A stretch of DNA of 64,000 nt from a virus. Position numbers and translations under genes: made by a program. The stretch is taken from positions 64,001 to 128,000 of IMG/VR virus record IMGVR_UViG_3300045974_000166; one strand, given 5' to 3'. Shown in pieces: positions 1 through 64,000 of this stretch (positions within the stretch are counted from its first letter, which is position 1; the number at the start of each line of letters is the position of its first letter). The notes below the pieces were generated by a model that saw only the letters and a program-made list of their open reading frames with translations, was not told the origin of the DNA and searched no databases.

Positions 1-2
1 AA

Positions 3-671
3 GAATTCAAATACGTTTCTATAGATTCTTTGCTCTCTACACAACCAGTTAGAAATTATGTTTTGTCCGACGTAAATTCAACTACTGTTGTTGGAAATGA
101 TATGGATAAGAGATACTCATTTGTAGAACTTGTTGACATGCCGGTGACATTTGACTATATGAGAAATTCTTCTGCTGGTATGTATGGTGGTGTGCTTTAT
201 ACATATGACTTAACAACAAAGAAAATTAAGAAGACTCAGTATGATTATCTAGTAGAATTCACTAAGGCAAATCATACAAATAAACTTCCTCTAAAATCTA
301 AGAATCTATTCAACAATTTGAGATCAAACATTGACTTCTCTACTCAAAACGACTATTTGACTGGTGTATACAAATCTCAGAAACTTCATGATACCGTACT
401 TCAACGAAATTCTTTGTTAGAACAAATCCGTGCATTCAAGTTCAACATCCGAGTTTTTGGTCGTACTGACATTAATGCCGGGCAAACTATAACTTATACA
501 TCACCCAAGCAAAGAGAAATTGCCAAAGACGAAATTCAGGCTAACCCAGACTCTGAGTATTTTACTGGTAAGTATCTCATTACTGCTATTCGTCACCAAA
601 TTATTCGTGGTCAACACCACATGGAAATGGAAATTGTTTCCGATTCATTCGTTAAAGATATTTCAATATGA
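3..671 (+). CDS. Baseplate hub / tail protein (gp27-like), 5'-truncated by window edge
   Basis: Frame is open from nt 3 (EFKYVSIDSLLSTQ...). C-terminal 'GQTITY...SEYFTGKYLITAIRHQI...MEIVSDS' is typical of hub proteins lying just upstream of gp5 in T4-like phages. Confidence 0.6.
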   Translation, partial: EFKYVSIDSLLSTQPVRNYVLSDVNSTTVVGNDMDKRYSFVELVDMPVTFDYMRNSSAGMYGGVLYTYDLTTKKIKKTQYDYLVEFTKANHTNKLPLKSKNLFNNLRSNIDFSTQNDYLTGVYKSQKLHDTVLQRNSLLEQIRAFKFNIRVFGRTDINAGQTITYTSPKQREIAKDEIQANPDSEYFTGKYLITAIRHQIIRGQHHMEMEIVSDSFVKDISI

Positions 672-3217
672 CTGACTTTTTTGTAGGTATTGTAGAAGAT
701 AGAATTTCAGATCCACTTAAGTTGGGTAGAGTAAAAGTTCGTGTCTTTGGTGTACATTCTGAATCTATAATTGATGTACCAACTGCCGATTTACCTTGGG
801 CAATTCCGTTGATGACTGCTGGTTCTGCATCGCTTTCTGGTATTGGTGATGCGGTGCCACAATATTTAGAAGGAAGTACCGTATTCATATTCTTCCAGGA
901 TGGAGAATCAAAGCAGCAGCCTATCATCTTGGGATCACTTGCCGGTATTCCAATCAACAAGAATCCACTATCTAATACTTCAGAAGAAGTTTCTTCTAAT
1001 ATTGCAACACCTAAGTCAACTGTACTAGAATCAAGTTCTGGTACTCTTACTGACTCTTCTGGCCAAGCAGTAACAGACTCTTCAGGTACAGCCGTCAAAT
1101 CTGGCACTTCAGATTTGGTCCCACCTTTAGACATCACTGATATGGTTGCTAAATTTGGTGATAACGTTACTCTGGTATATCAAACTCTACTGAATTTTGG
1201 CATCAAAGATCCTTATGCTCTAATCGGCATTCTCTCTAATGTTGGCAAAGAATGTTCGTTTAAAGTTACTCGTGAAAGTCTAAATTATACTACAGTTGTA
1301 CGTCTTAAAGAAATATTTCCTTCTAAGTTTGGGTCAATGCCAGAATCAGTAGTTGCTACATATCTCGGTGATGAACAGAAAGTTGCTAATCTAGTGTATG
1401 CAAATAGATATGGTAATGGCACTACTGACTCTGGTGACGGTTATAATTTTCGCGGTGGTGGCTTTATCCAACTTACGTTCAAGAACAACTATCGCGATGT
1501 AGGTTCAAAAATAGGACTAGATCTTGTTTCTGATCCATCTCAAATTTCTGATGTAAAGGTAGCCGCAAAAACTTGTGCCCAATTCTTTATAAACTCATTT
1601 GGAGGCCGCGGCCGACTAAGTTTCTCAAGTTTAGATGAAGCACTTACTACAATTACGAAGAAGGTCAATGCTGGTGGATTTGCAAATGACTACCCAAAGG
1701 TAGTAACATATTCTAAACTTTGTAAAATCATCGATGATACAAATACAACAAGTAAGCAAGTAACAGAAGAAATTGCCAAGCCAAATAATCCAGAAAATGA
1801 CGTCAACAAGTCTGCCACTCAAGAACAGATAAACACTGGAATAGCATCTAAAAATAAACCTACTGGTGGTGGAACAGGTTTCAGAGACCCATCTGGCAAG
1901 TACCCTTTGTCTGCATTACTAAATGAACAAGATACTTCTCGCCTAGCTCGTAGAAATACTGCAGGTACCTCAATCGAAATTAGAAATAATAAGCGATTAA
2001 CTGGTCTCAAGAATACTTCTGGCACAACATTTGATGAACCAGCCCCAGCCTACAACTCACAATATCCGTACAACAAGGTTCATACAACTGAATCTGGACA
2101 CACCATAGAATTTGACGACACACCGGGCAATGAACGTATAAGTCAATTTCATGCAGCAGGCACATATACAGAGATTGACAAATATGGTAATACGGTTAAC
2201 AAAATTGTGGGTGATAACTATTCTATCACAGAACGCAACGGTTATATCTACATAGACGGTACAGCTAGAATCTCTGTTGGTTCTGATGTTAAGTTATATG
2301 TTGCTGGAAATATGGAAGTTGAAGTAGATGGAGATTTAAACTACAATGTGGGTGGGTCTGTAAATTGGAAAATTGGTGGCAATCTAATACAGGGTGTTGG
2401 CGGCCAAAATTCATTGAAATCTAGTGGGTCTACAGATATAGATTCTTCTATGGTTAACTTTAACTCTGGTACTTCTATATCTAACCCTCCATCTGCACGG
2501 TCTGGTGTTACCAATGATTACCCTAAACAAATACCAGAAAATTTCCTTGGTGGAGAAATTATCAAGTTTGATGATGCAGACCCAACTGTCGTTGATGCGC
2601 ATCATACGGAACAACTAAAGTCTGGTGCTATCACACAAGAAGAATTAGATAAAGGTACGGCCGCCAAAGCTATCGAAAAGAATGAAGAACCAGCTACAAT
2701 CAAAGAGGCACCAGTATTAAGTTCATGCACTATATTTGACAATAAGGATGACATTCCAGACACAACTCAAATATCTAAGTACTTTACTATAGGTATGCTT
2801 TCATCAAATGCCGTTGTGTCTCACTACAAGATAACAGCTCAACATAGTTTAACCAAAGCTCAAATAGCATGCAATCTCAAGAATTTAGCAGAGAACTGTC
2901 TTGATGTTATTAAAGCAAAATACTCAAACATGAGAGTTACTTCTGCATTCAGAATTGGAAGTACAACTTCTCAACATGAACTTGGTATGGCTGCTGACAT
3001 GCAATTTACTGGCATAACTAACGCAGATTACTATGACATAGCGGTTTGGATCAAATCTAATGTGATTTGTGATCAGCTTTTACTTGAGTATAAAACTACT
3101 GGAACTGGGCTTCCTTGGATTCATATTTCTTATAATATGGCCGGATGCAGATCACAAGTTATGACTTTTATGAATGATAAGAAATTTGCAGCTGGTCTCC
3201 AGAAACTTGAAGGATAA
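668..3217 (+). CDS. gp5: Baseplate central spike gp5 with internal GH19-type glycosidase and C-terminal M15-type peptidase
   Basis: N-terminal gp5 OB-fold (FFVGIVEDR..DPLKLGRVKVRVFGVH); GH19-like KECS..ESLNY..DGYNFRGGGFIQLTFKNNY; gp5 YPYNKVHTTESGHTIEFDDTPGNERI; C-terminal SQHELGMAADMQ...WIHISY. Confidence 0.9.
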   Translation: MTDFFVGIVEDRISDPLKLGRVKVRVFGVHSESIIDVPTADLPWAIPLMTAGSASLSGIGDAVPQYLEGSTVFIFFQDGESKQQPIILGSLAGIPINKNPLSNTSEEVSSNIATPKSTVLESSSGTLTDSSGQAVTDSSGTAVKSGTSDLVPPLDITDMVAKFGDNVTLVYQTLLNFGIKDPYALIGILSNVGKECSFKVTRESLNYTTVVRLKEIFPSKFGSMPESVVATYLGDEQKVANLVYANRYGNGTTDSGDGYNFRGGGFIQLTFKNNYRDVGSKIGLDLVSDPSQISDVKVAAKTCAQFFINSFGGRGRLSFSSLDEALTTITKKVNAGGFANDYPKVVTYSKLCKIIDDTNTTSKQVTEEIAKPNNPENDVNKSATQEQINTGIASKNKPTGGGTGFRDPSGKYPLSALLNEQDTSRLARRNTAGTSIEIRNNKRLTGLKNTSGTTFDEPAPAYNSQYPYNKVHTTESGHTIEFDDTPGNERISQFHAAGTYTEIDKYGNTVNKIVGDNYSITERNGYIYIDGTARISVGSDVKLYVAGNMEVEVDGDLNYNVGGSVNWKIGGNLIQGVGGQNSLKSSGSTDIDSSMVNFNSGTSISNPPSARSGVTNDYPKQIPENFLGGEIIKFDDADPTVVDAHHTEQLKSGAITQEELDKGTAAKAIEKNEEPATIKEAPVLSSCTIFDNKDDIPDTTQISKYFTIGMLSSNAVVSHYKITAQHSLTKAQIACNLKNLAENCLDVIKAKYSNMRVTSAFRIGSTTSQHELGMAADMQFTGITNADYYDIAVWIKSNVICDQLLLEYKTTGTGLPWIHISYNMAGCRSQVMTFMNDKKFAAGLQKLEG

Positions 3218-3219
3218 AA

Positions 3220-3618
3220 ATGGCAACGTTAACACGAAATTCGCGAGACTATGTAGATGTAGACTTTAAGTTTACCAAACACCCAGAGTCTTATAATTTG
3301 GCAATCAAGAAGAACATTAATGCAGTAAAACAATCTATTGTAAATTTGCTTCTACTAAAAGAAGGTGATAAACCGTTTCACCCGGAGATCAAATCACCTA
3401 TTTTTGACAATTTGTTCGAACTAAGTTCAGTAGTTGAGAAAATTGTTCTTGAATCGGAAGTACTAAGGTATATCAACTCTTACGAGCCCAGAGTTCTAGT
3501 AAGTTCAGTTTCTGTATCGTTTGACTCTCCAAATGCTATATCATGTTCGGTAGTTGGTCAAATCATCAATCTACAGCAGCCGTTTGAGGTAAATATTCTA
3601 GTAGATCGTCTGAGATAA
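3220..3618 (+). CDS. gp25: Baseplate wedge subunit gp25
   Basis: NAVKQSIVNLLL..GDKPFHPEI..I..YEPRV motif; lies after gp5. Confidence 0.9.
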   Translation: MATLTRNSRDYVDVDFKFTKHPESYNLAIKKNINAVKQSIVNLLLLKEGDKPFHPEIKSPIFDNLFELSSVVEKIVLESEVLRYINSYEPRVLVSSVSVSFDSPNAISCSVVGQIINLQQPFEVNILVDRLR

Positions 3619-3620
3619 GC

Positions 3621-3628
3621 ATTAAATA
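3621..3628 (+). promoter_or_regulatory. Late promoter-like motif ATTAAATA
   Basis: Intergenic TAAATA core upstream of gp6; recurs before many structural genes. Confidence 0.65.
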
Positions 3629-3648
3629 AAACAATAAAGAAATAAACT

Positions 3649-5487
3649 ATGGCCACAAATCCTCTCATTGATCTAGATTTTGATCAGATTAAAACAGCTA
3701 TTATAGATTATATCAAGAACTCAAATTCGACGTTCACTGACTATAATTTTGAAGGTTCTGCTTTAAATTCTATCATAGACATTCTTGCATATAACACACA
3801 TACAAATGCGTACTATGCAAACATGCTGCATTCAGAAAGTTTCTTGGACACAGCTCAGAAAAGATCTTCTGTAGTTTCTCGTGCTAAAGAACTTGGGTAT
3901 ACACCAAAGTCTATTACTGGTTCAAATGCTTATATAAACATTTATACTACTGGTTTATCTAGCCAAAGTACAGTATTTTACATCCCCCGTGGTTCTGTGT
4001 TTACATCTTCTAATGAATCTGGATCTTATCAATTTTTAGCTAAAAATGATTATTTTTCTAAATTGGATGGTGTAAATGGTACTGGTAACCGTCACATTTT
4101 TTCAGATGTAAATCTAATTTCTGGTGTTTATCTATCCAATTCCTTTACGGTTGATATACTTTCTAACGTTCGGTCAATCTTTACTATTCCTAATGAATCT
4201 ATAGACACAAATACACTTCGCGTGTTTGTAAAAGATTCTGCAAATTCGGTTGAACGGACAGAATATAAACTTGCATCAAATGTTTTTGATGCAGAACGTG
4301 GTTCTTTAATCTATTACCTACAAGAATCTTATACTGGGAATTTTGAAATATTCTTTGGTGACAACATTCTTGGCAAACAACCAGTCAATGGAAATGTGAT
4401 TGAGATTGATTATTTTGCATCCGAAATGCCAGACTCTCCTAACGGCTGCAGATTCTTTGCTTCTGATATTACATTTGATGGTGGAGTGGGAGTTGCTTCT
4501 ATTGAAACTACTCAAGTTGCATTTGGTGGTTCTTATAAGGATCCTCTAGAAACTATTAGGTTTAATGCATTGAACACAAATATTTCTAAGAATCGCGCGG
4601 TCACTGCTTCGGATTATTCTACGCTTTTAATCTCAAACTTCTCATTCATTAAGTCTGTAAATTCTTGGGGTGGCGAGGATAATCTACCGCCAGTTTTCGG
4701 CAAAATTTTCTTATCTCTACAACCTGTAACCGGATTTACTATTTCTGATTCTGTTAAGAATTCTCAAATTTTACCTGTGATTAAGAAGAATTCTTTAGTT
4801 ACTATTACTCCAGAATTTGTTGATCCTGCATATACATTCTTGGAATTTACTACTAAAGCAAAGTATGTTAAAAACCGAACTCTACTTACTAAGTCTTTGA
4901 TAGAAAGTTATATCAGAGCTACAATCTCTACTTATGTTTCTAATATTTCTTCGTTCAATTCTGAGTATCTTCATTCACAGTTGATCAAGGAATGTTTGGC
5001 GATTGATGCATCAATCTCTTCTGTAGACATTAAAGTCAATATTGCAAAAAACATAGTACCTTATATCGGCGTAAGTACTACTTCTATGTTTAGTTTTAAT
5101 AACGAATTGACCGACGGTTCTATTACATCTACAAATTACTACATGATCTCCAATGGAGAAACCGTTCTTGTTTCACTGAAACAGATTCCTGGGTCATATT
5201 CGGATGCTATCAATACTATCCCTTTCATTGGCGCGTATAATTCAGACAACCAACTTATTAGAAATGTTGGGACAATAAATCTAAAAACTGGTGAAGTAAA
5301 TATCACAATCAATGTGTCGGCCTTTGTGACTTCTACAGTCAAGTTTGTAAAGTTAAAAGCTACTACATATGACTTAAATATATCAACTAAAAACAATCAA
5401 ATTTTAGCTCTAGATGCAAATCTTAAGGATGGTCCTTCTGGTCTAATTGACAACAATTATATTCTCGTAGAAGAATACTTAAAGTAA
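3649..5487 (+). CDS. gp6: Baseplate wedge subunit gp6
   Basis: LDFDQIK..FTDYNFEGSAL..LAYNTH..ESFLDTAQKRSSVVSRAKELGYTP; RAVTASDY. Confidence 0.92.
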   Translation: MATNPLIDLDFDQIKTAIIDYIKNSNSTFTDYNFEGSALNSIIDILAYNTHTNAYYANMLHSESFLDTAQKRSSVVSRAKELGYTPKSITGSNAYINIYTTGLSSQSTVFYIPRGSVFTSSNESGSYQFLAKNDYFSKLDGVNGTGNRHIFSDVNLISGVYLSNSFTVDILSNVRSIFTIPNESIDTNTLRVFVKDSANSVERTEYKLASNVFDAERGSLIYYLQESYTGNFEIFFGDNILGKQPVNGNVIEIDYFASEMPDSPNGCRFFASDITFDGGVGVASIETTQVAFGGSYKDPLETIRFNALNTNISKNRAVTASDYSTLLISNFSFIKSVNSWGGEDNLPPVFGKIFLSLQPVTGFTISDSVKNSQILPVIKKNSLVTITPEFVDPAYTFLEFTTKAKYVKNRTLLTKSLIESYIRATISTYVSNISSFNSEYLHSQLIKECLAIDASISSVDIKVNIAKNIVPYIGVSTTSMFSFNNELTDGSITSTNYYMISNGETVLVSLKQIPGSYSDAINTIPFIGAYNSDNQLIRNVGTINLKTGEVNITINVSAFVTSTVKFVKLKATTYDLNISTKNNQILALDANLKDGPSGLIDNNYILVEEYLK

Positions 5488-5496
5488 TCCTGCTCC

Positions 5497-7524
5497 ATGA
5501 TCAATTACCAAAATAGTGTAGTAGATAATTATCCTCTGTACCAAGCATTCATTGACTTATACTATGCATATGTAAAGCAAAGAAATGCTCCAGTTGGCGA
5601 GATAAATAATCATGCCGCTAAACTAGATCTTGATCGCGCACTTTCTTCTGAGATTGATAAATTTTATTCCGTATATGCTATTGATCTACCAAAGACTATA
5701 GCATATGACAAAAGAAATCTTGCAAAAATTCTAAATCAGATATATGAAGCTAAGGGAACCGAGAATTCTCTTAAATTATTGTTTCGTCTTATCTATAATG
5801 AAGACATTCAGATTTCATACCCAGTACAAAATATTCTAAAACCTTCAGATGGTAGATGGATAAAAGAACAATACTTTACCGCATATAAGTATTCTGGCAC
5901 ACCACCCATAGAAAACACAAGAATTGTTTTCTCAAATGAAAAGGGTGACTTTTCACTAATCGTTACTGGTGTAGAAATTATCAATGCCGATGTTTGTCGA
6001 ATTAGATTCTCATCTTTGAACCGAGTTAATTTACCTCTAGAACAAATAGTAACGGCTACAGATGGTGAGCATGTATATTTTATCGGTAAAGTTATCCCAT
6101 CACCAGATAAACTTAGAATTTTAAAGCCTGGTAAGTATTGGAAGAAGGGTAAAGCAATTGTTATACCTGGTTCTATTAGAAACACAGTAGCCGTTGTATC
6201 ATCTGTTTCAACTGGTGGTGTAATTACCGGTATAGAAATTTTGGAATATGGTATCGGCCACAATGAAAATCAAATTTCTATAATTTCTCCATTTCCAAGA
6301 AAGCCAACCGGCTCACTACAAGATCTATCTTTTCAAATTACTGCTATCAATACAGCGGCAATTGGTGCCGGCTTCACAAACCATCCCGGTGTTGTGTATC
6401 ATCACACTGTAAACATAGAAGATTATGTAGATGGTCTAGCAGACGAAGTAATCGGTATATCAGCTGGGTTTACTCATAATTCTTATTTTCTGTCTGACTA
6501 TTTGGCCGCAGATTATTTGGGTACAGAAGAAATTCATACAAATACTACATCCGTTAAAAGTATAGATAACGTTGGTAGAGATACAGACATTAGAACCTGG
6601 CAAGAATCTCTTGCACTTCTAATGTACGAACACGGCCCACTTGTCGATGTAAAGGGTAAATATTCTGGTGATGAAGGTCAACTTTCCAATCAGCTGATTA
6701 AAATACAGGATTCATATTTCTATCAGGCATTCTCATATCTTTTAGAAAGTATACAAGATCCAAAATTATATAAGAAAATGGCGGACCTGTTTCACCCAGC
6801 AGGCACCAAAAGATTCTCGGGATACATTAAACAAATAGATGAAGCTTTACAATATGAGTTCCGTAGAGCATTCTTAGTTGATACAATTGTTCTTCGTGAT
6901 CAGCAGACTTTCTTAGATGCAGATTCTTTGATATTTGTTAAGAAAGTAATCGACTCATCTACACCTGTTGATTCGATACGATATAAGATTGTAGTTAAAC
7001 AATTGACAGACTCTGTGACTCCAAATCCAGATGTCAAGATGAAGAATCTTACTAAGAATTTGTCAGAAATTACTACTTATATTGATGTCTATCAAAAGAC
7101 TATTTTTAAATCTTTTACATTAGATTCAGTTGTTCCAGCCGAAACTGAGTTCAATAAGGACCAAACAAAGTACTTTACTACTGACTTTGTGACTAGTAGT
7201 CACACAAACCCAATATCACTGAGTAAACCCCGCGTAGATACTACAACAATCACAGATCCCCAATACTCAAAAATCTTTGGTAAAGGTTTTACCGAACTTG
7301 AAACTATTGTTGAAACTAAACCAAAACTTACAACTAATAGAACATTAAATGAATTAGAAACTATATTAGAAGCATTTTCCAAAAATGCTGCCAAAAATAT
7401 TGCATCTGACTTAGTCACTATAGTTTCTACCGATTCCAATGGAACTCTCGTCGATGGCCGATGGGATGTATCTTATTCTATTGGCGATTACTCAGAACCA
7501 TACAAATATCTATCTTTTAGTTAG
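5497..7524 (+). CDS. gp7: Baseplate wedge initiator gp7-like
   Basis: YEAKGTENSLKLLFRLIYNE..NILKPSDGRW and KIQDSYFYQAFSY..HPAG motifs; lies between gp6 and gp8. Confidence 0.75.
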   Translation: MINYQNSVVDNYPLYQAFIDLYYAYVKQRNAPVGEINNHAAKLDLDRALSSEIDKFYSVYAIDLPKTIAYDKRNLAKILNQIYEAKGTENSLKLLFRLIYNEDIQISYPVQNILKPSDGRWIKEQYFTAYKYSGTPPIENTRIVFSNEKGDFSLIVTGVEIINADVCRIRFSSLNRVNLPLEQIVTATDGEHVYFIGKVIPSPDKLRILKPGKYWKKGKAIVIPGSIRNTVAVVSSVSTGGVITGIEILEYGIGHNENQISIISPFPRKPTGSLQDLSFQITAINTAAIGAGFTNHPGVVYHHTVNIEDYVDGLADEVIGISAGFTHNSYFLSDYLAADYLGTEEIHTNTTSVKSIDNVGRDTDIRTWQESLALLMYEHGPLVDVKGKYSGDEGQLSNQLIKIQDSYFYQAFSYLLESIQDPKLYKKMADLFHPAGTKRFSGYIKQIDEALQYEFRRAFLVDTIVLRDQQTFLDADSLIFVKKVIDSSTPVDSIRYKIVVKQLTDSVTPNPDVKMKNLTKNLSEITTYIDVYQKTIFKSFTLDSVVPAETEFNKDQTKYFTTDFVTSSHTNPISLSKPRVDTTTITDPQYSKIFGKGFTELETIVETKPKLTTNRTLNELETILEAFSKNAAKNIASDLVTIVSTDSNGTLVDGRWDVSYSIGDYSEPYKYLSFS

Positions 7525-7531
7525 AAGCCGT

Positions 7532-7539
7532 ATTAAATA
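7532..7539 (+). promoter_or_regulatory. Late promoter-like motif ATTAAATA
   Basis: Intergenic, upstream of the 7579 ORF and gp8. Confidence 0.6.
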
Positions 7540-7578
7540 AAACATAACCCAACCAACCCCGTTATAAGGATATCTAAA

Positions 7579-8043
7579 ATGATTAATGACTCACTAAAAC
7601 CAACCGGCGAACTTCTAATTGTTCTTCGTGGCCCAGACGGCAAGATTAAAGAACAAAAGACCGTTCCTAACTTGATCGTCACCACTGGCAAAAATGCAAT
7701 TGCTTCACGTCTTGCTGGTGTTACTACCGGTGTGATGACTCACATGGCTCTCGGCACTAGTGCCGTGGCTGCTGATGTAGCACAAGCTAGCCTTGGCGTG
7801 TCAGAATTCACAGGCGGTTCTAATGTGCGTGCCGCTCTATCTGTTTCTGGTGGTTCTGTTTCTGGCAACCAGGTTACTTTCACTGCTACTTTTGCCGCTG
7901 GCAACTGTACTGGCGCTGTGACTGAAGCAGGTATTTTTAACGCCTCGACTGCCGGTATAATGTTAGCTCGTACAACATTTTTGCCAGTCAACAAAGATGC
8001 TTTGGACACGCTGACTATCTCTTGGATCGTGACTGTATCGTAA
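7579..8043 (+). CDS. Small virion structural protein (tail-collar/baseplate type)
   Basis: NLIVTTGKNAIASRL..THMALGT..VTEAGIFNASTAGIMLART..VNK motif, common in tail modules. Confidence 0.55.
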   Translation: MINDSLKPTGELLIVLRGPDGKIKEQKTVPNLIVTTGKNAIASRLAGVTTGVMTHMALGTSAVAADVAQASLGVSEFTGGSNVRAALSVSGGSVSGNQVTFTATFAAGNCTGAVTEAGIFNASTAGIMLARTTFLPVNKDALDTLTISWIVTVS

Positions 8044-8049
8044 TATAAA

Positions 8050-10140
8050 ATGTCTAATTCAATCAGAGCCGGCCTCCATTTTAGCGTCGCTGATACTATT
8101 CTCAAAGAGATTCAGTATCAGCGCTCTAACTATTTTTTCTTCCTTGGAAAGATTGACAAATGGAATGTAGATGATGTCTATGTTGACGCCAATCTGATTA
8201 ATTCTGATTATGAAAATAGTAATATTAGAACTAACATTCTATACATCAACAAGGTTTCTCCTACTGATGTGTCATTAGTTACGAAAAGAACACTTTGGAC
8301 TGCATCTACAGTTTATGATCAGTACGATCATACTAAAGATCTAAACACACTAACGTTCTTTGTAGTGACAGATGACTATAATGTTTACAAATGTCTTTCA
8401 AACAACAATAACGTTCCTTCTACTGTTAAACCGGTAGGAAAACCAACAATTCCTTTAAAACTTGCCGATGGATATATCTGGAAGTATATGTATGCAATTC
8501 CTTCTTTCAAGAAGTCGAAGTTCATGTCATATTCCTACATCCCTGTCCAAACTGCACTTTCTGATAGTTTTTATAACAACGGTTCCGTTGATGATGTAAT
8601 TGTCGAATATGGTGGTTCGGGTTATTCAGATACACCAAATGTGACAATCAGTTTAGCAGGTGCAGTTACCACAGGATCCGGAGCTACTGGCCACGTCACG
8701 GTTGATTCTTCTGGCCGTATTACTGGGATAGTAATAGACACAGGTGGTTCTGGATATACAGCGGGTGTTAGTCTTTCTGTTACTACTCTATCTGGAGCTG
8801 GTGCAGAACTTACACCTATCATTGCTGCTGGTGTTGTGACCGGAGCTAATATAGTTAGTGCTGGAATTTCTTATCAAAACGGAAATGTGATAAACTTTTC
8901 TCTTGGTGGTGCAATTTTAGTAGCAGGTGTGTCTCAAAGAATCTATGATGGTAGTTTAGCTTTTGTTTCTGGCGGCAGTATTACTAAGGTAACAATCGTT
9001 AATCCGGGTATTGGGTATGCTGTTGCACCAACACTCACGGTTGTTTCCGCTGATGCCTCAGGTACTGGAAAATATGGAGCTGGTTCTGCGTTACTTTCAT
9101 CTGTTGTATATCAAGGGAAAATTGTTCAGGTAAACATACTTGATTCTGGTATAAACTATGCTAATGGTATCGGCACCAATATTTCTGTATTTGGTGACGG
9201 TACTGGTGCTAAATTCACACCTGTTATCTATAACGGCTCTATTGTAGATGTGGTCGTAGATAATCCAGGCAAAGATTACTCAGAAGTTATAGTTTCAATC
9301 TCTGGTTCTACAGTAAATCCTGCTAAAATTACTCCCGTGTTGGCTTCATCTGACTTTTCTTCCGATCAATATATTATTGAACAGACTTCTGTTGCTGGTG
9401 CAATTTATGCAATTGTAATAACAAATCAGGGTACAAATTATACGGCCAATGCAGCTGTGAATGTTGTAGGTGATGGTACCGGAGCAATAGCTATACCAAC
9501 TGTGATAGATGGCAAAATTACTAAAATTACAATGACCAGCTATGGTCAAGACTATACTTATGCTAGTATTAGTATTACCGATGCTCTTCGTGCAGTTAAC
9601 ATAACCAATATAGATTTAGTATCATATGCTGTGATATCTCCAAAATATGGCCATGGTAGAGATGCGGTTCGCGAACTTAGTTCTTCTACAATTGCATTTA
9701 CGAATGTGATTAAGAAAGACCCATCTATTATTGATCTAGCTCAGGATTATAGATATTTTGGTCTTATAAAAAATCCAAAAAATATTCTTACTGGTGAGAT
9801 GATACGAGTTCAAAATAATGTTATAGCCCACTATGTTACCTTCACATCACATACTGGGTTGGTGATTGATGAAGTTCTTCTTAAGGCTGGTGCTAAATAC
9901 CGTGTTGTAAGTATTACAAATAATGATGTTGTTTTGCAACCGCTTGGTTCTGGATATATGACTTCAGCCGGTACCTACGTTGCAGAAACTAATTCTTCAA
10001 GAACTTATACAACTAGTGCAGTTTCTTATACTCCGGTCGTTGATAAATATTCTGGTGACTTACTCTTTGCCTCAGCAGAAAATCAATTTACATTTACAGC
10101 TGACCAGACATTCGTTATCAAAACTTTCCTAACAGTTTAA
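8050..10140 (+). CDS. gp8: Baseplate wedge subunit gp8 with inserted Gly-rich beta repeats
   Basis: YNVYKCLSNNN..STVKP..DGYIWKYMY and GHGRDAVREL..DYRYFGLIKNP motifs; central GGSGY/PGIGY/SGINY repeats. Confidence 0.85.
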   Translation: MSNSIRAGLHFSVADTILKEIQYQRSNYFFFLGKIDKWNVDDVYVDANLINSDYENSNIRTNILYINKVSPTDVSLVTKRTLWTASTVYDQYDHTKDLNTLTFFVVTDDYNVYKCLSNNNNVPSTVKPVGKPTIPLKLADGYIWKYMYAIPSFKKSKFMSYSYIPVQTALSDSFYNNGSVDDVIVEYGGSGYSDTPNVTISLAGAVTTGSGATGHVTVDSSGRITGIVIDTGGSGYTAGVSLSVTTLSGAGAELTPIIAAGVVTGANIVSAGISYQNGNVINFSLGGAILVAGVSQRIYDGSLAFVSGGSITKVTIVNPGIGYAVAPTLTVVSADASGTGKYGAGSALLSSVVYQGKIVQVNILDSGINYANGIGTNISVFGDGTGAKFTPVIYNGSIVDVVVDNPGKDYSEVIVSISGSTVNPAKITPVLASSDFSSDQYIIEQTSVAGAIYAIVITNQGTNYTANAAVNVVGDGTGAIAIPTVIDGKITKITMTSYGQDYTYASISITDALRAVNITNIDLVSYAVISPKYGHGRDAVRELSSSTIAFTNVIKKDPSIIDLAQDYRYFGLIKNPKNILTGEMIRVQNNVIAHYVTFTSHTGLVIDEVLLKAGAKYRVVSITNNDVVLQPLGSGYMTSAGTYVAETNSSRTYTTSAVSYTPVVDKYSGDLLFASAENQFTFTADQTFVIKTFLTV

Positions 10141-10155
10141 ACACGGTTACCAATT

Positions 10156-13100
10156 ATGCCTACAAATTTATCCGCAGCACCTTACTACGATGACTACAAT
10201 CCAGCATCTGACTACCATCAGATTCTGTTTAAACCTGGTGTGTCTGTTCAGGCTCGTGAACTTACTCAAATGCAAAGCATTACAAGAAATCAGATTGCAG
10301 CATTTGGTGGTCACGTTTTTAAACATGGTTCAGTTGTCGTACCAGGTAATGTCACAACAGATTTTGAAGTCTCATATGTAAAGTTAACTATTGTAAACTT
10401 TGACGTTACTAGATTAGTAGGTAGTAAGCTTACTGGCCAAACTTCTGGTCTTACTGCATATGTTAAATTTGCTGTGAATGCGGTAGCGACCGATCCTGCA
10501 ACTATTTTTGTGACATACTATAATGTTGGTACCAATGGTGAACGTGTATTCACAGAAGGTGAAACTATCACAGACAATGTTAACAATTTTGTTGTATGGA
10601 CAAAACTTGTGTCAGACACTACGGAGTCTAGAGGACAATCTGTTCTTGCTTCTGTTAATAAAGGAACATTCTTCGTTAATGGTACTTTTGCTAATGTATC
10701 ACCACAGACGGTAGTATACTCAAAATATTCTGGTATTCCATCTGGTTCTGCATTGTTGAAGATTACTGAATCCATTGTTGATTCGAATACTGACCCAACA
10801 TTACTAGATCCAGCACAAGGTTCTTATAACTATGCTGCACCCGGCGCAGATCGTCTTAAAATTACCCTTACATTAGTAACACTTCCACTTGGTGCTACTT
10901 TTGGCGAAGATTATATTGAACTTATGCGGTATGACAATGGAGAACTTTTAGAACTTCTTCGGTATTCTAAGTACTCAGAACTAGAAAAGAATCTTGCACG
11001 TAGAACATATGAGCAATCTGGTGACTATATTACATCTGGCCTAGATATATCGGTGCGTGAACACCTTAAGAAAACTGTTAATGGTGGCAAATATGATGCA
11101 CCTACAGGTGATGCATCAAAATTCATTGTAGATGTTTCTGCTGGTAAAGCATATGTTAACGGATATGAGTGCGAAGTATTTTCTAAACGTGAAGTCGTGG
11201 TTGATAAGGCACGTTCTGCCGATCATATCAAAACATCTACCGCTAATTTAGTACCATCATTTGGCCAATATGTCCTGATTACGGATTTAGCTGGACTTCC
11301 AGTTTTCTCTACTCAAGAAACTATTACGTTCTATGATAATACTACTGCTGGTACCGTGATCGGTACGGCTTCTGCTCTAGCCGTAGATTATAATCAGACT
11401 GCCGGTGCAAATGAAACTTCTTCTATCTATACACTATTCATTTCAAATGTAGTATTGCAACCAGCTAAGTCTTTAGTTGATGTTGCTCGATGCACCTATA
11501 CTGCTGGTTCTTCAAAGGTTGTGCAAAAGATTAATATTGCTTCATCATCAGCAGTTGATTTTGTATTGGGTGAACTTGTCTCTGCTGGTGCTACTGGCCG
11601 ATCTGCAACCGTTCGTAAATACAACCGATACACTGGTGAACTGTTTGTGATCAAGAATGGTGCAAATACTGTACCAATTATCAATGATTTTCTTACTGCA
11701 GTATCTACTTCTTCTGGTAAAATTTTGTCTATTGATGCTATATTTAAGAATTCAACTGACAATCTTATCATTCAACTTCCAAAGAAATCTGTTAATGCAG
11801 TTAAGAATAGTGCAAATGCAGTTGATACTACATATAAACTTTACTATAATACCACCGTAACATGTGTCGCTGGCAATGCATCATTCTCTGTGACTGGTAT
11901 GACTATTGATCCAAAAGAACAAGGCAACTTCATGGTCGTTGGTGCTACACAGGTTTATCCGATCTCTGTTGCAACAGTAACAACCGACGGTTTAACCGTT
12001 AACATTACTGGTATTACTCCTACAACAGCAGTTCTGCAAATTACATGTGCCGCTACGAAAACTCTTACTGGTTCTACTCCAAAGACAAAATCTAAGAGCA
12101 CTTCTACCGCCGAAGTATTTACTCTAACTTCTGGGTTTGGCCAACTAAAATATGCCGATGGTATTAGATTAATTTCTGTTATTTCATCCGTTGACGGTAA
12201 TGTCACTTCTCGGTTTATGTTCGACAACGGCCAGCGCGACTATGTATATGGTCGTTCAGCCGTAGTATTAATTTCTGGAACTGCTCCTACAGGAACTCTA
12301 ACAGCAACATATGATTACTTTGCTCATAATGCTGGTTCTGGTGATCACTTCACTGTTGACTCATATGTCTCATCTGGCCTCGTAGATTATTTTGAATCAT
12401 CACTTTTATACTACACTAGCAAATCTGGTGGAACTAAATATGATCTAAGAAACTGCTTAGACTTTCGTCCACGTGAAGGTGTGGCCGGAGGTATTACTGG
12501 TGTGTCTTCTCTTACAAATTATCTACCACAGGTTGACTCTAGAATTACTACATCTGTACAAAGTTATGTAGGTCGCTATGATGTTGTTGTAATTGATAAA
12601 GCTTCAAAAATTAGTACTCTTACTGGTGTACCTTCGGAAACACCTTATGTGCCAAAGATCAATTCTGAGATCATTTCTCTTGGAACTATCTACGTACCAC
12701 CATATACTTACTCTGTCAACGATATGAGATTGTCAAAGTCTAATAATTCTACTTATAGAATGAAAGACATCTTTGGTATCGAAAACCGAATTGCTAATCT
12801 TGAAGATTATGTGACGATTAATGCAACAGAAGCATCAATCATCAATTATGATGTTATCGATGCACAAACTGGTTTATCTAGATATAAGTCTGGTTATTTA
12901 GTTGACACTTTTGACAATCCAGACATCATTTCAGATATTTTGGGTAGTCAGTTTACTATCACTTATTTTTCTGGCAATATTATTCCACAATTTGAAGTAT
13001 ACGAAACTCCGCTTGTGACTTCTTCTGCTGGTACTTTGTCTATTACAAATAATGTAGTGATGCTACCCTTTACAGAGATTGTCTTTGCCAAACAACCAAT

Positions 13101-14037
13101 GTCATCTAAGATTACTAACATCAATCCGTTTTCTGTATTTTCGTGGCACGGTATTATGAGTATCCAACCAAAATCTGATTCGTGGGAAGAAATTCAAAAT
13201 TTACCTACGGTGTTGAATACTCACAACCAAGTGTTAAACAATACGGTTGTTAACATTACTACAGAAACTATAAATGTTAGTCGGCCATGGGATTGGGTGC
13301 CACCTTCTGGTGCTTTAGTTTCTTATGCTGCTGCACCAACACCTGTTGTTGCTCCACCGGCTTCTGGCGGGGGTGGGGGTGGATGTTTTACTGGTGAAAC
13401 ATTAGTTACTATGGCAAATGGTAAAAAGAAAGCAATCTCGGAAATCGTTGTGGGTGATCTTGTTAAGGGCACAACTAAGGATGCATTCAATGAAGTTCTA
13501 TATGTGGAATCTCTTGAGAACAACATGTGGAATCTTTACTCTCCAAACGAGACATTCATTCCATTTGCTACTATCAACCATCCATTCTACATCAATGGCG
13601 TTCTAACTCTACCAAAAGAATTGATGGGCAAGATTAACTATTCTTGGCTTGGCAATATCCAGTATGAAGCATTTGGCAATGTACAAGAACTTAATAAGTC
13701 TAGATGCCGTGTATACAATCTTTGGTTAGATGGTGACGGCACTTACCTTGTAAATGGACTTCCAACAACTTCGATTTTGTTAGACACAAAATTCCTAAGA
13801 AACATAATTAAATATGAGCATGTAACTCATGATCAATGTATGGAAATTATTAATGCCGTTCAATCGGATATTAATTTGCTAAATGGATCTTATGCAGTTT
13901 CTAGAATTTTAGGAAAACTAAATTTAAGATTCATAGATCGTACAGTTGCATGCACATTCAATGACGGAAAAATATCTAAGAAAATATTGTTTGGTTTCTT
14001 AAAAATCGTCGGTTCTCTAGTTATAAAGAAAAAATAA
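10156..14037 (+). CDS. Large virion structural protein (DUF4815/VrlC-like, N-terminal part) ending in a Hint domain
   Basis: PYYDDY..ILFKPG..VQARELTQMQS..APGADRLKI..LARRTYEQSGDY..RYKSGYLVDTF; Hint-like GGGGGG-CFTGETLVTMA...YNLWLDGDGTYLVNG from C1077 (nt 13384). Confidence 0.8.
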   Translation: MPTNLSAAPYYDDYNPASDYHQILFKPGVSVQARELTQMQSITRNQIAAFGGHVFKHGSVVVPGNVTTDFEVSYVKLTIVNFDVTRLVGSKLTGQTSGLTAYVKFAVNAVATDPATIFVTYYNVGTNGERVFTEGETITDNVNNFVVWTKLVSDTTESRGQSVLASVNKGTFFVNGTFANVSPQTVVYSKYSGIPSGSALLKITESIVDSNTDPTLLDPAQGSYNYAAPGADRLKITLTLVTLPLGATFGEDYIELMRYDNGELLELLRYSKYSELEKNLARRTYEQSGDYITSGLDISVREHLKKTVNGGKYDAPTGDASKFIVDVSAGKAYVNGYECEVFSKREVVVDKARSADHIKTSTANLVPSFGQYVLITDLAGLPVFSTQETITFYDNTTAGTVIGTASALAVDYNQTAGANETSSIYTLFISNVVLQPAKSLVDVARCTYTAGSSKVVQKINIASSSAVDFVLGELVSAGATGRSATVRKYNRYTGELFVIKNGANTVPIINDFLTAVSTSSGKILSIDAIFKNSTDNLIIQLPKKSVNAVKNSANAVDTTYKLYYNTTVTCVAGNASFSVTGMTIDPKEQGNFMVVGATQVYPISVATVTTDGLTVNITGITPTTAVLQITCAATKTLTGSTPKTKSKSTSTAEVFTLTSGFGQLKYADGIRLISVISSVDGNVTSRFMFDNGQRDYVYGRSAVVLISGTAPTGTLTATYDYFAHNAGSGDHFTVDSYVSSGLVDYFESSLLYYTSKSGGTKYDLRNCLDFRPREGVAGGITGVSSLTNYLPQVDSRITTSVQSYVGRYDVVVIDKASKISTLTGVPSETPYVPKINSEIISLGTIYVPPYTYSVNDMRLSKSNNSTYRMKDIFGIENRIANLEDYVTINATEASIINYDVIDAQTGLSRYKSGYLVDTFDNPDIISDILGSQFTITYFSGNIIPQFEVYETPLVTSSAGTLSITNNVVMLPFTEIVFAKQPMSSKITNINPFSVFSWHGIMSIQPKSDSWEEIQNLPTVLNTHNQVLNNTVVNITTETINVSRPWDWVPPSGALVSYAAAPTPVVAPPASGGGGGGCFTGETLVTMANGKKKAISEIVVGDLVKGTTKDAFNEVLYVESLENNMWNLYSPNETFIPFATINHPFYINGVLTLPKELMGKINYSWLGNIQYEAFGNVQELNKSRCRVYNLWLDGDGTYLVNGLPTTSILLDTKFLRNIIKYEHVTHDQCMEIINAVQSDINLLNGSYAVSRILGKLNLRFIDRTVACTFNDGKISKKILFGFLKIVGSLVIKKK

Positions 14038-16308
14038 ATGGCTACATCATTACTAAGCACTTATGGCACTACTCAATCTATTAGTAGAACTGATCTAGTT
14101 GGTCTAACATCTGTTTCTTTCATCAGACCACAAAGAATTAGTTTCTCTGTTTCTGGTACAAAACCAAATACAAGACTTTATGCATTTTTTGATGGTCAGG
14201 TAGTCTCACAATATGTAGCACAGACAGGCAAAAACAAGGGTGACCCAATCATTGCTGATAGCGCTGGCAGTGTCACTGGTTACTTTGATGTCCCACCTGT
14301 CACTTTTAACACTGGTGTTCGGACATTTTTGCTTCAAGATGATCCAGTATATTCTACTACGGTTATACCTGGAAATTCTGTGGGTACTGCCCAGGCTAAT
14401 TTTTCGGCCGCTGGTATTCTTAAGACATTCCAACAAACAACAGATGTTACAAATACTACGTTTAATACATTTAAACAAGATATTACTAAAACTGTAACAA
14501 ACAACATCATTGCAGCCAAACCTGTTCCTCCGCCAGCTCCCGCACCAGTTGTATCTACATGGTCCGGCGGAAATGACGGTGGAGGAGGTGGGGGAGATCC
14601 TCTCGCCCAGACATTTTTTACATATGGTGTAAAGGGTGGTTGTTTTATTACTGCTATTTCTGTGTTCTTTCAAAGTAAAGATGCATCTTTACCTATTACG
14701 TTACAGATTAGAAATACTAACAATGGTTATCCAACGGATTCTTTAATTTCGGAGTATGCTTCTAAAACATTGTCACCAGTTTCAATATTCACTTCTAACG
14801 ATTCAAGCCTAGAGACTAAGTTCGCATTTGATAGACCAATTTATCTTCAGGAAAATCAAGAATTCTGTTTTGTTTTGATGGCAAATTCTAACGGCTACAA
14901 TGTTTGGACTTCAGAATTTAGTAAAGTGTCAGTAGAAACAGGCAAGACAATTTTTGAACAGCCTTATGTTGGTACAATGTTCAAATCAGAAAATAATTCT
15001 ACTTGGACTGCTGAACAAGCTGAAGATATTAAGTTTACAATCTATCGTGCATCTTTTAATACTGCACCACGTGAATACACATTTAAAGCTAATGCACCTA
15101 CTATACTAGTGCCTGGTTATAATTTCTCTACTACATCTGGTGTCAGCCCAATAATCACTGCATCTTTTGACACACAGCACGGTCATAAAACTGGTGACAA
15201 AATTGTTCTTGCAACTCTTACGGGTGCAACATATAGAGGTATGACTGCTGCTACACTTGGTGTAAATACTGGTTTTTCTGTGACAGTTATAGATGATTAT
15301 TCTCTCACTTTTACAGCAACTGGTTGTACATCAACATCTGCCGGTCTTTTGTCGGCATCAGGAATTCTAAATCAGATTTCTGTAATTGCCCCCGGTACAG
15401 GTTATACAGCTTCTCCTTCAATTGTAGTTTCTGGTGGTGGAGCTTCTGTACAAGCTACTGCTCATGCAGTTGTAGTTTCTGGTAAGGTAGCTTCTGTTAT
15501 CATTGATACGGTTGGTACAGGATATACTTCTAAACCATCTGTTGCTATTACGGATGGTTCTGGGTCTGGTTGTATACTTGATGCAGTGTCAGAAGCAATT
15601 TTTGTAGTTTCTCTGAACAAACAATATCAAAATTTGCTGCCTGTTGTCGATACATTTATTCCACAATCTACAACAGTTGATTGCACTATAAAAACTATGA
15701 CGTCAGATTACATTCAGGGCATACATGAATTGTCGTCTCTTACCGTTCCTCGTCAATTGGTTAAGAATGCAGTTTTACTTAATTCTGGAACTGAAACTGT
15801 TGTTTCGTCTGGTGTGAATTCTACCGAAATTAAAATGACATTTTCTACGGATAATGCTAATGTTTCTCCAATGTTAGATTTAGCTAATAAACCTAGACTT
15901 CGGGTACATAATTTTATTGTAAATAACTCTTCAAATGCAGCATCAGAAACCTCTGCCACAACAGGTACAGCCCAGTCTAAATACATCTCTAAAATTGTAA
16001 AGATCGACACACCTTCTAAAGGTGCCAAGATATTTGTATCTGGTGCTTCAATTAAACAGACATCGTTTGATGTCTTTATTCGTACTTCGATAGGTAGTGA
16101 TAACCATACTCTGCTTGCTTGGACTCCAATGAACTGTGACATTCTTCGTAATGTTTCAAGTACATGGGATGAATACAGAGACTATGAATTTTACATCGAA
16201 AATCTTGCTATATTTGATACGTACGATATTAAGATAGTTTTGTACTCAGATGTTAAATACTTATTCCCAAAGATAGATAATTACCGTGTGATTATCCTAG
16301 CATCATAA
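14038..16308 (+). CDS. Large virion structural protein (DUF4815/VrlC-like, C-terminal part)
   Basis: FIRPQRISF..KPNTRLYAFFDG, GGDPLAQTF, WTAEQAEDIKFTIYRASF, SPMLDL and EYRDYEF motifs, which normally form the C-terminal half of the same protein as the upstream ORF. Confidence 0.8.
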   Translation: MATSLLSTYGTTQSISRTDLVGLTSVSFIRPQRISFSVSGTKPNTRLYAFFDGQVVSQYVAQTGKNKGDPIIADSAGSVTGYFDVPPVTFNTGVRTFLLQDDPVYSTTVIPGNSVGTAQANFSAAGILKTFQQTTDVTNTTFNTFKQDITKTVTNNIIAAKPVPPPAPAPVVSTWSGGNDGGGGGGDPLAQTFFTYGVKGGCFITAISVFFQSKDASLPITLQIRNTNNGYPTDSLISEYASKTLSPVSIFTSNDSSLETKFAFDRPIYLQENQEFCFVLMANSNGYNVWTSEFSKVSVETGKTIFEQPYVGTMFKSENNSTWTAEQAEDIKFTIYRASFNTAPREYTFKANAPTILVPGYNFSTTSGVSPIITASFDTQHGHKTGDKIVLATLTGATYRGMTAATLGVNTGFSVTVIDDYSLTFTATGCTSTSAGLLSASGILNQISVIAPGTGYTASPSIVVSGGGASVQATAHAVVVSGKVASVIIDTVGTGYTSKPSVAITDGSGSGCILDAVSEAIFVVSLNKQYQNLLPVVDTFIPQSTTVDCTIKTMTSDYIQGIHELSSLTVPRQLVKNAVLLNSGTETVVSSGVNSTEIKMTFSTDNANVSPMLDLANKPRLRVHNFIVNNSSNAASETSATTGTAQSKYISKIVKIDTPSKGAKIFVSGASIKQTSFDVFIRTSIGSDNHTLLAWTPMNCDILRNVSSTWDEYRDYEFYIENLAIFDTYDIKIVLYSDVKYLFPKIDNYRVIILAS

Positions 16309-16318
16309 AGATAGAACC

Positions 16319-17797
16319 ATGGCCGCAAACATAATTTATAGAGCTTCAGTAACTCCGGTCGTAGCCTCTGCTACTATTGCAAAAAATTCTGCCCTTTCTA
16401 ATGCAGAAATGGATGGAAACTTAAAAGCAATTGCTAACGAATTGGAAATAAAAGCAAATCTAAATGCACCCACATTTACGGGCACAGTTGTTCTACCAGC
16501 AACTACTTCAATTGGCACCGTATCTTCTGTAGAGTTAGGGTTTTTGGATGGAGTAACTTCTAGTATTCAGACGCAATTGTCATCTAAAGCTTCAATAGCA
16601 AGTCCTACTTTTTCTGGTATTCCAACTGCACCTACTGCCGCACCTGGTACTAGTACCACACAAGTTGCAACAACGGAATTTGTTGCAACTTCTTTTACGG
16701 CAAAAGCACCAGTCGCTTCTCCTGCATTTACAGGTACTGCTACTGCACCTCAATTTATTTCTACTGCTGCCATTGGTACTCCTCCGTTTGCGGTAACTTC
16801 TACTACTGTCGTCACAAATCTAAATGCGGATTTCCTTGACGGTCAATCAGGAGATACTGCTGCAACACCAAGCACAATCGTAATCAGAGATGTTTCTGGT
16901 GGAGCTGCTCTTACAAATCTGAATACTACACTAGCTGATGTTAATACAATTTCCGGAGCTCTTGTATTTAGAAATGCAGGTTCTCTGGGTTACTGTTCAT
17001 CTACAACTGCTATTAAGACTTATCTTGGTGTTCCAACTGGTTCTGGTACTTCTACTGGTAGTAATACTGGTGATCAAACTTCTGTTACAGGTAATGCCGG
17101 CACAGTAACTAACGGTGTCTATACGATTGGAGACCAAACGATAGGTGGTAATAAGACATTCTCTCTTCCAATCGTTGGAACACTATCTGGTACTGCTACT
17201 TACGTTTCTACTACACAACAGACAAATATGATTACTGGTTCTAACACTCCAGTAAACATTGCTCTAGCTAATTCAACTAATAACGGTTCATTCGTCTGCC
17301 GAGCAGCTGGTGCATCTGACGGTAATTCTAATTTAGCAGGTCTAACATTTTGGCATGATTCTTATGCAATCAAGATGGGTGTTCGTGCCGATGGTATGTT
17401 TGGTATTGGTGGTTGGTCTAGAGGCGCATGGTCGTGGTATTCTGATTCTGCTGGCAACTGTGTGGCCTCAGGTAATGTGTCTGGTTATTCAGACCCGAGG
17501 CTTAAAGACAATGTACAACTTATAGCTGATCCATTTGCTCTTATAGATGCTATCAACGGAGTAACATTCACCTGGAATGAACATTCTAAACTCATACAAC
17601 CTAAATGGGGAAAACATGATTATGGTGTCCTATCATCAGAAGTAAAATCTGTGATGCCAGAAATCATTACTCAGTCAATTTCTGATGAAGAAACAGGTGA
17701 GATTTATGATACAGTCGACTACACCAAATTGGTACCAGTTCTTCTAGAAGCAATAAAACTATTGAAAAGAGAAGTTGATCTCTTAAAAGCAAAATGA
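16319..17797 (+). CDS. Tail fibre 1 with C-terminal S74 intramolecular chaperone
   Basis: SPTFTG/APTA repeats; C-terminal YSDPRLKDNV..INGVTFTW..VDYTKLVPVLLEAIK. Confidence 0.85.
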   Translation: MAANIIYRASVTPVVASATIAKNSALSNAEMDGNLKAIANELEIKANLNAPTFTGTVVLPATTSIGTVSSVELGFLDGVTSSIQTQLSSKASIASPTFSGIPTAPTAAPGTSTTQVATTEFVATSFTAKAPVASPAFTGTATAPQFISTAAIGTPPFAVTSTTVVTNLNADFLDGQSGDTAATPSTIVIRDVSGGAALTNLNTTLADVNTISGALVFRNAGSLGYCSSTTAIKTYLGVPTGSGTSTGSNTGDQTSVTGNAGTVTNGVYTIGDQTIGGNKTFSLPIVGTLSGTATYVSTTQQTNMITGSNTPVNIALANSTNNGSFVCRAAGASDGNSNLAGLTFWHDSYAIKMGVRADGMFGIGGWSRGAWSWYSDSAGNCVASGNVSGYSDPRLKDNVQLIADPFALIDAINGVTFTWNEHSKLIQPKWGKHDYGVLSSEVKSVMPEIITQSISDEETGEIYDTVDYTKLVPVLLEAIKLLKREVDLLKAK

Positions 17798-18699
17798 CTA
17801 TAAAGCGCTCTGGTATAATCGGACTTGCCGATATTCAGAATGAATTTGGGGGCAATGCCCCTATAGATATAAGTGAATACTATAGAAGTGGTGCATTTAC
17901 CACTTCAAATAATATAGCAGTCCCAACTGCCGGGCTTGTTTCTTTAGATAAATTTTATGGGACATCAAAATACATACCAGGTACTTCTGGTGTTTTAACT
18001 GCTTCAACTTCTATTGTACTTCCACCTCAATGTGGTACCACAGTATACTACTATTGTATTGCTGGCGGGGGTGGGGGTGGTGGAGGATCATCTCGCATAT
18101 CTTATGGTTATGGCGCAGGTGGTGGTGGCGGCACTGGTGGAAATTCTTATGGTTCATTTTCTGTTGTACCCGGAGATACTTTAGATGTTATAGTTGGTGG
18201 CGGCGGCTCAGCTGGCGCAGCCAGAGACGGCCCATATTCATTTGGAACAACCGCGGGTGAAGGTGGACTTTCTAGGATAAACAAAAATGGAATCCCTGTG
18301 GTTACGGCAAATGGTGGACTATACGGTACTGTTGCGCAATATGGTATAAACTCCAGTTTAGTAACTCCGGGTGGATCTATAGGTACTATATCTGGGGGAA
18401 CTACAATAGAGGCTGGTGATGTAGGTCAATATGGACAAAATGGAGTTTGGTGGGCAATTGGTGGGTCAGGCGGCCGCGGATTCTCTCTATCTTTATCTAA
18501 TAATGTTGGAGTATACACACGTGGTGCTTTGGGCGCCGGCGGCATCGGATACTATAATGGATACGGATCTGCTAGAAATGCAGTCTCTGGAACTGGATAT
18601 GGTGCTGGTGGATCAGGTGGTGGAGCAATGATGAATGCAGATTCACAAACATATCAGGGTACTCCGGGTGTTCAGGGTGCAGTATTAATCTGGTGGTAA
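17794..18699 (+). CDS. Glycine-rich fibre-tip/adhesin-like protein
   Basis: N-terminal LADIQNEFGG..IDISEYYR motif, many GGGG tracts, C-terminal GVQGAVLIWW; follows an S74 fibre. Confidence 0.6.
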   Translation: MTIKRSGIIGLADIQNEFGGNAPIDISEYYRSGAFTTSNNIAVPTAGLVSLDKFYGTSKYIPGTSGVLTASTSIVLPPQCGTTVYYYCIAGGGGGGGGSSRISYGYGAGGGGGTGGNSYGSFSVVPGDTLDVIVGGGGSAGAARDGPYSFGTTAGEGGLSRINKNGIPVVTANGGLYGTVAQYGINSSLVTPGGSIGTISGGTTIEAGDVGQYGQNGVWWAIGGSGGRGFSLSLSNNVGVYTRGALGAGGIGYYNGYGSARNAVSGTGYGAGGSGGGAMMNADSQTYQGTPGVQGAVLIWW

Positions 18700-18712
18700 A
18701 TTAGGAAATAAA

Positions 18713-19321
18713 ATGGAATATTCTTGGAAAATTGAGCATGTAGATGATGTATCTAATACAATGACTGTTAAGTATACATTTAACACGTCGTACCCATTAG
18801 ATTCAGTTCTAGTAAATATGTCTAGATGTCCGGCCGGCGTGAATGTAAATGATCATATACGACAACATACACCAACTTCTGTGCTTTCTCCGGGTGGTTT
18901 GTATAACAACTCTGCTGTGACTGGTATGACTGGTCTTGATTCTGTGTATGTAGATTCTATTATCAAGATGGATTCTATTACTCTTGATGACTATAAAAAA
19001 CTAAAGCGTGAAGAACTTGCAGCTAAGAGATTTGAATACGAAACTTCGGGGTTTGATTTTAATGGTATTAGAGTAGATACTTCTAGACAATCTCAAGCAA
19101 CTCTTGGCAATGCTTATGTCTCTATGAAGAATAACCTAATCCCATCGGTAGATTGGAAAGATTCTACGGGTAACTTCATCACTCTTACACTGACACAAGT
19201 AGAACCATTAGCAATTGCTGTGGCAGAATTTGTTCAGGCCGCGTTTTCCAAAGAGAAAACTTTGATACAACTTGTGAATGCAGCTACTACAAAGTCCGAA
19301 GTAGATTTAGTTGTTTGGTAA
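18713..19321 (+). CDS. Tail-fibre assembly-associated protein (DUF4376-like C-terminus)
   Basis: KKLKREELAAKRFEYETSG..VDTSRQSQ..WKDSTGNFITLT..VQAAFSKE. Confidence 0.6.
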   Translation: MEYSWKIEHVDDVSNTMTVKYTFNTSYPLDSVLVNMSRCPAGVNVNDHIRQHTPTSVLSPGGLYNNSAVTGMTGLDSVYVDSIIKMDSITLDDYKKLKREELAAKRFEYETSGFDFNGIRVDTSRQSQATLGNAYVSMKNNLIPSVDWKDSTGNFITLTLTQVEPLAIAVAEFVQAAFSKEKTLIQLVNAATTKSEVDLVVW

Positions 19322-19322
19322 A

Positions 19323-19538
19323 ATGAAGCAAATTGTTGATGCTTCTGGTACTCCAATTAAGGGTCTTTTTAAGAATGCAGATGGATCGGTAATCGTAAAG
19401 AATGATGTCGAACTTAAAAAGAATCTAAAACAGCATGAGACGTTCGACCGATTAAATAATCAAATAAATGATCTGACGATTAGAGTATCGGAGATAGAAA
19501 ATCTTCTTAGAAAAATGAGAATAAACAATGACAGCTAA
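19323..19538 (+). CDS. Small coiled-coil hypothetical protein
   Basis: ATG at 19323 follows the previous stop; C-terminal heptads INDLTIRVSEIENLLRK. Confidence 0.6.
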   Translation: MKQIVDASGTPIKGLFKNADGSVIVKNDVELKKNLKQHETFDRLNNQINDLTIRVSEIENLLRKMRINNDS

Positions 19539-22245
19539 CATTACATATAGACTTACTACTGCTGGCACCCCACCAGTTTCAACTACATTTAAAAATTTAC
19601 CTCTATCTAATGCAGAAATTGATGGTAACTTAAAGTCTATTATCACCGATGTAGATCTAAAAGCTCCGATTGATTCTCCTACATTCACCACAACAGCGGC
19701 CGCACCAACACCAGCACTAGCCGACAATACTACAAAAATTGCTACCACAGCATTCGTACAAGCAAATACTGTACCGCTACGCGCAGCTTCAACAGCAGGC
19801 ACATTTGATCAGTCTGCCACAACACCCACAAGTGTTACTCGTCTAAATTATTCTGGTGTATTTTGGCCAACAGCTATTAATTTGACAGGTACTGCAGATA
19901 CAACAGTTGCTGCCACAAATTATTTTGTAGAGACTGCTACCGATGGGGTTATACGTCCAAAACTTCTAGCAGATGTTAAAACAGAACTTGTTACAACCGC
20001 CGCAGTTAATTCTGCACTAGCTACATCAGTTGGTACAGTATTGACAGGCAATTGGCAAGCGACAGCTGTCGGAGTAACTTATGGTGGTACTGGTTTATCT
20101 TCATATGCCGTAGGTGATATTCCTTATGCTTCTGCTTCTAATGTAATTTCTAAATTGGCCGATGTTGCCGCCGGTTCTGTAATTATTTCAGGTGGTGTCG
20201 GCATTGCTCCATCATACGGTAAAGTAGGTCTTACGACTCATGTATCTGGAACATTGCCAATTGCTAGTGGTGGTACTGGCCAGACTACTGCTCAGTTAGC
20301 TATTAATGCTCTTACCGGTACAACTACCGGTACGTATCTTCGTGGCGACGGTGTAAATGCATCAATGTCGCCAATCCAGATACTCGATGTTCCAACTCTG
20401 AACCAATCAACTACTGGCACTGCTACAAATGCAGTTAATCTAAATGGCACTGGTACAGCACAAACAGCTGCTACTGCCGGTTCTGGTTATGGATTGTGGG
20501 CATCTGCTCCAATCACCTATGGCACTATGATGTCTGCTTCGACAGATATAACTTATGGTGGTAGAAATGGTACAGAAAGTACATCTGACTACAATATGTA
20601 CTTTACCATGGCCGGTGGTATAAATCGTGGATTCTTATTTAGATCAGCATACGGCGCAAATTTACTTTCGGTCAATCCAGATGGTATTAGAACCGGCATT
20701 GCTATTAATGGTACAGATTTAATTCTCTCTGGTAATTTAACTGTTAATGGTACTACGACAACTATTAATTCTACAACAATTTCCGTAGATGATATCAACA
20801 TAGAAATCGGTTCTGTTGCGGTACCAACCGATGTTACGGCAAATGGCGGCGGCATTACTCTTAGAGGAACTACAAATAAAACTCTTACTTGGGATTCTAC
20901 TAATACGAATTGGACTTCTTCTGAACATTGGAATATTCCAACTGGTAAGTCTTATAAAATCAACAACATTGCTTTGCTTACCGCTACTACGGTGCTTGGT
21001 AAAACTGTCGGTGATTCTACTGCTGGTGCCATCGTCACTATTGATGGAATACAGACGCTAGCAAACAAAACATTTACTGCACCTGCGCTTGGTACTCCTG
21101 CTTCTGGTGTCTTGACTAATTGTACTGGTACAGCTGCTGGCCTAACTTCTGGATCTGTTACTAATGCTACCTTGTCTACGGCTCTGACAGTCAACACAGG
21201 TTCACTTACTTTAGCTGGTAATATAGCAAATACATCGGTACTTACTGTTGGTGCGGGCGCATCCTCTGTCTCTGGCTCAAACACAGGTGATCAGACTGGT
21301 GGCACCCCTGCGCTAGTTTTTGGCACCACAAATACAGCTGGCGCTTCTACTAATTTCCTACGTAGAGATGATACTGTAGCAATATTTGATGGTACTGTGG
21401 GTGTTGTACCTACAACTGTTGCAACATCTGGTTTATCTACTGCTGGCACCGCCGCATTCGCTGCTCGACAAGATCATACTCACAACATTCCTATTTTAAG
21501 TGGCACAGTTTCTGGTATTGTAGCTACACAAGGTACTAGTGCTACTAATCTTTGGCTTAACGGTAATGGTGCTTGGTCGGCACCCACTTATGCTCAGATT
21601 GGGGCCTTGGGTGCTTCTGGTTCTGTGTATCTGGGCACAACCCCAGTTTTATATAATAGAGGTCCTGGTGCACTTTCATTGGCTGGTGTAAGTATTGATG
21701 GATCGGCTGGTACAGCAGGTTCAGCAAGCTCGGCCGATGCTTTAAATACTGCTAATTCTTATCAAGGTGTAAATTTTACTTCTACTGGTAGATTCTTAGC
21801 GGCCAGCGGTTCAGCAGCTGTGCCATCTATTGCTTGGTCAGCTGATGGTGGAACTGATACTGGATTTTATTGGGGCGGTGATGGCTATACATTCTTTACT
21901 AATAATAGTGTTTATAGCGGACAGATCGGCCCAGGCGGCAATCTTATTATGGTTGGCAATGTCACTGCTTATTCAGATATCCGAATCAAGACTAACATCA
22001 CAAAGATTACTGGCGCACTAGATAAAGTAGATCAACTAAATGGTTATACATTTGATCGTACCGATGTAAATTTACCTAGACAGACCGGTGTGATTGCTCA
22101 GGAAGTTCTTAAGGTACTTCCGGAAGCAGTCATGGGCACTGAAGAAACTAAATACTCTGTTGCTTACGGTAACATGGTTGGTCTATTGATTGAAGCAATT
22201 AAGGAACTTCGAGCAGAAGTTGCAGAACTTAAGGGATTGAAATAA
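19528..22245 (+). CDS. Tail fibre 2 with C-terminal S74 chaperone
   Basis: N-terminus is paralogous to fibre 1 (LSNAEIDGNLK); GGTG repeats; YSDIRIKTNI..GVIAQEV..VAYGNMVGLLIEAIKEL. Confidence 0.85.
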   Translation: MTANITYRLTTAGTPPVSTTFKNLPLSNAEIDGNLKSIITDVDLKAPIDSPTFTTTAAAPTPALADNTTKIATTAFVQANTVPLRAASTAGTFDQSATTPTSVTRLNYSGVFWPTAINLTGTADTTVAATNYFVETATDGVIRPKLLADVKTELVTTAAVNSALATSVGTVLTGNWQATAVGVTYGGTGLSSYAVGDIPYASASNVISKLADVAAGSVIISGGVGIAPSYGKVGLTTHVSGTLPIASGGTGQTTAQLAINALTGTTTGTYLRGDGVNASMSPIQILDVPTLNQSTTGTATNAVNLNGTGTAQTAATAGSGYGLWASAPITYGTMMSASTDITYGGRNGTESTSDYNMYFTMAGGINRGFLFRSAYGANLLSVNPDGIRTGIAINGTDLILSGNLTVNGTTTTINSTTISVDDINIEIGSVAVPTDVTANGGGITLRGTTNKTLTWDSTNTNWTSSEHWNIPTGKSYKINNIALLTATTVLGKTVGDSTAGAIVTIDGIQTLANKTFTAPALGTPASGVLTNCTGTAAGLTSGSVTNATLSTALTVNTGSLTLAGNIANTSVLTVGAGASSVSGSNTGDQTGGTPALVFGTTNTAGASTNFLRRDDTVAIFDGTVGVVPTTVATSGLSTAGTAAFAARQDHTHNIPILSGTVSGIVATQGTSATNLWLNGNGAWSAPTYAQIGALGASGSVYLGTTPVLYNRGPGALSLAGVSIDGSAGTAGSASSADALNTANSYQGVNFTSTGRFLAASGSAAVPSIAWSADGGTDTGFYWGGDGYTFFTNNSVYSGQIGPGGNLIMVGNVTAYSDIRIKTNITKITGALDKVDQLNGYTFDRTDVNLPRQTGVIAQEVLKVLPEAVMGTEETKYSVAYGNMVGLLIEAIKELRAEVAELKGLK

Positions 22246-22246
22246 T

Positions 22247-22867
22247 ATGGTGATGCCGGCATCTGGTGGACTTAATTTAGCTGGTACTTCTACTCCAGTT
22301 AGTGTAGCCCAAGAACTTGGTTTGGGCTTAACAACTACAATATCAATGAACCAGGCAGCAGTTAGAACTTTGGCGGGTGCTGGGGGTTCTGGTACTTCTT
22401 GGAGTATGAGTTCTTTATATGGGAAAAGTAATGCAGCAAGTGTTATTACATCCCCTTATTTTGTCGCAAGTGCGGCTATGAATATAGAAGGCGCGGCCAC
22501 CGCGAGAATAACCTTCAGCGGGGTTACGGGTTTAATAACTACGGTTGCAAATGCTGGCGGCATCACCGGAGGTACACTTGCTTCTGCTTGGTTGACCTCA
22601 GGGCTTGCTGCTGGCCAAACTGTTTATCTACGACTCCATGTAAATAGTAAATCAGCCACCGGCACCAATTTAACCGCTTTTGGAAGTCCTGTAACGGGCG
22701 CGACTAGCGCATGGTATGGTGTTACCTCTGCCACTGCTATGCAAATCTCTGCAGCAGCATCCATAAATTTTATGTACTCGGCTAGTGTGTATTTTCAAGT
22801 GTCCTTGGATGCCTCGACAGTGCTTGCAACGACACCTACTATTGTTATTGTCGCTAATAACATATAA
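22247..22867 (+). CDS. Fibre-tip/adhesin-like partner of fibre 2
   Basis: MPASG..SVAQELG..ISMN..VRTLAG..SMSSLYGKSN N-terminal motif seen downstream of S74 fibres. Confidence 0.55.
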   Translation: MVMPASGGLNLAGTSTPVSVAQELGLGLTTTISMNQAAVRTLAGAGGSGTSWSMSSLYGKSNAASVITSPYFVASAAMNIEGAATARITFSGVTGLITTVANAGGITGGTLASAWLTSGLAAGQTVYLRLHVNSKSATGTNLTAFGSPVTGATSAWYGVTSATAMQISAAASINFMYSASVYFQVSLDASTVLATTPTIVIVANNI

Positions 22868-22882
22868 GCAGTAAATCTAACA

Positions 22883-24400
22883 ATGCTCAACGAATCAGTA
22901 CAAAATCTAACAGAAAAGACCTTTGGTACGACAAAGCAAGCACCAGTAGACTTTGACCCAAAAACACCAGAAGAATATGATCTGGTCTACGGTCCAGCAC
23001 TAAAGCAGGCAGAAAAGAAGGGTGACAAAGTTACAGTTCATATTCTTGAAAATGAACGTGCCAAATTGGTAGCTAAAACTACGGCTGCTGTGGCCCCAGC
23101 TAAAATTCCAGATGCCATAGTTGCAATGGAAGCTGCGGTTACAGAACAACCCACAGAAACAAAGTCTCAAACACCTGAATTATCAGAAGGTGTTACAAAA
23201 AATAAAAAGAGTGAATTTACAAGACTAAACAAGATGTTAGAGGCATTTTGTAATGCCGAGCTCTATGTAAATAAACAAACTTTAGATGAAGTAAAAAAGA
23301 CAAACGAATTTCTTAAAAAGAAAGAAGAAACTGCTAAAAAGAAGGATGTAGCACCCCCAAAAGCTATAGTGCCAACTCCAACTGCGGTCAAAGTAGAACC
23401 ACCTCCCGTTCCAGAACCAATAGTAAAACCTGCACAAACAGAGAGAACTCAGGTCCCGGAACCAATAGTCAAATCCGATTCACCAGAACCGACTCCTATT
23501 CCCCGCGTAAGAAAAAGAGAAGTAGAACCAGCAGATGATCAACCTCGGCAATCTATTCTAGATAAAGCATACAGCAAATCATACAACGCAGTTACTAATC
23601 TACTTACTGGAAGCAAATCTGATAACTCAGAAGTAGACGAAGAAATTCTTGTCGAGGCAAAGAAAACAAACGAACTGTTAGAAGATGCCGCCGAGGAAAG
23701 AAAAATGGCTCATGCACTAGCAGATGAAACTGCTTCGGAACGTGTGTCACCTGTAAAATCAGCCGCGCCTAAAGATCTACAAAAGAAAAATATAGAAGTA
23801 GAAAATAAGCCACGCACTTCGCTTACTTCTACAATTCTTGAAAAGGGTGCTGGAATATTGGGTTCTGCAGGTAAAATGGCCCTTCCAGCACTGGCAGTTG
23901 CCGGAGCCGGAGCAGCTGGATATGCAGCTGGAAACTGGCTCAATGAAAACACAAACATCCAAGAAAACATTGCCGGTGGTGTAGAAACCGTCAAGGGTTG
24001 GTTTGGCAATTCATTTGAAGATAAGCAGAAAGAAGCTGATAAGAAATCCACTCAAGATCTTTATGAGAAAAAGGTAAAAGAAGGTAAACTTACTGCTAAA
24101 TCTGCTGCATTCTTTGAAAAGCAAGGTGTCAAGGTAGATAAATCTAAGATAACAGAAGTACCAGAAGCGGCCAAATCTTCTGTAATTACTTCTGTAGAAA
24201 AATCTGTTGCAACTAAGGATGCCAATACCGATGCAGCAAAAACTCAACAAGTGACACCTCCACCGATGGTATTAAATACTACAAATAATGTAGGTTCTGG
24301 CAGTTCTTCACCTACTATCATTTCTGGTATGAACATAAGAAATTCCGAAAGTACATTTGACCGAGTTCAAATGCAAAATTACTGGTCTAGGACAATATAA
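22883..24400 (+). CDS. Putative baseplate hub / tape-measure-type (gp29-like) protein
   Basis: Low complexity with PEPIVK repeats, an AGAGAAGYAAG helix and a C-terminal NTTNNV..IRNSESTF motif. Confidence 0.4.
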   Translation: MLNESVQNLTEKTFGTTKQAPVDFDPKTPEEYDLVYGPALKQAEKKGDKVTVHILENERAKLVAKTTAAVAPAKIPDAIVAMEAAVTEQPTETKSQTPELSEGVTKNKKSEFTRLNKMLEAFCNAELYVNKQTLDEVKKTNEFLKKKEETAKKKDVAPPKAIVPTPTAVKVEPPPVPEPIVKPAQTERTQVPEPIVKSDSPEPTPIPRVRKREVEPADDQPRQSILDKAYSKSYNAVTNLLTGSKSDNSEVDEEILVEAKKTNELLEDAAEERKMAHALADETASERVSPVKSAAPKDLQKKNIEVENKPRTSLTSTILEKGAGILGSAGKMALPALAVAGAGAAGYAAGNWLNENTNIQENIAGGVETVKGWFGNSFEDKQKEADKKSTQDLYEKKVKEGKLTAKSAAFFEKQGVKVDKSKITEVPEAAKSSVITSVEKSVATKDANTDAAKTQQVTPPPMVLNTTNNVGSGSSSPTIISGMNIRNSESTFDRVQMQNYWSRTI

Positions 24401-25359
24401 TGACAATAACATCAAAAGTAGATCTAATTGAATATGCTCTGAAGAAACTTGGAAAGCCAGTTATCAATATAGAGGTAGATGCTACTCAAGTAGAAGATCG
24501 TGTAAATGAAGCTCTCCAGTTTTTCCAAGACTTCCACTATGATGGCACCGAGCGTATCTATTTGAAGCATCAAGTTCAACCAACAGTGATCACCGTATCA
24601 ACTACTGCTGGATTTTCTATCAATGAAATTGTTTCATCTCCAGATGGAACTCATTTTGGTATCATAGCTATGACGGCAACTTCGTTTGCCACCCGAGCTA
24701 TTCTGACCGCACACGATTCTCCTGCTGCACTCTATACGGTGGGTGATGTTTTAACTGGTAGATCTACTGGTTCTGTGTGTACATTTGTTTCATCTGTACA
24801 GGGTGATATAGAATCTGGTTCTGTACCAATTTCAGACATGGTCACCGGCATCATTCGTGCAATTCCTTGGTTCCAAGGTATCAATTCATCTAACTTCATG
24901 TTTGACCCAAAATATCAAGTTATCATGTCGACATTCCAAAATCTTGGTTCATCATCGATGGTCTATTTCGAACAGTTAATGCAACACATTAGTCTTATTG
25001 ATCAAGTACTTCGGCCGATAGATTCGGTGCGGTTTAACCGGAAAATGAGCAAAGTTTATTTAGATATCGACTGGGCACTTGCTAACCCAGGTGACTACAT
25101 TGTGTTTGAATGCTATCGGATTCTTGATCCAGAAGTATTCACCACGATCTATAATGATCGGATGCTCAAGAAATTAGTTACAGCTTGCGTAAAGCAGCAA
25201 TGGGCCACAAATACTCAGAAATATTCTGGTATCCAACTTCTCGGTGGTGTAACTATAGATGCTAGTACTCTTATGTCGCAGGCCGCGGCAGAAATTGCCT
25301 CTGCTGAACAGGAAATAAGAGATTCATACCAAGAAATGCCAATGGGCTTTATAGGCTAA
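24400..25359 (+). CDS. gp13: Neck protein gp13
   Basis: LIEYALKKLGKPVINIEVD..QVEDRVNEALQFFQDFHYDG; KQQWATN..KYSGIQLLGGVT. Confidence 0.92.
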   Translation: MTITSKVDLIEYALKKLGKPVINIEVDATQVEDRVNEALQFFQDFHYDGTERIYLKHQVQPTVITVSTTAGFSINEIVSSPDGTHFGIIAMTATSFATRAILTAHDSPAALYTVGDVLTGRSTGSVCTFVSSVQGDIESGSVPISDMVTGIIRAIPWFQGINSSNFMFDPKYQVIMSTFQNLGSSSMVYFEQLMQHISLIDQVLRPIDSVRFNRKMSKVYLDIDWALANPGDYIVFECYRILDPEVFTTIYNDRMLKKLVTACVKQQWATNTQKYSGIQLLGGVTIDASTLMSQAAAEIASAEQEIRDSYQEMPMGFIG

Positions 25360-25360
25360 A

Positions 25361-25603
25361 ATGATACAAGAAGACAAAATAAAACATTTTTTAGCTGGCG
25401 CCGGAATAGTTTTTATTTCTAAATTATTTGGATTTAGTTTAGGAATTGGATTACTGATTGCTATAGCGGCTGGTGTGTTTAAAGAAATTTGGGACTATTA
25501 TCACCCAGAAACCAATACGGCAGAATCTGCCGATACTGTAGCCACGGTCTTTGGCGCTATGATAACAACACTATTACTACATTGGATAAATTATGGATAT
25601 TGA
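25361..25603 (+). CDS. Small membrane protein, holin candidate
   Basis: 80 aa with 2-3 hydrophobic segments; overlaps the endolysin start. Confidence 0.4.
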   Translation: MIQEDKIKHFLAGAGIVFISKLFGFSLGIGLLIAIAAGVFKEIWDYYHPETNTAESADTVATVFGAMITTLLLHWINYGY

Positions 25604-26126
25604 AGATACACTCACATCACTACTTAAAGTAGAAGGCGGATATACTAATGACCCACGTGACTCTGGTGGAGAAACTAACTGGGGTGTTACAAAAGCAGTA
25701 GCCGATGCATTTGGTTATACAGGTTTAATGAAGAATATGACTGCTGACCAAGCTAAGGATATCTATCGTGCTCGGTATTGGGTTCAACCAAAGTTTGACC
25801 AGTTATATCTTCTTGATAAAGACCTAGCTCTTATGCTGTTTGATATTGGTGTGAACATGGGTCAGGCAACCGGTGTAAAATTCCTACAACGTGCTCTGAA
25901 TGTGCTCAATCAAGGTGGCACAACATACCCAGATATGACCGTAGATGGTGGTCTTGGTGCCATGACTCTAGATGCAGTGAAGAAATTCATTGCTCTTCGG
26001 AAAGATGCATCAGTTCTTAAGAAACTTGTTAATGCCCAACGCGCCGTGAAGTATATCGAGATTGCCGAAGCATCACCTAAGAATGAGGCATTTGAGTATG
26101 GTTGGATTGCCAACCGGGTGGCTTAA
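25593..26126 (+). CDS. Endolysin, glycoside hydrolase family 108 with peptidoglycan-binding domain
   Basis: EGGYTNDPRDSGGETNWGVT catalytic motif; FDIGVNMG..FLQRALN..VDGGLG..FEYGWIANRV. Confidence 0.9.
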   Translation: MDIEDTLTSLLKVEGGYTNDPRDSGGETNWGVTKAVADAFGYTGLMKNMTADQAKDIYRARYWVQPKFDQLYLLDKDLALMLFDIGVNMGQATGVKFLQRALNVLNQGGTTYPDMTVDGGLGAMTLDAVKKFIALRKDASVLKKLVNAQRAVKYIEIAEASPKNEAFEYGWIANRVA

Positions 26127-26127
26127 T

Positions 26128-26637
26128 ATGTGGCCAATCCCATTCTCTCCAAAACTAATTGCTGCAGCTATTGGTCTTGCAGCCGTACTCGGCCTAGGTT
26201 ATGTAGCTTATAACCATGTCTATGACAAAGGTGCCGCGTCCGTACAAGTTCTCTGGGACAAAGTTGAAGCCGATAGAAAAGCCGTAATAGACGATCTAAA
26301 GACTAAAGCTGCACTCTCTGAGCTTACCATGAAAAAAGAATCTGAAAATCAAGTGAGGTTATTAAATGAAAAAAATAAAAGTCTTGTCGCTACTGTCGCT
26401 ACTATTACTCGTGAGTTGCAAAACCGCCCCAACCGTCCAAGTGGCACAGATCTGTCCAGCAATCCCGCCCCTGTCTGCCCAGGTGCCACCGGAAAAGAGC
26501 TTTATCGAGCCGATGCAGAATTTCTTATCGGGGAAGCTGCCAGAGCCGAAACAGTAAGAAACCAACTAGAATACTGTGTTTCTCAATACAACTCTGTGTA
26601 TCAAGAATATTTAAAGCTTCAAACTCTTCCAAAGTAA
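26128..26637 (+). CDS. Rz: i-spanin (Rz-like)
   Basis: ATG 2 nt after the endolysin stop; N-terminal TM, coiled coil, C-terminal ADAEFLIGEAARAE..LEYC; contains an embedded lipoprotein ORF. Confidence 0.8.
   Translation: MWPIPFSPKLIAAAIGLAAVLGLGYVAYNHVYDKGAASVQVLWDKVEADRKAVIDDLKTKAALSELTMKKESENQVRLLNEKNKSLVATVATITRELQNRPNRPSGTDLSSNPAPVCPGATGKELYRADAEFLIGEAARAETVRNQLEYCVSQYNSVYQEYLKLQTLPK
26366..26557 (+). CDS. Rz1: o-spanin lipoprotein (Rz1-like), embedded in Rz in another frame
   Basis: MKKIKVLSLLSLLLLVS-C lipobox followed by a Pro-rich CPAIPP mature part. Confidence 0.85.
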   Translation: MKKIKVLSLLSLLLLVSCKTAPTVQVAQICPAIPPLSAQVPPEKSFIEPMQNFLSGKLPEPKQ

Positions 26638-26640
26638 TAC

Positions 26641-27399
26641 ATGGCAGTCAATTCGTATTTTCAGACGACCGAAAACGGTTATGCTTCTGAGCAGAATTTA
26701 GTTGAGTCTCTGAACATAGAGGCTATTCAGATAGCCGGCCAGAACTATATCTATATTCCGCGGACGTTGAATAAGTTAGATCAGATCTTTGGTGAAGATG
26801 TACTTTCTTCTTTTGACTCCTATGCCGAAATAGAAATGTACATGCTAGACTTCCAAGGGCCCGGTGGCGCATCTGAAATTCTTACTAGGTTTGGTATGGA
26901 AATTCAGGATACGGCCTCGTTCATTGTAGCTCGTAAGCGCTTCACTGAGACAGTAGTACCAATTGTTCCTGCTACTCGTGACCCAAAGGTGGCATGGAGA
27001 CCAAACGAAGGTGATCTAATCTTTGCTAAGCATTCTAAGTCTCTGTTTGAAATTAAGTTTGTAGAGGATGAAGAACCTGGTTACTATCAGTTGAATAAAA
27101 AGTATGTATGGACTCTTCGAACAGAATTGGTCCAGTTTAACAATGAAAAATTTGGTACTGGATATGCAGATGTAGATGCATATTATGGAGTAAGTTTAAA
27201 TAGATTAGATATGGGTATTGCTCTTGAAGATGGTTCTGGTATTTTCCTAATGGAAAGTGGTGGCGACGTACTACTTGAAGAATATGTAGTATCTAAAGAA
27301 TACGATGATATGCATGGTTTTGGTGATAACGATGTTATCAAGCAAGAGTTTGTTAAGATCATGAATTTTAACGAGAAAGATCCCTTCGCTGGGACATAA
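26641..27399 (+). CDS. gp14: Neck protein gp14
   Basis: EQNLVESLNIEAIQIAG..YIPRT..IFGED..RPNEGDLI..LFEIKFVE. Confidence 0.92.
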   Translation: MAVNSYFQTTENGYASEQNLVESLNIEAIQIAGQNYIYIPRTLNKLDQIFGEDVLSSFDSYAEIEMYMLDFQGPGGASEILTRFGMEIQDTASFIVARKRFTETVVPIVPATRDPKVAWRPNEGDLIFAKHSKSLFEIKFVEDEEPGYYQLNKKYVWTLRTELVQFNNEKFGTGYADVDAYYGVSLNRLDMGIALEDGSGIFLMESGGDVLLEEYVVSKEYDDMHGFGDNDVIKQEFVKIMNFNEKDPFAGT

Positions 27400-27402
27400 A
27401 GC

Positions 27403-28194
27403 ATGATCACAGCTATCCCATTTTACCACGGCACTACAAGAAATCTTGTTGTAGCATTTTGTGGTTTATTCTCTAATATTTTCCTTCGCACCAGAGACGC
27501 AGCCGGAGTTTCTCAGAAGATTGTAAATGTACCTATTTCATATCTGAACAAAGAAAAGTTTCTTGTTCGGTTGACACAAGATCCTGGAATGAACGAAGAT
27601 ACGGCACTAGTACTTCCACGTCTTTCGGCCGAGATTACTAGCATACAATACGACTCATCTCGGCAGTTCAATAAAGTAAATAAGGTAGTTGGATCTACAG
27701 GTTCTCGGGCAATCTACTATTATTCACCTGTACCTTATACAGTTACATTCTCTCTGTATTCTTATACGAAGACCGTAGAGGATAATCTTCAGATCATGGA
27801 GCAAATTCTTCCATTCTTCTCTCCGGACATAAATCTGTCTATTAAGATGTTAGAAGATCCAGTACTCATTCAAGATATTCCGATGGTCTTGAACTCTGTA
27901 AATACAGATGATTCATACTCGGGTTCATTTGAGAACATGCGTACGATTATCACATCGTACTCGTTCTCAATGAAAACTTTCTATTATGGCCCGATCCTTA
28001 ACTCAATAGATCCAGAAGGTCACTTTGCATCTGGATCTGATGCTCAGATTATTAAGCAAGTTTCTATTAATGTAACTAATAACAATAAATATACAGCCGT
28101 CATAAATCCATTTGCTGCAACAGCTATGGATCCTTATTCAATTGATGAAAATTGGGTAACAATCATACCTAAAGCTGGAGATCCTATATTATGA
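27403..28194 (+). CDS. gp15: Tail terminator / sheath stabiliser gp15
   Basis: FYHGTTRNLVVAFCGLF..VPISY..KEKFL..LPRLSAE..EQILPFFSP. Confidence 0.92.
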   Translation: MITAIPFYHGTTRNLVVAFCGLFSNIFLRTRDAAGVSQKIVNVPISYLNKEKFLVRLTQDPGMNEDTALVLPRLSAEITSIQYDSSRQFNKVNKVVGSTGSRAIYYYSPVPYTVTFSLYSYTKTVEDNLQIMEQILPFFSPDINLSIKMLEDPVLIQDIPMVLNSVNTDDSYSGSFENMRTIITSYSFSMKTFYYGPILNSIDPEGHFASGSDAQIIKQVSINVTNNNKYTAVINPFAATAMDPYSIDENWVTIIPKAGDPIL

Positions 28195-28631
28195 GTACAC
28201 CAAAAGTAGAAGCATCACTGAGTTCTATATTCAATGTCGATCTTCAAGAAGTAGATCCAAATCGTTCTCTGGCAGAACTACAGGCAGAGGCACAGGCTAA
28301 ATCGATAGATAGTCTTGAATCTCAAAGAGATTATGTAAAGGCTAATCTGGTAAAACTTATTGAGCGTGGAATGGTTGCCGTAGGTGATCTCAATACTATT
28401 GCAAACTCTACGGAAAAATCTCGTGACTTCGAAGTTATGGCGGGACTCATTAAGACGTTAGTAGAAACCAATGTTGAGCTCCTCAACGTAGAAGTTGCTC
28501 ATAAACCAAAACTTGGTATTCCTGGTGCAAACGGCCAAGAAGCAACAACGATTAACAATAATACAGTATTTGTAGGACAGACAAAAGATTTGGCGGCATA
28601 TCTGAAATCTACCAATGTGATTGATAATTAA
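28191..28631 (+). CDS. gp16: Terminase small subunit gp16
   Basis: DYVKANLVKLIERG..RDFEVMAGLIK..NNNTVFVGQTKDL. Confidence 0.85.
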   Translation: MSTPKVEASLSSIFNVDLQEVDPNRSLAELQAEAQAKSIDSLESQRDYVKANLVKLIERGMVAVGDLNTIANSTEKSRDFEVMAGLIKTLVETNVELLNVEVAHKPKLGIPGANGQEATTINNNTVFVGQTKDLAAYLKSTNVIDN

Positions 28632-28637
28632 ACTTTA

Positions 28638-28645
28638 ATTAAATA
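28638..28645 (+). promoter_or_regulatory. Late promoter-like motif ATTAAATA
   Basis: Intergenic, at the head of the internal-protein block. Confidence 0.6.
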
Positions 28646-28678
28646 ATGATATTGCAACACATTAATCGATGAACTAAT

Positions 28679-29749
28679 ATGACTAAGACTTTAAGAGAAC
28701 GGTATCTAAATAATGAGATTCTTTTGATAGGGGAAATTGTAAAAGATCAGACTACAGGTGAAGACGTAAAAATTCTTGACCGCGGTTCAAATTACGTTAC
28801 AGTTGAATCATCGGCGGGAATCCAGAAAAAATGGATACAAGATGTCATTTCCGAATCGGAACCGGAAACTAAAGTCGAGCACATAGTAGAGGAAGATTTT
28901 ACCCTTCTTGAATCTGGCCAAGTTAAACTTTTTGGGTTTGAAACTCAAAATTTCTGTGTAGAACTCTCGTCATTCATCATTGAACAATTTAAAGAATTCG
29001 ACGATTTATACTCCAAGCATCAGATCATCAAACTATTGGATTATGCTCTTACCGAATCTAATATTGACAAGAAGTACGAAAATCTAGAAAAGATTAGTGC
29101 CTTCTATAAAAATAATTCAATCCAAGAACCTCTAATTGTCGAAGGCCTTAAGAATTCAATTGAACGTCTTCGTTTGGCACAGATCGTAGCTTCTATTGCC
29201 GAAATTGATACTAAACCAAGCCCATACGAAACCGTAAAGGATGCTGTTACTGCTCTTAGAAAGAAGTATACAGATCCTAAGCAGTGGCAAGTATTATGGC
29301 CATTTTTCCGTATGGTAGATGCCTCGGGCATCACTGGTATTCTTCAGATGCTTCCTTTCAAACCAACAGCACAGACACCGGTAGGCCAATCATCTAGAGT
29401 AACAGAAGAAATTCTTTCTATGATGGAAGAAAATGTTGATGAATTATTTGAGTCTCTTTGCGTTGAAGATATAATGGAAACATACTCTGCAGATGAACTA
29501 GTTGAGGCATGGGCAGTCAAAGGTTTAGATGTACTTACTCCTGCCGTAAATACTTCCGTCCTATCTGATAGAACTAAGAAACTTGCCGATACTATGATTG
29601 CACGGAGAATGTTCCAAAAATCAATGCCAGACTTAACTTCAGATGATAAGAACACATTTGGTGAAACAGTTAACCGCCGCAAACTATTGGTAGCACAACT
29701 TGCACAAAAACTACTACCAAAAGTTAAGGCTCTACAGGAAACACCATGA
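28679..29749 (+). CDS. Hypothetical head-associated protein
   Basis: N-terminal LRERYLNNEI..GEIVKD..ILDRGSNYVTV..KKWIQDV domain; from recall it resembles the C-terminal domain of T4-like 'cytidyltransferase' proteins. Confidence 0.55.
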   Translation: MTKTLRERYLNNEILLIGEIVKDQTTGEDVKILDRGSNYVTVESSAGIQKKWIQDVISESEPETKVEHIVEEDFTLLESGQVKLFGFETQNFCVELSSFIIEQFKEFDDLYSKHQIIKLLDYALTESNIDKKYENLEKISAFYKNNSIQEPLIVEGLKNSIERLRLAQIVASIAEIDTKPSPYETVKDAVTALRKKYTDPKQWQVLWPFFRMVDASGITGILQMLPFKPTAQTPVGQSSRVTEEILSMMEENVDELFESLCVEDIMETYSADELVEAWAVKGLDVLTPAVNTSVLSDRTKKLADTMIARRMFQKSMPDLTSDDKNTFGETVNRRKLLVAQLAQKLLPKVKALQETP

Positions 29750-30897
29750 AAACATTTCTAGAATATTTAGCAGAGCAAGCAGAGTCAGATGGTAAACTCA
29801 AACATCTCCAGCACCTAGAAGATCTACATGTCGACCATGGCCAATCTGGCTTTAAGCACGCAGCTGGTGAACTTGACCGCGTAAAGAAACATGTAGAATC
29901 TGGTAAGACATCCTCTTCCCTAACTCAAAAGATTGATGGTTCTCCAAGTATTGTTATGGGTCATCACCCACAGTCTGGTAAGTATTTTGTCGCATCTAAA
30001 TCTGCATTCAATAAAACTCCAAAGCTTAACTATACTCATGCCGACATTGAAAAGAACCACGGCCATGCACCCGGTCTAGTGGAGAAACTTAAATCTGCTC
30101 TTGACCACGGCCATAAGATTCTACCAAAGCATGGTGTGTTTCAAGGTGACGTGCTTCACTCCGGTACAGATGTAAAGCATGGCAAGACTACTGCTACATT
30201 CAAACCTAACACGATCGAATATACAGCCCATGGTGCCGAAGCTGATAAGGTGAAGAAATCTAAGTTTGGTGTAGCTCTGCACACAGAATATCATGGCAAG
30301 ACTCTAGATGATATGCATGCCGAGCCTATTAAAGATCACTCTAAGTTTTCTCACCACGAAGATGTCTATTCGCCTTCTGTTGCATATAAGTCTGCCGGTA
30401 AGAAAATGTCTCCAGATGATAACCAAAAATTTCATGAGCATATAGCTGCTGCAAAGACCGCACACGAAAAGACTAACTACTCTCATATTTCTCCACACAA
30501 AGAACATATTAACACTTATATCAATCAAACAGTGAGATCTGGTGAAAAGCCAACTCACGAAGGATATGTAAAGCACTTAGAAGCGATTAAGACAAAAGCC
30601 GTAGGGTCTGTTAAGACAGAGAAAGCTAAAGCAGCTAAGGCTGATCTACATCAGTCTACAATCAATGCTGCGCAGGGTGATCATAAAGAATCTATTACTC
30701 ATGCTTTAAAATCTCACCATCATCTTCAGGCTGCCAAAGATCTGCTCGTGAAGCACATGGACCATTCAGCCGAAGGCCTTGAGGCAAAAATTAATGGTAA
30801 GAAAGTTGGCCCAGAAGGCTATGTGTCTAACCACGCAGGTAAATCAACAAAATTCGTTAACCGTGCCGAGTTCTCTCGTGCAAATTTTCAGAGATAA
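29746..30897 (+). CDS. Capsid-targeted, His-rich ligase/nucleotidyltransferase-like protein
   Basis: CTS-like MKTFLEYLAE; TQKIDGS (K62), FQGDVL, PEGYV and TKFV motifs. Confidence 0.6.
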   Translation: MKTFLEYLAEQAESDGKLKHLQHLEDLHVDHGQSGFKHAAGELDRVKKHVESGKTSSSLTQKIDGSPSIVMGHHPQSGKYFVASKSAFNKTPKLNYTHADIEKNHGHAPGLVEKLKSALDHGHKILPKHGVFQGDVLHSGTDVKHGKTTATFKPNTIEYTAHGAEADKVKKSKFGVALHTEYHGKTLDDMHAEPIKDHSKFSHHEDVYSPSVAYKSAGKKMSPDDNQKFHEHIAAAKTAHEKTNYSHISPHKEHINTYINQTVRSGEKPTHEGYVKHLEAIKTKAVGSVKTEKAKAAKADLHQSTINAAQGDHKESITHALKSHHHLQAAKDLLVKHMDHSAEGLEAKINGKKVGPEGYVSNHAGKSTKFVNRAEFSRANFQR

Positions 30898-30899
30898 AA

Positions 30900-31868
30900 A
30901 TGATAACATTCAAAGAATACCTATCGGAAGTAGCAATCAGTGGCACTGGCCTGAATGGCGAAAGACATTTAGCTAAATATGTGACACCACATCTAGGATC
31001 TTCTAACTTTACACATACTCTGGCAAGAAATCATGGTGATCTAGAACCGGGTTCTAAAGTTAAATTGCACAAAGTAGAAAACATAAAAGGTGTTACTCAT
31101 GTCCACGCAGAAGATGAATCTGGCCACAAACATGTAATACCAGTTACTAAACTACATAAACCTGGTACTCAAAAAGAAAATGCCGGCCATAAGTATGAAA
31201 ATGATTTTATCACTCATCTTAAGAAACATGGTGTTATGCCAGAACATTTGTCTGGCGCAGGGTCCACCGCAGGTACCGATTTCCAAGTAGAACATAGAAA
31301 ACTCAAAAGGAACCATGCTGGTAAAGTTCAAGGTAGTATGTTGAATGGTGAAACTAAGAATGGTGTGACTGGTGCTATGGGTCAGATCACAATTCACCAT
31401 GATCCTAAAAAGGGTGGCTGGCATATTCCAGATGATGCCCGTGCTAAGAGACCTAAGTATGCCGCCGAAGTTGAAAAAGCCGGTGTTTTGAAGCATATGA
31501 ATAAACACTATAACCCAGATAAGCATGACATTAAAACTACCGATTCGGGTAGAGCTCAATCTGTATACATTAAACATCCAAATCTAGAACCAGGCCATGC
31601 TTATCTGCAAGATCACCACGTGCATATCCTACAAGTTGGTGGTCATGGTACGTACCGTGTTGGCGATAAAGACCACACAGGCCATGGACTTCCAGCAATC
31701 TCCGGTAAAGGTAAATGGACTGTCCGTGAGAAACAAGCAGGAAATAAGAAGGCACGTACAGTTATGTTCCAACCAGATGGTAAAGCCGGTCTTGACAAAT
31801 CTCATGTAGATCTAGATAAACCAGATCATATCGAAGCATTCAAGAAGACTTTGGGAATTACTAAATGA
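30900..31868 (+). CDS. Capsid-targeted His-rich protein with PD-(D/E)xK-like motif
   Basis: CTS-like MITFKEYLSE; KYENDF..TDF..GETK. Confidence 0.5.
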   Translation: MITFKEYLSEVAISGTGLNGERHLAKYVTPHLGSSNFTHTLARNHGDLEPGSKVKLHKVENIKGVTHVHAEDESGHKHVIPVTKLHKPGTQKENAGHKYENDFITHLKKHGVMPEHLSGAGSTAGTDFQVEHRKLKRNHAGKVQGSMLNGETKNGVTGAMGQITIHHDPKKGGWHIPDDARAKRPKYAAEVEKAGVLKHMNKHYNPDKHDIKTTDSGRAQSVYIKHPNLEPGHAYLQDHHVHILQVGGHGTYRVGDKDHTGHGLPAISGKGKWTVREKQAGNKKARTVMFQPDGKAGLDKSHVDLDKPDHIEAFKKTLGITK

Positions 31869-32647
31869 AAACCACAGTGATGGCATTTGGCAGGATGTCT
31901 CCAGTTACGGCTGGCCACGCCAAGTTAGTACAGAAGGTGAAGGATACTGCTGCTGAGCATAAGGCAGATCACAAGATCATTCTGTCTCATACTCAAGATG
32001 CCAAAAAGAATCCGCTGCATGTTGATGACAAGGTTCGCTTTGCCAAGCATTACTTCCCGGGCACTCATATCGAGGGTGCCTCTAAAGAACATCCTACATT
32101 CTTACACCACGCTAAGAAACTATCAGACGAAGGCACAGAACACCTAGTCATGGTAGCTGGTTCTGACCGTGCCAAGGAATACCATGACATCCTGCACAAG
32201 TACAATGGCCCTGGTAAGAATCATAACTTCAAGAAGATTACAGTAGTTTCTGCTGGTGAACGTGATCCAGATGCCGAAGGCACCGAAGGTATGTCCGCTT
32301 CCAAACTTCGTGCTCATGCCGTTGCCGGCCACTATAAAGAATTCAAATCTGGTCTACCTAAGGGTGATGAAAAGATCCACAAAGAAATGTACCACAAGGT
32401 TCGCTCTGGCCTGAAACTAGAATGCTTCATCTATCGTGCTAAAGGCCTAGTTATGGAATATGCTGTATCCAAACATGCATCGGCAGCTGCAGAAGTTGAG
32501 CATTTACTTAGTAATGATCCTGGTAACAAAGATCTAATCGACTTAGCTCTCAAACATCATAAGCGTGCCGTTGCTGCTGCCACTTCTGAGACCGAAAAGA
32601 AATATCATTCAGACAAAATAGCCAAATTAAATAGACAATGCTCATAA
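31865..32647 (+). CDS. Cytidylyltransferase-like (HIGH-class Rossmann nucleotidyltransferase)
   Basis: FGRMSPVTAGHAKL, KNPL, MVAGSDR and ERDPDAEGTEGMSASKLR motifs. Confidence 0.85.
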   Translation: MKTTVMAFGRMSPVTAGHAKLVQKVKDTAAEHKADHKIILSHTQDAKKNPLHVDDKVRFAKHYFPGTHIEGASKEHPTFLHHAKKLSDEGTEHLVMVAGSDRAKEYHDILHKYNGPGKNHNFKKITVVSAGERDPDAEGTEGMSASKLRAHAVAGHYKEFKSGLPKGDEKIHKEMYHKVRSGLKLECFIYRAKGLVMEYAVSKHASAAAEVEHLLSNDPGNKDLIDLALKHHKRAVAAATSETEKKYHSDKIAKLNRQCS

Positions 32648-32657
32648 GGATTTCATA

Positions 32658-34847
32658 ATGCAACTAGAAAAACACATTAACATCACAAAGACTCCAAACG
32701 GAGCTATTGTTTCTTTCGGCGGACAGGTTTGTCTCACTATCTCCGAGATGGGAACAGAATTCTTCTGGTCTGCTTCTCCTGTGTTTGCTAAGTTAACTTA
32801 TGGTGCATCCACTTTCTCCGATTTGCCAAGATCTTGGACTGGTCATTCTACAATGGCCGAAGCAATTGCAGATGGTCTTAACAAACTAGATGAAATGAAG
32901 GCATTCTATGGTATAGTAGATTTGGCCGATGACACGTATGGTGACAAGCTGAACGAATCGGAAGAACTAGACGAAGATACTTATAAAGATAAATCTAATT
33001 CTGCTTGGGAAAAAGTTCATGCAAAATCTAAAGGTCCAGTAGATAGATTTATCACAAGAGTTGCTGCTAGAGTATTAGATAAAACTAAAATTGATAGAAA
33101 AACTGGCAAAGTAGTTCAATCGGAAGAAGTGGTTGAACTAGAATTTGATCAAGCTGCTATCGTTGAAGCACTTGCCTCTATCAAGGAAGATTGCCGTGTC
33201 GAAGCACTGAGAATGTCCGATTCTCTTCTTGAAGCACAACAACTTGCCAATGAACTCTTTGAAGACATCACAGAAGAATATCTGAATGAATTGTCTAAAG
33301 CTACTTTGGGTTCATATGCTAAAAAGGCTGCTACAGATGCAGCATATAAAGAATTGAATGCTGGTCAAATGGGTATTAATAGAGCTGGTGGTTTTGGTTA
33401 TGCGGCTGACAAGAAAGCAAAAAAACGGCTACAAGGTGTCCATACTGCAGTTAATAAACTTACAGAAGTAGAAGAACTTGACGAAGTTTGGGCTGGTCCT
33501 AACCCAGACAAGCAACCAAAATCCTATGTCGCTAAACTGAAGGCTAAGAATACTGGCAAACAAGCTCCAGCTACCGATATTAAGTTCGATGACCATGAAA
33601 AACTTGGTGTGTGGAAGCGTAATGCCGGCCAAGGTGAGATGATTCTTCGTAAACACAAAAAGACAGGTCAGCACGAAATTGTTGCCAACAATGACCAGTT
33701 CTCTCATGTAGCATATCCTGACTCTGAAGCCGCAGGTAAGAAATATCTCAACTTGCTAGGCAAACTTCAAGAAGAAGAACTCGATGAATACTTTGTTCCA
33801 TATCTTTTGAAAGGCAAACAAAAGCCTTATGTGTCTTCTCTCGGCCCTGGCCATTATGAAGTTCTTGGTAATGTCGGTCAGGTAAAGGCGACATTTACCC
33901 GAGCAACACACGGTAAAGATGCTCATGCTATGGCTCAAAAACATCTAAGAGCTAAGTACAACGAATACATGGCCGAAGAAGTAGAAGTACTCGATGAAGC
34001 AAGATTCGGAATGGACGACATTGCCGTTGGTGGCACCGTTATCTATAAGACTCTGAAGGGTGACCACAAGATGTCTAAGGTACGCAACAAGGGTAATGGT
34101 TTTGCTCTGCACCTACAAGACGGTTCGACTATTCAGAATCATGCCGTTAGATCTACCGATGCTTCCGATTGGAAACACTTCGAAAACTTGAAGGAAGAAG
34201 TTCTAGATGAAAAGCTTGACCGCCATGGCGATTTCCACCGGTCTGTTGAAAATGGCATTTTTGCACATTCTAAACATCTCGATACTACTAAGAAATATTT
34301 GCATGACAAAGACACAAGAGGCAGCGACGGTCTCTCTATGCAATTAGCTACATTTGACCACGAAAAACATGCACAAGCAGCTGCTAAGAAACATGGTGGC
34401 AGAGTGGAACGTACTGATTTTGGAACTTATAGAGTTACCGAAGAAGTTCTTGATGAAGCAACTCGCCCACTATCCGGTGATGCATACTGGAAGTCCAAAG
34501 AAGTAGAGTCTAAGGAAGAATATCTTAAGGCTCAACGCAAAGCTCTAGGTCTTCCAGAGCCAGTGAAACGCGGCCGCGGCAAACCAACTAACATCGACCG
34601 TGACCTTCTTAAGACTCGTGCTCACTCCAATGTAGAGGCAGGCAAACGTCCAACAGCTGGTTTCGACCGTAACGAGAAGATCCACTTCGTTCGCCATCTT
34701 AAGGATCATCCAGACTTTGCAGAAAAGCATGTGTCACAAGCAGGCCGACCTGTTGGAACGACTAAGGTTGCCTCTCAACAACAAGCTTTGGTTAAGAAGA
34801 AACAAGACACGGCCTTCTCTATGTGGGCAGGATTGGGTAAGAAATGA
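32658..34847 (+). CDS. Modular putative internal head polyprotein 1
   Basis: Basic/His-rich modules separated by EELDE/EEVLDE/EYLNE linkers; AT-hook-like KRGRGKP near the C-terminus. Confidence 0.6.
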   Translation: MQLEKHINITKTPNGAIVSFGGQVCLTISEMGTEFFWSASPVFAKLTYGASTFSDLPRSWTGHSTMAEAIADGLNKLDEMKAFYGIVDLADDTYGDKLNESEELDEDTYKDKSNSAWEKVHAKSKGPVDRFITRVAARVLDKTKIDRKTGKVVQSEEVVELEFDQAAIVEALASIKEDCRVEALRMSDSLLEAQQLANELFEDITEEYLNELSKATLGSYAKKAATDAAYKELNAGQMGINRAGGFGYAADKKAKKRLQGVHTAVNKLTEVEELDEVWAGPNPDKQPKSYVAKLKAKNTGKQAPATDIKFDDHEKLGVWKRNAGQGEMILRKHKKTGQHEIVANNDQFSHVAYPDSEAAGKKYLNLLGKLQEEELDEYFVPYLLKGKQKPYVSSLGPGHYEVLGNVGQVKATFTRATHGKDAHAMAQKHLRAKYNEYMAEEVEVLDEARFGMDDIAVGGTVIYKTLKGDHKMSKVRNKGNGFALHLQDGSTIQNHAVRSTDASDWKHFENLKEEVLDEKLDRHGDFHRSVENGIFAHSKHLDTTKKYLHDKDTRGSDGLSMQLATFDHEKHAQAAAKKHGGRVERTDFGTYRVTEEVLDEATRPLSGDAYWKSKEVESKEEYLKAQRKALGLPEPVKRGRGKPTNIDRDLLKTRAHSNVEAGKRPTAGFDRNEKIHFVRHLKDHPDFAEKHVSQAGRPVGTTKVASQQQALVKKKQDTAFSMWAGLGKK

Positions 34848-35284
34848 TTATTGACGAACTTAAAGTAACACTGGCCAACCACATTGAGTCGGCCCTGACC
34901 GTCTGGGGTTATCACTGGAATATCGAAGGAGTTGATTTCAACCAATATCATACATTCTTCTCTGAGATTTATAACGAATACTTTGATCAAGTAGATACGC
35001 TAGCCGAATATGTCCGAATTGTATCAAAAGCCGAGGAATATGTGAATGCTTCGGTTGATGTGGTGAAAGCTAATAAGACCGTGAAGAGTAAAATTGTTGT
35101 AGGTTCTAAACCAAAAGAAATGGTGAAAGAAATCCTTGTACTCAATGATGCTCTTCTAGCAGATATGGCTAATATGTTCAAATTGTCAACCGCAGCGGGT
35201 GAGCAAGGTTTGGCTAACTACTGCGCTGGTCAAATGGATGTATATGAAAAACTTCGTTGGAAACTCCTAACTGTGGCAAAATGA
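34844..35284 (+). CDS. dps: Dps/ferritin-like protein
   Basis: HWNIEGVDFNQYHTFFSEIY..VDTLAE Dps signature; C-terminal YEKLRWKL. Confidence 0.85.
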   Translation: MIIDELKVTLANHIESALTVWGYHWNIEGVDFNQYHTFFSEIYNEYFDQVDTLAEYVRIVSKAEEYVNASVDVVKANKTVKSKIVVGSKPKEMVKEILVLNDALLADMANMFKLSTAAGEQGLANYCAGQMDVYEKLRWKLLTVAK

Positions 35285-35688
35285 AAACATTCAAAGAATA
35301 CCTAACTGAAGCCGAAGAGTTTGACTCTGGGAATATCCACCCCAGAGATCTACCAAAGCATCTTACTCCAGGTGAGATTAAAAGTATTCAGAAGCATCCA
35401 TACTTTAAAGAATATGTAGGCAACTATGTTCCGGGTGGGACGGTTGCTGCTCGTGTAACTAAGGACCGTGCTGGCTTCAAGAAAGTATACATGGGCAACT
35501 CCCAAGTCCTAGATACTACTCATGGTAAGATTCGGCGTATGGTGCAATTCGATATGAAGTACTCTGGTCACTCAGTCGACAATGCTCATTTGCACCACAA
35601 CGTAGATGGCAAGCGCCACACCCATGGCAATAAGAATATCTGGTGGGACCACATTAAATCACATAAGAACTACGAGAACGAAAAATGA
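35281..35688 (+). CDS. Capsid-targeted internal protein
   Basis: Starts MKTFKEYLTE at ATG 35281, overlapping the dps stop (ATGA). Confidence 0.65.
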   Translation: MKTFKEYLTEAEEFDSGNIHPRDLPKHLTPGEIKSIQKHPYFKEYVGNYVPGGTVAARVTKDRAGFKKVYMGNSQVLDTTHGKIRRMVQFDMKYSGHSVDNAHLHHNVDGKRHTHGNKNIWWDHIKSHKNYENEK

Positions 35689-37934
35689 CAGATCAAATCG
35701 ACGAACTAAGCAACAACACTCTTCAATCTGTGGCAAAGAAACGTGCCGATCAGTCTAAAGAGGCAGGTGGTATTGGTGTGAATAATCCTACTCGTGCCAA
35801 GGCTATGGATCTTCTTCGGAAGTCCGATAATGCTAAGTATCGGCACACAGAACATCCATCTAAGGTAACTCCAAAGACTCCTGCTCCAGCACCTACCGAA
35901 GCCGATAAAGCAGCTCATGCTAAGGCAAACAAAGCCAAGGTAGATTCTCAGAACAACCGCGGCTATGGCGAAGGCCGATACATGGGTGATTCAGTAGAGC
36001 AGACGGAAGTTGAAGATCAGATTGACGAACTCTCAATGGACACAGTGAAGTCATACAAAGATAAGGTTAAAGCAAATCCTGCTCCATCTAAGACTACTCA
36101 CAACATTCTACACAAAGCTATTCGTAGATTTGCCGGTAAAGAACGTGCCGAAGATCGTATTCATTCAGATGAAATGAAGAAGATGCGTGAACGGCTAGGT
36201 CTGAAGAACGAAGAAGTTCTAGACGAAGATATTGGTTCTAGTATCAAGAAGGGTATCAAAAGCGTTAAACGCGGTTTTCAAGGTTGGGCAGATACAAGAA
36301 TGACACCCGGAAGTATTCAGAAAAGAACTAAAGAACTTACGGATGATGAATTGGCCGACCAAAGAGCTCAAAGAGATGAGCCAGGAAATACAGAACCCGG
36401 AAAACACTCACCTGTGGGTTTACAACGGCGACTACATGACAGAGAAAAAAGAAAACGTGATCTAGCTAATGAAGAAGTTATCACCGAAGGTGCTGGCATT
36501 GGTGATCTAGTCAAGTTCCACAAAATTGCCGGTATGAACGGTCATAGATATGCTCAAATATCTGGTTTCATTATGTCTAAGAAAGACGGTAACATTGATC
36601 CTATGACTGGCCGGGTTCATGGTACAGCTACTCACTATGTGGCTAAACTCAAGAAAGACCCACTGAACACAGTAAACTTCACCCCAGATGTTCATATCCC
36701 AGTTGGTGATGTGCATAAGGTAGATCAGTACGCCGAGATTCAGAACCACAAGGCCAAACAGAAGATGCTTGGCAAGATCAAGGGTGAGTCTATAGACGAA
36801 GAAGTTACATTCTCTGGCAAAGGTGCCAATGGTGTGCAATATAAAATCATCAAAACCGGTGATGATCATGCCATCCATGCAAACGGTAAACACATTGACA
36901 CCTACGGTTCTCACCAACGCGCTATGAGTGTTCTCAAGAATGAAGTTCCAGGTTTAAAAGCAGACCTAAAGGAAGAAGTTCTAGACGAAGATGCCGCTCA
37001 GAAGAATATGGGCCATGCAATGGATACTATTGAACCAAGCAAAAGAGATGCTGCTCGGAAACAATACGGAGCTGCCCGGTCTAAGGGTCTAACCCATGCA
37101 TCTTCTATTAGCCTAATGCACCAACGTTTTGGTGGCACAAATGAAGAAGTAGACGAAGCATTTGAAAAGCCAAAAGCCGCAAAGACTAAAGAAATTGAAA
37201 AGTCCGACAATGCTGCTCATGCTCGACTTAATAAGCCAATGCCAATTCAAAAACCAATACGAGTTGAAGAAGTAGAACAAATAGAAGAACTTTCTAATGA
37301 AACTCTTAAAAGTTACGTTAGCAAATCAAACAAGCATCGCACTCAAGCTTCGGTCGAACATCTAGGACAAGGTAAGTGGGATCCTAAGTTTGTTGATAAA
37401 ATGGATCGTAGAGCCGATCATTCCATAAAAGCTTATCATAAAATCAAGAATAAGCATTCAATGACTACCGAAGAAGTTGTAGATGAGGAAGTCAAAACAG
37501 AAAAGCCTAAGCACAAGGTTGGTGATACCGTTTGGGCAACTTCACCTACCAACAAAGCACTTACAATGACTGGCAAAGTTACAAAAATCGGTGTCACGCT
37601 AACTACCGTGAAGCATAAAGATGGTTCAGAAGCTCATTATCCACACAAACTTGTGAATAACGACTACGAAGTTCTACATCCAAATTCAAAGAAATGGCAA
37701 CGTGAACATCTAGAACAGACTGGGGAACTTCTCTCTTTGTCCGAAGTTAAATACATTCTAGAGAATGCAGCAGGAGGCGCTGGTGTCATTGCTCAACATT
37801 CCGGAGTAAATGACAGTGCTCCCCAAGGTACTGGCAGGGTTAAGAAAATGATGGGTAACAAAACTGATGCTGTAGCTATTGCTAAAATCATAGCAAATGG
37901 TGTAGCATCAAAAGAACAGAAAGAAAGTGAATAA
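35685..37934 (+). CDS. Modular putative internal head polyprotein 2
   Basis: About 9 acidic linkers (QIDE, EEVLDE, EEVITE, QIEE, EEVVDE); three ELSxxT(L/V)xS modules. Confidence 0.6.
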   Translation: MTDQIDELSNNTLQSVAKKRADQSKEAGGIGVNNPTRAKAMDLLRKSDNAKYRHTEHPSKVTPKTPAPAPTEADKAAHAKANKAKVDSQNNRGYGEGRYMGDSVEQTEVEDQIDELSMDTVKSYKDKVKANPAPSKTTHNILHKAIRRFAGKERAEDRIHSDEMKKMRERLGLKNEEVLDEDIGSSIKKGIKSVKRGFQGWADTRMTPGSIQKRTKELTDDELADQRAQRDEPGNTEPGKHSPVGLQRRLHDREKRKRDLANEEVITEGAGIGDLVKFHKIAGMNGHRYAQISGFIMSKKDGNIDPMTGRVHGTATHYVAKLKKDPLNTVNFTPDVHIPVGDVHKVDQYAEIQNHKAKQKMLGKIKGESIDEEVTFSGKGANGVQYKIIKTGDDHAIHANGKHIDTYGSHQRAMSVLKNEVPGLKADLKEEVLDEDAAQKNMGHAMDTIEPSKRDAARKQYGAARSKGLTHASSISLMHQRFGGTNEEVDEAFEKPKAAKTKEIEKSDNAAHARLNKPMPIQKPIRVEEVEQIEELSNETLKSYVSKSNKHRTQASVEHLGQGKWDPKFVDKMDRRADHSIKAYHKIKNKHSMTTEEVVDEEVKTEKPKHKVGDTVWATSPTNKALTMTGKVTKIGVTLTTVKHKDGSEAHYPHKLVNNDYEVLHPNSKKWQREHLEQTGELLSLSEVKYILENAAGGAGVIAQHSGVNDSAPQGTGRVKKMMGNKTDAVAIAKIIANGVASKEQKESE

Positions 37935-37936
37935 TT

Positions 37937-38263
37937 ATGTCTTATATGAGAACCAAACCGCGGTGGTGTCCCACGGTTGAAGCAACTGAACAAGGTTGGA
38001 TAAATAGTCTAAATGGAGAGCTTTTAGTTTCTCTTCGCAATTTGAAATCATTATTAGCCTTAGAACAAGCCGCACTAGATGCTGCTGCAGCAACTATCCC
38101 AAAAGAGGTCCCTATGCAAGTAATTAAAGAAGAAGTAGTTCCAGTTGTCGCCGAAGTTCAAGTACCAGTTACTGAAGAAACTATCAAAAAGCCAAAGAAG
38201 AAACAAAAAATTCTTGGTGAAGTAGTTGAATTTCCTGTTGACGCACAAGTTATTGGTGAATAA
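37937..38263 (+). CDS. Hypothetical protein
   Basis: PRW..TVEATEQGW..GELLVSLR; coupled to both neighbours. Confidence 0.55.
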   Translation: MSYMRTKPRWCPTVEATEQGWINSLNGELLVSLRNLKSLLALEQAALDAAAATIPKEVPMQVIKEEVVPVVAEVQVPVTEETIKKPKKKQKILGEVVEFPVDAQVIGE

Positions 38264-38655
38264 TGGCTGATACCAAAATCTCGGCTTTTACACCAGTTGT
38301 AACCCTTGGTCCAACCGATATATTTCCTATTGTACAAGGTGGCGTCAACAAATTTGCTACAATAGGGCAAATATCTAATCTAGCAGTTGCTGGTACCCAA
38401 GTTGTGACGACGTCGGCAGGAATTCCTGTAGCAGTTAGTTCAGATGTTGTGTTAGTTTCTTCGGCAGCCACACTAGGTTCTGGCACTGTTTCTGGAAAGA
38501 AATTAACAATTGTAGCTACTGGCCCCGGATCTATTGCATTTACTGCATCCTCAGTTCCAGTATTATATACTTATGCTGCCGGGTCTACTATGTCTTTAGT
38601 TTGGGCAAATTCTACTTGGAACATTCTGTCTATTTTTAATATGACACGTGTCTAA
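38263..38655 (+). CDS. Putative virion structural protein
   Basis: MADTKISAFTP..TDIFPIVQGG N-terminal motif; beta-rich. Confidence 0.5.
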   Translation: MADTKISAFTPVVTLGPTDIFPIVQGGVNKFATIGQISNLAVAGTQVVTTSAGIPVAVSSDVVLVSSAATLGSGTVSGKKLTIVATGPGSIAFTASSVPVLYTYAAGSTMSLVWANSTWNILSIFNMTRV

Positions 38656-38999
38656 TGATTCAAAACGACCAACATTTTTTGCTTCATGCATTTAAAGCGT
38701 ATGATAATCCTAGGATGATTTCTACTACCGAATTTGATGCAGATCTAAAAAGATTTGGTTACCTGAATACAATGCTTTCAAAGTATTCTAAAGATAAAGA
38801 TGAAGTTAAACTTAGAACATGTGTAAATCATATTGTTATAATTTCAAACTGTTTTTGTGAAGCATCTCTTGAACTCATAAGATATAAGATGCTTGAGGAA
38901 AACAGATCTATTACTGAGTCTATCATGTACTTTCTTAAAATGACGGATGACAAAGATTACGTGGATTTTAGCCTATTAAATACATTAGAACAACTATGA
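38655..38999 (+). CDS. Conserved T4-like hypothetical protein
   Basis: AFKAYDNP..EFDADLKRFGYL..LRTCVNHIVIISN motif. Confidence 0.6.
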   Translation: MIQNDQHFLLHAFKAYDNPRMISTTEFDADLKRFGYLNTMLSKYSKDKDEVKLRTCVNHIVIISNCFCEASLELIRYKMLEENRSITESIMYFLKMTDDKDYVDFSLLNTLEQL

Positions 39000-39166
39000 A
39001 CAACCAACAAGAATTAAAAGAAGATGGAGCAGTAGTAGCTCCCGGTAACGTTACTGCTGGAGTTGAAGGCCCAAAGCTTCCAATAAAACCAGCAAATGTC
39101 TTTAAGAGAGTTCAACTTCTTAAGAAGAAAAAAGATACGATCGAACCCAAAGTTCCATCTAATTAA
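38996..39166 (+). CDS. Small 56-aa protein not in the ORF track (MNNQQELKEDGAVVAPGNVTAGVEGPKLPIKP...)
   Basis: Translated by hand; overlaps the previous stop; has an LKE site; ATTAAATA at 38975-38982 lies just upstream. Confidence 0.6.
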   Translation: MNNQQELKEDGAVVAPGNVTAGVEGPKLPIKPANVFKRVQLLKKKKDTIEPKVPSN

Positions 39167-39169
39167 ATA
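39162..39169 (+). promoter_or_regulatory. Late promoter-like motif ATTAAATA
   Basis: Upstream of gp18. Confidence 0.65.
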
Positions 39170-39200
39170 ATAAGTATAGAATTAAATCGGAGTATAAAAT

Positions 39201-40883
39201 ATGGCAATTTATCAACAATCCCCAGGTGTACAAGTAGTTGAAAAAGATGCTTCAGCCGTTACGGTTGGGCTATCTACCACTATCGGTGCATATGTAGGAT
39301 CATTCCAGTGGGGTCCTGTGTTGAACCCTATGTTAGTGTCCAATGAAGGTGACTTAGTCAAAATCTTTGGTACTCCAGATACTAATACATATTCACACTT
39401 CTTTTCGGCGGCAAACTTCTTGTCTTATACCAATGCAATGTGGGTAACACGAGTTGTTGGTGCATCGGCATCTAATGCTTCCGTTGCTGGTTCTGCACTG
39501 TTGATTTCTAACTTTGACAACTATCAAGCATCTTTTTCATCGGGTGTTAACACCTACGGTACATTTGCTGCTCGGTATCCTGGTTCTAAAGCAAATGGTC
39601 TGAAGGTTTCTATTGCTGACTCTGCAACATTTGCACAATGGCCTTATGCAAATCTATTCTCTGCAGCACCAGGCACCTCTGACTATGCCCTTTCTAAGGG
39701 TGGTTCAAACGATGAACTCCATGTTATCGTTATCGATGCTCTTGGTAAATTTACAGGTTCTCCTGGTGCAGTCTTGGAAAAATATGACTTCCTTTCTAAG
39801 GCTTCTGATGCCATTTCATACCAAGGAACAAACAACTACTATGTTTCGGTTCTAGCTAATCGTTCTTCATATGTCTATTGGATGTCTCATGACGTCGATG
39901 GTGCAAACTGGGGTGGCATTGCTACCAATACGGCATTTGCAGCATTATCTGGAGTTCCTACTGACTTTGTCTATACTCTTTCCGGTGGCGTAGATAATAA
40001 TGCCGTATCCGACGGCAACCTACAACTTGGTTGGGATCTATTCTTGGATTCTCAAACATATGATGTAAGCCTATTAGTGACTGGTAATGCTTCTGAAGCA
40101 CTTTCTGCCTACGTTGTCAACAACATTGCAGCTGTTCGTAAAGATTGTGTTGCATTTACTTCGATCTGCAAGACTGGTGCTCCAATTCTAGGTACATCTT
40201 CTACTCGCATTGCTGATGCTAAGGCATTTAAAACATTCGATTCTTCATATGCAGTAATCGATTCTGGTTACAAGTACATGTATGATAAGTACAATGACAA
40301 ATACCGTTGGATCGCTCTAAATGCCGATACCGCTGGTCTTTGCGCTAAAGTTGATGCAACAAACGACACATGGTCTTCTCCTGCCGGTATGACCAAGGGT
40401 CAGATCAAGGGTGCCGTGAAGCTTGCTTGGAACCCAACTCAAGCCGAACGTGATCAATTGTATCCAGCAGCTATTAATCCAGTTATCAACCAAGTTGGTA
40501 AGGGTACTATTCTATTTGGTGACAAGACTGCCACTACTAAGCCATCGGCATTTGATCGCATCAATGTACGCCGGTTATTCTTGATTCTTGAAAAATCGAT
40601 TGCCAACTCTGCTAAGTATCAACTGTTCGAACTTAATGATGCAATCACTCGGCTCCAATTTATTGCTTCGGTTGAACCATTCCTGCGCGATGTTAAAGGT
40701 CGACGCGGCGTGCAAGACTACAGAGTTATTTGTGATGAAACCAACAACACCCCACAAGTTGTTGCTACTAACAATTTTGTTGGTACTATCTTGATCAAGC
40801 CTAACTACTCGATCAACTTCATTACTCTGAACTTTACTGCTGTTGGTCCTAATGTTTCATTCGAAATTGCCGCAGGCGTTTAA
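39201..40883 (+). CDS. gp18: Tail sheath gp18
   Basis: SPGVQVVEKD..FQWGP; WSSPAG..LFGDKT..SAFDRINVRRLFL..IKPNYSINFITLNF. Confidence 0.95.
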   Translation: MAIYQQSPGVQVVEKDASAVTVGLSTTIGAYVGSFQWGPVLNPMLVSNEGDLVKIFGTPDTNTYSHFFSAANFLSYTNAMWVTRVVGASASNASVAGSALLISNFDNYQASFSSGVNTYGTFAARYPGSKANGLKVSIADSATFAQWPYANLFSAAPGTSDYALSKGGSNDELHVIVIDALGKFTGSPGAVLEKYDFLSKASDAISYQGTNNYYVSVLANRSSYVYWMSHDVDGANWGGIATNTAFAALSGVPTDFVYTLSGGVDNNAVSDGNLQLGWDLFLDSQTYDVSLLVTGNASEALSAYVVNNIAAVRKDCVAFTSICKTGAPILGTSSTRIADAKAFKTFDSSYAVIDSGYKYMYDKYNDKYRWIALNADTAGLCAKVDATNDTWSSPAGMTKGQIKGAVKLAWNPTQAERDQLYPAAINPVINQVGKGTILFGDKTATTKPSAFDRINVRRLFLILEKSIANSAKYQLFELNDAITRLQFIASVEPFLRDVKGRRGVQDYRVICDETNNTPQVVATNNFVGTILIKPNYSINFITLNFTAVGPNVSFEIAAGV

Positions 40884-40910
40884 TAAATAAGATAACTTAA
40901 GGAAATAAAC

Positions 40911-41456
40911 ATGGCACGTATCGATGATTTCAGAGCATTTTTAACACATGGTGGTGCTCGCCCTACGCAATTCAGAGTAAATCTGGCTTTCCCTCAGGCA
41001 ATTGGTGTACAACAAAATGGTGCCGGTATTTCTGGCGTCTTTATGTGTACGGCCACTTCGTTGCCTGCTTCGACACTCCAATCTATTGATGTACCTTACC
41101 GTGGCCGGACTGTGAAGTTGGCTGGCGAACGTGTATTCCAAAATTGGCAAGTTCGTGTGCTCAATGACTCAAATTTCTTAATCCGTAAAGCTATGGAATC
41201 TTGGTCTTCTAAGATTCTTGGCCACGAAAGCACTAGTGGAGTTGTTGTACCTACTCTATATGCAGTTGATATGGAAGTAGTTCAGCTTGACCGGAATGAT
41301 ATGGAACTTAGAAAATATAGATTCCATAATTGCTTCCCAACTAACATCTCTGAAATTTCTCTTGACTTTGGTCAAATCACTCAGATCGAAGAATTCTCTG
41401 TTGAATTCTCTGTTGATTACTGGACTGTAGATTCTGGCGACGTACAAATCTATTAA
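40911..41456 (+). CDS. gp19: Tail tube gp19
   Basis: GGARPTQF..VPYRGRTVKLAGERVF..FPTNISEISLD..EEFSVEFSVDYW. Confidence 0.95.
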   Translation: MARIDDFRAFLTHGGARPTQFRVNLAFPQAIGVQQNGAGISGVFMCTATSLPASTLQSIDVPYRGRTVKLAGERVFQNWQVRVLNDSNFLIRKAMESWSSKILGHESTSGVVVPTLYAVDMEVVQLDRNDMELRKYRFHNCFPTNISEISLDFGQITQIEEFSVEFSVDYWTVDSGDVQIY

Positions 41457-41465
41457 GCTTGACAG

Positions 41466-43058
41466 ATGGCAAATAATAATGAATCGAATGGATTGAGTTT
41501 ATTTGGTTTCAACATCACTAAAAATAAAATCAAAGATGTTGAAACCAAATCTTTTGTTGCTGCAACAGATATAGAAGGTGGCATTGAAGTTGCAACCGGC
41601 TCTGGTGCTGGCTTTAATTCCTATTCAATTGATCTAGATCCTTCTGCAATAAAGAATGAGATTGAGCTAATTGGAAAATACCGTGAAATTTCTCTTGTTG
41701 CAGATATAGATCTTGCTGTATCTGAAATCATTGATGAATTCATGGTCATTGATGAAATCGAAGATCTTGTTACGATCGATTTCCAAGCAGAGTTCGACGA
41801 AAAGTATTCTAAGAAAACCAAAGAGGCAATTTCAGAAGAATTCAAGAATATTCTTGATCTGTTGAAGTTCCAACAAGTTGGTCCAGATATTGCACGGAAT
41901 TGGTACATCGATGGTAGATTAGCATACCACAAAATTGTAGACAAGGAAAAGTCCAAAGAAGGCATTAAAGAACTTCGGCCAATTGACGTTGCAAAACTTA
42001 AGCGTATTATTGAGATCAAAAAAGAAGTTGATCCAAAGTCTGGTATTTCTCTAGTTATAGGTCAGTCAGATTACTATATCTTTTCCGATATCCAGAAGAA
42101 TTCTACTACAGGTCTTCAGGGTGATCAGAAGCAAGGTATCAAGATTGCCCCAGAGTCTATTGCCTATATTACTTCTGGACTCATTGACAGAAATTCAAAT
42201 ATGTCGCTGTCTTATCTCCATAAGGCAATTCGACCACTGAACCAACTTCGTATGATGGAAGACTCAGATGTTATCTATCGTCTGACTCGTGCTCCACAAC
42301 GCCGTATTTTCTACATTGACACCTCTGGTATGGCTCGTACTAAGGCCGAACAGTACATCAAAGATGTCATGGCTCGGTACAAGAATAAGCAAGTGTATGA
42401 CGTCAACACCGGTACAGTTAAAGATGCAAAGAACCACCAGTCTATCTTAGAGGATTTCTTCCTTCCACGTACTACCGGTGGCAAGGGAACTGAAATTACT
42501 ACTTTGGATGGAGCTCCAAGTCTTGGTTCTATTGAGAATACTCAGTACTTCCAACAGAAGCTATATCAATCGTTGAACATTCCAATGACTCGCCTACAAC
42601 AAGGTCAGGGTTCATTCAACATTGGTCGGACGAATGAAATTACTCGCGATGAAATTAAGTTTGCGAAGTTCATTGCTAAACTTCGATTACGGTTTAACAA
42701 TCTATTCTTTGACTTGCTCAAGACCCAACTTCTGCTCAAGGGTATTGCCTCTGCTGAGGACTGGGCTCTTATCAAAGAAAATCTTCGGTTCCGTTATGCC
42801 AAGGATAACTTCTTTGCAGAACTCAAAGAATCTGACATGCTTCGTGAACGTCTACAGAATGTCCAGATTGCCGACATGTACACAGGCAAGTACTACTCTA
42901 AAGAATATGTCATGCGCTCTATGTTGAAGCTGACTGATGAAGAGATTGATGACATGGTAGAACAAATGGGCACAGAGAATGCAGCTGCGGCAAAATTAGC
43001 TGCTTCTCAACCTCAGCCCGATCAAAATGGTGCGGCCGCTGCACCACAGCAACAATAA
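41466..43058 (+). CDS. gp20: Portal protein gp20
   Basis: WYIDGR..SYLHKAIRPLNQLRMMEDS..IYRLTRAPQRRIFYID..EDFFLPR..EITRDEIKFAKFI. Confidence 0.97.
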   Translation: MANNNESNGLSLFGFNITKNKIKDVETKSFVAATDIEGGIEVATGSGAGFNSYSIDLDPSAIKNEIELIGKYREISLVADIDLAVSEIIDEFMVIDEIEDLVTIDFQAEFDEKYSKKTKEAISEEFKNILDLLKFQQVGPDIARNWYIDGRLAYHKIVDKEKSKEGIKELRPIDVAKLKRIIEIKKEVDPKSGISLVIGQSDYYIFSDIQKNSTTGLQGDQKQGIKIAPESIAYITSGLIDRNSNMSLSYLHKAIRPLNQLRMMEDSDVIYRLTRAPQRRIFYIDTSGMARTKAEQYIKDVMARYKNKQVYDVNTGTVKDAKNHQSILEDFFLPRTTGGKGTEITTLDGAPSLGSIENTQYFQQKLYQSLNIPMTRLQQGQGSFNIGRTNEITRDEIKFAKFIAKLRLRFNNLFFDLLKTQLLLKGIASAEDWALIKENLRFRYAKDNFFAELKESDMLRERLQNVQIADMYTGKYYSKEYVMRSMLKLTDEEIDDMVEQMGTENAAAAKLAASQPQPDQNGAAAAPQQQ

Positions 43059-43097
43059 ATAGTATAACAAACAACAAGCAACAAGGGTGTAACGAAC

Positions 43098-44987
43098 ATG
43101 AATTTCCTAGACCAAATCTATCAAGACAAAGAAGAAGCTAAAGCCACTCTTACCAACGTGCTAAACCAAAAAGCATTTAGCCTACTAGATACATATGCCG
43201 ACAATTCGGAAGTTGAAGTAGTTACTTTTGAAGATGAAGAAGTTGCCAACGAAGAATTTGAACTTGAAGGTGTCGAACTCACCGAAGAACAACTCAACGA
43301 ATTTGAAGGTCTTAATTACACCATCGGTGGTAAAGTAGATAAAGATCATGTGTACCATGTACACCGTCAATCGAGAACAGCCAATGGCCCAGAATGGGAG
43401 CACCATGAACGCGACGTCTATCATTCGTTAGCCGATGCAAAGAAAGTTGCCGCAAATATGGGTGGTAAGTTTACAAAAACCAAAATCACTCGTCATGCTC
43501 GTACTAAACTGGCTGGTCCAGTTGGTAAACTTCCAGAAGGAGTTGAAGAACTCGACGAAGGTCTAGGTTCTCTTGCTGGTCTTTCCAAGCACCTTATCAA
43601 AACAGTTACTAAAGATCCATACTCTGGTCGTAAAGCAGGTGAACACTCAGATGTGGTGACTCACCCAATTAAGAACAAATCGGCACATCGTGAAGTACTT
43701 AACAAAGCGCTCGATGACGGTCATGTACCAGTTGTGTATGTAAACGGTAAGATTCACTCGGCCGGCCACTCTACTGGTTCTTCATATGGTCGTCCTGAGT
43801 ATCATATCCATGATGCAGACAAGCAAAAAGAACAAAAAGAAACTAAGTATCCAAAGGCCTACAAATCTGGTGGTAAGTATATCTATCCTCCATCACATCA
43901 AATTTCAAACCCTCGGTATAAGAAGGGTGATGCACTTGATCAATTGACTCCGGGTCATGAAGCTTCGTTCTACAAGGAAAACAAGGTCGAAGTTAAAGTT
44001 ATTCATCCAGACAAAGAACGCCTGGCAAAAATGAAGGCTCGTGGTGACAATCGTCCTCCAATGCAAGCCAACACAGTCAAGATGACTCCAGACGAAAAAG
44101 CTAAAAAGGGGTATTCTTACTCTGATTCTAAGACTGTTTCGCATACGCCAGAAGGCAACATGAAGGCAATCAAGGATGCAGCTGCACTTAAACTTGCCAC
44201 ACAGAAACTTGGTACCTCCGGTTCATCTGCCAATAAGAAGGCTATGGAACTTCATGCCGAACTTGGTAAACACCTTGCTGCTGGTAAACACACAGAAGCC
44301 ATCCGTGCTGCCAATGCTCTTTCCGATCATGTCCGTTCACAAGGTCTAGAAACTCATGCCGACAAGATCAAAGACTATGCTAGCACACTGAAAGATCTGA
44401 AGAATAACTGGGGCAACAAAGAATATGCTCACCAGAAACTTGCCAAGATGCGCGGTGAAAAGACCAATGAAGCAGAAGAATTGGTAGATGCTTTGGAAAC
44501 TATGCTTACTGAGATGTTGGACATCAATGAAGCAACTACGGTTGATAATACAGCAACAGCACTCCATACAGTATTGATCAATCAACATGCTAAAACTCCA
44601 GGTCATGGTCTAGATAAATTAGCTAATAGTGTTAGATCTTCTGTTTCTAAAGCTACATCACCTTTGGATCTTCATGCACGCCATGCAGCCGCTGTAAAGA
44701 AAATTGAAGCACATTACACAGAACACAATCTAGGTAAACCTGCTCTTCAAGGTGCAAAGTCTTGGCTTCCAAAAGCTAATGAAGAAGTAGATGAAGATGC
44801 CGAACAGATTGACGAACTCTCTAAAAAGACTCTTAAGTCTTACATCAAAAAAGCTAAGGCAGATTTTAAAGCTAAGACATCATATGACGACCATGACGGT
44901 TATGATTTTGCCCCAGGTGTATCACCTCAGAAAATGATGAAACGTTCAGAAACTATTGATGCTGCTAAAGCACAAGTAAAGAAATAA
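43098..44987 (+). CDS. Prohead core protein (gp67-like N-terminus) fused to modular basic domains
   Basis: Acidic N-terminus directly after gp20, then modules separated by QLNE, EELDE, DINE, QIDE. Confidence 0.6.
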   Translation: MNFLDQIYQDKEEAKATLTNVLNQKAFSLLDTYADNSEVEVVTFEDEEVANEEFELEGVELTEEQLNEFEGLNYTIGGKVDKDHVYHVHRQSRTANGPEWEHHERDVYHSLADAKKVAANMGGKFTKTKITRHARTKLAGPVGKLPEGVEELDEGLGSLAGLSKHLIKTVTKDPYSGRKAGEHSDVVTHPIKNKSAHREVLNKALDDGHVPVVYVNGKIHSAGHSTGSSYGRPEYHIHDADKQKEQKETKYPKAYKSGGKYIYPPSHQISNPRYKKGDALDQLTPGHEASFYKENKVEVKVIHPDKERLAKMKARGDNRPPMQANTVKMTPDEKAKKGYSYSDSKTVSHTPEGNMKAIKDAAALKLATQKLGTSGSSANKKAMELHAELGKHLAAGKHTEAIRAANALSDHVRSQGLETHADKIKDYASTLKDLKNNWGNKEYAHQKLAKMRGEKTNEAEELVDALETMLTEMLDINEATTVDNTATALHTVLINQHAKTPGHGLDKLANSVRSSVSKATSPLDLHARHAAAVKKIEAHYTEHNLGKPALQGAKSWLPKANEEVDEDAEQIDELSKKTLKSYIKKAKADFKAKTSYDDHDGYDFAPGVSPQKMMKRSETIDAAKAQVKK

Positions 44988-44996
44988 GAGAAAAAT

Positions 44997-45539
44997 ATGC
45001 GAGTTACAACTTTACCCCGTGTAATTACTATTTCTAGTGCAACTTCGGATGCCACTACGACTACGATAACTACGACTGCATCTCACCTAATGGTAACGGG
45101 GGATGTAGTATCATTTCCTGGTTCTGTAAGTTTTAGAACAGCTACTGTTACTGGTGCAACAACTTTCACTGTGTTGAACCTTCCGACTACTGTCGGCCAA
45201 TCTTTAATCTATACACCAACGGGTGAAGTTTACATCAATGAACTCCGGACTGCTCTAGATGTATCACGTGCTATGGAAGCACCTTCATCTGCTAACAACT
45301 CATCTACTTTCCAAGTCATTGGCTCAACTACTGCAGCAGCAGGTGCCGTTTCTGTTGACATTGAAGTATCAAACAACAATGTTAACTGGTTGAAATTTTC
45401 GACGATTTCTTTAGTTCTTGCTACAACTGCTGCTACAGATGGAGTTGTATTAGATGCACCGTGGGGCTTTGTCCGCGCTAAAGTTGCATCAATCTCTGGT
45501 ACCGGCGCTAAAGTAACAGTTTTGCTTGGTAAGAATTAA
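44997..45539 (+). CDS. Putative head decoration/structural protein
   Basis: Thr/Val-rich beta protein inside the head module; VDIEVSNNNVNW. Confidence 0.45.
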   Translation: MRVTTLPRVITISSATSDATTTTITTTASHLMVTGDVVSFPGSVSFRTATVTGATTFTVLNLPTTVGQSLIYTPTGEVYINELRTALDVSRAMEAPSSANNSSTFQVIGSTTAAAGAVSVDIEVSNNNVNWLKFSTISLVLATTAATDGVVLDAPWGFVRAKVASISGTGAKVTVLLGKN

Positions 45540-47266
45540 TGACTTTAACCGTTTTCAGTAAGTATACCAAGTATGCCTCTAGACAACTTGGTCAAGTACT
45601 GCCGAAGACTTTCCATTTTACTAAAAAGTCAATGATAGACGGAATGAATGCTCTGTCGCTTGATCTTAACTTTTTAAGTGGTATATTGGATCCGCGCATT
45701 ACATTTGCAAGAGCTGATCTAACAAGTTGTGCCACGTATTTTAACTCTGCTGGTCTACTTACGACAGCTGCTGCAAATATTCCTAGATTTGAATATAATC
45801 CGAATGTGCCAGCTGGCACATATACAACTGAATACGTGCCAAATGGTACATTTGCTAATGCTACGGATTGGGCCCTGGGTGCCGGCATTACTATTTCTGG
45901 TGGTACTCTAAATTTTACTGCCGTAGCTTCCGGTACACCGGCATCATCTGCAACTACTGCCGCCGCGGCCGGCATGCAATTGGGTCGGACATATAAATTA
46001 ACAGTTGATGCAACTATTACTTCTGGATCATACCATTTTTGGACTGCTGGTGCTGCGGCCCTAACATACGTAACTACTAATGGTACGATCACCGTATATT
46101 ATTTGTGTAGTAACCTGGCGCAACCAGTCATACAAGTTCAAGCCATGGCAGCAAATAGTACTGCCACTTTTGACAATATTTCTATTAAAGAAGTATATTT
46201 TACTCCACAGGGATTGTTGTTAGAGGAAGGTCGTACTAACTTACTTCTTCAATCTCGTGATTCTACTAATGTAGCATGGACTAAAGTAGATATAGCGGCT
46301 CCGGCACGAAATCAATTAGGTATTGATGGTGTAGCAAATACCGCTATGTATATTGCCGAAGGTGTTGCACTCACCGGAGCTCTAAGACAATCTGCTACTA
46401 TTGTTGCAGCATCTACAGTAACATTTAGCGCAATATTCAAACGTACTGGAGCCCAGGCCTGGTTTCGCATGCGCGTGTGGGATGGAACTACTGTCGGCGC
46501 AGATGCTTGGTTTGATATCCTGAATGGGGTAAAAGGTGCGGCAACTGCCTTGGGTACGGCAACCGTCGTATCAAGTAGAATTACCGCGCTTGGTAACGGA
46601 GCCTATAGATGCAGTGTTACCGCCACATTGACTGGTTCTGCTTTAACTACATGCCAGGTTGAAGTTTCTAGTGCTTTGGCTAATAGTAGTGCAGTTCGCG
46701 TAGCTAGTGCTAATTACTATATGGATTATGCGCAACTAGAGGTAGGTGGTTTTCCTACGGCTCCTATTGCAACTACAACGGCCGCGGTAGGTCGGGTCGA
46801 TGACAGCGCAATAATGTCGGGTGTAAACTTTACAAGTTGGTTTACCGGTGGATCTAACGGTACTATCTTTATGTCTCATACAATTGATCTGGGATTTAAT
46901 GCAAACCGGAACTATGGATGGGCAATTGATGATGGTGGATTAAATCGTCTTGCTTATAGAGCAGCTAATACAAGTGGCGGTATCGGTGTCTGTATTATTG
47001 GAAATGGTGTGTCGGTACCTGTGATAAATACCACGGCACCAACGCTGACGAGTATAAATAATGTAGCACTTACTTATACTTCGACAGATGCATCTGCAGC
47101 CGTAAATGGAGCAATTACTGGTACAATGGCTACAGGTTATGTTCCAATTGCCGAAACTCAGATAACTTTTGGTTCTATTGGTAATAATCTAAATGGTCAT
47201 ATCCGTAGATTTAGTTACTACACCGTTCGACTTACAGATTCTACTATCCAATCGTTAACATTGTAA
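45539..47266 (+). CDS. Head fibre/spike-like protein with carbohydrate-binding/LamG-like beta-sandwich domains
   Basis: SLDLNF..ITFARA..ATYFN..PRFEY; GLLLEEGRTNLL; AQLEVGGFPTAPIAT; LNGHIRRFSYY. Confidence 0.6.
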   Translation: MTLTVFSKYTKYASRQLGQVLPKTFHFTKKSMIDGMNALSLDLNFLSGILDPRITFARADLTSCATYFNSAGLLTTAAANIPRFEYNPNVPAGTYTTEYVPNGTFANATDWALGAGITISGGTLNFTAVASGTPASSATTAAAAGMQLGRTYKLTVDATITSGSYHFWTAGAAALTYVTTNGTITVYYLCSNLAQPVIQVQAMAANSTATFDNISIKEVYFTPQGLLLEEGRTNLLLQSRDSTNVAWTKVDIAAPARNQLGIDGVANTAMYIAEGVALTGALRQSATIVAASTVTFSAIFKRTGAQAWFRMRVWDGTTVGADAWFDILNGVKGAATALGTATVVSSRITALGNGAYRCSVTATLTGSALTTCQVEVSSALANSSAVRVASANYYMDYAQLEVGGFPTAPIATTTAAVGRVDDSAIMSGVNFTSWFTGGSNGTIFMSHTIDLGFNANRNYGWAIDDGGLNRLAYRAANTSGGIGVCIIGNGVSVPVINTTAPTLTSINNVALTYTSTDASAAVNGAITGTMATGYVPIAETQITFGSIGNNLNGHIRRFSYYTVRLTDSTIQSLTL

Positions 47267-47270
47267 CATC

Positions 47271-47278
47271 ATTAAATA
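47271..47278 (+). promoter_or_regulatory. Late promoter-like motif ATTAAATA
   Basis: Intergenic, upstream of the 47286 ORF and gp21. Confidence 0.6.
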
Positions 47279-47285
47279 AGATAAA

Positions 47286-47618
47286 ATGAATAAAGAATTA
47301 AAACCAATCCAAGAAGCATATAATCTTATGCTTGAAAGTTCTTTTGCCGCGGCAAACAAAATAGAGCACCCTGTCGAAAAACAGTGGCATCACTCAATTT
47401 TGTCTAAACACGGCTTTGAGCCAGATGAAGATTCAAAAGTAAAAACAGGTTTAGTTCGTTCATATAGTTATACTCATCCAAAAACTGGTGATAAAATTAA
47501 AGTAGCTACCGGTGCAAATGCTGATTATTGGGATGACAAGAAAAACAACAAACATGGCTATTGGCGCGAACTGGAATCGCATGCAAAGTCTCTAGTTGCT
47601 GCACACGAAGGTAAATAA
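47286..47618 (+). CDS. Small putative internal head protein
   Basis: N-terminal IQEAYNLMLE, then a basic/His-rich domain. Confidence 0.55.
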   Translation: MNKELKPIQEAYNLMLESSFAAANKIEHPVEKQWHHSILSKHGFEPDEDSKVKTGLVRSYSYTHPKTGDKIKVATGANADYWDDKKNNKHGYWRELESHAKSLVAAHEGK

Positions 47619-47619
47619 G

Positions 47620-48270
47620 ATGAAATTCCTCACAGAAGTATTAAATGATCCATTAAGTCTCTTGATGGAAGCTGGTGCCGATGGCAAAAAGAACTTGTAC
47701 ATTCAAGGTCCATTTGCCGTGGCCGAATCAAAGAATAAAAATGGTCGCATCTATAAGAAGGAAATTCTTGAAGCTGCTATCAACAAGTATGACACAGATT
47801 ATATCAAGAACGCCAAGGCACTAGGTGAGATGAATCACCCACCACGTCTGAATATTGACTACGAACGTGCCACCCACATGATCACAGAGATGAAACAAGA
47901 TGGTAACATCTGGATCGGTAAAGCTAAGGTGTTAAATACACCCATGGGCTCGATCCTGAAGGGTTTGCTTGAGTCTGGTGTGAATGTTGGTGTTTCTACT
48001 CGTGGTGCTGGTTCTATTACCGAAGCCAATGGTATTAAACATGTCGGTTCGGACTTTTTCCTAACTGCTGTTGATGCTGTATCTGATCCTTCCGGTCCAG
48101 GTTGCATAGTAAATGGTATCATGGAAGGCTATGAATATGATCTAGACTCAAAAGGTCAGGCGATCATCGAAGACATTGCAGCACGCGCCAAGAAAGATTA
48201 CGACAAGAAGGTACTTACGGAAGCACGTAAGATTGAGTTATTCAAACAGTTATTGGAAGCTATCAAATGA
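47620..48270 (+). CDS. gp21: Prohead protease gp21
   Basis: NKNGRIY..ALGEMNHP..GVSTRGAGS..DAVSDPS; ATG at 47620. Confidence 0.95.
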   Translation: MKFLTEVLNDPLSLLMEAGADGKKNLYIQGPFAVAESKNKNGRIYKKEILEAAINKYDTDYIKNAKALGEMNHPPRLNIDYERATHMITEMKQDGNIWIGKAKVLNTPMGSILKGLLESGVNVGVSTRGAGSITEANGIKHVGSDFFLTAVDAVSDPSGPGCIVNGIMEGYEYDLDSKGQAIIEDIAARAKKDYDKKVLTEARKIELFKQLLEAIK

Positions 48271-48593
48271 ACCATCCAGAAATTAAATTAATCTCTGAAG
48301 CATATATGTCTATGCTTAGACCAAAATCTTCGGAAGTTTCTTCTCAAATTACTGCTCTTCTTGAATATCATGCAACAGGTACAGTATCTGGGGCAAAATT
48401 TCATGTAAAATATGCAGATTATCCATCTAATGCTGATATTGCTAAACAGAATAAACATTTAAGTAAAGATCAAGTAAACGCAGTCGGTGATCACATTGAA
48501 GCTCACTCAGAGGATGATTTCACTGGGACTAAATCCATACAAAATGGGCATAAAGTTCATGTTACTGCAAACGGTGGTTATCATGATGATTAA
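48267..48593 (+). CDS. Small putative internal head protein
   Basis: N-terminal ISEAYMSML, similar to ORF 47286. Confidence 0.55.
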   Translation: MNHPEIKLISEAYMSMLRPKSSEVSSQITALLEYHATGTVSGAKFHVKYADYPSNADIAKQNKHLSKDQVNAVGDHIEAHSEDDFTGTKSIQNGHKVHVTANGGYHDD

Positions 48594-48654
48594 CCATAAG
48601 AAAATCAATCATAAATAGATTGAGTATTAATAACAGATGCACATTTTTGAAAAG

Positions 48655-48662
48655 ATTAAATA
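48655..48662 (+). promoter_or_regulatory. Late promoter-like motif ATTAAATA (second ATAAATA at 48611-48617)
   Basis: Intergenic, upstream of gp22-gp23. Confidence 0.65.
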
Positions 48663-48685
48663 AATCATAATTCGGAGAATTAAAC

Positions 48686-49732
48686 ATGACCCTAGAAGAA
48701 CGAATCAAACAAATGCTTGAAGAAAGCACAAAGCAAGTAACTCCTGAAGTTGTTGCCGAAGAAATTGTTGAAGAAACTACTTCGCTTACAGAAGAAGAAC
48801 TTGATGAAATGACTCAAGAAGAATTTGATGCTATTGATGAAGAACAATTGGACGAATTGTCTAAAAAGACTTTGAAGTCTTATATCAAAAAAGCAGATCG
48901 CCAAAACTCTAACATGGATGTTGATGACCAAGCTGGTTTTAACAAATATATGAAGAGAAGCGATAATATTGATAGAGCAGAGGAAAAGCTAAATCCTAAA
49001 CGGAAAACCGAAAGTGCAGAAGTTTCTTCACAAGTAGCCGCCCTTCTTGAAGCTGAAGGTCTCTCAGAAGAATTCAAAATGCAAGCTGTAACGATTTTCG
49101 AAGCAGCTGTAACAGATCGCGTACTTCAGATCCAAGAAGAAATGGAAGCTGAATACAACGAAAAACTCGACGAAGCCAAGGCCGAACTCGAAACAAATAT
49201 TGATGGATTTTTGAATGAAGCTGTCCAGGAATGGGCAGATAATAATGAAGTAGCAATTGAGTCTAACTTCAAGATGCGCCTAGCAGAAAGTTTCATGGAT
49301 GGTCTTCAGTCACTATTGGCTGAACACAATATTGATCTGCCAGATGAATCAGAAGATGCGCTCGAAATTGCATTAGATGAAGTTAATAAACTTGAAGAAC
49401 AAGTCTCGAGTACAGATGAAGTGATTGCTGAATTGCAAGAACAAATCGACACTCTAAAGGCTGAAAAGATTCTTGAGTCATTCAAAGAAAAGATGACTGG
49501 CACAGAATTTGATCGCTTCGTTCAATTGACGGAGTCTGTTAAGTTTAAAGACGAAACTCAATATGCTAAACAACTCAGCATTGTGCTAGAGAATTTTGGT
49601 AAGATTGCCGCAAAGAAGGTAGAACAAACAGAACAGATCGTTGAAGAAGTTGCAGCACCAGTTGCTCAACCAATCGTCACCGAATCATTCTCTTCAGTTA
49701 ACCGCTACGCACAATATCTTGCCAAGAAGTAA
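48686..49732 (+). CDS. gp22: Prohead scaffolding protein gp22
   Basis: GLSEEFKMQAVTIFEAAV..NEVAIESNFK..ESFMDGLQSLLAEHNIDLP; directly before gp23. Confidence 0.92.
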   Translation: MTLEERIKQMLEESTKQVTPEVVAEEIVEETTSLTEEELDEMTQEEFDAIDEEQLDELSKKTLKSYIKKADRQNSNMDVDDQAGFNKYMKRSDNIDRAEEKLNPKRKTESAEVSSQVAALLEAEGLSEEFKMQAVTIFEAAVTDRVLQIQEEMEAEYNEKLDEAKAELETNIDGFLNEAVQEWADNNEVAIESNFKMRLAESFMDGLQSLLAEHNIDLPDESEDALEIALDEVNKLEEQVSSTDEVIAELQEQIDTLKAEKILESFKEKMTGTEFDRFVQLTESVKFKDETQYAKQLSIVLENFGKIAAKKVEQTEQIVEEVAAPVAQPIVTESFSSVNRYAQYLAKK

Positions 49733-49772
49733 GTATTGAAACAATAAAAATCCATAACTAAAAGGAAAAATC

Positions 49773-51116
49773 ATGGCAGTTCAAACCGTAGAACAATTAA
49801 TGGAAAAATGGGCACCAGTGCTCGACGCTGAAGGCGTAACTCCAATCACTAACATGCACAAACGTCAAACGACAGCTGTGCTCTTGGAAAATACCGAACA
49901 AGATATTATCCAAACTCGTCAACTCTTGTCTGAAGCAGCTCCAGGTTCACAAACCCAAGGCTACCCAACAGACGGTACCGGTCTTTCTAAGTTCGACCCA
50001 GTGTTGATCTCCATGGTTCGCCGTGCAGCTCCACAAATGTTGGCTTATGACATCTGCGGCGTTCAGCCACTACGTCAGCCTACAGGTTTGATCTTTGCAT
50101 TGCGTAGCCGCTACGGTGCACAATCAGGTGCTGAAGCTCAGTTCCTTGAAGCTAACGCAGCATTCTCTGGTGCTGCTGGTACTTCTCCTGGTACTTCTAC
50201 TGGTGCTGGCCAAGCTTTGTACACTAGCGATCCAACCAACGACTTCGTATTCTCTGACCAAGATCCAACTGCTACTACCTCGACAGCAATTGTTGCTCCA
50301 GGTCAAGGCCTAACGACTCAGGTCGGCGAAACTTTGGGTTCGACAGGTCCAGCATTTGCTGAAATGTCTTTCACCATTGAACAAATGTCTGTTACTGCTA
50401 AGACTCGCGCATTGAAGGCTGGTTACTCAGTTGAATTTGCTCAAGACGTTAAGAACCTACACGGTCTTGATGCTGATGCAGAATTGAGCAACATTCTTTC
50501 AACCGAAATCTTGTCTGAAGTGAATCGTGAAGTTCTTCGCACTATCTATCTTAGCGCTAAGGTTGGTGCCCAAGGAACTACTGTTGCTGGTATCTTCAAC
50601 TTGACCGCTGACTCTGATGGCCGTTGGTTGGCAGAACGTCATAAAGGTCTGTTGTTCCAAATCGAACGTGAAGCTAATGCTATCGCTCAAGAAACTCGTC
50701 GCGGTAAAGGTAACATCTTGGTTTGCTCCAGCGATGTGGCTTCTGCCCTTTCTATGGGTGGTATGTTGGATTATGCTCCAGCCTTGGCAAATGACATCAA
50801 CGTTGACGACACAGGCGCTACATTCGCTGGTGTTTTGAACAAACGTATGCGCGTCTACATTGACCCATATGCTGGTGTTGCCGGTACGAACTCTCAGTTC
50901 TTCATGGTTGGTTACAAGGGTGCTTCCGCTTGGGACGCTGGCCAGTTCTACTGCCCATATATTCCATTGCAAATCGTTCGCACTACTGACCCAGCTACAA
51001 TGAGCCCAGTGCTTGCTTACAGATTGCGTTACGGCATGGCTCGTAACCCATTCTTCAACACTGCTGGTCGTACAAATGCGTACTACCGTATTGCTGCTGT
51101 TCGTAACATCATCTAA
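49773..51116 (+). CDS. gp23: Major capsid protein gp23
   Basis: LMEKWAPVLD..FDPVLISMVRRAAP..GVQP..PTGLIFALR..ELSNILSTEILSEVNREV..YCPYIPL. Confidence 0.98.
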   Translation: MAVQTVEQLMEKWAPVLDAEGVTPITNMHKRQTTAVLLENTEQDIIQTRQLLSEAAPGSQTQGYPTDGTGLSKFDPVLISMVRRAAPQMLAYDICGVQPLRQPTGLIFALRSRYGAQSGAEAQFLEANAAFSGAAGTSPGTSTGAGQALYTSDPTNDFVFSDQDPTATTSTAIVAPGQGLTTQVGETLGSTGPAFAEMSFTIEQMSVTAKTRALKAGYSVEFAQDVKNLHGLDADAELSNILSTEILSEVNREVLRTIYLSAKVGAQGTTVAGIFNLTADSDGRWLAERHKGLLFQIEREANAIAQETRRGKGNILVCSSDVASALSMGGMLDYAPALANDINVDDTGATFAGVLNKRMRVYIDPYAGVAGTNSQFFMVGYKGASAWDAGQFYCPYIPLQIVRTTDPATMSPVLAYRLRYGMARNPFFNTAGRTNAYYRIAAVRNII

Positions 51117-51134
51117 TCTTAGAATTGGAAATGC

Positions 51135-51160
51135 AAAAGGGACCTTCGGGTCCCTTTTTT
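51135..51160 (+). terminator. Rho-independent terminator with UUCG tetraloop
   Basis: AAAA-GGGACC-TTCG-GGTCCC-TTTTTT after gp23. Confidence 0.92.
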
Positions 51161-51162
51161 AT

Positions 51163-51196
51163 TTTACAAGTCATTCTAATGTGATACAATTAAATA
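51163..51196 (+). promoter_or_regulatory. Sigma70-like promoter (TTTACA-16-TGnTACAAT) overlapping a late motif ATTAAATA
   Basis: -35 at 51163-68, -10 at 51185-90, late motif at 51189-96; upstream of the omega homolog. Confidence 0.65.
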
Positions 51197-51218
51197 TGTT
51201 ACTATTAAAGGATTAAAG

Positions 51219-51422
51219 ATGCAAGCTAAAAAACTCTCACGGCATGACCAAGTAAACATTGATAAAATTCGTGATGCAGGAAATATCTATCAGACTATTA
51301 TCATAGCTTCTGCCAGAGCTTATGAACTTCGTAAGGGTGCTCCATCAAAAGTTGTAGACCATGAAGATCCTTTCAATTCTGGTGTTATGACTGCTCTCCT
51401 AGAAATCCAAGAAGGATTGTAA
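51219..51422 (+). CDS. rpoZ: RNA polymerase omega subunit homolog
   Basis: GNIYQTIIIASARAYEL and TALLEIQEGL align with RpoZ GNRFDLVLVAARRARQ and IALREIEEGL. Confidence 0.8.
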   Translation: MQAKKLSRHDQVNIDKIRDAGNIYQTIIIASARAYELRKGAPSKVVDHEDPFNSGVMTALLEIQEGL

Positions 51423-51425
51423 AAT

Positions 51426-51896
51426 ATGGATTACAATACTCTAAAGCAGAATTCGTTCCAGTTCTCAATTGAAAGAATTCCAGAAACGATGTTCAAGGTA
51501 ACTTCAGTTAACCTGCCTAATGTTTCTGTACCTGCTCCAATGGCTTCATCGGCCGCATCGAACCAATGGTTTCCAGGTTCTACGTCAGAATTTGCACAAT
51601 TAGATCTCACATTCATCGTTGATGAAAATCTAAAGAATTACGAAGAACTTTTCCGTTGGATTACACAGCAACGCTTTGCGATTGGTGATGACTATATTTC
51701 TAAAAATGTGAATGAAGAAAAATTAGTATCCGATGGTACTTTACTGACGCTCACTAATGCTTCGAATCCTAACCGTGTAATCAAATTCTACGATATGTTT
51801 CCTACTAATGTCTCGGCACTGAACTTTAATACTCATTCTTCGGACATCGTAGAATGTACGGTTACTTTTTATCTTTCTCGGTTCGTTTTCGCATAA
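51426..51896 (+). CDS. gp3: Tail tube terminator gp3-like
   Basis: FQFSIERIP..VNLP..LTFIVDENLKNYEELFRWI..DGTLLTLTN..FYDMFPT..LNFN. Confidence 0.85.
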   Translation: MDYNTLKQNSFQFSIERIPETMFKVTSVNLPNVSVPAPMASSAASNQWFPGSTSEFAQLDLTFIVDENLKNYEELFRWITQQRFAIGDDYISKNVNEEKLVSDGTLLTLTNASNPNRVIKFYDMFPTNVSALNFNTHSSDIVECTVTFYLSRFVFA

Positions 51897-51990
51897 AACC
51901 GATTTTGACCCTTATAAGTTATTGATCTATAAAGGTATTTTCGGTCGTTTTCCGAGAATCTCGAGTTTCCGATGGTCTATACAGCAAAAT

Positions 51991-52018
51991 TTTACTTTCT
52001 TCTGTATCCATTTATAAT
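51991..52018 (+). promoter_or_regulatory. Sigma70-like (early/middle) promoter upstream of uvsY
   Basis: TTTACT-16-TATAAT. Confidence 0.55.
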
Positions 52019-52036
52019 GAAATTTTGAACTAAAAT

Positions 52037-52477
52037 ATGCTAACAAATGAAGAATTAATGGCCCAATGGGCATTAGATTGTAAAATAGACCAGTCGCGAC
52101 TCTCAGAGAGAATGTCTTCTCACCCCATTCTGCACTCGAAATATCTTACATTTCTCCAAACGTACAAAATCAAACTCCGGACACTTTCTCTTAAGTACCA
52201 GAAACGTCGGCAGCTCATGACAAAATACTACAATGGTGAGATGACCGAAGATGAACTGATGGGTAATTACTTGAAGCAATGGCTTTACAAGAAACCTCTG
52301 CGGTCTGAAATGGAAAGCCTTCTTGATGCCGATGAATCTTTACAGCTGATCAAAGAACAAATTCTTTATATAGAAACTATGATTCAGGCATGTGAAAGCA
52401 TTCTCAAGGATGTAGGCAATCAATACTACTTGTTTAAATCAATAGTCGACCAAAACAAATTTTTATCAGGAGTTTAA
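52037..52477 (+). CDS. uvsY: Recombination mediator UvsY
   Basis: WALDCKID..HPILHSKYL..YYNGE..LDADE. Confidence 0.85.
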   Translation: MLTNEELMAQWALDCKIDQSRLSERMSSHPILHSKYLTFLQTYKIKLRTLSLKYQKRRQLMTKYYNGEMTEDELMGNYLKQWLYKKPLRSEMESLLDADESLQLIKEQILYIETMIQACESILKDVGNQYYLFKSIVDQNKFLSGV

Positions 52478-52478
52478 T

Positions 52479-52745
52479 ATGAATGCAGGTGCAATTGCTA
52501 TAGCTACGGAACTAATGATCCGCTCGGACAAGAAGATGGTAGAAAAGATCTTCGATTGGATTGAGATGAATGTAAACGGTCAGCATATGTATGTGGATCA
52601 CAAGGCCGATTGTACTTATATCATTGGTGAATCTGATCTATTTGACACCCCAGTTCTGCTCAATGACTATCCGGTGTACAATTTGATCTATGAAAAACGT
52701 AAAGGCTTTATGCTGTACAAAACTGTGTCAACTGTTAAGTTATGA
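52479..52745 (+). CDS. Hypothetical protein
   Basis: ORF coupled between uvsY and uvsW. Confidence 0.55.
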   Translation: MNAGAIAIATELMIRSDKKMVEKIFDWIEMNVNGQHMYVDHKADCTYIIGESDLFDTPVLLNDYPVYNLIYEKRKGFMLYKTVSTVKL

Positions 52746-54226
52746 CCGACATCGTTGTCACTAAACTCAACGAGTCTTTTGTCAGAGTAAAGTCCGATCC
52801 CGACATAGCACGAGAAATCTCAGACGTCTACACATTTGAAATTCCTGGTGCCAAGTTTACACCATTGTATAAGATGGGAAGGTGGGATGGAAAAATCCGC
52901 ATCTTCAATATTGGAGCCAGAACTCTACCATACGGTCTGGCTAATGAGCTCAAAAAGTTTGCCGAAGAAAGAAACTACTCATTCGAGCTTGACATTCCAG
53001 ACATGACCGATGCAGGTCTAACATACAAAGATGTAGCAGATTTTGCATCCACTCTGGGTATTGACAAAAGAATTCCACCTATTGAGATCCGTGACTACCA
53101 GATCAATGGTGCTTTCCAAGCACTAAAGAACAAACGTGCAATTCTCCATGCTGCCACTGGAGCCGGTAAATCTCTAGTTCTGTTTATCATCTGCCGTTAC
53201 ATCGTAGAAGAACTACAGATGCGAGTGCTTATTGTTGTACCGACAATCTCACTTACATCTCAAATGAAGTCTGACTTTGCCGATTATGCATCTGGCACAG
53301 ATTGGTCAGCCGATGTTAATGTTCATTGTATCTCAGCAGGAGCCGATAAGAACGTTAAGAAACCTATCACAGTCTCTACATTCCAATCTATTTACAAGAT
53401 GGATTCAGATTGGTTAAACCAGTACGGTTGCATCATTGGAGACGAAGGGCACAAAATTGTAGCCAAGACGATCACAGGTATATATGAACGCGCCACAGAA
53501 GTGCAGTACAAACTTGCCTGTACAGGTACTCTGCATGACATGAAGTGCAACATTTTGGTAATGAAAGGCATCACGGGAGATGTCCATGAAATTGCTACGA
53601 CTTCAACTCTGATTGAGAACAAACAGCTTGTACCGTTGACTATCAAGGCGATTATTCTCAACCACCCAGATCATGTCGCTAAGGCATTTAAGAAGGCAGA
53701 ATATGATGACGAAATTAGGTACATAGTTTCTCTGTCAAAGCGAAATGAATTTGTCGCTAAACTTGCCTCCCAGTGCAAAGGAACGACTCTGGTGCTTTTT
53801 AGGTTCGTAGATCTACAAGGCACTGCTCTATATAGTTTAGTCTGTGACAAGGCACCAACTCGAAATGTTCACTATATCGATGGCACAGTCACGGGTAAGG
53901 ACCGAGAACTCATTCGGAAAGATGCCAATACAGGTGATGACATTATTGTTGCGAGCTATGCAGTTTTTTCTACCGGAGTTAATCTCCCAGCTATCGAGAA
54001 CATCATCTTTGCCCACCCTGCAAAATCTGCCATTACCATCATCCAGTCAATCGGCCGCGGCCTGAGACTCAAAGAAGGTAAAGATAAATGTACTTTATAC
54101 GATATTTCAGATAATATGACATACGGTAAAAAGCCAAATATTTCTTATAGGCATCTAGGTGACCGATTAGGAACTTACACTAAGAATGGCTTCACCTATT
54201 CTATGGTAAATGTAAACTTTAAATGA
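52742..54226 (+). CDS. uvsW: UvsW helicase
   Basis: GRWDGKIRIF; ATGAGKS; IGDEGH; FSTGVN..IIQSIGRGLR. Confidence 0.95.
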   Translation: MTDIVVTKLNESFVRVKSDPDIAREISDVYTFEIPGAKFTPLYKMGRWDGKIRIFNIGARTLPYGLANELKKFAEERNYSFELDIPDMTDAGLTYKDVADFASTLGIDKRIPPIEIRDYQINGAFQALKNKRAILHAATGAGKSLVLFIICRYIVEELQMRVLIVVPTISLTSQMKSDFADYASGTDWSADVNVHCISAGADKNVKKPITVSTFQSIYKMDSDWLNQYGCIIGDEGHKIVAKTITGIYERATEVQYKLACTGTLHDMKCNILVMKGITGDVHEIATTSTLIENKQLVPLTIKAIILNHPDHVAKAFKKAEYDDEIRYIVSLSKRNEFVAKLASQCKGTTLVLFRFVDLQGTALYSLVCDKAPTRNVHYIDGTVTGKDRELIRKDANTGDDIIVASYAVFSTGVNLPAIENIIFAHPAKSAITIIQSIGRGLRLKEGKDKCTLYDISDNMTYGKKPNISYRHLGDRLGTYTKNGFTYSMVNVNFK

Positions 54227-54240
54227 AAGGTGAACTTTAA

Positions 54241-54639
54241 ATGTCTAAAATTGCTAAAATTGAACATCCTTGTTTTGCTGTAAAATTATCCTCGGGAGAA
54301 ACTTTACTTACTGGCTCCTCTTATGTGGCAGAAGGGATGATGTTTTTTCTATACCCACTAAAGATAAATTTTACTCCTGTCCTTTTTGATGATAAAATTG
54401 TAACACAATACATTCCAACGCTGTACCAACCTTTTGGAGACAATAAATATATCCCCATCATTGCAGAACATGTTATTTCTATCCTAAAGGCTTCTGAAGC
54501 CGATACAAGATTTTACAACAATTCTCTTCATGGACTTATAATTGAAGAAACTAGAAGGTTGTTGGCTTTTGATTCTATAATGAATAGAGTCGATTATGAA
54601 GACAAATTAATTATGGCCCCACCAAATGCAATTCAATGA
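54241..54639 (+). CDS. Conserved hypothetical protein following uvsW
   Basis: AVKLSSGETL N-terminal motif; typical position after uvsW. Confidence 0.55.
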   Translation: MSKIAKIEHPCFAVKLSSGETLLTGSSYVAEGMMFFLYPLKINFTPVLFDDKIVTQYIPTLYQPFGDNKYIPIIAEHVISILKASEADTRFYNNSLHGLIIEETRRLLAFDSIMNRVDYEDKLIMAPPNAIQ

Positions 54640-55657
54640 TGACTATTTTCTTCAAGTTTCATATGCTAAAATTTTAGGATCTAGGTTAGAAAGATTCCGG
54701 GTTAAAAAAGAATCTCCATTTTTGGCTGCGGCCAGATGTCCAGTCTGTGGTGATTCTGCTAAGGTAAAAACAAAGACACGATTTCAACTCTATGAGAAAA
54801 ATCATTCAATAAACTGTCTTTGCTTTAATTGTGGTCTTTCGACTACTCTAACTAGTTTCTTAAAGACTCACTATAAGCAGTTGTTTGATGAATTCATATT
54901 TGAGAAATTTAGACATAATGCACCAGCTGCAAAAAAAGAATTCGTACCGGAAATAGTAAAATATGAACAGTGTGACGAACCAGATGAATTGAAGTTGCAA
55001 TTGGTCTCTGACTTACCAGATGATCATTTTGCAAAGCAATACATAAAAGAGAGAAAACTTCCCGCTTACCCTTTTTATTATACGGACAAATTCTATGAAT
55101 ACTCTTCCCAGTTTAATGACACCTTCGAATCAAACACAAGAGACGAAGCCCGCATCATCATTCCCTTCTTCGACAGAAAAGGCAAGATCTTTGCGTACCA
55201 GGGAAGAGACCTTTCAGACCACTCAAACCAAAAATACATCACAGTCAAAATTAATGAAAAGACGCCTCTGTTATTTGGTTTCGAGCGACTTGACTTAAAT
55301 AAACCTATGACCTTGTTAGAAGGTCCTTTAGATTCTCTATTCATAGAAAATGCCATGGCATCTGTGAATGCATCTCTTGCGACTACTGCTAACTGGTTTT
55401 TAAAAGGAACTAAGATCAACAGTGATTTACTCACTGTTGTACTAGATAATGAACCGAGAAATAGAGCGGTAGTGAAGGAATATGAAAAAGCTATTGAGTC
55501 AGGATTAAAGATAGTAATCTGGCCAAAAGTCGTTGAACAATACAAAGACATAAACAACATGATTATCCATGGAATAGACCCAGTAACTCTGATCAAGAGT
55601 AATACATATAAGGGTTTAATGGCAAACTTAAAACTAAATGAATGGAAAAAGGTATAA
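54626..55657 (+). CDS. gp61: DNA primase gp61
   Basis: Zn finger RCPVCGDS..CFNCG; RIIIPF..YQGR; TOPRIM LEGPLDSLF..DNEPRN..KDINNM. Confidence 0.95.
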   Translation: MQFNDDYFLQVSYAKILGSRLERFRVKKESPFLAAARCPVCGDSAKVKTKTRFQLYEKNHSINCLCFNCGLSTTLTSFLKTHYKQLFDEFIFEKFRHNAPAAKKEFVPEIVKYEQCDEPDELKLQLVSDLPDDHFAKQYIKERKLPAYPFYYTDKFYEYSSQFNDTFESNTRDEARIIIPFFDRKGKIFAYQGRDLSDHSNQKYITVKINEKTPLLFGFERLDLNKPMTLLEGPLDSLFIENAMASVNASLATTANWFLKGTKINSDLLTVVLDNEPRNRAVVKEYEKAIESGLKIVIWPKVVEQYKDINNMIIHGIDPVTLIKSNTYKGLMANLKLNEWKKV

Positions 55658-55662
55658 ACACA

Positions 55663-57888
55663 ATGACACAAGAACGAGAATATTCAGGTAACCTAATGCT
55701 GGCGGAATCAAAATTTTATATGGGTTACTCTAGATGGGATGAAGCTAAGGGTGGGTATGAAACATGGGAGGAATCGGTAGCTCGTGTAATGAATATGCAT
55801 CGGAATAAGTACGCTAATATCATGTCTCCGGAATTGGATGAAGCATTGAAATTTGCCCAAGCCGCATACACCGAGAAACTTGTACTTGGTGCTCAACGTG
55901 CTCTACAGTTCGGTGGTGAACAGATCTTCAAACATGAATCTCGTATGTACAACTGTTCGGTCTCCTATGCCGACAGGCCAGCATTCTTTAATGAATGTAT
56001 GTATCTTATGCTTTCTGGTTGTGGTGTTGGTTTCTCAGTTGGTAAGAAACGTATCGCCAAACTTCCAAACATTGCTCGGCGTTCTCAAAAGAAGGTTAAA
56101 CTCTATCAGATTCCAGATTCTATTGAGGGTTGGTCAGAAGCATTTGGTGTTCTGTTAAGTTCATATTTCACAGAGGGTGCAACTCACCCAGAGTACCGCG
56201 GTTGCCAAGTTCACTTTGACTTTACTAAAATTCGCCCAGAAGGTGCTAAAATCTCTGGTGGTTTTAAGGCACCAGGTCCAGACGGTCTCCGTGCTGCTCT
56301 GATCAAATGTGAAGATGTTCTTGAAAATCTTCTAATTGAGAAACCTGTATCTAGACTAAATACTATTTCGGCATATGACTTTGTGATGCACATGTCTGAT
56401 GCCGTTCTTTCTGGTGGTGTTCGGCGCTCGGCAACTATTTGTGTATTTGATAAAGATGATCAGGCTATGTTGAATGCCAAAACTGGTGATTGGTTTGTTT
56501 CTAATCCTCAGCGCGGTCGTTCGAATAACTCTGCTCTCATTATCCGTGATGATCTTGAACGTGACGAATGGGCTCTAATTATGAAGTCCGTTAAAGAATT
56601 TGGTGAGCCAGGATTCATCTTTGCCGACTCAGATGACTTCATGTTCAATCCATGTGTTGAGATTGGTATGTTACCACAGACCGAAGATGGTCGCTCTGGT
56701 TTCCAATTCTGTAACCTCACAGAGATCAATGGTCGTAAGTGTGTAGACAAAGAAACTTTCCTACGTGCTTGCCGTGCATCCGCAATTCTTGGTACTGTCC
56801 AAGCGGGGTATACAAACTTCAAATACGTCTCGAAAGAAACAAAAGAGATTACAGACCGTGAAGCTCTCATTGGTTGTTCTATTACCGGTTGGATGAACAA
56901 TCCAGACATTCTGTTCGACAAAGACAACATGATTGAAGGTGCTAGATTAGTACTGGAAGTCAATGCTCAAATTGCCGACCTTATTGGTATCAACCATGCA
57001 GCTCGCGGTACTTGTGTGAAACCATCTGGCAATGCATCGACACTTCTTACTTCTGCATCAGGTATTCATGGAGAACATGCCGAGCAATTATTCCGTCATG
57101 TACAAATGAATGTGAATGACGAAGTTGCCAAGCATATTATGGACATCAATCCAAAAATGGTAGAGAAATCTGTGTGGTCATCCAACGGTACCGATATTGT
57201 GGTGGCATTCCCAATTGTTACCAAACCGGGTTCTAAGTACAAGTCCGAATTGCTCGGTGTAAAACAACTTGAGTATGTAAAACTTGCTCAACAGTACTGG
57301 GTCGAATACGGCACCAATGTAGAACTCTGTGCTCATCCAAAACTACGCCACAATGTTTCCAACACTATTACCGTAGACAACTGGGATGAAGTTGAGCAAT
57401 ATCTGTTTGACAACCGTGAGTTCTTTGCTGGTGTTTCTCTTATGGCAGGTTCTGGTGATAAGGCCTATGCTCAGGCTCCATTCACTGAGGTACTTACTTT
57501 TGAAAAGATTGTGAAAATTCATGGTGAAGGTTCCTTGTTTGCATCAGGTCTGATCGTTGAAGCACTCCGTGCCTACAATGAGAATCTTTGGTTGGCCTGT
57601 GACACAATGCAGGGTAAGGGTCTCAAACTCTCGGCTGAATCTGAAGATCTGCTTAAACGTGATTGGATTCGTAGAGCAACTAAATTTGCTTCTAATTATT
57701 TCAATGATGATCTCGACCGTATGATCGCTTGTCTTAAGGATTGTTACAATCTGCACAAGTGGAGTAACATCGTTAGGTCTATGTACTACATAGACTTCTC
57801 AAAAGAACTTCAGGCTCAGCAGTACGTAAGTGTAGATTCTTTGGCTGGTGCAGCTTGTTCTGGAGGAACATGTGAATTAGTTTGGTGA
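55663..57888 (+). CDS. nrdJ: Ribonucleotide reductase, probably class II (adenosylcobalamin-dependent)
   Basis: MYNCS, LSGGVRRSA, NPCVEI, FCNLTEING, TCVKPSG, C-terminal CSGGTCE; no adjacent beta-subunit gene. Confidence 0.85.
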   Translation: MTQEREYSGNLMLAESKFYMGYSRWDEAKGGYETWEESVARVMNMHRNKYANIMSPELDEALKFAQAAYTEKLVLGAQRALQFGGEQIFKHESRMYNCSVSYADRPAFFNECMYLMLSGCGVGFSVGKKRIAKLPNIARRSQKKVKLYQIPDSIEGWSEAFGVLLSSYFTEGATHPEYRGCQVHFDFTKIRPEGAKISGGFKAPGPDGLRAALIKCEDVLENLLIEKPVSRLNTISAYDFVMHMSDAVLSGGVRRSATICVFDKDDQAMLNAKTGDWFVSNPQRGRSNNSALIIRDDLERDEWALIMKSVKEFGEPGFIFADSDDFMFNPCVEIGMLPQTEDGRSGFQFCNLTEINGRKCVDKETFLRACRASAILGTVQAGYTNFKYVSKETKEITDREALIGCSITGWMNNPDILFDKDNMIEGARLVLEVNAQIADLIGINHAARGTCVKPSGNASTLLTSASGIHGEHAEQLFRHVQMNVNDEVAKHIMDINPKMVEKSVWSSNGTDIVVAFPIVTKPGSKYKSELLGVKQLEYVKLAQQYWVEYGTNVELCAHPKLRHNVSNTITVDNWDEVEQYLFDNREFFAGVSLMAGSGDKAYAQAPFTEVLTFEKIVKIHGEGSLFASGLIVEALRAYNENLWLACDTMQGKGLKLSAESEDLLKRDWIRRATKFASNYFNDDLDRMIACLKDCYNLHKWSNIVRSMYYIDFSKELQAQQYVSVDSLAGAACSGGTCELVW

Positions 57889-57892
57889 TTGC

Positions 57893-57926
57893 ATTAAATA
57901 TCTACCAGAGTAACTTTCTGGTAGAT
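57893..57926 (+). promoter_or_regulatory. Late promoter motif plus RBS-occluding hairpin
   Basis: ATTAAATA (57893-900), then ATCTACCAGA-GTAACTT-TCTGGTAGAT ending 2 nt before ATG 57928. Confidence 0.7.
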
Positions 57927-57927
57927 T

Positions 57928-58383
57928 ATGACTTGGATTTATGAAAACGAGCCGGTGACTGAGGTAGACCCAAAGTACATCGGCTTTATATATAGAATTA
58001 CGAATTTGATAGATGGCCGCATGTACATAGGTAAGAAAAAATCTACGTTCAAAAAGACATCTATCAAAACTGTAAAATTGAAGAATGGCGAAAAGAGAAA
58101 GAAAAAAATTCGATCTTTAGTTCCATCTGACTGGGATACCTATTATGGATCTTCGGAAGAATTAAAGAAAGATGTAGAAACTCTTGGTAAAGAAAATTTC
58201 AAACGAGAAATTACCAGGTGGTGTCGTACACTAACAGAGCTGACATATTTCGAAGCCCGAGAGCAGTTTGTTAGTGATTGTCTTTTATATCCAGATAAAT
58301 TCTATAATGCTTGGATTTCATGCAGAACTCGCAGAGATCATTTACTAAAATACGCACAAAATGAAAGTTGTATTAAAATCTAA
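57928..58383 (+). CDS. GIY-YIG domain protein
   Basis: GFIYRITN..GRMYIGKK; DWDTYYGSS; FKREI..LTYFE. Confidence 0.85.
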   Translation: MTWIYENEPVTEVDPKYIGFIYRITNLIDGRMYIGKKKSTFKKTSIKTVKLKNGEKRKKKIRSLVPSDWDTYYGSSEELKKDVETLGKENFKREITRWCRTLTELTYFEAREQFVSDCLLYPDKFYNAWISCRTRRDHLLKYAQNESCIKI

Positions 58384-58564
58384 AGAAGTAGTTGATGAAC
58401 TACCTTTTTATATTATTAAGAAGGTAATCTACATCTATGATACAGAACATTGCTTTATACTGCTTAGCAATCTGGCTCATACATTCATTGACGAATATGA
58501 AATTTCTTTCATTATAGATTCGCAAGGTATTGTGAATCCAAAGTCGATCAAAATAGTAAACTAA
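58361..58564 (+). CDS. Hypothetical small protein
   Basis: ORF overlaps the GIY-YIG end; an alternative-frame ORF 58400-58588 also exists. Confidence 0.4.
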   Translation: MKVVLKSKEVVDELPFYIIKKVIYIYDTEHCFILLSNLAHTFIDEYEISFIIDSQGIVNPKSIKIVN

Positions 58565-58594
58565 CGCGTGAGGTCGTTCCTCACACAAACTAAG

Positions 58595-59221
58595 ATGAAA
58601 CCTAACAAACTGCCTCCAAAGGCATCACAGAAGCCTTTTGCTTCTATTCTCAAAAGTAAAGCCTTTGATATTTTTAAGTATTCTACTTATGTTGTACTTG
58701 CATTAGCAATTTTGAGTGGAATGATATATCTTGATGTGCCTAAACAACCTGTGGTCGTGCAAAAATCTACTCAAGAAACTGAGATATTTCTTTTGAGCAA
58801 AACTGCCTCTATCATTGCCCGCGATGGCGCTATTCCTTTAGAATTGGCCAAGAAATATGCACTATGGATTTATGAGGCTGCAGCCAAGTACTCTCTTGAT
58901 CCTGTACTACTACTTTCTGTGATGTACACTGAGTCTGGTTTTAACTATAAAGCAGTTTCTGCCTCTGGTCCCATTGGACTATTCCAAATTGCAGCATCAC
59001 AGCATAAAGACAAAACCACTTATGTAGCTCTATTTGATCCACATAACAATATTATGGTTGGTGCACAGATCATCAGAGAATATGCAGATCGATCTAAAAA
59101 TATGGTAGAAACTTTGCTACGTTATAGCGGCACATTGGGTGAACCACCAGACTATGCTAATAAGGTCCTAAATACCAAAAAGCGGTACGACAATGAAATT
59201 ATGAAAGCGATGGCACTATGA
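58595..59221 (+). CDS. Membrane-anchored lytic transglycosylase (SLT domain)
   Basis: TM segment YVVLALAILSGMIYL; SLT motif LLLSVMYTESGF..GLFQI..NIMVGAQII..Y. Confidence 0.85.
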   Translation: MKPNKLPPKASQKPFASILKSKAFDIFKYSTYVVLALAILSGMIYLDVPKQPVVVQKSTQETEIFLLSKTASIIARDGAIPLELAKKYALWIYEAAAKYSLDPVLLLSVMYTESGFNYKAVSASGPIGLFQIAASQHKDKTTYVALFDPHNNIMVGAQIIREYADRSKNMVETLLRYSGTLGEPPDYANKVLNTKKRYDNEIMKAMAL

Positions 59222-59403
59222 ATTACACTCTAGAGGTAAAAGAAGCAGAAAACGGAGAACTGTATATTGAGTTTCCGTCTGAGATGATGGAAGCGCTTGG
59301 CTGGGCAGCAGGTGACACTTTGAATTTTGCCGTACAAGATGATGGTTCTATAATCATTAAAAATTGTACATGCAATTTTCTGCGTGATATAATTAAATCT
59401 TAG
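59218..59403 (+). CDS. AbrB/MazE/SpoVT-like small DNA-binding protein
   Basis: GELYIEFPSEMMEALGWAAGDTLNFAVQDDGSIIIK. Confidence 0.75.
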   Translation: MNYTLEVKEAENGELYIEFPSEMMEALGWAAGDTLNFAVQDDGSIIIKNCTCNFLRDIIKS

Positions 59404-59437
59404 ATGAAAACAGTTATTGAAATTTAAATCTTCAACC

Positions 59438-59445
59438 ATTAAATA
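59438..59445 (+). promoter_or_regulatory. Late promoter-like motif ATTAAATA upstream of the radical SAM gene
   Basis: Same octamer as found before structural genes; 20 nt before ATG 59466. Confidence 0.6.
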
Positions 59446-59465
59446 GATAAAAGAAAGTTACCAGC

Positions 59466-60527
59466 ATGATAGAAATCCCAAACGGTTTTAGTAGAGAACA
59501 AATTGCCGCGGCCATATCACCTCGGCATCTTCATTTAACACTATTGCCAACGGAGAAATGTAATTTTCGTTGTACATATTGTTATGAAACGTTCGAAAAT
59601 GGCCGGATGAGTGAAGACGTCGTACAAGGTGTAAAATCTTTAATTGAACATCGAGCTAAGGACGGCCTTGATCTATTATCAATATCGTGGTTCGGTGGGG
59701 AACCACTTTTAGCACCAACTGTTGTTTTAGATATTATTACACGCGTCAGAGAACTCAAGGAAAAATATAACTTTGCAGTCAAGGGTGGCTTTACCACAAA
59801 TGGTTACTTACTTACTAAACAACTAGCAACCGAGTTAATTCGACTAGATCAATGGTTTTTTCAAATATCACTTGATGGTTGGGAAACCACACATGATCAA
59901 ACTAGAGTATTGGTTAATGGTAACGGCACATTTGATACCATTTTTAAGAATTTAGTTGCAATGAAGGACATTAAACAAGATTTTAATGTGCAATTACGTC
60001 TTCATCAAACTACTCAAAATGAAGAATCTATGGAGAAGTTAGGGCGAGAATTATATAAAGTTTTTAATGGAGATGATAGATTTACGTATGATATTCAGGA
60101 CGTTCGTGACTTGGGCGGGGACAAAGGAAAGAATATTGAAAAGTTACCAAAAAATTATTTTGAAATTAGAAGAGATAAATTGATTGCCATACTTTTCCCA
60201 GAGAATTTAAGAAATTCTGTAGACAAACACCACGAAGAAATAAAGGGAAATCCAGTATCATATATTTGTTATGCATCAAAACCGAATCATTTTTTGATTA
60301 GGTCAACGGGAAGAATTGGTAAATGTACTGTTGCATTAGAGGATGAACGGAATGATATAGGCGAACTTCATATAGATGGATCAATGACATTCGATAACGA
60401 TTTGCTAATGCAATGGTCGAAGGGCTTTAATACATTTGATCAAAAGAATCTTGCGTGTCCAGCCTGGAAGGTTGAGATGCCAAAAACGAGCAAACGCATT
60501 ATTCCAATTGGCGTAGCTACAACCTAG
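59466..60527 (+). CDS. Radical SAM peptide maturase with SPASM/twitch-type C-terminus
   Basis: TEKCNFRCTYCYE (CxxxCxxC), WFGGEPLL, TTNGYLL, QISLDG; C-terminal CYA..GRIGKCTVAL..CPAW. Confidence 0.92.
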   Translation: MIEIPNGFSREQIAAAISPRHLHLTLLPTEKCNFRCTYCYETFENGRMSEDVVQGVKSLIEHRAKDGLDLLSISWFGGEPLLAPTVVLDIITRVRELKEKYNFAVKGGFTTNGYLLTKQLATELIRLDQWFFQISLDGWETTHDQTRVLVNGNGTFDTIFKNLVAMKDIKQDFNVQLRLHQTTQNEESMEKLGRELYKVFNGDDRFTYDIQDVRDLGGDKGKNIEKLPKNYFEIRRDKLIAILFPENLRNSVDKHHEEIKGNPVSYICYASKPNHFLIRSTGRIGKCTVALEDERNDIGELHIDGSMTFDNDLLMQWSKGFNTFDQKNLACPAWKVEMPKTSKRIIPIGVATT

Positions 60528-60533
60528 GTTGTA
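60518..60533. repeat. 16-bp perfect palindrome TACAACCTAGGTTGTA
   Basis: Read directly; centred on the rSAM stop codon. Confidence 0.8.
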
Positions 60534-60566
60534 ATAATTTAAATTGGCTTTTAAAGGAAAATAGAA

Positions 60567-60785
60567 ATGAAATTCTCAGTAAATAAATTCGGTAAAACTA
60601 TGTTGAATGACGAAATGCTTTCGTCGATTGAAGCTAATGTGTCATTGGCCACGGCCGGTGGCCAGACTACCACCAATTCTAAGAATTGCAGTAGTTCAAC
60701 AAATGAAGTGTGTAGAAACACCGGTGATTGTACTAACGCCAATAATACACTTGTTTGTACTGGCACCAAAGTACTCCCTCAGTAA
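60567..60785 (+). CDS. RiPP precursor peptide (double-Gly leader, Asn/Cys/Thr-rich core)
   Basis: Strong SD (AAGGAAAA); 32-aa leader ending ATAGG; 40-aa core with 4 Cys and 7 Asn. Confidence 0.85.
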   Translation: MKFSVNKFGKTMLNDEMLSSIEANVSLATAGGQTTTNSKNCSSSTNEVCRNTGDCTNANNTLVCTGTKVLPQ

Positions 60786-60816
60786 GTAGTAATTATTTAA
60801 AATAGTCTAGTTTAGA

Positions 60817-60844
60817 TTTTAGGGGAAACTAGTTTCCCCTAAAA
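60817..60844. repeat. 28-bp perfect palindrome TTTTAGGGGAAACTAGTTTCCCCTAAAA (hairpin/attenuator)
   Basis: Read directly; lies between the precursor and the exporter. Confidence 0.85.
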
Positions 60845-60852
60845 AGTATATT

Positions 60853-62976
60853 TTGAAATATAATTATGAGAACTTAATGTCTTTATCATTTGTCTTTGAT
60901 CATAAAAATAAATGGCCCAGTGTAAAAAGGCCATTCGTCCCATTACAAACAAATCAGGCAGAGTGTGGTGTAGTTGCCGCAACAGCACTTGCTTGGATGT
61001 ACGGTGTACGTGTTAGTTACTCTGCTCTTTTAAATGTTGCCGGTGGAGCAACTCGGGGTCTTACATTAAGTCAAGTAAGAAGTTTACTTCGTCGAACTGG
61101 ATTTCAATGTGAAGTATATACAAGTGATCCAGAAACAATAGCAAATCAGTCGGGTTGCTCAATAGTACTCAAAAAGACAGGACATTTTTTGACTTTGGGC
61201 CCGCTTACCAGATGGGGTACACGAGAAGTTTTTGACCCAGCATTCGGCTGGTCTAAAATTGGTGTGAAAGATCTTGCAGAAGCCATTGAACCATATTCAA
61301 TAGAAATACTGCCAATACAGTCGGGATGTAAACTTCCGTTGCACCCAAAATTCCCATGGAAGGAATTTTTGAAAGAAGTAATTAGTCAGCGAATGTTGAT
61401 TAAGACATTGCCGATTTTATTTGTTGCTCAATTAGTTGCCGTATTATTTCCTTTGCTATCTGCAAAGGCATTTGATTCTCAGTTCAATGCACCAACGCCT
61501 GGCCTACAATTAGCAGTATATATTGCTCTGGTAAGTGGCCTTGTTGGTACCGGAATTTCTTTAGTTGGTGGTTGGTTTAAATCTCAACTTAAAGCAGATT
61601 TGGTGGGTAGGTCAATCAATGACGCCGTCAAAAAAGTTTTTAATATAAAGTTATCATTTCTGAGAAATAAATCAACAAATTCGCTAATTGGACTAGTCAA
61701 TTCTGTGGAGACAATAACACAAGAGATTCTGAACATTGTATCCGACTCTGCGGTAACTCTTATATTAGCTTTAGCGGCCTTTGTGATGCTTATGAAGGCT
61801 TCACCGATAATAGGTTTAATGTCATTTGGTTTAATTTGCTTAAGATGGTTAATAGATGTTTCAACCTATAAACAAATGGAACGGCTGGGAGAAAAGCATT
61901 TTAAGAACAGTGTCAGAAGTAAGCTTATGGTTTCTGATATGCTCCGTGCTATTATCCCAATGAGAATTGGTGGTACACAGATGCAAGCAGCACAACTTAT
62001 AAATGTACAAACCAACCATCTGGTAGAATCAGAGTATGAACTCGACAAATACAAACAGAATATTAATTCCATAATAAGTGTTTTCACAGTCATTGATAGG
62101 TTGGTATTAATGTTGGTAGGTGCCGAACTTGTCCGTCAAAATCTCATAACGCTTGGAACACTAATTTCGTTGTCAATTTATCGTGAAATGGTAAATTCCG
62201 GGGTTGGAGCAATTTCCTCTCTCTATAGTTCGACACATATAGCAGCTGCATATTCTCTTTCTCTGGCTGATGTGTATAAAGAACAAGAGAACACAATAAT
62301 TATTCATAGATTACCCGAAGATGGAAGTCTTAAGATTGATAACATTGATCTTTCATATTCTGAGTTGTCTGAACCTGTTCTCGTTGGTTTATCTTTGGAT
62401 ATTAAAAGCGGAGAAAATGTAGTTATAACGGGCCCTAGTGGTGCCGGGAAATCAACACTTTTAAAAGCAATTGCTGGACAACTCATACCAACATGTGGCA
62501 CAATCAAATTTGGTGGTATTGAATCATCAGAAGACACAATACATTGCATTACGAAATATATTGGATTCGTAATGCAAGATGATAAATTGATCCCAGCCAC
62601 AGTTGGTGAAAATATTAGACTATATAGAAAAGTTGATGACTCTGATCTAATTACTGCAGCTAAAGCAGCTGAACTCCACGATTTTATAATGTCCCTTCCG
62701 ATGCGATATGAAACCCCGATTTCCGAAGATGAATCTTCGTTTTCTGGTGGTCAAAGACAGCGTATTCTGCTAGCAAGAGCTTTATATGGAAGTCCTCTTG
62801 CCTTGATTTTAGATGAAGCAACAAGCTTTTTAGATACTGAAACTGCACAAGCCGTCTCAAAAAATCTAAAATCTATGGGAATAACCCGCATACATTTTGC
62901 CCACAGAATGGAATCGATTGAAGCAGCTGACCGTGTTATTGACATTAGGACATGCTCGATGCCCACTCTTTATTAA
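60853..62976 (+). CDS. Peptidase C39-containing ABC transporter (PCAT); ATG 60877 is a likely alternative start
   Basis: QTNQAECG (C39 catalytic Cys), GHFLTL, TM domain, GPSGAGKST, FSGGQRQR, LILDEATS, FAHR. Confidence 0.93.
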   Translation: MKYNYENLMSLSFVFDHKNKWPSVKRPFVPLQTNQAECGVVAATALAWMYGVRVSYSALLNVAGGATRGLTLSQVRSLLRRTGFQCEVYTSDPETIANQSGCSIVLKKTGHFLTLGPLTRWGTREVFDPAFGWSKIGVKDLAEAIEPYSIEILPIQSGCKLPLHPKFPWKEFLKEVISQRMLIKTLPILFVAQLVAVLFPLLSAKAFDSQFNAPTPGLQLAVYIALVSGLVGTGISLVGGWFKSQLKADLVGRSINDAVKKVFNIKLSFLRNKSTNSLIGLVNSVETITQEILNIVSDSAVTLILALAAFVMLMKASPIIGLMSFGLICLRWLIDVSTYKQMERLGEKHFKNSVRSKLMVSDMLRAIIPMRIGGTQMQAAQLINVQTNHLVESEYELDKYKQNINSIISVFTVIDRLVLMLVGAELVRQNLITLGTLISLSIYREMVNSGVGAISSLYSSTHIAAAYSLSLADVYKEQENTIIIHRLPEDGSLKIDNIDLSYSELSEPVLVGLSLDIKSGENVVITGPSGAGKSTLLKAIAGQLIPTCGTIKFGGIESSEDTIHCITKYIGFVMQDDKLIPATVGENIRLYRKVDDSDLITAAKAAELHDFIMSLPMRYETPISEDESSFSGGQRQRILLARALYGSPLALILDEATSFLDTETAQAVSKNLKSMGITRIHFAHRMESIEAADRVIDIRTCSMPTLY

Positions 62977-62977
62977 A

Positions 62978-63006
62978 TTTACACATATTGTTTGATGTGA
63001 TATAAT
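62978..63006 (+). promoter_or_regulatory. Near-consensus sigma70 promoter TTTACA-17-TATAAT with extended -10 TG
   Basis: TTTACA 62978-83, TG 62998-99, TATAAT 63001-06. Confidence 0.8.
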
Positions 63007-63035
63007 GAACTATGTTCCAGAATACTAAATGTAAT

Positions 63036-64000
63036 ATGTTTAAAAAGACTTTGGTCAGTTTATCAAGTATTTTTTTCTTAAACAGCTTTTCACATGCACA
63101 GACAGATACGAACCAGCCCAAATCATTGGTGCTGCAACAATCTTCAGTGCCAAGCGACTGGGTTCACTCCTCAGAACTAGTGCCGTTGAATGCACTTCAC
63201 TCGGATCTCAAATATGAAATTGCTTCCGCGGCTTCATCAACAATTGTTCCAAGTAAGTACATAACCCGAGTCTCAACATTTCATGATCGCAATGCTTTGT
63301 ATGTTGAAATCAACGCGATAGACCCAACCCCAGATAAGATCATTGCTGCTAACGGAGTTCATGACACCGTAACAGTGGGTGATAAGGTTCAGTTATTTGT
63401 AGACCCATTGGGTACTGGTCGTAGGGCATATGTCTTTACTGTATCTGCCTCTGGTTCAACCGGTGATCAGATCATTAGTTCTGTTGGGGAAGCTTCCCCA
63501 AATTGGAATGGTCAATGGGAATCTAGTACAAAACGTACTAGTACCGGATATACGGTAAGGTATCGCATACCATTTCAAACAATAGAAGTTCAAGAAAACT
63601 CAAAAGACATAGCAATAAATGTTAATCGTTCCATAGGATATGGCCAGCGTGAAGTATTAAGTTGGGCTCCAGTTGACGTCCATCTTTCATGTGAGGTGTG
63701 TCAGTTTGAACATTTTAAACTTGATGATTTACAAGCACAAGAATCACAATTGCTATTGTCACCATATATTGTATCACGATATATTCAACAAACTGGTAAA
63801 AGTACTACTAAAGAAACTTACACAGGTTTAGATATGCAATGGTCAAAAAATGGGAACAAAATCATTGGAACAATTCGACCAGACTATTTGCAACTAGATT
63901 TTGATTCATTTCAAATTACAACCAATAGAAGATATGCAATTAATCTCACGGAAAATAGACCATTTTTCACACAAGACAGAGGCCCTTTTAACACAGAGAT
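63036..64000 (+). CDS. Secreted/outer-membrane protein (DUF5916-like: CBM9-type N-domain plus beta-barrel), 3'-truncated; not in the ORF track
   Basis: Hand translation is open to the window end: signal peptide MFKKTLVSLSSIFFLNSFSHA-, DKVQLFVDPLGTGRRAYVF, WNGQWES..YRIPF, RPDYLQLDFD..ENRPFF. Confidence 0.7.
   Translation, partial: MFKKTLVSLSSIFFLNSFSHAQTDTNQPKSLVLQQSSVPSDWVHSSELVPLNALHSDLKYEIASAASSTIVPSKYITRVSTFHDRNALYVEINAIDPTPDKIIAANGVHDTVTVGDKVQLFVDPLGTGRRAYVFTVSASGSTGDQIISSVGEASPNWNGQWESSTKRTSTGYTVRYRIPFQTIEVQENSKDIAINVNRSIGYGQREVLSWAPVDVHLSCEVCQFEHFKLDDLQAQESQLLLSPYIVSRYIQQTGKSTTKETYTGLDMQWSKNGNKIIGTIRPDYLQLDFDSFQITTNRRYAINLTENRPFFTQDRGPFNTE

Follow-up and report, generated by a model that had tools for sequence, protein, structure and literature searches.

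A predicted self-removing Hint module with a conserved helical tail caps the N-terminal piece of a split phage baseplate protein

In the window, the 64,000-nucleotide stretch of viral DNA analyzed here, the gene for the baseplate protein VrlC (DUF4815) is broken in two, and the first of the two pieces ends in a Hint domain followed by a conserved helical tail. We consider it probable that this Hint-tail module is a Hedgehog-like cap that removes itself from the N-terminal piece of VrlC and that the C-terminal piece, made from a gene of its own, joins the N-piece noncovalently. Hint domains are known as inteins, as the processing domains of Hedgehog proteins, and as the BIL and Vint domains of bacteria and protists. 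By its predicted fold and its motifs, the domain beginning at Cys1077 is a member of this superfamily.

On the plus strand of the window lies a block of T4-like baseplate and tail genes, in which gp5-, gp6-, gp7-, and gp8-like genes are followed by the two VrlC reading frames, ORF1 and ORF2, and then by tail fiber and sheath genes (Table 1), with VrlC placed after the gp8-like gene as in the Pelagibacter phage Mosig. The source genome is a 192-kb IMG/VR record that was judged complete, and its sheath protein is 45 to 50% identical to the sheaths of cyanomyophages and pelagimyophages. No second copy of the module was found in the same 192-kb genome. There was no anomaly of GC content or composition at the module, and a recent foreign insertion was ruled out, the GC content being unremarkable.

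Table 1. Positions of the features discussed in the text (nucleotides of the window; break sites A to C in residues of Mosig VrlC)
Feature	Position	Strand	Remark
gp5-like hub with lysozyme	668-3217	+	
gp6-like wedge	3649-5487	+	
gp7-like protein	5497-7524	+	
gp8-like wedge	8050-10140	+	
ORF1, 1,293 aa	10156..14037	+	N-piece of the VrlC/DUF4815 baseplate protein, capped at its C-terminus by the Hint-tail module
Predicted mature N-piece, residues 1-1076, last residue Gly1076	10156..13383	+	predicted from the position of Cys1
Gly6 linker, G1071-G1076	13366..13383	+	after a Pro/Ala-rich stretch; G1076 is the -1 residue of the predicted scissile bond
Hint domain, C1077-S1206	13384..13773	+	structurally complete as modeled (AlphaFold, Foldseek, VIA)
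Cys1077	13384..13386	+	predicted nucleophile; motif A, G/CF
Block B, PFATINHP	13561..13584	+	Thr1139 and His1142
Block F/G-like strands	13711..13773	+	VYNLWLDGDGTYLVNGLPTTS; without terminal His-Asn
Tail, 87 aa	13774..14034	+	conserved, five helices, basic and amphipathic, predicted to pack on the Hint
ORF1 stop (TAA) directly followed by ORF2 start (ATG)	14035..14040	+	in frame, after an A-run
ORF2, 756 aa	14038..16308	+	VrlC C-piece; N-terminus MATSLLS, without C-intein motif
Sole Gly6 run in ORF2	14578..14595	+	directly before DPLAQTF; corresponds to VrlC break site C of other phages
Peptidase_S74-bearing gene	16319-17797		next gene after ORF2
Break site A	residues ~1290-1380		module in the window, L041, L068, L046, and L003
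Break site B	residues ~1417-1427		module in L009-L012, L014, L021, and L022
Break site C	residues ~1445-1530		directly before DPLAQTF; module in L018, L052, L066, L056, and L029-L032

ORF1 was identified as VrlC by its match to DUF4815 (PF16075; E = 4e-54 and 184 bits, above the cut-off of 30) together with its position after the gp8-like wedge gene of a T4-like baseplate module. Homologs of VrlC are baseplate components (PMC4621102, PMC7029224), and in the phylogeny of pelagimyophages and cyanomyophages VrlC serves as a single-copy marker (PMC7029224). On the phrog_358 profile of 2,056 positions, ORF1 covers positions 5 to 1132 and ORF2 covers positions 1315 to 1590. VrlC of Mosig is one chain of 2,045 aa, to which ORF1 aligned at residues 4 to 1289 and ORF2 at residues 1382 to 2044, and the break therefore falls within a poorly conserved linker. 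A sample of the 80 IMG/VR VrlC loci nearest to the window's N-terminus was used to compare fused and split forms. About 35 of its 37 complete VrlC genes encode single chains, of 1,650 to 2,830 aa, and two VrlC genes in the sample are split without a Hint. The split VrlC is a minority form and the single chain is the norm, in agreement with the first-pass annotation of this DNA, which had described the DUF4815-like protein as usually one chain of about 2,000 aa. The same annotation had proposed a survey of homologs for the presence or absence of the Hint; none of the 80 nearest loci carries one, and the module occurs at sites A, B, and C of VrlC elsewhere. Its description of the split itself was accurate: both reading frames are present, in the same frame with TAA alone between them, and the first half ends with PPASGGGGGG and CFTGETLVTMA...VYNLWLDGDGTYLVNGLPTTS, followed by 87 residues.

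The AlphaFold model of the module, built from an alignment of 54 sequences, was confident (pLDDT of 90.2, pTM of 0.85) and consists of a beta domain at model residues 16 to 145 followed by five helices at residues 151 to 231. All 25 Foldseek matches in the PDB with E values of 1e-3 or lower were Hints, the best being BIL2 (E = 4e-8), followed by the gp41-1 intein, Vint, the Clostridium thermocellum BIL, DnaB inteins, and Hedgehog. In VIA comparisons the model reached Z scores of 8.5 to 14.3 against 27 Hint chains, including BIL2 (14.3, with 126 residues aligned), the C. thermocellum BIL (13.4), the gp41-1 intein (13.1), Hedgehog 1at0 (11.6), and Vint (11.6). BIL2, from the Tetrahymena BUBL locus, was likewise the best sequence match among solved structures (E = 1e-3). 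The Hint domain proposed in the first-pass annotation, which had made its reading depend on a predicted Hint fold, is thus supported by the model, by the motifs described below, and by 133 homologous protein clusters with phmmer E values below 1e-10. It had also proposed an HMM search against Hint profiles. Against the Hint families considered (PF01079, PF05203, PF14623, PF13403, and PF07591), the window sequence scored 24.7, 22.1, 19.6, and 13.2 bits, below the respective gathering cut-offs of 29.7, 32.1, 27, and 28.4 and below every cut-off applied, whereas other family members match much more strongly, with best E values among 74 of them of 4e-22 for PF05203, 1e-15 for PF14623, and 1e-13 for PF01079.

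Motifs A and B of the Hint superfamily, represented by Cys1 and TxxH, are both in place in the window. In the alignment of 74 proteins, Cys1-Phe2, the block B His, one Trp, and one Asp are invariant, and the Thr is nearly so; Cys1 and TxxH are kept in 93 of 93 family modules. A Gly-rich linker precedes Cys1 in 46 of these 93 members, and the residue at -1 is Gly in 31. The N-terminal Cys and the missing terminal His-Asn had both been noted on first reading, and both features extend across the family: the Hint ends in TTS in the window and in TTS, THS, or TSS in its relatives, never in HN, and no +1 extein residue follows.

Of the steps of protein splicing, the residues are in place for the first alone, the N-S acyl shift at the Gly1076-Cys1077 bond. 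Cys1077, aided by Thr1139 and His1142 of block B, would attack the carbonyl of Gly1076, and the resulting thioester would be resolved, most probably by water. The products would be a baseplate piece of 1,076 residues ending in Gly and a free Hint-tail of 24 kDa. Because it lacks a C-terminal Asn and a downstream extein, the module is predicted to be unable to splice, and a separate gene, translationally coupled to ORF1, would therefore supply the C-piece, which would associate with the N-piece noncovalently. Since it has no chemistry for releasing its own C-terminus, the module could exist only as the last part of a chain. We infer the catalytic activity, the fate of the thioester, the release of the Hint-tail, and the noncovalent association of the two VrlC pieces from these features. 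The same features, namely, a complete fold, Cys1 and TxxH in 93 of 93 modules, no terminal Asn, and no C-intein in ORF2, agree with the earlier expectation that the domain should not splice and could cleave at its N-terminus only.

The position of the break exactly at a Hint might also be explained by a split intein, with ORF1 contributing an N-intein and ORF2 a C-intein that are trans-spliced to a single VrlC chain or, in a variant of this reading, with read-through of the TAA. ORF2 does follow in frame after a single TAA behind an A-run, and the junction in the relative L100 is identical (TAAATG). We nevertheless regard this explanation as highly improbable. The modeled Hint is complete, including its last strands, as reflected in the 126 residues aligned to BIL2; it ends in TTS, and the 87-aa tail and a stop codon separate it from ORF2, which begins with MATS and has neither an HN nor a nucleophile motif at its N-terminus. 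These features depart from class 1 to 3 inteins, and no complementary C-intein motif was found in ORF2 or in the downstream piece of any relative, so that trans-splicing was rejected. Fusion by read-through or frameshifting was likewise rejected; ORF2 of the window is in frame, but at the other loci the distance from stop to start varies between -8 and +34 nt and the frames are mixed.

It could also be asked whether the Hint-tail is an inactive relic, no longer cleaving and kept as a structural C-terminal domain of the virion N-piece. The window sequence falls under the Pfam thresholds, its clade diverges from the family consensus, and the Hint has diverged more quickly than the host protein, with 55% identity to L100 compared with 85% for the latter. 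Against this stand the Cys1, Phe2, Thr, and His residues, all of which the window shares with L100, L003, and 93 diverse modules. In the comparison with L100, a relative with 80% identity, dN/dS was 0.08 for the N-part, 0.21 for the Hint, and 0.09 for the tail, and although these values are rough because dS is saturated, they lie well below 1. Purifying selection nonetheless acts on both the Hint and the tail, and we consider it improbable that the module is a relic.

The tail, described on first reading as a basic and hydrophobic stretch of about 90 aa, is indeed basic and amphipathic (net charge of +7 in the window, family median of +5); within the module it forms a conserved helical segment with a predicted fold rather than a loosely attached appendage. 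Its helices were modeled at a pLDDT of about 90 together with the Hint, whereas the tail modeled alone reached a pLDDT of 62 and a pTM of 0.37. Because it folds confidently only in the context of the Hint, the tail appears to be an integral extension that packs on that domain. It is less conserved than the Hint yet alignable throughout, with the consensus GDGGxLR..E.G..T...YGxYxxN..G..N.K...K.VG..A, from which the clade of the window departs by LDTK in place of GDGG and NGSY in place of YGAY. Only Gly38, Gly80, and Ile1 are invariant or nearly so.

No match to the tail was found in Pfam, NCBIfam, or PHROG, and searches with profiles, the Atlas, PDB profiles, and VIA gave no likeness to a known domain. 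Weak matches of the tail, by its profile to the AadA helical domain (PDB, E = 0.007), by VIA to IpaH/SspH NEL domains (Z of 4.6 or lower), and in the Atlas to PIN-like clusters (0.90 or lower), were taken as noise, and the tail-only AlphaFold model, with its pLDDT of 62, was too poor for a fold search. A homing endonuclease, toxin, or enzyme was rejected on the few invariant residues (the two Gly and the Ile) and the lack of family matches. A transmembrane anchor was rejected as well, since the maximal Kyte-Doolittle mean over 19 aa had a median of 1.14 and exceeded 1.6 in 1 of 40 tails. The strong constraint on the tail argues for more than a space-filling role, and it may serve as a scaffold for the Hint or as an aid in assembly or docking.

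The distribution of the module was assessed with phmmer, the last 217 residues of ORF1, beginning at Cys1077, serving as the query against 1.84 billion representative proteins. This search returned 262 clusters (50% identity) at E values of 1e-3 or lower, the 133 mentioned above among them. Nearly all of the matches start at query position 1 and run to about position 213, with at most a few residues left before the C-terminus of the subject, in proteins of 209 to 4,119 aa. In the IMG/VR loci, the module lies at the extreme C-terminus in all 65 of the module reading frames detected by regular expression. On these alignments, the Hint and the tail are one conserved unit of 217 aa that caps varied virion proteins; its hosts include DUF4815/phrog_358 proteins, gp5-like baseplate hubs, Gly_rich_2 proteins, "virion structural" PHROGs, and many unknowns. 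In some relatives, true type-A-like Hints precede the module.

There are 89 module loci in IMG/VR. No module was found in 50,697 GenBank phage records with either the window's module or a consensus-like one as the query, so that no cultured phage is among its known carriers, and the 185,579 prokaryotic genomes contain two true copies, both on contigs of less than 4 kb in metagenome bins, by a count that rests on one DNA signature motif, VYNLWxDGD. The family thus appears, from its present distribution among sequences, to be restricted to phages. In the large protein collection, every homolog is either without a name or labeled "hypothetical," and the nearest language-model neighbors are a phage cluster without assigned function and, after it, Vint clusters of giant viruses. 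The papers retrieved on Hint domains together with cyanophages, baseplates, tail fibers, or VrlC describe no such module.

The break in the window is one of several at which the module is found. Among about 60 module-bearing IMG/VR loci, 34 of the host parts are N-parts of VrlC and 21 of the downstream reading frames are C-parts of VrlC, with breaks at sites A, B, and C (Table 1). VrlC is in three pieces at some loci. The N-piece lacks the module and is followed by a middle piece of about 220 aa that carries it and then by the C-piece in L024, L040, L062, and L072; at L004, L006, L053, and L061 the module is on the N-piece and is absent from a middle piece of 123 to 167 aa. An unrelated family shows the same arrangement in L036, where the host part covers phrog_24848 positions 3 to 389 and the next reading frame covers positions 388 to 795 of 799. 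Breaks also exist without the module, at site A in L024, L040, L062, and L072, at site C in L004, L053, and L061, and in L147; the module is therefore not required for fission. L147 and L056 were considered as a clean pair of an empty and a filled site and were set aside as too distant (27 to 31% identical). Gly runs are present at site C in 3 of 40 unsplit VrlC proteins, and the Gly run of ORF2 at this site may or may not be the scar of a lost module.

In a module tree obtained by a quick maximum-likelihood search, host families and sites are intermixed, with labels still more clustered than expected by chance, and well-supported mixed pairs include L014 (VrlC site B) with L007 (another host) and L009 with L055. 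This suggests that the module has been exchanged between proteins. We hypothesize that recombination has moved it between virion proteins and that it tends toward interdomain linkers, where genes break. When it falls inside a multidomain virion protein, the downstream domains would be restarted as a separate gene, and such breaks would be tolerated at the flexible linkers of proteins whose parts assemble noncovalently.

The recurrence of the module where two pieces of one protein must meet can also be read as a sign of ligation resembling that of Hog or BUBL domains, in which a specific nucleophile, brought into place by the helical tail, would resolve the Gly1076 thioester instead of water. 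This nucleophile might be the hydroxyl of a lipid or sugar, a lysine or alpha-amine of another baseplate protein, or the product of ORF2, and the outcome would be an N-piece bearing a covalent adduct or cross-link. The architecture parallels that of Hog, a Hint followed by an SRR/ARR region (a terminal extension of about 90 aa, G/CF, no Asn) (PMC2362128); the best structural match, BIL2, conjugates its own N-terminal domain to lysines (PMC8616854); and the tail is more constrained than the Hint and cofolds with it. However, the downstream pieces begin with MATS, MPY, MSY, or MKPIGQTF and share no conserved Cys, Ser, or Thr nucleophile; many hosts have no obvious partner gene; the invariant residues of the tail are Gly and Ile, none of them polar; and the searches found no known domain resembling the tail. 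The breaks without a module argue against an obligatory role in ligation, and nothing in the present analysis favors transfer of the Gly thioester over its hydrolysis. Ligation of this kind is possible but unlikely. We are slightly more doubtful that the module is a viral counterpart of Hog, in which the tail would recognize the adduct or partner and the thioester would be passed to the next VrlC piece, another baseplate subunit, or a lipid. Were the module such a counterpart, phages would have a way of joining or anchoring parts of the virion by covalent bonds that needs no splicing intein, and the repeated breaks in these genes would be the mark left by a ligation mechanism.

Under the preferred reading, that of a self-removing cap, the module offers a case in which covalent self-processing during baseplate assembly can be put to the test and a natural experiment in how a nonsplicing Hint may coexist with an essential protein by way of a gene break at a linker. 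It adds to the known Hint domains a large, so far phage-only family (at least 262 clusters at 50% identity) in which virion proteins are capped by a Hint fused with a conserved helical extension. The inclusion of the tail in the module, the size and phage-only distribution of the family, and the recurrence at several points of gene fission had all escaped the first-pass annotation. The family may hold a clue to the origin of the Hint-plus-extension architecture of Hog and Vint, and its members are candidates for compact self-cleaving, thioester-generating tags. In practice, a split, Hint-bearing VrlC would be mishandled where VrlC serves as a single-copy marker.

Among known systems, the module is neither an intein, a split intein, nor a type A BIL. 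It shares with the split inteins and "fractured genes" of phages a structural or replicative gene broken at a Hint element; it differs in that it lacks both a C-intein and an intervening homing endonuclease gene and in that ligation is not predicted. In the PT-HINT domains of polymorphic toxins, the Hint precedes and releases a variable C-terminal toxin domain, whereas the tail described here is conserved and not polymorphic; the module also lacks a C-terminal cleavage residue, and PF07591 is matched by only 7 of 74 relatives. The Peptidase_S74 chaperone of phage tail fibers and spikes occupies the same niche, that of a C-terminal, self-removing module of tail proteins, with an unrelated fold and chemistry (a serine-lysine dyad that depends on trimerization).

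The BIL domains, including BIL2 of the Tetrahymena BUBL locus (6y75/6tmm) and the C. thermocellum BIL (2lwy), are the best matches in structure and sequence, and they are likewise nonintein Hints, which cleave or ligate without canonical splicing. BIL2 and the type A BILs end in His-Asn and lie between two domains, in contrast to the module, which has no C-terminal His-Asn, ends its Hint in TTS followed by the helical tail, and is always terminal. Type B BILs, Hints that cleave only and have family-specific motifs of their own (Amitai et al. 2003), also lack block G (PMC4031507); in a comparison limited to block G, the module may fit this type.

Vint (PF14623; 8r2c) is, like the module, a Hint variant located at the C-terminus whose recognizable motifs are mainly A and B. 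The VIA alignment to it extends over 146 residues into the first tail helices, Vint clusters are among the language-model neighbors, and 23 of 74 family members match PF14623. However, the window scores about 16 to 19.6 bits against the cut-off of 27, the last three helices of the tail have no counterpart, and Vint itself, unlike the module, follows VWA-Vwaint in eukaryotes and giant viruses. With the Hog domains of Hedgehog, Warthog, and Groundhog proteins, the module shares a C-terminal bipartite unit, Gly/Cys-Phe, TxxH, the absence of a C-terminal Asn, a non-Hint extension of about 70 to 90 aa after the Hint, and, as predicted here, breakage of the N-terminal bond alone; the VIA match to Hedgehog 1at0 has a Z score of 11.6, and in position and size the tail would fit the SRR/ARR region, which in Hog recruits the adduct. 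It differs in that its match to PF01079 is below the cut-off and in that it is encoded by phages on virion structural proteins. In Hedgehog, the thioester is passed to another nucleophile, cholesterol (PMC2362128). By analogy with these systems, the module would work most like a C-terminal autoprocessing domain of the Hog or Vint type.

ORF2, the C-terminal piece of the split baseplate protein VrlC, carries a Gly6 run that follows a Pro-rich stretch and is itself followed immediately by DPLAQTF, exactly where other phages break VrlC (site C) and place the Hint-tail module, a Hint domain starting at Cys1 with a conserved helical tail. Gly runs occupy the same position in 3 of 40 unsplit VrlC proteins. 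The ORF2 run may have been there beforehand as a flexible linker, or it may be a scar left where a module was lost. In L147, a sampled VrlC locus split at site C, the N-terminal piece ends in an extension of ~190 aa in place of the Hint, with no alignment to the single-chain VrlC of Pelagibacter phage Mosig.

Splitting with this module extends to a second protein family, phrog_24848, whose 799-position profile is broken precisely at 388/389 in one relative; the first half carries the Hint-tail module and the second half comes next, with an ATGA overlap.

ORF1, the module-bearing N-terminal piece of VrlC, and ORF2 lie in one frame, separated by a single TAA after an A-run (AAAGAAAAAATAAATG), and the same junction is kept in the 80%-identical relative (L100). 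Because relatives show other spacings, the evidence suggests that the in-frame arrangement is a coincidence rather than read-through.

One subfamily of the relatives has a short host part (about 150 aa before Cys1) with a hydrophobic, membrane-helix-like end directly before Cys1, for example IPILLIIAGIGE followed by CFT. In several relatives the linker before Cys1 has Cys alternating with Gly or Asn (GCGCGCF, CNCNCNCNCGGGCF) where a Gly run would otherwise stand; these residues could bind metal or offer alternative nucleophiles.

Features and their locations or carriers
Feature	Location or carriers	Remark
Gly6 run of ORF2	window 14578-14595	only Gly6 run in ORF2
VrlC split at site C without Hint	L147:10001-16458	
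Short-host subfamily	L013, L030, L070, L074, L055; also P0026, P0031, P0054, P0060	
Cys-repeat linkers	L018, L020, L024, L029-L032, L040, L066, L072	
ORF1-ORF2 junction	window 14020-14045	counterpart L100:5330-5356
phrog_24848 split with Hint-tail module	L036:6729-9952	
Tail fibre gene, next after ORF2	window 16319-17797	C-terminal Peptidase_S74, E 1e-7
Tandem Hint arrays	P0004 residues ~1540-2175; P0098 ~2040-2780; L056:5600-6750	

The Peptidase_S74 domain at the end of the tail fibre is a self-cleaving intramolecular chaperone. Adjacent genes therefore carry two unrelated kinds of self-removing C-terminal module, self-removal being predicted for the Hint-tail module.

In some relatives the terminal Hint-tail module is directly preceded by a tandem array of complete Hint domains, two to six in number and arranged head to tail. 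Each unit, of about 150-165 aa, starts with Cys-Phe and ends with His-Asn-Lys; these arrayed Hints are type-A-BIL-like.

Follow-up and report, generated by a model that had tools for sequence, protein, structure and literature searches.

What could be the function of three long proteins, encoded among the late genes of an uncultured, T4-like phage, in which mutually dissimilar modules are separated time and again by the same short acidic linker? The phage genome is 192 kb, and all coordinates given here are positions in the window, the 64,000-nt stretch that was analysed (IMGVR_UViG_3300045974_000166, 64,001-128,000), with every feature on the + strand. The open reading frames lie where the original prediction had placed them, at 32658-34847 (polyprotein A, 729 aa), 35685-37934 (polyprotein B, 749 aa) and 43098-44987 (polyprotein C, 629 aa), and the acidic linkers ending in L/I/V-x-E that it described are present, with seven such joints in A, nine in B and four in C. 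The cassette is located in the late structural block, between the genes for TerS gp16 and sheath gp18, with C between portal gp20 and protease gp21, and start and stop codons overlap among its genes. Some 20 pieces had been expected from cutting at the joints, and 21-23 are predicted here. The modules were said to be basic or His-rich and 50-100 aa long; their length in fact spans 44-148 aa, with one block of 412 aa (C3) besides, and while 16 of 21 have a core pI above 9 (predicted pieces of 5-16 kDa) and His makes up 4-10% of many, those on the N-terminal side (A1, A2 and C1) are acidic, with a pI of 4.1-4.8. No publication describing such joint-punctuated phage head polyproteins was found in the literature.

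Polyprotein A comprises modules A1-A8, with predicted cuts after bases 32975, 33290, 33485, 33788, 33998, 34211 and 34457 (last residue before the proposed cut: 106, 211, 276, 377, 447, 518 and 600). Comparison of 28 A homologues revealed that A1 (residues 1-106, acidic and folded) and A8 (residues 601-729, pI 10.2, containing KRGRGKP) are retained in all relatives, and that the middle modules differ. Polyprotein B has predicted cuts after bases 35705, 36029, 36227, 36488, 36800, 36989, 37157, 37289 and 37487 (residues 7, 115, 181, 268, 372, 435, 491, 535 and 601); its conserved parts are the N-terminal gp22-like modules and the C-terminal module B10 (37488-37934, residues 602-749), with variable modules in the middle. 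Predicted cuts in C fall after bases 43301, 43559, 44795 and 44816 (residues 68, 154, 566 and 573), C1 being acidic and C3 forming the conserved 412-aa block. The modules are mutually unrelated by hhalign, with the exception of those of the LSxxTLxSY type, and A, B and C are therefore not simple repeat proteins. The exception is a module resembling the N-terminus of scaffold gp22, [IL]-[DNE]-E-L-S-x-x-T-L-x-S-Y, which is present in one copy in A, three in B and one in C. C5 is 44% identical to gp22 residues 58-110.

AlphaFold2 models show confident beads at A1, A4, A5, B6, B7 and B10, separated by low-confidence joints, although since about half of each model is of low confidence, the position of joints in low-pLDDT stretches carries little weight. 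B6 (36801-36989, residues 373-435, 63 aa) is modelled as four strands plus a helix and B7 (36990-37157, residues 436-491) as a three-helix bead, both with a pLDDT of 91-96. Residues ~605-665 of B10 are predicted to form a Tudor/chromo-like small beta-barrel, a common fold (fold search Z 5-6.4, rmsd 1.9-4.7), and the module has a weak Pfam match to PF24203. Neither the intact proteins nor single modules gave a Pfam match above cut-off or a PHROG match, and no built-in peptidase was found in A, B or C. The original prediction had also looked to host defence; any anti-defence role would be conjectural, since nothing ties a module to a defence system: searches of Pfam, PHROG, PADLOC and PDB sequences gave no match, and the fold matches obtained were weak.

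Judging by sequence, the joints resemble cutting sites of the head protease that the phage itself encodes. A strict form of the motif, E-[EQ]-x(0-1)-[LIVM]-[DENTQ]-E, is found six times in A, six times in B, four times in C, four times in scaffold gp22 and once in the ORF at 28679-29749, and is absent from the other 48 ORFs of the window. Across 857 six-frame ORFs of the whole 192-kb genome, 20 of 24 matches reside in A, B, C and gp22. The scaffold gene itself (48686-49732, PHROG 237) encodes a clade-specific extension at residues 1-104, comprising four joints (predicted cuts after bases 48775, 48808, 48841 and 48856) and an LSKKTLKSY module, ahead of the core common to other T4-like phages, which begins near residue 105. 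In T4, gp21 cleaves gp22 repeatedly (PMC5694885, PMC9026906), and processing of the T4 capsid targeting sequence (CTS), MKTYQEFIAE, is governed by residues 8 and 10, i.e. I-x-E (PMC8442874, PMC9026906). A gp21-type prohead protease is encoded here at 47596-48270 (PHROG 207, 1.1e-68), with F-L-T-E/V near its N-terminus and V-L-T-E/A 17 residues from its C-terminus (the slash marking the candidate cut). Major capsid protein gp23 (49773-51116) contains the LSE/A site that had been pointed out, as L-L-S-E/A after Glu54 (base 49934), its predicted maturation site. CTS-like leaders ending in Y-L-A/S/T-E are carried by three His/Lys-rich proteins of the cassette, two of them encoded within 29746-31868 (MKTFLEYLAE, DUF6267, 383 aa, at 29746; MITFKEYLSE, 322 aa, at 30900) and one standing alone at 35281-35688 (MKTFKEYLTE, 135 aa from the ATG at 35281). 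The proposed likeness of the joints to gp21-type sites is thus sustained, the same hydrophobic-x-Glu ending being present at the gp22 N-terminus, in the CTS-like leaders, in gp23 and in the protease tail. We know of no documented gp21 requirement for the acidic E-E prefix. The [IL]-[DNE]-E triplet invariably precedes LSxxTLxSY, and so may there be part of the helix of the module as opposed to a free site.

At the DNA level, recurrence of the linker had been reported as almost exact. Indeed, GAAGAAGTTCTWGAYGAA has four exact matches, at 34194, 34440, 36210 and 36972, where none is expected, with the identity ending at 18 nt. Conservation of the amino acids EEVLDE, combined with the codon bias of the phage (GAA 82%, GTT 46%), accounts for this recurrence; a role for the 18-nt linker as a recombination substrate is plausible.

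Comparison with approximately 200 homologues revealed that the joints are also the boundaries at which the proteins vary. Among 145 starts of homologous blocks, 133 have [LIVM]-x-E within 3 aa upstream, against a background of 12.5%, the triplet being mostly LDE, IDE or VDE. At these joints modules are inserted, dropped, replaced, reordered and transferred from one of the three families (A, B, C) to another, whereas flanking genes are 70-98% identical. One A homologue (L002) has B6 inside it with EEVLDE on both flanks, and an unrelated module in place of A7; proteins of the B family can contain A5, those of the A family C2 and those of the C family A3-like modules. In two relatives (L011 and L012) B7 directly precedes B3, the reverse of the order in this phage. 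Module content and order thus vary at the joints, contrary to the invariant order that would have told against the original prediction. The homologues are absent from cultured phages in sequence searches of phage records, and tblastn with A, B and C against 50,697 phage records gave no match.

The most widespread module is B6, which was found in 71 protein clusters at 53-90% identity. Its 115 contexts have hydrophobic-x-Glu upstream in 107 cases and downstream in 113, against a background of 19%; 99 of the 107 upstream instances are exactly 5 aa before the block, VAE being the commonest, with G at P1' in 87. Downstream, the triplet is VAE or MAE. In another phage clade, B6 is flanked on both sides by a G-V-A-E/G joint (QGVAE/G), and the N-terminal leaders of that clade, MIINDLFxNKKxxVAE, end in the same V-A-E. 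The joint motif therefore changes with the phage clade. The head protease of this second clade was not found in its three incomplete records.

Taken as a whole, the data are best accounted for, with a probability that we would put at roughly 0.6, if A, B and C are polyproteins that are loaded into the prohead core and cut by the gp21 homologue to small basic proteins, their packaging, cutting and ejection being what we infer from the above. As late, head-associated proteins they would co-assemble with the gp22 scaffolding core, perhaps binding via their acidic N-terminal parts and the gp22-N-terminus-like module. Once the shell had closed, the protease would cut after the Glu of each (E)E-x-[LIV]-[DNET]-E joint, releasing ~20 small proteins of 5-16 kDa and one of 45 kDa. 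By analogy with T4, the head would lose its acidic pieces along with the scaffold fragments, and the basic, His/Lys-rich pieces would be retained with the DNA as T4 internal proteins are, and could leave with it at infection. Since the same short joint bounds every module, in-frame exchange at a joint would give a product that can still be loaded and cut, which would explain the cassette-like turnover of modules.

The same features might instead describe sacrificial filler of the core, with A, B and C as functional relatives of gp22, gp67 and gp68 that extend the scaffold, are cut small and are expelled before DNA is packaged, such that nothing is delivered and module turnover reflects weak constraint. 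The gp22-like modules, the identity of C5 to part of gp22, the acidic character of A1, A2 and C1, which is shared with T4 core proteins, and the location of C between portal and protease, where T4 has gp67 and gp68, are all compatible with this. T4 core proteins are, moreover, multiply cut and then removed (PMC9026906). We nevertheless consider it unlikely: several modules are confidently folded in the AlphaFold2 models, modules recur with 53-90% identity in proteins of different clades that have nothing else in common, as filler would not be expected to do, and most pieces are basic like the T4 internal proteins, which are retained (PMC8442874).

Cleavage is a prediction, and the chains could feasibly act whole, for instance as DNA-condensing beads inside the head, with E-E-V-L-D-E serving as a flexible spacer or as a motif that binds basic modules, DNA-mimic surfaces or the capsid interior. 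The invariable fusion of [IL]-D-E to the LSxxTLxSY helix would fit such a role, and chains in which acidic linkers alternate with basic beads could associate with themselves. However, hydrophobic-x-Glu is the sole joint feature common to the two clades (EEVLDE versus QGVAE/G), as would be expected of a protease site more than of a spacer or binding motif; the N-terminal leaders close with the same ending and a gp21-type protease is encoded alongside, so that uncleaved multidomain proteins seem decidedly unlikely. Packaging of A, B and C is likewise a prediction, and they might even be late cytoplasmic proteins foreign to the virion, with a motif that is recognised by a different protease or has a part in some regulatory contact; leaderless enzymes (nucleotidyltransferase-like and Dps-like) do form part of the cassette. 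That explanation is very improbable given that the genes lie inside the structural block, share their motif with the scaffold and are interleaved with genes bearing CTS-like leaders.

Processed, packaged polyproteins of this kind would have partial precedents. In T4, IPI, IPII, IPIII and Alt combine a capsid targeting sequence with gp21 processing (Mullaney & Black 1996; PMC9026906, PMC8442874, PMC3012670). The present system is similar in belonging to a T4-like phage with a gp21 homologue, in the hydrophobic-x-Glu form of its proposed sites, in having predicted products of small size and basic character that differ greatly from relative to relative, and in its interleaved genes at 29746, 30900 and 35281, the leaders of which are close to MKTYQEFIAE; the T4 theme is already one of a short conserved element flanking variable cargo. 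Conversely, each T4 internal protein has its own gene, one N-terminal CTS and one cut, whereas a single chain here has as many as nine internal joints. Polyproteins A, B and C show no sequence similarity to IPI-III and begin MQLEKHINIT, MTDQIDELSN and MNFLDQIYQD, respectively; unlike the T4 proteins they have no N-terminal CTS, a genome-wide regular expression matching only the three interleaved genes, and they are not simple chains of T4 IP-like genes. Nor is a function comparable to that of IPI, which acts against GmrSD, assignable to the modules.

Resemblance to T4 gp22, gp67 and gp68 consists of the presence in each chain of more than one gp21-type site (predicted here), an acidic character at the N-terminus, the module common to gp22, A, B and C, and the placement of C in the portal-protease slot. 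The similarity to gp22 is confined to residues 58-110, within the clade-specific N-terminal extension; there is no homology of A, B or C to the conserved gp22 core (from residue 105) and no PHROG 237 match, and unlike the core proteins most pieces are basic and folded as opposed to acidic coiled coil, with variable module content. Polyvalent proteins of phages and conjugative elements, which unite 2 to 15 distinct domains per polypeptide in a virion-gene context (Iyer, Burroughs, Anand, de Souza, Aravind 2017; PMC5512222), are likewise made of many unrelated domains in highly variable combinations, encoded beside virion genes, and predicted to travel in the virion, to be delivered and perhaps to be cut into parts. 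Their domains, however, are recognisable enzymes or effectors (ART, MuF, MPTase, ParB-like, primase, kinases), often with a metallopeptidase of their own (PMC5512222), whereas the modules here, at 44-148 aa, lack Pfam matches and a peptidase and are joined regularly by the prohead-protease motif. Multi-site processing by gp21-related proteases is also established for head and inner-body or ejection proteins of phiKZ, 201phi2-1 and SPN3US (Thomas et al. 2012; PMC5694885, PMC10052503). Common elements are a related protease, cleavage after Glu in a short motif (predicted here), long propeptides with several sites, and paralogous variable head proteins with conserved N-termini. In the giant phages the extra cuts fall in a discarded propeptide and leave one mature fragment, whereas in the present proteins joints run through the entire chain and the majority of pieces resemble products; A, B and C gave no PHROG or phage tblastn match to the giant-phage families (gp93/95/97, gp53/54), and fold searches were dominated by single small domains.

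If A, B and C are indeed loaded and cut, variable proteins could be brought into the capsids of T4-like phages by a second and more compact route, in which one targeting event and one gene provide many products in fixed stoichiometry, and modules can be exchanged at joints while still being loaded and released. The paradigm of the T4 internal proteins would be broadened accordingly, and there would be a great many small, folded proteins, as yet unexplored, that accompany the DNA into the cell and are obvious candidates for countering defence or taking over the host. For T4-based delivery vehicles, which at present rely on a single CTS fusion, a rule for packaging several cargoes at once would suggest itself, and hundreds of hypothetical metagenomic phage proteins could be annotated by a sequence rule in which the protease motif of the clade marks the module boundaries. 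More tentatively, and at slightly less than even odds, head-protease sites may be universal joints of plug-in capsid cargo: whatever small module had the local hydrophobic-x-Glu joint on its flanks would be carried in within a core-bound chain and set free by the prohead protease, and modules would cross genes, phages and clades and take on the joint of the recipient (EEVLDE here, GVAE/G elsewhere). Polyprotein processing, until now regarded as characteristic of RNA viruses, would then be a common means by which large dsDNA phages bring in a variable protein complement along with the genome.

Two further members of the cassette accompany the polyproteins. An HxGH nucleotidyltransferase-like, His-rich protein without a leader is encoded at 31865-32647 (PHROG 3041, 2e-60), and its homologue in another clade bears the leader MFIADLFETYVAE. 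A Ferritin/Dps-like protein is encoded at 34844-35284, between A and the gene at 35281, and in the second phage clade its homologue adjoins leader-tagged proteins.

The three open frames predicted to encode polyproteins, A (32658-34847; 729 aa), B (35685-37934; 749 aa) and C (43098-44987; 629 aa), contain 7, 9 and 4 acidic stretches, respectively, that end in L/I/V-x-E, confirming the original prediction that such stretches recur in all three. These joints delimit the modules A1-A8, B1-B10 and C1-C5. A strict form of the motif matches six times in A, six times in B and four times in C, with four matches in the scaffold protein gp22, one in a single other ORF and none in 48 further ORFs of the window; in the whole genome, 20 of 24 matches fall in A, B, C and gp22. 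The predicted pieces had been described as basic and His-rich, which holds for the basic core of 16 of the 21 pieces and for the many with 4-10% histidine, but not for A1, A2 and C1, which are acidic. Histidine makes up 4-10% of all cassette proteins (29746-38000), as opposed to about 0.5-2% of the window's other structural proteins. The linker DNA had also been reported to recur, and an 18-nt word is indeed present exactly at the four sites proposed, where none is expected. However, DNA identity ends at the edges of this word, the codons of which are those preferred by the phage; the DNA therefore adds nothing beyond the protein, and conservation of the linker DNA in its own right was rejected.

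In sequence, the joints look like prohead-protease sites. The T4 prohead protease, gp21, cleaves after the Glu of a short hydrophobic-x-Glu motif and removes the 10-residue capsid targeting sequence (CTS) MKTYQEFIAE from internal proteins, with CTS residues 8 and 10 controlling processing (PMC8442874, PMC9026906); exchange of the CTS Glu for Asp prevents processing yet leaves targeting intact (PMC9026906). The same ending is seen at every expected gp21 site of the present phage (a slash marks the cut): in the leaders of three interleaved His/Lys-rich genes (MKTFLEYLAE, MITFKEYLSE and MKTFKEYLTE), after residue 54 of the major capsid protein (MCP) gp23 (L-L-S-E/A), near the start (F-L-T-E) and end (V-L-T-E/A) of the protease itself, and in gp22, where four EE-x-L-D-E joints lie within the N-terminal 57 residues. 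Small His-rich ORFs on either side of the protease gene (47286-47618 and 48267-48593) have starts ending in PIQE/A and LISE/A. A metagenomic protein of 789 aa (P0206) begins with the N-terminus of ORF 48267-48593 and continues with bead modules, indicating that the core-protein head to which the same beads are joined differs between phages.

Several joints are followed directly by a conserved L-S-x-x-T-L-x-S-Y-x-K-K stretch, of which there is one copy in A, three in B, one at the C-terminus of C and one at residue 58 of gp22; nowhere else in the genome is there a credible copy. Module C5 is 44% identical to gp22 residues 58-110. Since the portion of gp22 common to other T4-like phages begins only near residue 105, the LSxxTLxSY module is a clade-specific addition to the scaffold, and we infer that it may anchor the chains to the gp22 core in place of the absent N-terminal CTS. 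Profile-profile comparison related only the LSxxTLxSY modules to each other, and the idea that the modules form a tandem repeat family was rejected.

Comparison with relatives revealed turnover of modules. At ten syntenic loci from viral metagenomes the flanking genes are 70-98% identical, whereas the homologues of A, B and C differ by whole modules. The A homologue of locus L002 (1031 aa), for example, holds module B6 of the window's B protein with EEVLDE on either side, and has an unrelated 86-aa module at the A7 position; its terminal module is 97-98% identical. Among ~200 homologues in a protein collection, it is the middle of each family that varies, the ends being kept: A1 and A8 in family A, B2/B3 and B10 in family B, and C1 plus most of C3 in family C. 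Modules also cross between families, with A5 occurring in B-type, C2 in A-type and A3-like modules in C-type proteins. In loci L011 and L012, B7 lies immediately before B3 in one frame, the opposite of the order in the window. The invariant module order that would have spoken against the original interpretation is thus not seen among relatives. Excluding B6, [LIVM]-x-E occurs within three residues before 133 of 145 starts of homologous module segments, against a background of 12.5%.

Of all the beads, module B6 (residues 373-435 of B) is the one with the best fold (pLDDT 91-96). When 1.84 billion representatives were searched exhaustively with HMMER, it was found in 71 clusters, all at 53-90% identity, in proteins of 46 to 1866 aa and at any position within them. 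A hydrophobic-x-Glu motif lies no more than 12 residues upstream of B6 in 107 of 115 distinct contexts, exactly five residues before the block in 99 of those 107, and just downstream in 113 of 115, the background being 19%. In a second clade of phages that carry B6, the joints are not EEVLDE but typically Q-G-V-A-E/G upstream and G-V/M-A-E/G downstream; V-A-E also ends the N-terminal leaders of that clade (MIINDLFxNKKxxVAE), and neighbouring genes open with MRAQEFVAE or MFIADLFETYVAE, both very close to the T4 CTS. No head protease or MCP was found in three second-clade records, which are 13-65% complete and hence uninformative on this point. B6 is thus conserved while its joint shifts with the clade, hydrophobic-x-Glu being the sole constant, which fits a protease site as opposed to a spacer or binding motif.

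The best-supported reading, with a probability of about 0.6, is that A, B and C are first incorporated into the prohead core; the gp21 homologue would then cleave them at the joints, and the basic pieces would remain with the DNA. By analogy with T4 IPI, the pieces might subsequently be ejected and serve in counter-defence. The original interpretation, that of injected effector polyproteins, is supported in part. The chains could instead be sacrificial filler, which would likewise place them in the core alongside gp22, although this is considered unlikely. A little more doubtful is the notion that they persist as uncut bead-on-string proteins. That A, B and C are not virion proteins at all seems very improbable.

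The predicted mode of working is like that of the T4 CTS/gp21 internal-protein system. However, the N-terminal CTS that defines T4 internal proteins is absent from A, B and C, which are predicted to be multi-cut polyproteins. Polyvalent proteins (Iyer et al., PMC5512222) follow a similar logic, but with a different domain repertoire and a mode of chain processing other than that proposed here. Protease-punctuated cargo polyproteins in T4-like phages were not found described in the literature searched.

Searches for module identity, as originally suggested, yielded only weak leads. Foldseek against the PDB returned nothing at E <= 0.001, a PDB sequence search no match, PADLOC no relevant match and an ESM Atlas search with C3 no informative result. 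PHROG and Pfam searches with whole proteins and ten single modules gave nothing over threshold, the sole leads being a weak PF24203 hit to B10 and, for genes nearby, Ferritin and DUF6267. AlphaFold models made with family alignments contain confident beads in A (A1, 1-85; A4, 310-378; A5, 385-445) and B (B6, 373-430; B7, 436-488; the B10 barrel, 610-660), and every joint falls in a low-confidence region, yet about half of each chain is of low confidence regardless. With VIA-align, B10 resembled a Tudor/chromo-like barrel (Z 5-6.4), and A4 (Z 7.2) and, more weakly, B6 (Z about 5) the WGR/AP2-type three-strand-plus-helix DNA-binding fold; these scores are under the tool's trust level and the matches are leads only. 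DNA and tblastn searches of 50,697 GenBank phage records with A, B, C and B6 gave no match; the family is known from metagenomes only.

The window spans bases 64001-128000 of an IMG/VR virus record of 192 kb. Its source is a T4-like myovirus, the MCP of which is 61% identical to that of its closest cultured phage, freshwater Synechococcus phage BUCT-ZZ01, and ~50% identical to those of marine cyanomyoviruses. A gp13-like adaptor gene (24400), then lysozyme and spanin, gp14 (26641), gp15 (27403) and TerS gp16 (28191) precede a 10-kb cassette (28679-38999), which is followed by sheath gp18 (39201), tube gp19 and portal gp20 (41466-43058). ORF C lies between the portal gene and two extra genes (44997-47266) of 180 and 575 aa, the latter matching PHROG 5939 'tail protein', beyond which are protease gp21 (47596), scaffold gp22 (48686) and gp23 (49773). 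BUCT-ZZ01 lacks the cassette, and its portal-protease gap holds two small ORFs only. The T4 late promoter TATAAATA has one match versus 4.9 expected, and matches in a sigma-70 scan were below background; both results are uninformative on timing.

In T4, gp17 is located between gp16 and gp18; here, the large terminase gene is not adjacent to TerS (28191-39201), and the cassette fills the gp16-gp18 gap. The two genes at 44997-47266 are absent from relatives L004, L006, L008 and L012, in which the portal-protease interval is much shorter. The portal gene, uninterrupted in the window, is split by a ~1.4 kb insert at the same site near residue 354 in L006 (6543-7936) and L012 (10797-12181), which may be an intron, intein or homing-endonuclease insertion, and a ~0.9 kb insert follows residue 66 of the DUF6267 gene in L007 (3609-4513; window homologue 29746-30897).

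The second clade, which looks unrelated, comprises large uncultured phages, one contig being 225 kb (L028:3175-7271, L017:326-1308, L024:643-2396, L029/L030). Adjacent genes occur in runs with the leaders MRAQEFVAE, MRAHEFL, MKIRQIVEAAE, MNLYDLFNEEK or MIINDLF, some encoding ParB-like, lysozyme/transglycosylase or HxGH nucleotidyltransferase domains; their products look like an entire set of proteins targeted to the capsid, encoded beside the DNA polymerase gene. A ferritin/Dps-like gene lies within the window's cassette (34844-35284), and a second-clade homologue, 26-30% identical, is found 1-2 kb upstream of leader-tagged B6 proteins; a conserved pairing of Dps-like and capsid-cargo genes is thus seen across the window and loci L013, L017, L021, L024, L028, L029 and L030.

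Follow-up and report, generated by a model that had tools for sequence, protein, structure and literature searches.

A four-gene cassette resembling a bacterial RiPP pathway in the early region of a T4-like phage genome

The virus record IMGVR_UViG_3300045974_000166 is a metagenome-assembled, T4-like genome of 192 kb, and the window analysed here is a stretch of 64,000 nucleotides within it (positions 64,001 to 128,000 of the record). Four co-oriented and uninterrupted genes, encoding a radical SAM enzyme (rSAM), a small precursor peptide, an exporter of the PCAT type and an outer-membrane protein, begin near the end of the window and continue beyond it, occupying about 5.7-5.8 kb in all (Table 1). 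CheckV places the completeness of the record at 100%, its IMG/VR topology class is 'linear', and its two ends share an overlap of about 230 bp. Genes of T4 type encode a portal, a sheath, a gp23-like capsid and tail fibres (phrog_213, phrog_23 and phrog_138 at E-values of 1e-121 to 1e-173), and no integrase match was found in the 192-kb genome. The closest capsid protein, at 61% identity, belongs to a Synechococcus phage; despite this, a cyanophage host was rejected, psbA being absent. The genes upstream of the cassette are, in order, primase, NrdJ, GIY-YIG, SLT and AbrB. A first-pass annotation of this DNA had described the block as continuous with the phage sequence after these genes, and as a coherent pathway for a modified peptide; the gene order and the synteny with relatives bear out the former, while homologous four-gene sets in bacteria and a co-fold of leader and rSAM, both described below, support the latter.

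Table 1. Features of the cassette and its junctions (window coordinates unless L001 or the genome is named)
Feature	Coordinates	Strand	Remarks
Promoter-like site, TGTACA-17-TATAAT	59365..59393	+	within the AbrB-like gene at its 3' end, 72 nt upstream of the rSAM start
Radical SAM peptide maturase, 353 aa	59466..60527	+	Pfam, NCBIfam, alignment A1, model, PDB profile search
Precursor peptide, 72 aa	60567..60785	+	ORF, alignment A4, co-fold with rSAM
Perfect 12-bp hairpin with T-rich tail	60817..60844	+	directly 3' of the precursor stop codon
PCAT	60853..62976	+	707 aa from TTG 60853 or 699 aa from ATG 60877; C39 peptidase, 6-TM exporter and nucleotide-binding domain
Early-promoter cassette, TTTACA-17-TATAAT	62978..63006	+	1 base past the PCAT stop codon, before the barrel gene
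Outer-membrane protein gene, 5' part	63012..64000	+	whole gene extends to genome 129204 (L001:5012-7204)
Promoter cassette, right junction	L001 7205-7233		after the stop codon of the barrel gene

The first gene product matches Pfam Radical_SAM (PF04055) with an E-value of 4.8e-15 and 56.6 bits against a cut-off of 29.5, and its CX3CX2C motif (C32, C36 and C39) is invariant among 26 family members (alignment A1). The C-terminal domain has three cysteines conserved across the same 26 sequences (C268-x13-G-x4-C287 and C331) in a Twitch-like pattern, and not the seven of the SPASM motif (CX9-15GX4C ... CX2CX5CX3C ... C), so that of the original description as a radical SAM/SPASM enzyme the first half stands and the second does not. 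An N-terminal RRE (PqqD-like) domain is likewise absent, the protein beginning about 30 residues before CX3CX2C and aligning only from position 80 of TIGR04463 and residue 99 of CteB; nor does the cassette contain a separate RRE gene. Against the NCBIfam equivalogs (TIGR04463, PapB, Clo7bot, CefB and others, with cut-offs of 340-600) the best score was 127 bits against a cut-off of 525; the top matches, all below cut-off, were TIGR04463, PapB and CefB, and four bacterial members of the family also fell under their cut-offs. With scores below every equivalog cut-off, no SPASM cysteine set and no RRE, the chemistry of the enzyme is not readable from family membership. Its best matches in sequence and fold are nonetheless thioether-forming peptide maturases: a profile search of the PDB returned CteB at 4.8e-24, and CteB is also the top PDB match of the structural model (pLDDT 86; Foldseek 1e-14), whose neighbours further include anSME, the radical SAM enzyme ChlB (9GM3), SkfB and SuiB. 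The family is large and bacterial, mainly proteobacterial and actinobacterial, and we found neither an NCBIfam model nor a published description of it. Most of the bacterial homologues contain a segment of 30-50 residues with a GESAxSRR motif that is missing from the phage enzyme.

The precursor consists of a leader (residues 1-32) that ends in Gly-Gly at 31-32 (...ATAGG at 28-32) and a core of 40 residues, in which each of the four cysteines (Cys41, 49, 55 and 64) has an asparagine 3-4 residues upstream; the initial description of a 72-residue precursor with a double-Gly leader and a Cys/Asn-rich core is thereby confirmed. When the phage sequence is aligned with 13 bacterial precursors (alignment A4) the leader is conserved and N37, C41, C49 and N51 are invariant, within a conserved N/C core motif formed by N37, C41, N46, C49, N51 and C55. 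Where a bacterial precursor is encoded beside a PCAT, the aligned cleavage site reads GG or GA, and several of the precursors lacking a PCAT have no such site. No Pfam or NCBIfam model matches the phage precursor, and eight of the bacterial precursors have no credible NCBIfam match. Co-folded with the rSAM, the precursor gave an ipSAE of 0.81, as against 0.00 for the best control, with contacts that agreed by at least 41% between runs and a partner pLDDT of at least 48; the mark used for calibration was reached by 58 of 80 solved complexes and by two of 110 mismatched pairs. This controlled modelling supports binding of the leader by the enzyme. Solved complexes of leader and rSAM exist, that of ChlB (9GM3) for example, and the co-fold score may partly echo them. 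There is a precedent for a link from Asn C-beta to cysteine in NxxcB, whose substrate NxxcA contains N-x(2-3)-C motifs (PMC9389541), and thioethers between Cys-S and Asn-C-beta would be the most likely modification of the core, judging from its residue pattern.

The exporter conforms to what was first noted of it, a PCAT with its catalytic Cys/His and ABC motifs intact. Pfam assigns Peptidase_C39 (PF03412; 43.9 bits against a cut-off of 22), ABC_membrane (33 bits) and ABC_tran (112 bits). In the C39 domain Q24, C30, H103 and P121 are invariant among the seven sequences of alignment A5 and D120 is found in six of them, and the nucleotide-binding motifs GPSGAGKST, FSGGQRQR and LILDEATS are readable in the translation. 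The protein aligns end to end with the NCBIfam model NHLM_micro_ABC1, below its cut-off, and matches PHROG 2392 at 1.8e-109; phmmer with the C39 domain alone returned no match in the PDB, and a large protein search with the whole PCAT was dominated by generic ABC transporters and indicated no donor. The precursor would, from its leader, be the cognate double-Gly substrate of this exporter. Between the two genes, the hairpin has a folding energy of -19.8 kcal/mol (z = -3.58) that was equalled by none of 200 shuffles, making it a candidate attenuator or RNA-stabilising element. HlyD_3 and OEP/TolC have no match anywhere in the 192-kb genome, which extends the earlier remark that neither is visible in the window, and no immunity gene was seen in the phage cassette, as also noted at first, or in the bacterial cassettes. 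AbrB and the small ORFs downstream were considered as cassette or immunity genes and rejected, being kept in relatives that lack the cassette.

The fourth gene product has 730 residues if translated from 63012, or 722 from 63036, where Met9 is the likelier start. Its hydrophobic N-terminus forms a signal peptide ending SHA|Q, followed by a CBM9-like beta-sandwich and a large beta-barrel of DUF5916 fold, and the C-terminus (...KFVKVF) ends in phenylalanine. Pfam recognises CBM9_1 (30.6 bits), with no DUF5916 (PF19313) match at E <= 0.01. Homologues at 22-27% identity contain both CBM9_1 and PF19313, and the model, with about 25 strands over residues 246-728 (pLDDT 78), has a TM score of 0.85 to a DUF5916/CBM9 cluster, 99% of which is DUF5916; PDB matches to MtrB, FimD, LptD and BtuB are weak (TM <= 0.4). 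The signal peptide of the first description is thus upheld, and its DUF5916-like character comes from homologues and fold, not from a direct Pfam match. With a signal peptide, a large modelled barrel and a C-terminal aromatic beta-signal, the protein appears to be a Gram-negative outer-membrane beta-barrel. A relative 67% identical to it is encoded on a contig (L132) that ends at the start of the gene, and a metagenome scan seeded with both sequences returned only a distant match. A literature search found no paper on DUF5916.

Comparison with related phage contigs shows the cassette to be an insertion, absent from the closest relatives known and flanked by early-promoter cassettes that are the phage's own. 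The contig L179 (NrdJ and helicase both 93%) is syntenic on both sides, but there AbrB directly abuts orf63, the gene that lies 3' of the cassette here; the flanking gene order is the same in L179, L136 and L177. On the plus strand, the promoter cassettes of the right-hand early region begin with the promoter-like site at the left junction, and an alignment of the junctions (alignment A3) places one promoter cassette at each end of the insertion and a single one at the same position in L179. Cassettes of this kind number 36 in the genome, against 0.3 expected by chance, and the copy ahead of the barrel gene has their extended consensus; those at the junctions abut the upstream stop codon. In composition the four genes resemble the phage (GC 0.36-0.40, GC3 0.27-0.40) and not the homologous bacterial cassette (GC 0.49-0.56), and their relative synonymous codon usage (RSCU) correlates at 0.785 with the rest of the phage and at -0.095 with that bacterial cassette, the former value being about 3 sd under that of random phage gene sets. 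Ribosome-binding sites are weak upstream of the rSAM, PCAT and barrel genes.

The cassette genes are absent from all 77 related contigs, and one genome is the only phage carrier known so far. No match was obtained when the cassette with its left flank was compared with INPHARED by megablast, or when IMG/VR was scanned with the rSAM and the barrel as single proteins, and tblastn of the PCAT and rSAM against phage records found only distant or doubtful 'phage' records; the cassette genes had no close match in INPHARED or IMG/VR. Four IMG/VR contigs (L007-L010) were rejected as further phage carriers, among them L009, which appears bacterial, and L010, a prophage with an rSAM homologue beside terminase genes and without a PCAT, a barrel or an obvious precursor.

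Homologous cassettes are found in bacteria. In a Pseudomonadota genome (MAG KLAP67; L002/L052) rSAM, precursor, PCAT and DUF5916 protein occur in the same order as in the phage, with the last two genes overlapping, while in L224 the order is rSAM, precursor, DUF5916 protein and PCAT; the four-gene set is therefore present in two bacterial lineages, which indicates that the four genes form one module. The phage and these bacterial operons have all four components in common, and their precursors agree in the leader motif, in the GG/GA site and in the N/C pattern of the core; identities are 46% for the rSAM, 35% for the precursor, 29% for the PCAT and 28% for the barrel. The bacterial operons are chromosomal. 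In the phage the PCAT and barrel genes are uncoupled, the latter having a phage promoter to itself. In a phylogeny, the phage rSAM is sister to that of L002 (SH-aLRT 92) within a PCAT-linked clade (97). Two other loci, L004 and L006, combine the same precursor family with HlyD-type partners in place of the barrel. Ordinary DUF5916 genes show no such association; none of the three sampled has an rSAM or PCAT nearby, and neither has a 32%-identical homologue (P0127). The literature on proteobacterial ranthipeptides with GG leaders yielded no description of the four-gene cassette.

In proposing an explanation for these observations, our essential contention is that the cassette is probably a self-contained RiPP pathway, acquired horizontally from Gram-negative bacteria and placed at the start of the plus-strand early region of a strictly lytic-type, T4-like phage with a Gram-negative host; we hold these elements jointly, with reasonable but limited confidence. 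Early in infection, transcription by host RNA polymerase would start at the promoter in the 3' end of AbrB for the rSAM, precursor and PCAT genes, and at a separate promoter for the barrel gene. The RRE-less, Twitch-type rSAM would bind the conserved leader in a groove to which its N-terminal segment, the helix at 59-70 and the C-terminal domain contribute, and would cross-link the core at the conserved N-x(2-3)-C positions by chemistry of the NxxcB or ranthipeptide type. The PCAT would then cleave after Gly31-Gly32 and move a product of about 40 residues across the inner membrane, and the DUF5916-type barrel would provide the outer-membrane step, replacing the missing HlyD/TolC; this role in export we infer from gene linkage. 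The peptide itself might possibly be a signal, a toxin directed at competitors or an effector of the envelope or of superinfection. More speculatively, and with a fairly small chance of being right, a strictly lytic T4-like phage would have its doomed host secrete a cross-linked peptide through a two-membrane route of the phage's own (PCAT and DUF5916 barrel), as an extracellular signal or weapon that reports phage density, for example, or removes competitors.

Several alternatives need to be weighed against the proposal of a functional, acquired pathway. The record is metagenome-derived and classed as 'linear', and homologues of the cassette genes are bacterial only, so the block could be host or other bacterial DNA joined to the phage by mis-assembly, the case that the first-pass annotation named as fatal to its own reading. 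Yet phage sequence lies on both flanks in the order seen in cassette-less relatives, phage promoter cassettes form both junctions and recur inside the block, and GC, GC3 and codon usage fit the phage and not the homologous bacterial operon; taken together we regard these as excluding a host-DNA chimera, and leave mis-assembly only a negligible probability. The cassette could instead be truly resident and yet a neutral or decaying passenger whose product is no longer made, as its presence in a single genome, the segment missing from its rSAM and its weak ribosome-binding sites would allow. We think this improbable, since all four reading frames are open, every catalytic motif checked is intact, the precursor retains all the invariant positions of its family, the rSAM model is confident and the barrel gene has come under a consensus phage promoter, while the fully ameliorated composition implies long residence in the phage without decay.

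Two further alternatives accept that the pathway works and differ over what it makes or where the product acts. The rSAM may modify the precursor otherwise than by Cys-Asn thioethers, through sactionine alpha-thioethers, C-C or ether cross-links, or epimerisation. Twitch-type radical SAM enzymes have diverse chemistry, the enzyme is below cut-off for all curated families, and anSME, ChlB, SkfB and SuiB are among its structural neighbours besides CteB; but its nearest sequence relatives form thioethers, NxxcB offers a precedent, and the only invariant core positions in the 14 precursors are cysteines and the asparagines 3-4 residues upstream of them, so that other chemistry, while a serious contender, seems rather unlikely. 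The peptide might also not be freed at all, and have its effect within the infected cell's envelope, either jointly with the DUF5916 barrel or upon it, for example as a plug or gate, a receptor mask or a block to superinfection, the barrel then being its target or partner and not an exit duct. T4-like phages do encode superinfection-exclusion proteins that act at the envelope; with no HlyD/TolC to work with, a PCAT would release its cargo into the periplasm, no immunity gene accompanies the phage or bacterial cassettes, and the barrel has both its own promoter and an N-terminal CBM9-like binding domain. Nevertheless, the HlyD-type partners that L004 and L006 use for the same precursor family fit interchangeable export routes better than a specific pairing of peptide and barrel, and we consider action within the envelope doubtful, giving it a modest chance at best.

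Among phage genomes derived from virions, biosynthetic clusters are a great rarity and nearly confined to temperate phages, in which they arm the lysogen. With a complete, ameliorated RiPP pathway placed behind early promoters in a T4-like phage, a new question is what use a secreted, modified peptide would be to a virus whose single cycle is fatal to the host. If the peptide is indeed secreted, communication or warfare by peptides would extend to virulent phages of Gram-negative bacteria, and a first function would be at hand both for DUF5916 and for a large, unnamed family of RRE-less rSAM enzymes in RiPP biosynthesis. In any case, three things emerge from the comparison. Peptide maturases of Twitch type that lack an RRE make up a large family in bacteria, and their substrates share a conserved leader and an Asn/Cys core; the genes of this system are recurrently linked with those for DUF5916 outer-membrane barrels; and the phage offers a clean case of cargo, four genes long, that was inserted at a promoter cassette of T4 type.

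The structural features of the cassette have analogues in known systems. With CteB, PapB, NxxcB and SkfB the rSAM shares the CX3CX2C core, a C-terminal auxiliary-cluster domain and an adjoining gene for a Cys-rich precursor; it differs in having no RRE and three C-terminal cysteines in place of seven, in a leader that is predicted to dock on the body of the enzyme, and in belonging to a mainly proteobacterial and actinobacterial family, those enzymes being of a clostridial or streptococcal type. The barrel has the fold and domain order of proteins that combine CBM9_1 with DUF5916 (PF19313), while the ordinary members of that group, as sampled, have neither rSAM nor PCAT genes nearby. The insertion itself is reminiscent of the shuffling at PeSL-type promoter elements, which are recombination points in T4-like phages (PMC2839356, PMC4122927): an indel in a variable region of small early genes is flanked by short copies of an early-promoter element, one copy of which occupies the empty site of the relative. 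Here, though, we found the promoter half of a PeSL at the junctions and no terminator stem-loop half, and a cargo of four genes and about 5.8 kb is large for such events. Ribosomal-peptide pathways in phage genomes have been described before, sublancin on a B. subtilis prophage among them, and a survey by Dragos et al. reported clusters in 69 of 10,063 phage genomes (64 temperate, five lytic), nearly all of them assigned to the bacteriocins, alongside some glycocins and lanthipeptides (bioRxiv 10.1101/2020.10.01.322628). The earlier statement that no characterised system like this is known in a T4-like phage therefore needs to be narrowed, bacteriocin clusters being known from phages, mainly temperate ones. 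The present cluster differs from those surveyed in its T4-like carrier without an integrase match, its Gram-negative host, its rSAM-based chemistry and its own outer-membrane protein, and what is new is consequently the lytic T4-like carrier and the type of cassette, not the idea of a phage-encoded peptide.

The first-pass annotation had read four co-oriented genes, and the ORF listing bears this out with four open frames on the plus strand: a radical SAM peptide maturase (rSAM), a precursor peptide, a C39 peptidase-containing ABC transporter (PCAT) and an outer-membrane barrel, the last finishing in the continuation of the same genome past the window (L001). Upstream of this cassette, the ORF listing and Pfam return a helicase and the genes originally named there, comprising a primase, an NrdJ-type reductase, a SegE-like GIY-YIG endonuclease, an SLT transglycosylase and an AbrB/MazE-fold protein. 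Downstream are a PnuC-type nicotinamide riboside/NMN transporter, two metallophosphoesterases and an AAA_33 kinase-like protein, all of which are kept in relatives without the cassette.

Cassette genes, promoter cassettes beside the barrel gene, and two neighbouring genes (window positions unless L001 is given)
Feature	Position	Strand	Description
Gene 1, rSAM	59466-60527	+	353 aa; Pfam Radical_SAM
Gene 2, precursor	60567-60785	+	72 aa; no Pfam match
Gene 3, PCAT	60853 (TTG) or 60877 (ATG) to 62976	+	707 or 699 aa; Pfam Peptidase_C39, ABC_membrane and ABC_tran
Gene 4, barrel	63012/63036 to L001 7204, past window end	+	730 aa, or 722 aa from Met9; Pfam CBM9_1
Promoter cassette	62978-63006	+	One base 3' of PCAT stop codon; fits extended phage consensus
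Promoter cassette	L001 7205-7233	+	Directly 3' of barrel stop codon
AbrB-like gene	59218-59403		C-terminal extension
PnuC-type transporter gene	L001 14059-14637		Pfam E 1.9e-46

That the block was joined to the phage by chimeric assembly is very unlikely, because of the phage gene content, the synteny with a cassette-less relative, the promoter cassettes at the junctions and the phage-like composition, and the original view that it lies in continuous phage sequence is upheld by the last three. The window is bases 64001-128000 of one 192,097-bp IMG/VR virus record, 100% complete according to CheckV, which encodes a T4-type portal, sheath, gp23-like head protein and long tail fibres, and whose closest capsid among GenBank phages has only 61% identity. 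The genome ends (1-237 and 191861-192097) repeat each other over ~230 bp with a small indel, which explains why IMG/VR classes the record as 'linear' despite its completeness. We compared 77 IMG/VR contigs with related NrdJ, none of which (0/77) carries any of the four genes. In the nearest of them (L179; NrdJ and helicase both 93% identical) gene order is the same on both flanks, and the AbrB gene directly adjoins a small gene, 95% identical, that in the cassette phage follows the barrel gene. Where the junction alignment places one early-promoter cassette in L179, two flank the 5.8-kb block here. The AbrB-like gene has a C-terminal extension relative to its L179 homologue, reading through the left-junction promoter cassette, which is apparently a by-product of insertion.

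The motif T(T/G)TACA-17-TATAAT occurs 36 times in the genome against 0.3 expected by chance, and the copies have in common the extended consensus AATTTACACATAAT...GTATAAT-AAACCATCTTCT. All are on the minus strand at 25.8-60 kb and on the plus strand at 123-185 kb, the plus-strand block beginning with the copy upstream of the rSAM gene. In T4-like phages, recombination at short promoter elements like these is documented as a way in which genes are gained and lost (PMC2839356; PMC4122927). The cassette genes have a GC of 0.36-0.40 and GC3 of 0.27-0.40 (phage ORF mean GC 0.414 +/- 0.042); their RSCU correlates at 0.785 with that of the remaining phage genes and at -0.095 with that of the homologous bacterial operon, where GC is 0.49-0.56.

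Judged by their bacterial homologues, the four genes form a single module of bacterial origin. Several thousand bacterial homologues of the rSAM, at ~40-49% identity, are found in Pseudomonadota, Actinomycetota, Cyanobacteriota, Bacillota and Acidobacteriota. In a Pseudomonadota MAG (L002/L003/L052) the enzyme is accompanied by an 86-aa peptide, a PCAT and a DUF5916 protein, ordered as in the phage and with the last two genes overlapping, while a second bacterial lineage (L224 (G091:C253), 1-5911) has the order rSAM, 85-aa precursor with a GG leader and four Cys, DUF5916-like barrel, PCAT. A quick maximum-likelihood tree makes the phage rSAM sister to the MAG enzyme (SH-aLRT 92), both within a clade (97) of PCAT-linked proteobacterial enzymes; since its branches are long, no recent donor can be named. 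The closest relative of the barrel (67% identity) is encoded on a 3.1-kb metagenome contig (L132; JGI 3300038404) truncated where that gene starts; the contig is probably bacterial given its 52% GC and downstream VF530 gene, and could stand for a nearer donor lineage than the MAG does. Elsewhere in the family the rSAM is paired with HlyD and a PCAT (L004, L006), and at some loci no exporter is nearby. In many bacterial loci two different precursor genes flank a single rSAM homologue (L007, L008/L009, L058/L062, L064, L065); these lack both the GG site and a PCAT, which suggests that such lineages use another release route.

The small ORFs that adjoin rSAM homologues make up a clear precursor family. 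Its members have the leader pattern I-D-x3-I-x5-G-x-V-x-L-x-D-x2-L, GG or GA at the cleavage position wherever a PCAT is present, and a core in which invariance is confined to Cys and to the Asn lying 3-4 residues ahead of it (N37, C41, C49, N51), N46 and C55 being nearly invariant. The 72-aa phage peptide retains every one of these features, in keeping with the double-Gly leader and Cys/Asn-rich core first ascribed to it. NxxcB makes Cys-Asn cross-links (PMC9389541), and the conserved positions would fit cross-links of that kind. A perfect 12-bp hairpin 3' of the precursor stop codon (z = -3.58) could favour the precursor over the exporter transcript.

The maturase, the only radical SAM gene in the genome, had been annotated as a radical SAM/SPASM enzyme, of which the first part stands on Pfam and an invariant CX3CX2C motif in the family alignment. 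The second does not: just three C-terminal Cys are conserved, not seven (C268-x13-G-x4-C287, and C331 within a GCP motif), and the predicted domain is of the Twitch-like, single-auxiliary-cluster pattern. The top NCBIfam matches (TIGR04463, PapB, Clo7bot, CefB) are all Cys-rich-peptide or thioether maturases, but the phage enzyme and four bacterial members alike fall far under the cut-offs, and the family therefore has no NCBIfam model. An AlphaFold model (pLDDT 86) best matches CteB, then anSME, ChlB and SkfB. The phage rSAM lacks a 30-50-residue segment present in most bacterial members; it also has no RRE, its N-terminus lying ~30 residues ahead of the cluster motif and its alignments beginning at TIGR04463 position 80 and CteB residue 99. 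Co-folding of the rSAM and precursor alignments gave 0.81, whereas the best of three controls gave 0.00; the 0.81 may come partly from likeness to solved leader-enzyme complexes; in calibration the mark was reached by 58 of 80 solved complexes and 2 of 110 mismatched pairs. Three runs share at least 41% of contacts (partner pLDDT at least 48), setting leader residues 1-28 against rSAM residues 2-22, 59-70, 273-276 and 305-322, and the model supports direct binding of the leader without an RRE.

As first described, the PCAT appears intact, the C39 domain keeping its oxyanion Gln, catalytic Cys and His and Asp-Pro motif, and the translation its nucleotide-binding motifs. The fourth protein, correctly recognised as DUF5916-like with a signal peptide (to SHA|Q), continues with a disordered stretch, a CBM9-like sandwich and a barrel of ~25 strands with the C-terminus ...KFVKVF. 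Structurally it aligns (TM 0.85) with an ESM Atlas cluster of which 99% is DUF5916 and 64% CBM9_1, and it matches solved large outer-membrane barrels only weakly. HlyD and TolC, reported absent from the window, are without match in the whole 192-kb record, as are integrase and psbA. It is on gene linkage that we consider the barrel the probable outer-membrane step in peptide export: the phage has neither HlyD nor TolC, two bacterial lineages also combine the barrel with rSAM and PCAT, and elsewhere in the family HlyD takes its place. The ordinary DUF5916 genes sampled (three) show no linkage to rSAM or PCAT genes, and our literature search found no paper mentioning the family; its linkage in the cassette is a first functional lead.

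Predicted proviruses do hold related rSAM genes. In one from an isolate genome (L010, 7977-8963), a homologue of 42% identity adjoins the genes for portal and for both terminase subunits, small and large, with an LXG/EndoU toxin gene alongside; around it we saw neither a PCAT nor a barrel, nor any obvious Cys-rich precursor. IMG/VR searches found no other virus contig with the four-gene cassette, which is known in phage from a single metagenomic genome. A survey reported biosynthetic clusters in 69 of 10,063 phage genomes, 64 temperate and five lytic, with nearly all prophage-encoded clusters classed as bacteriocins (bioRxiv 10.1101/2020.10.01.322628). New here are a large family of rSAM enzymes and precursors, for which we found no name, and a predicted radical-SAM RiPP pathway with its own two-membrane export parts in a T4-like phage without an integrase match.
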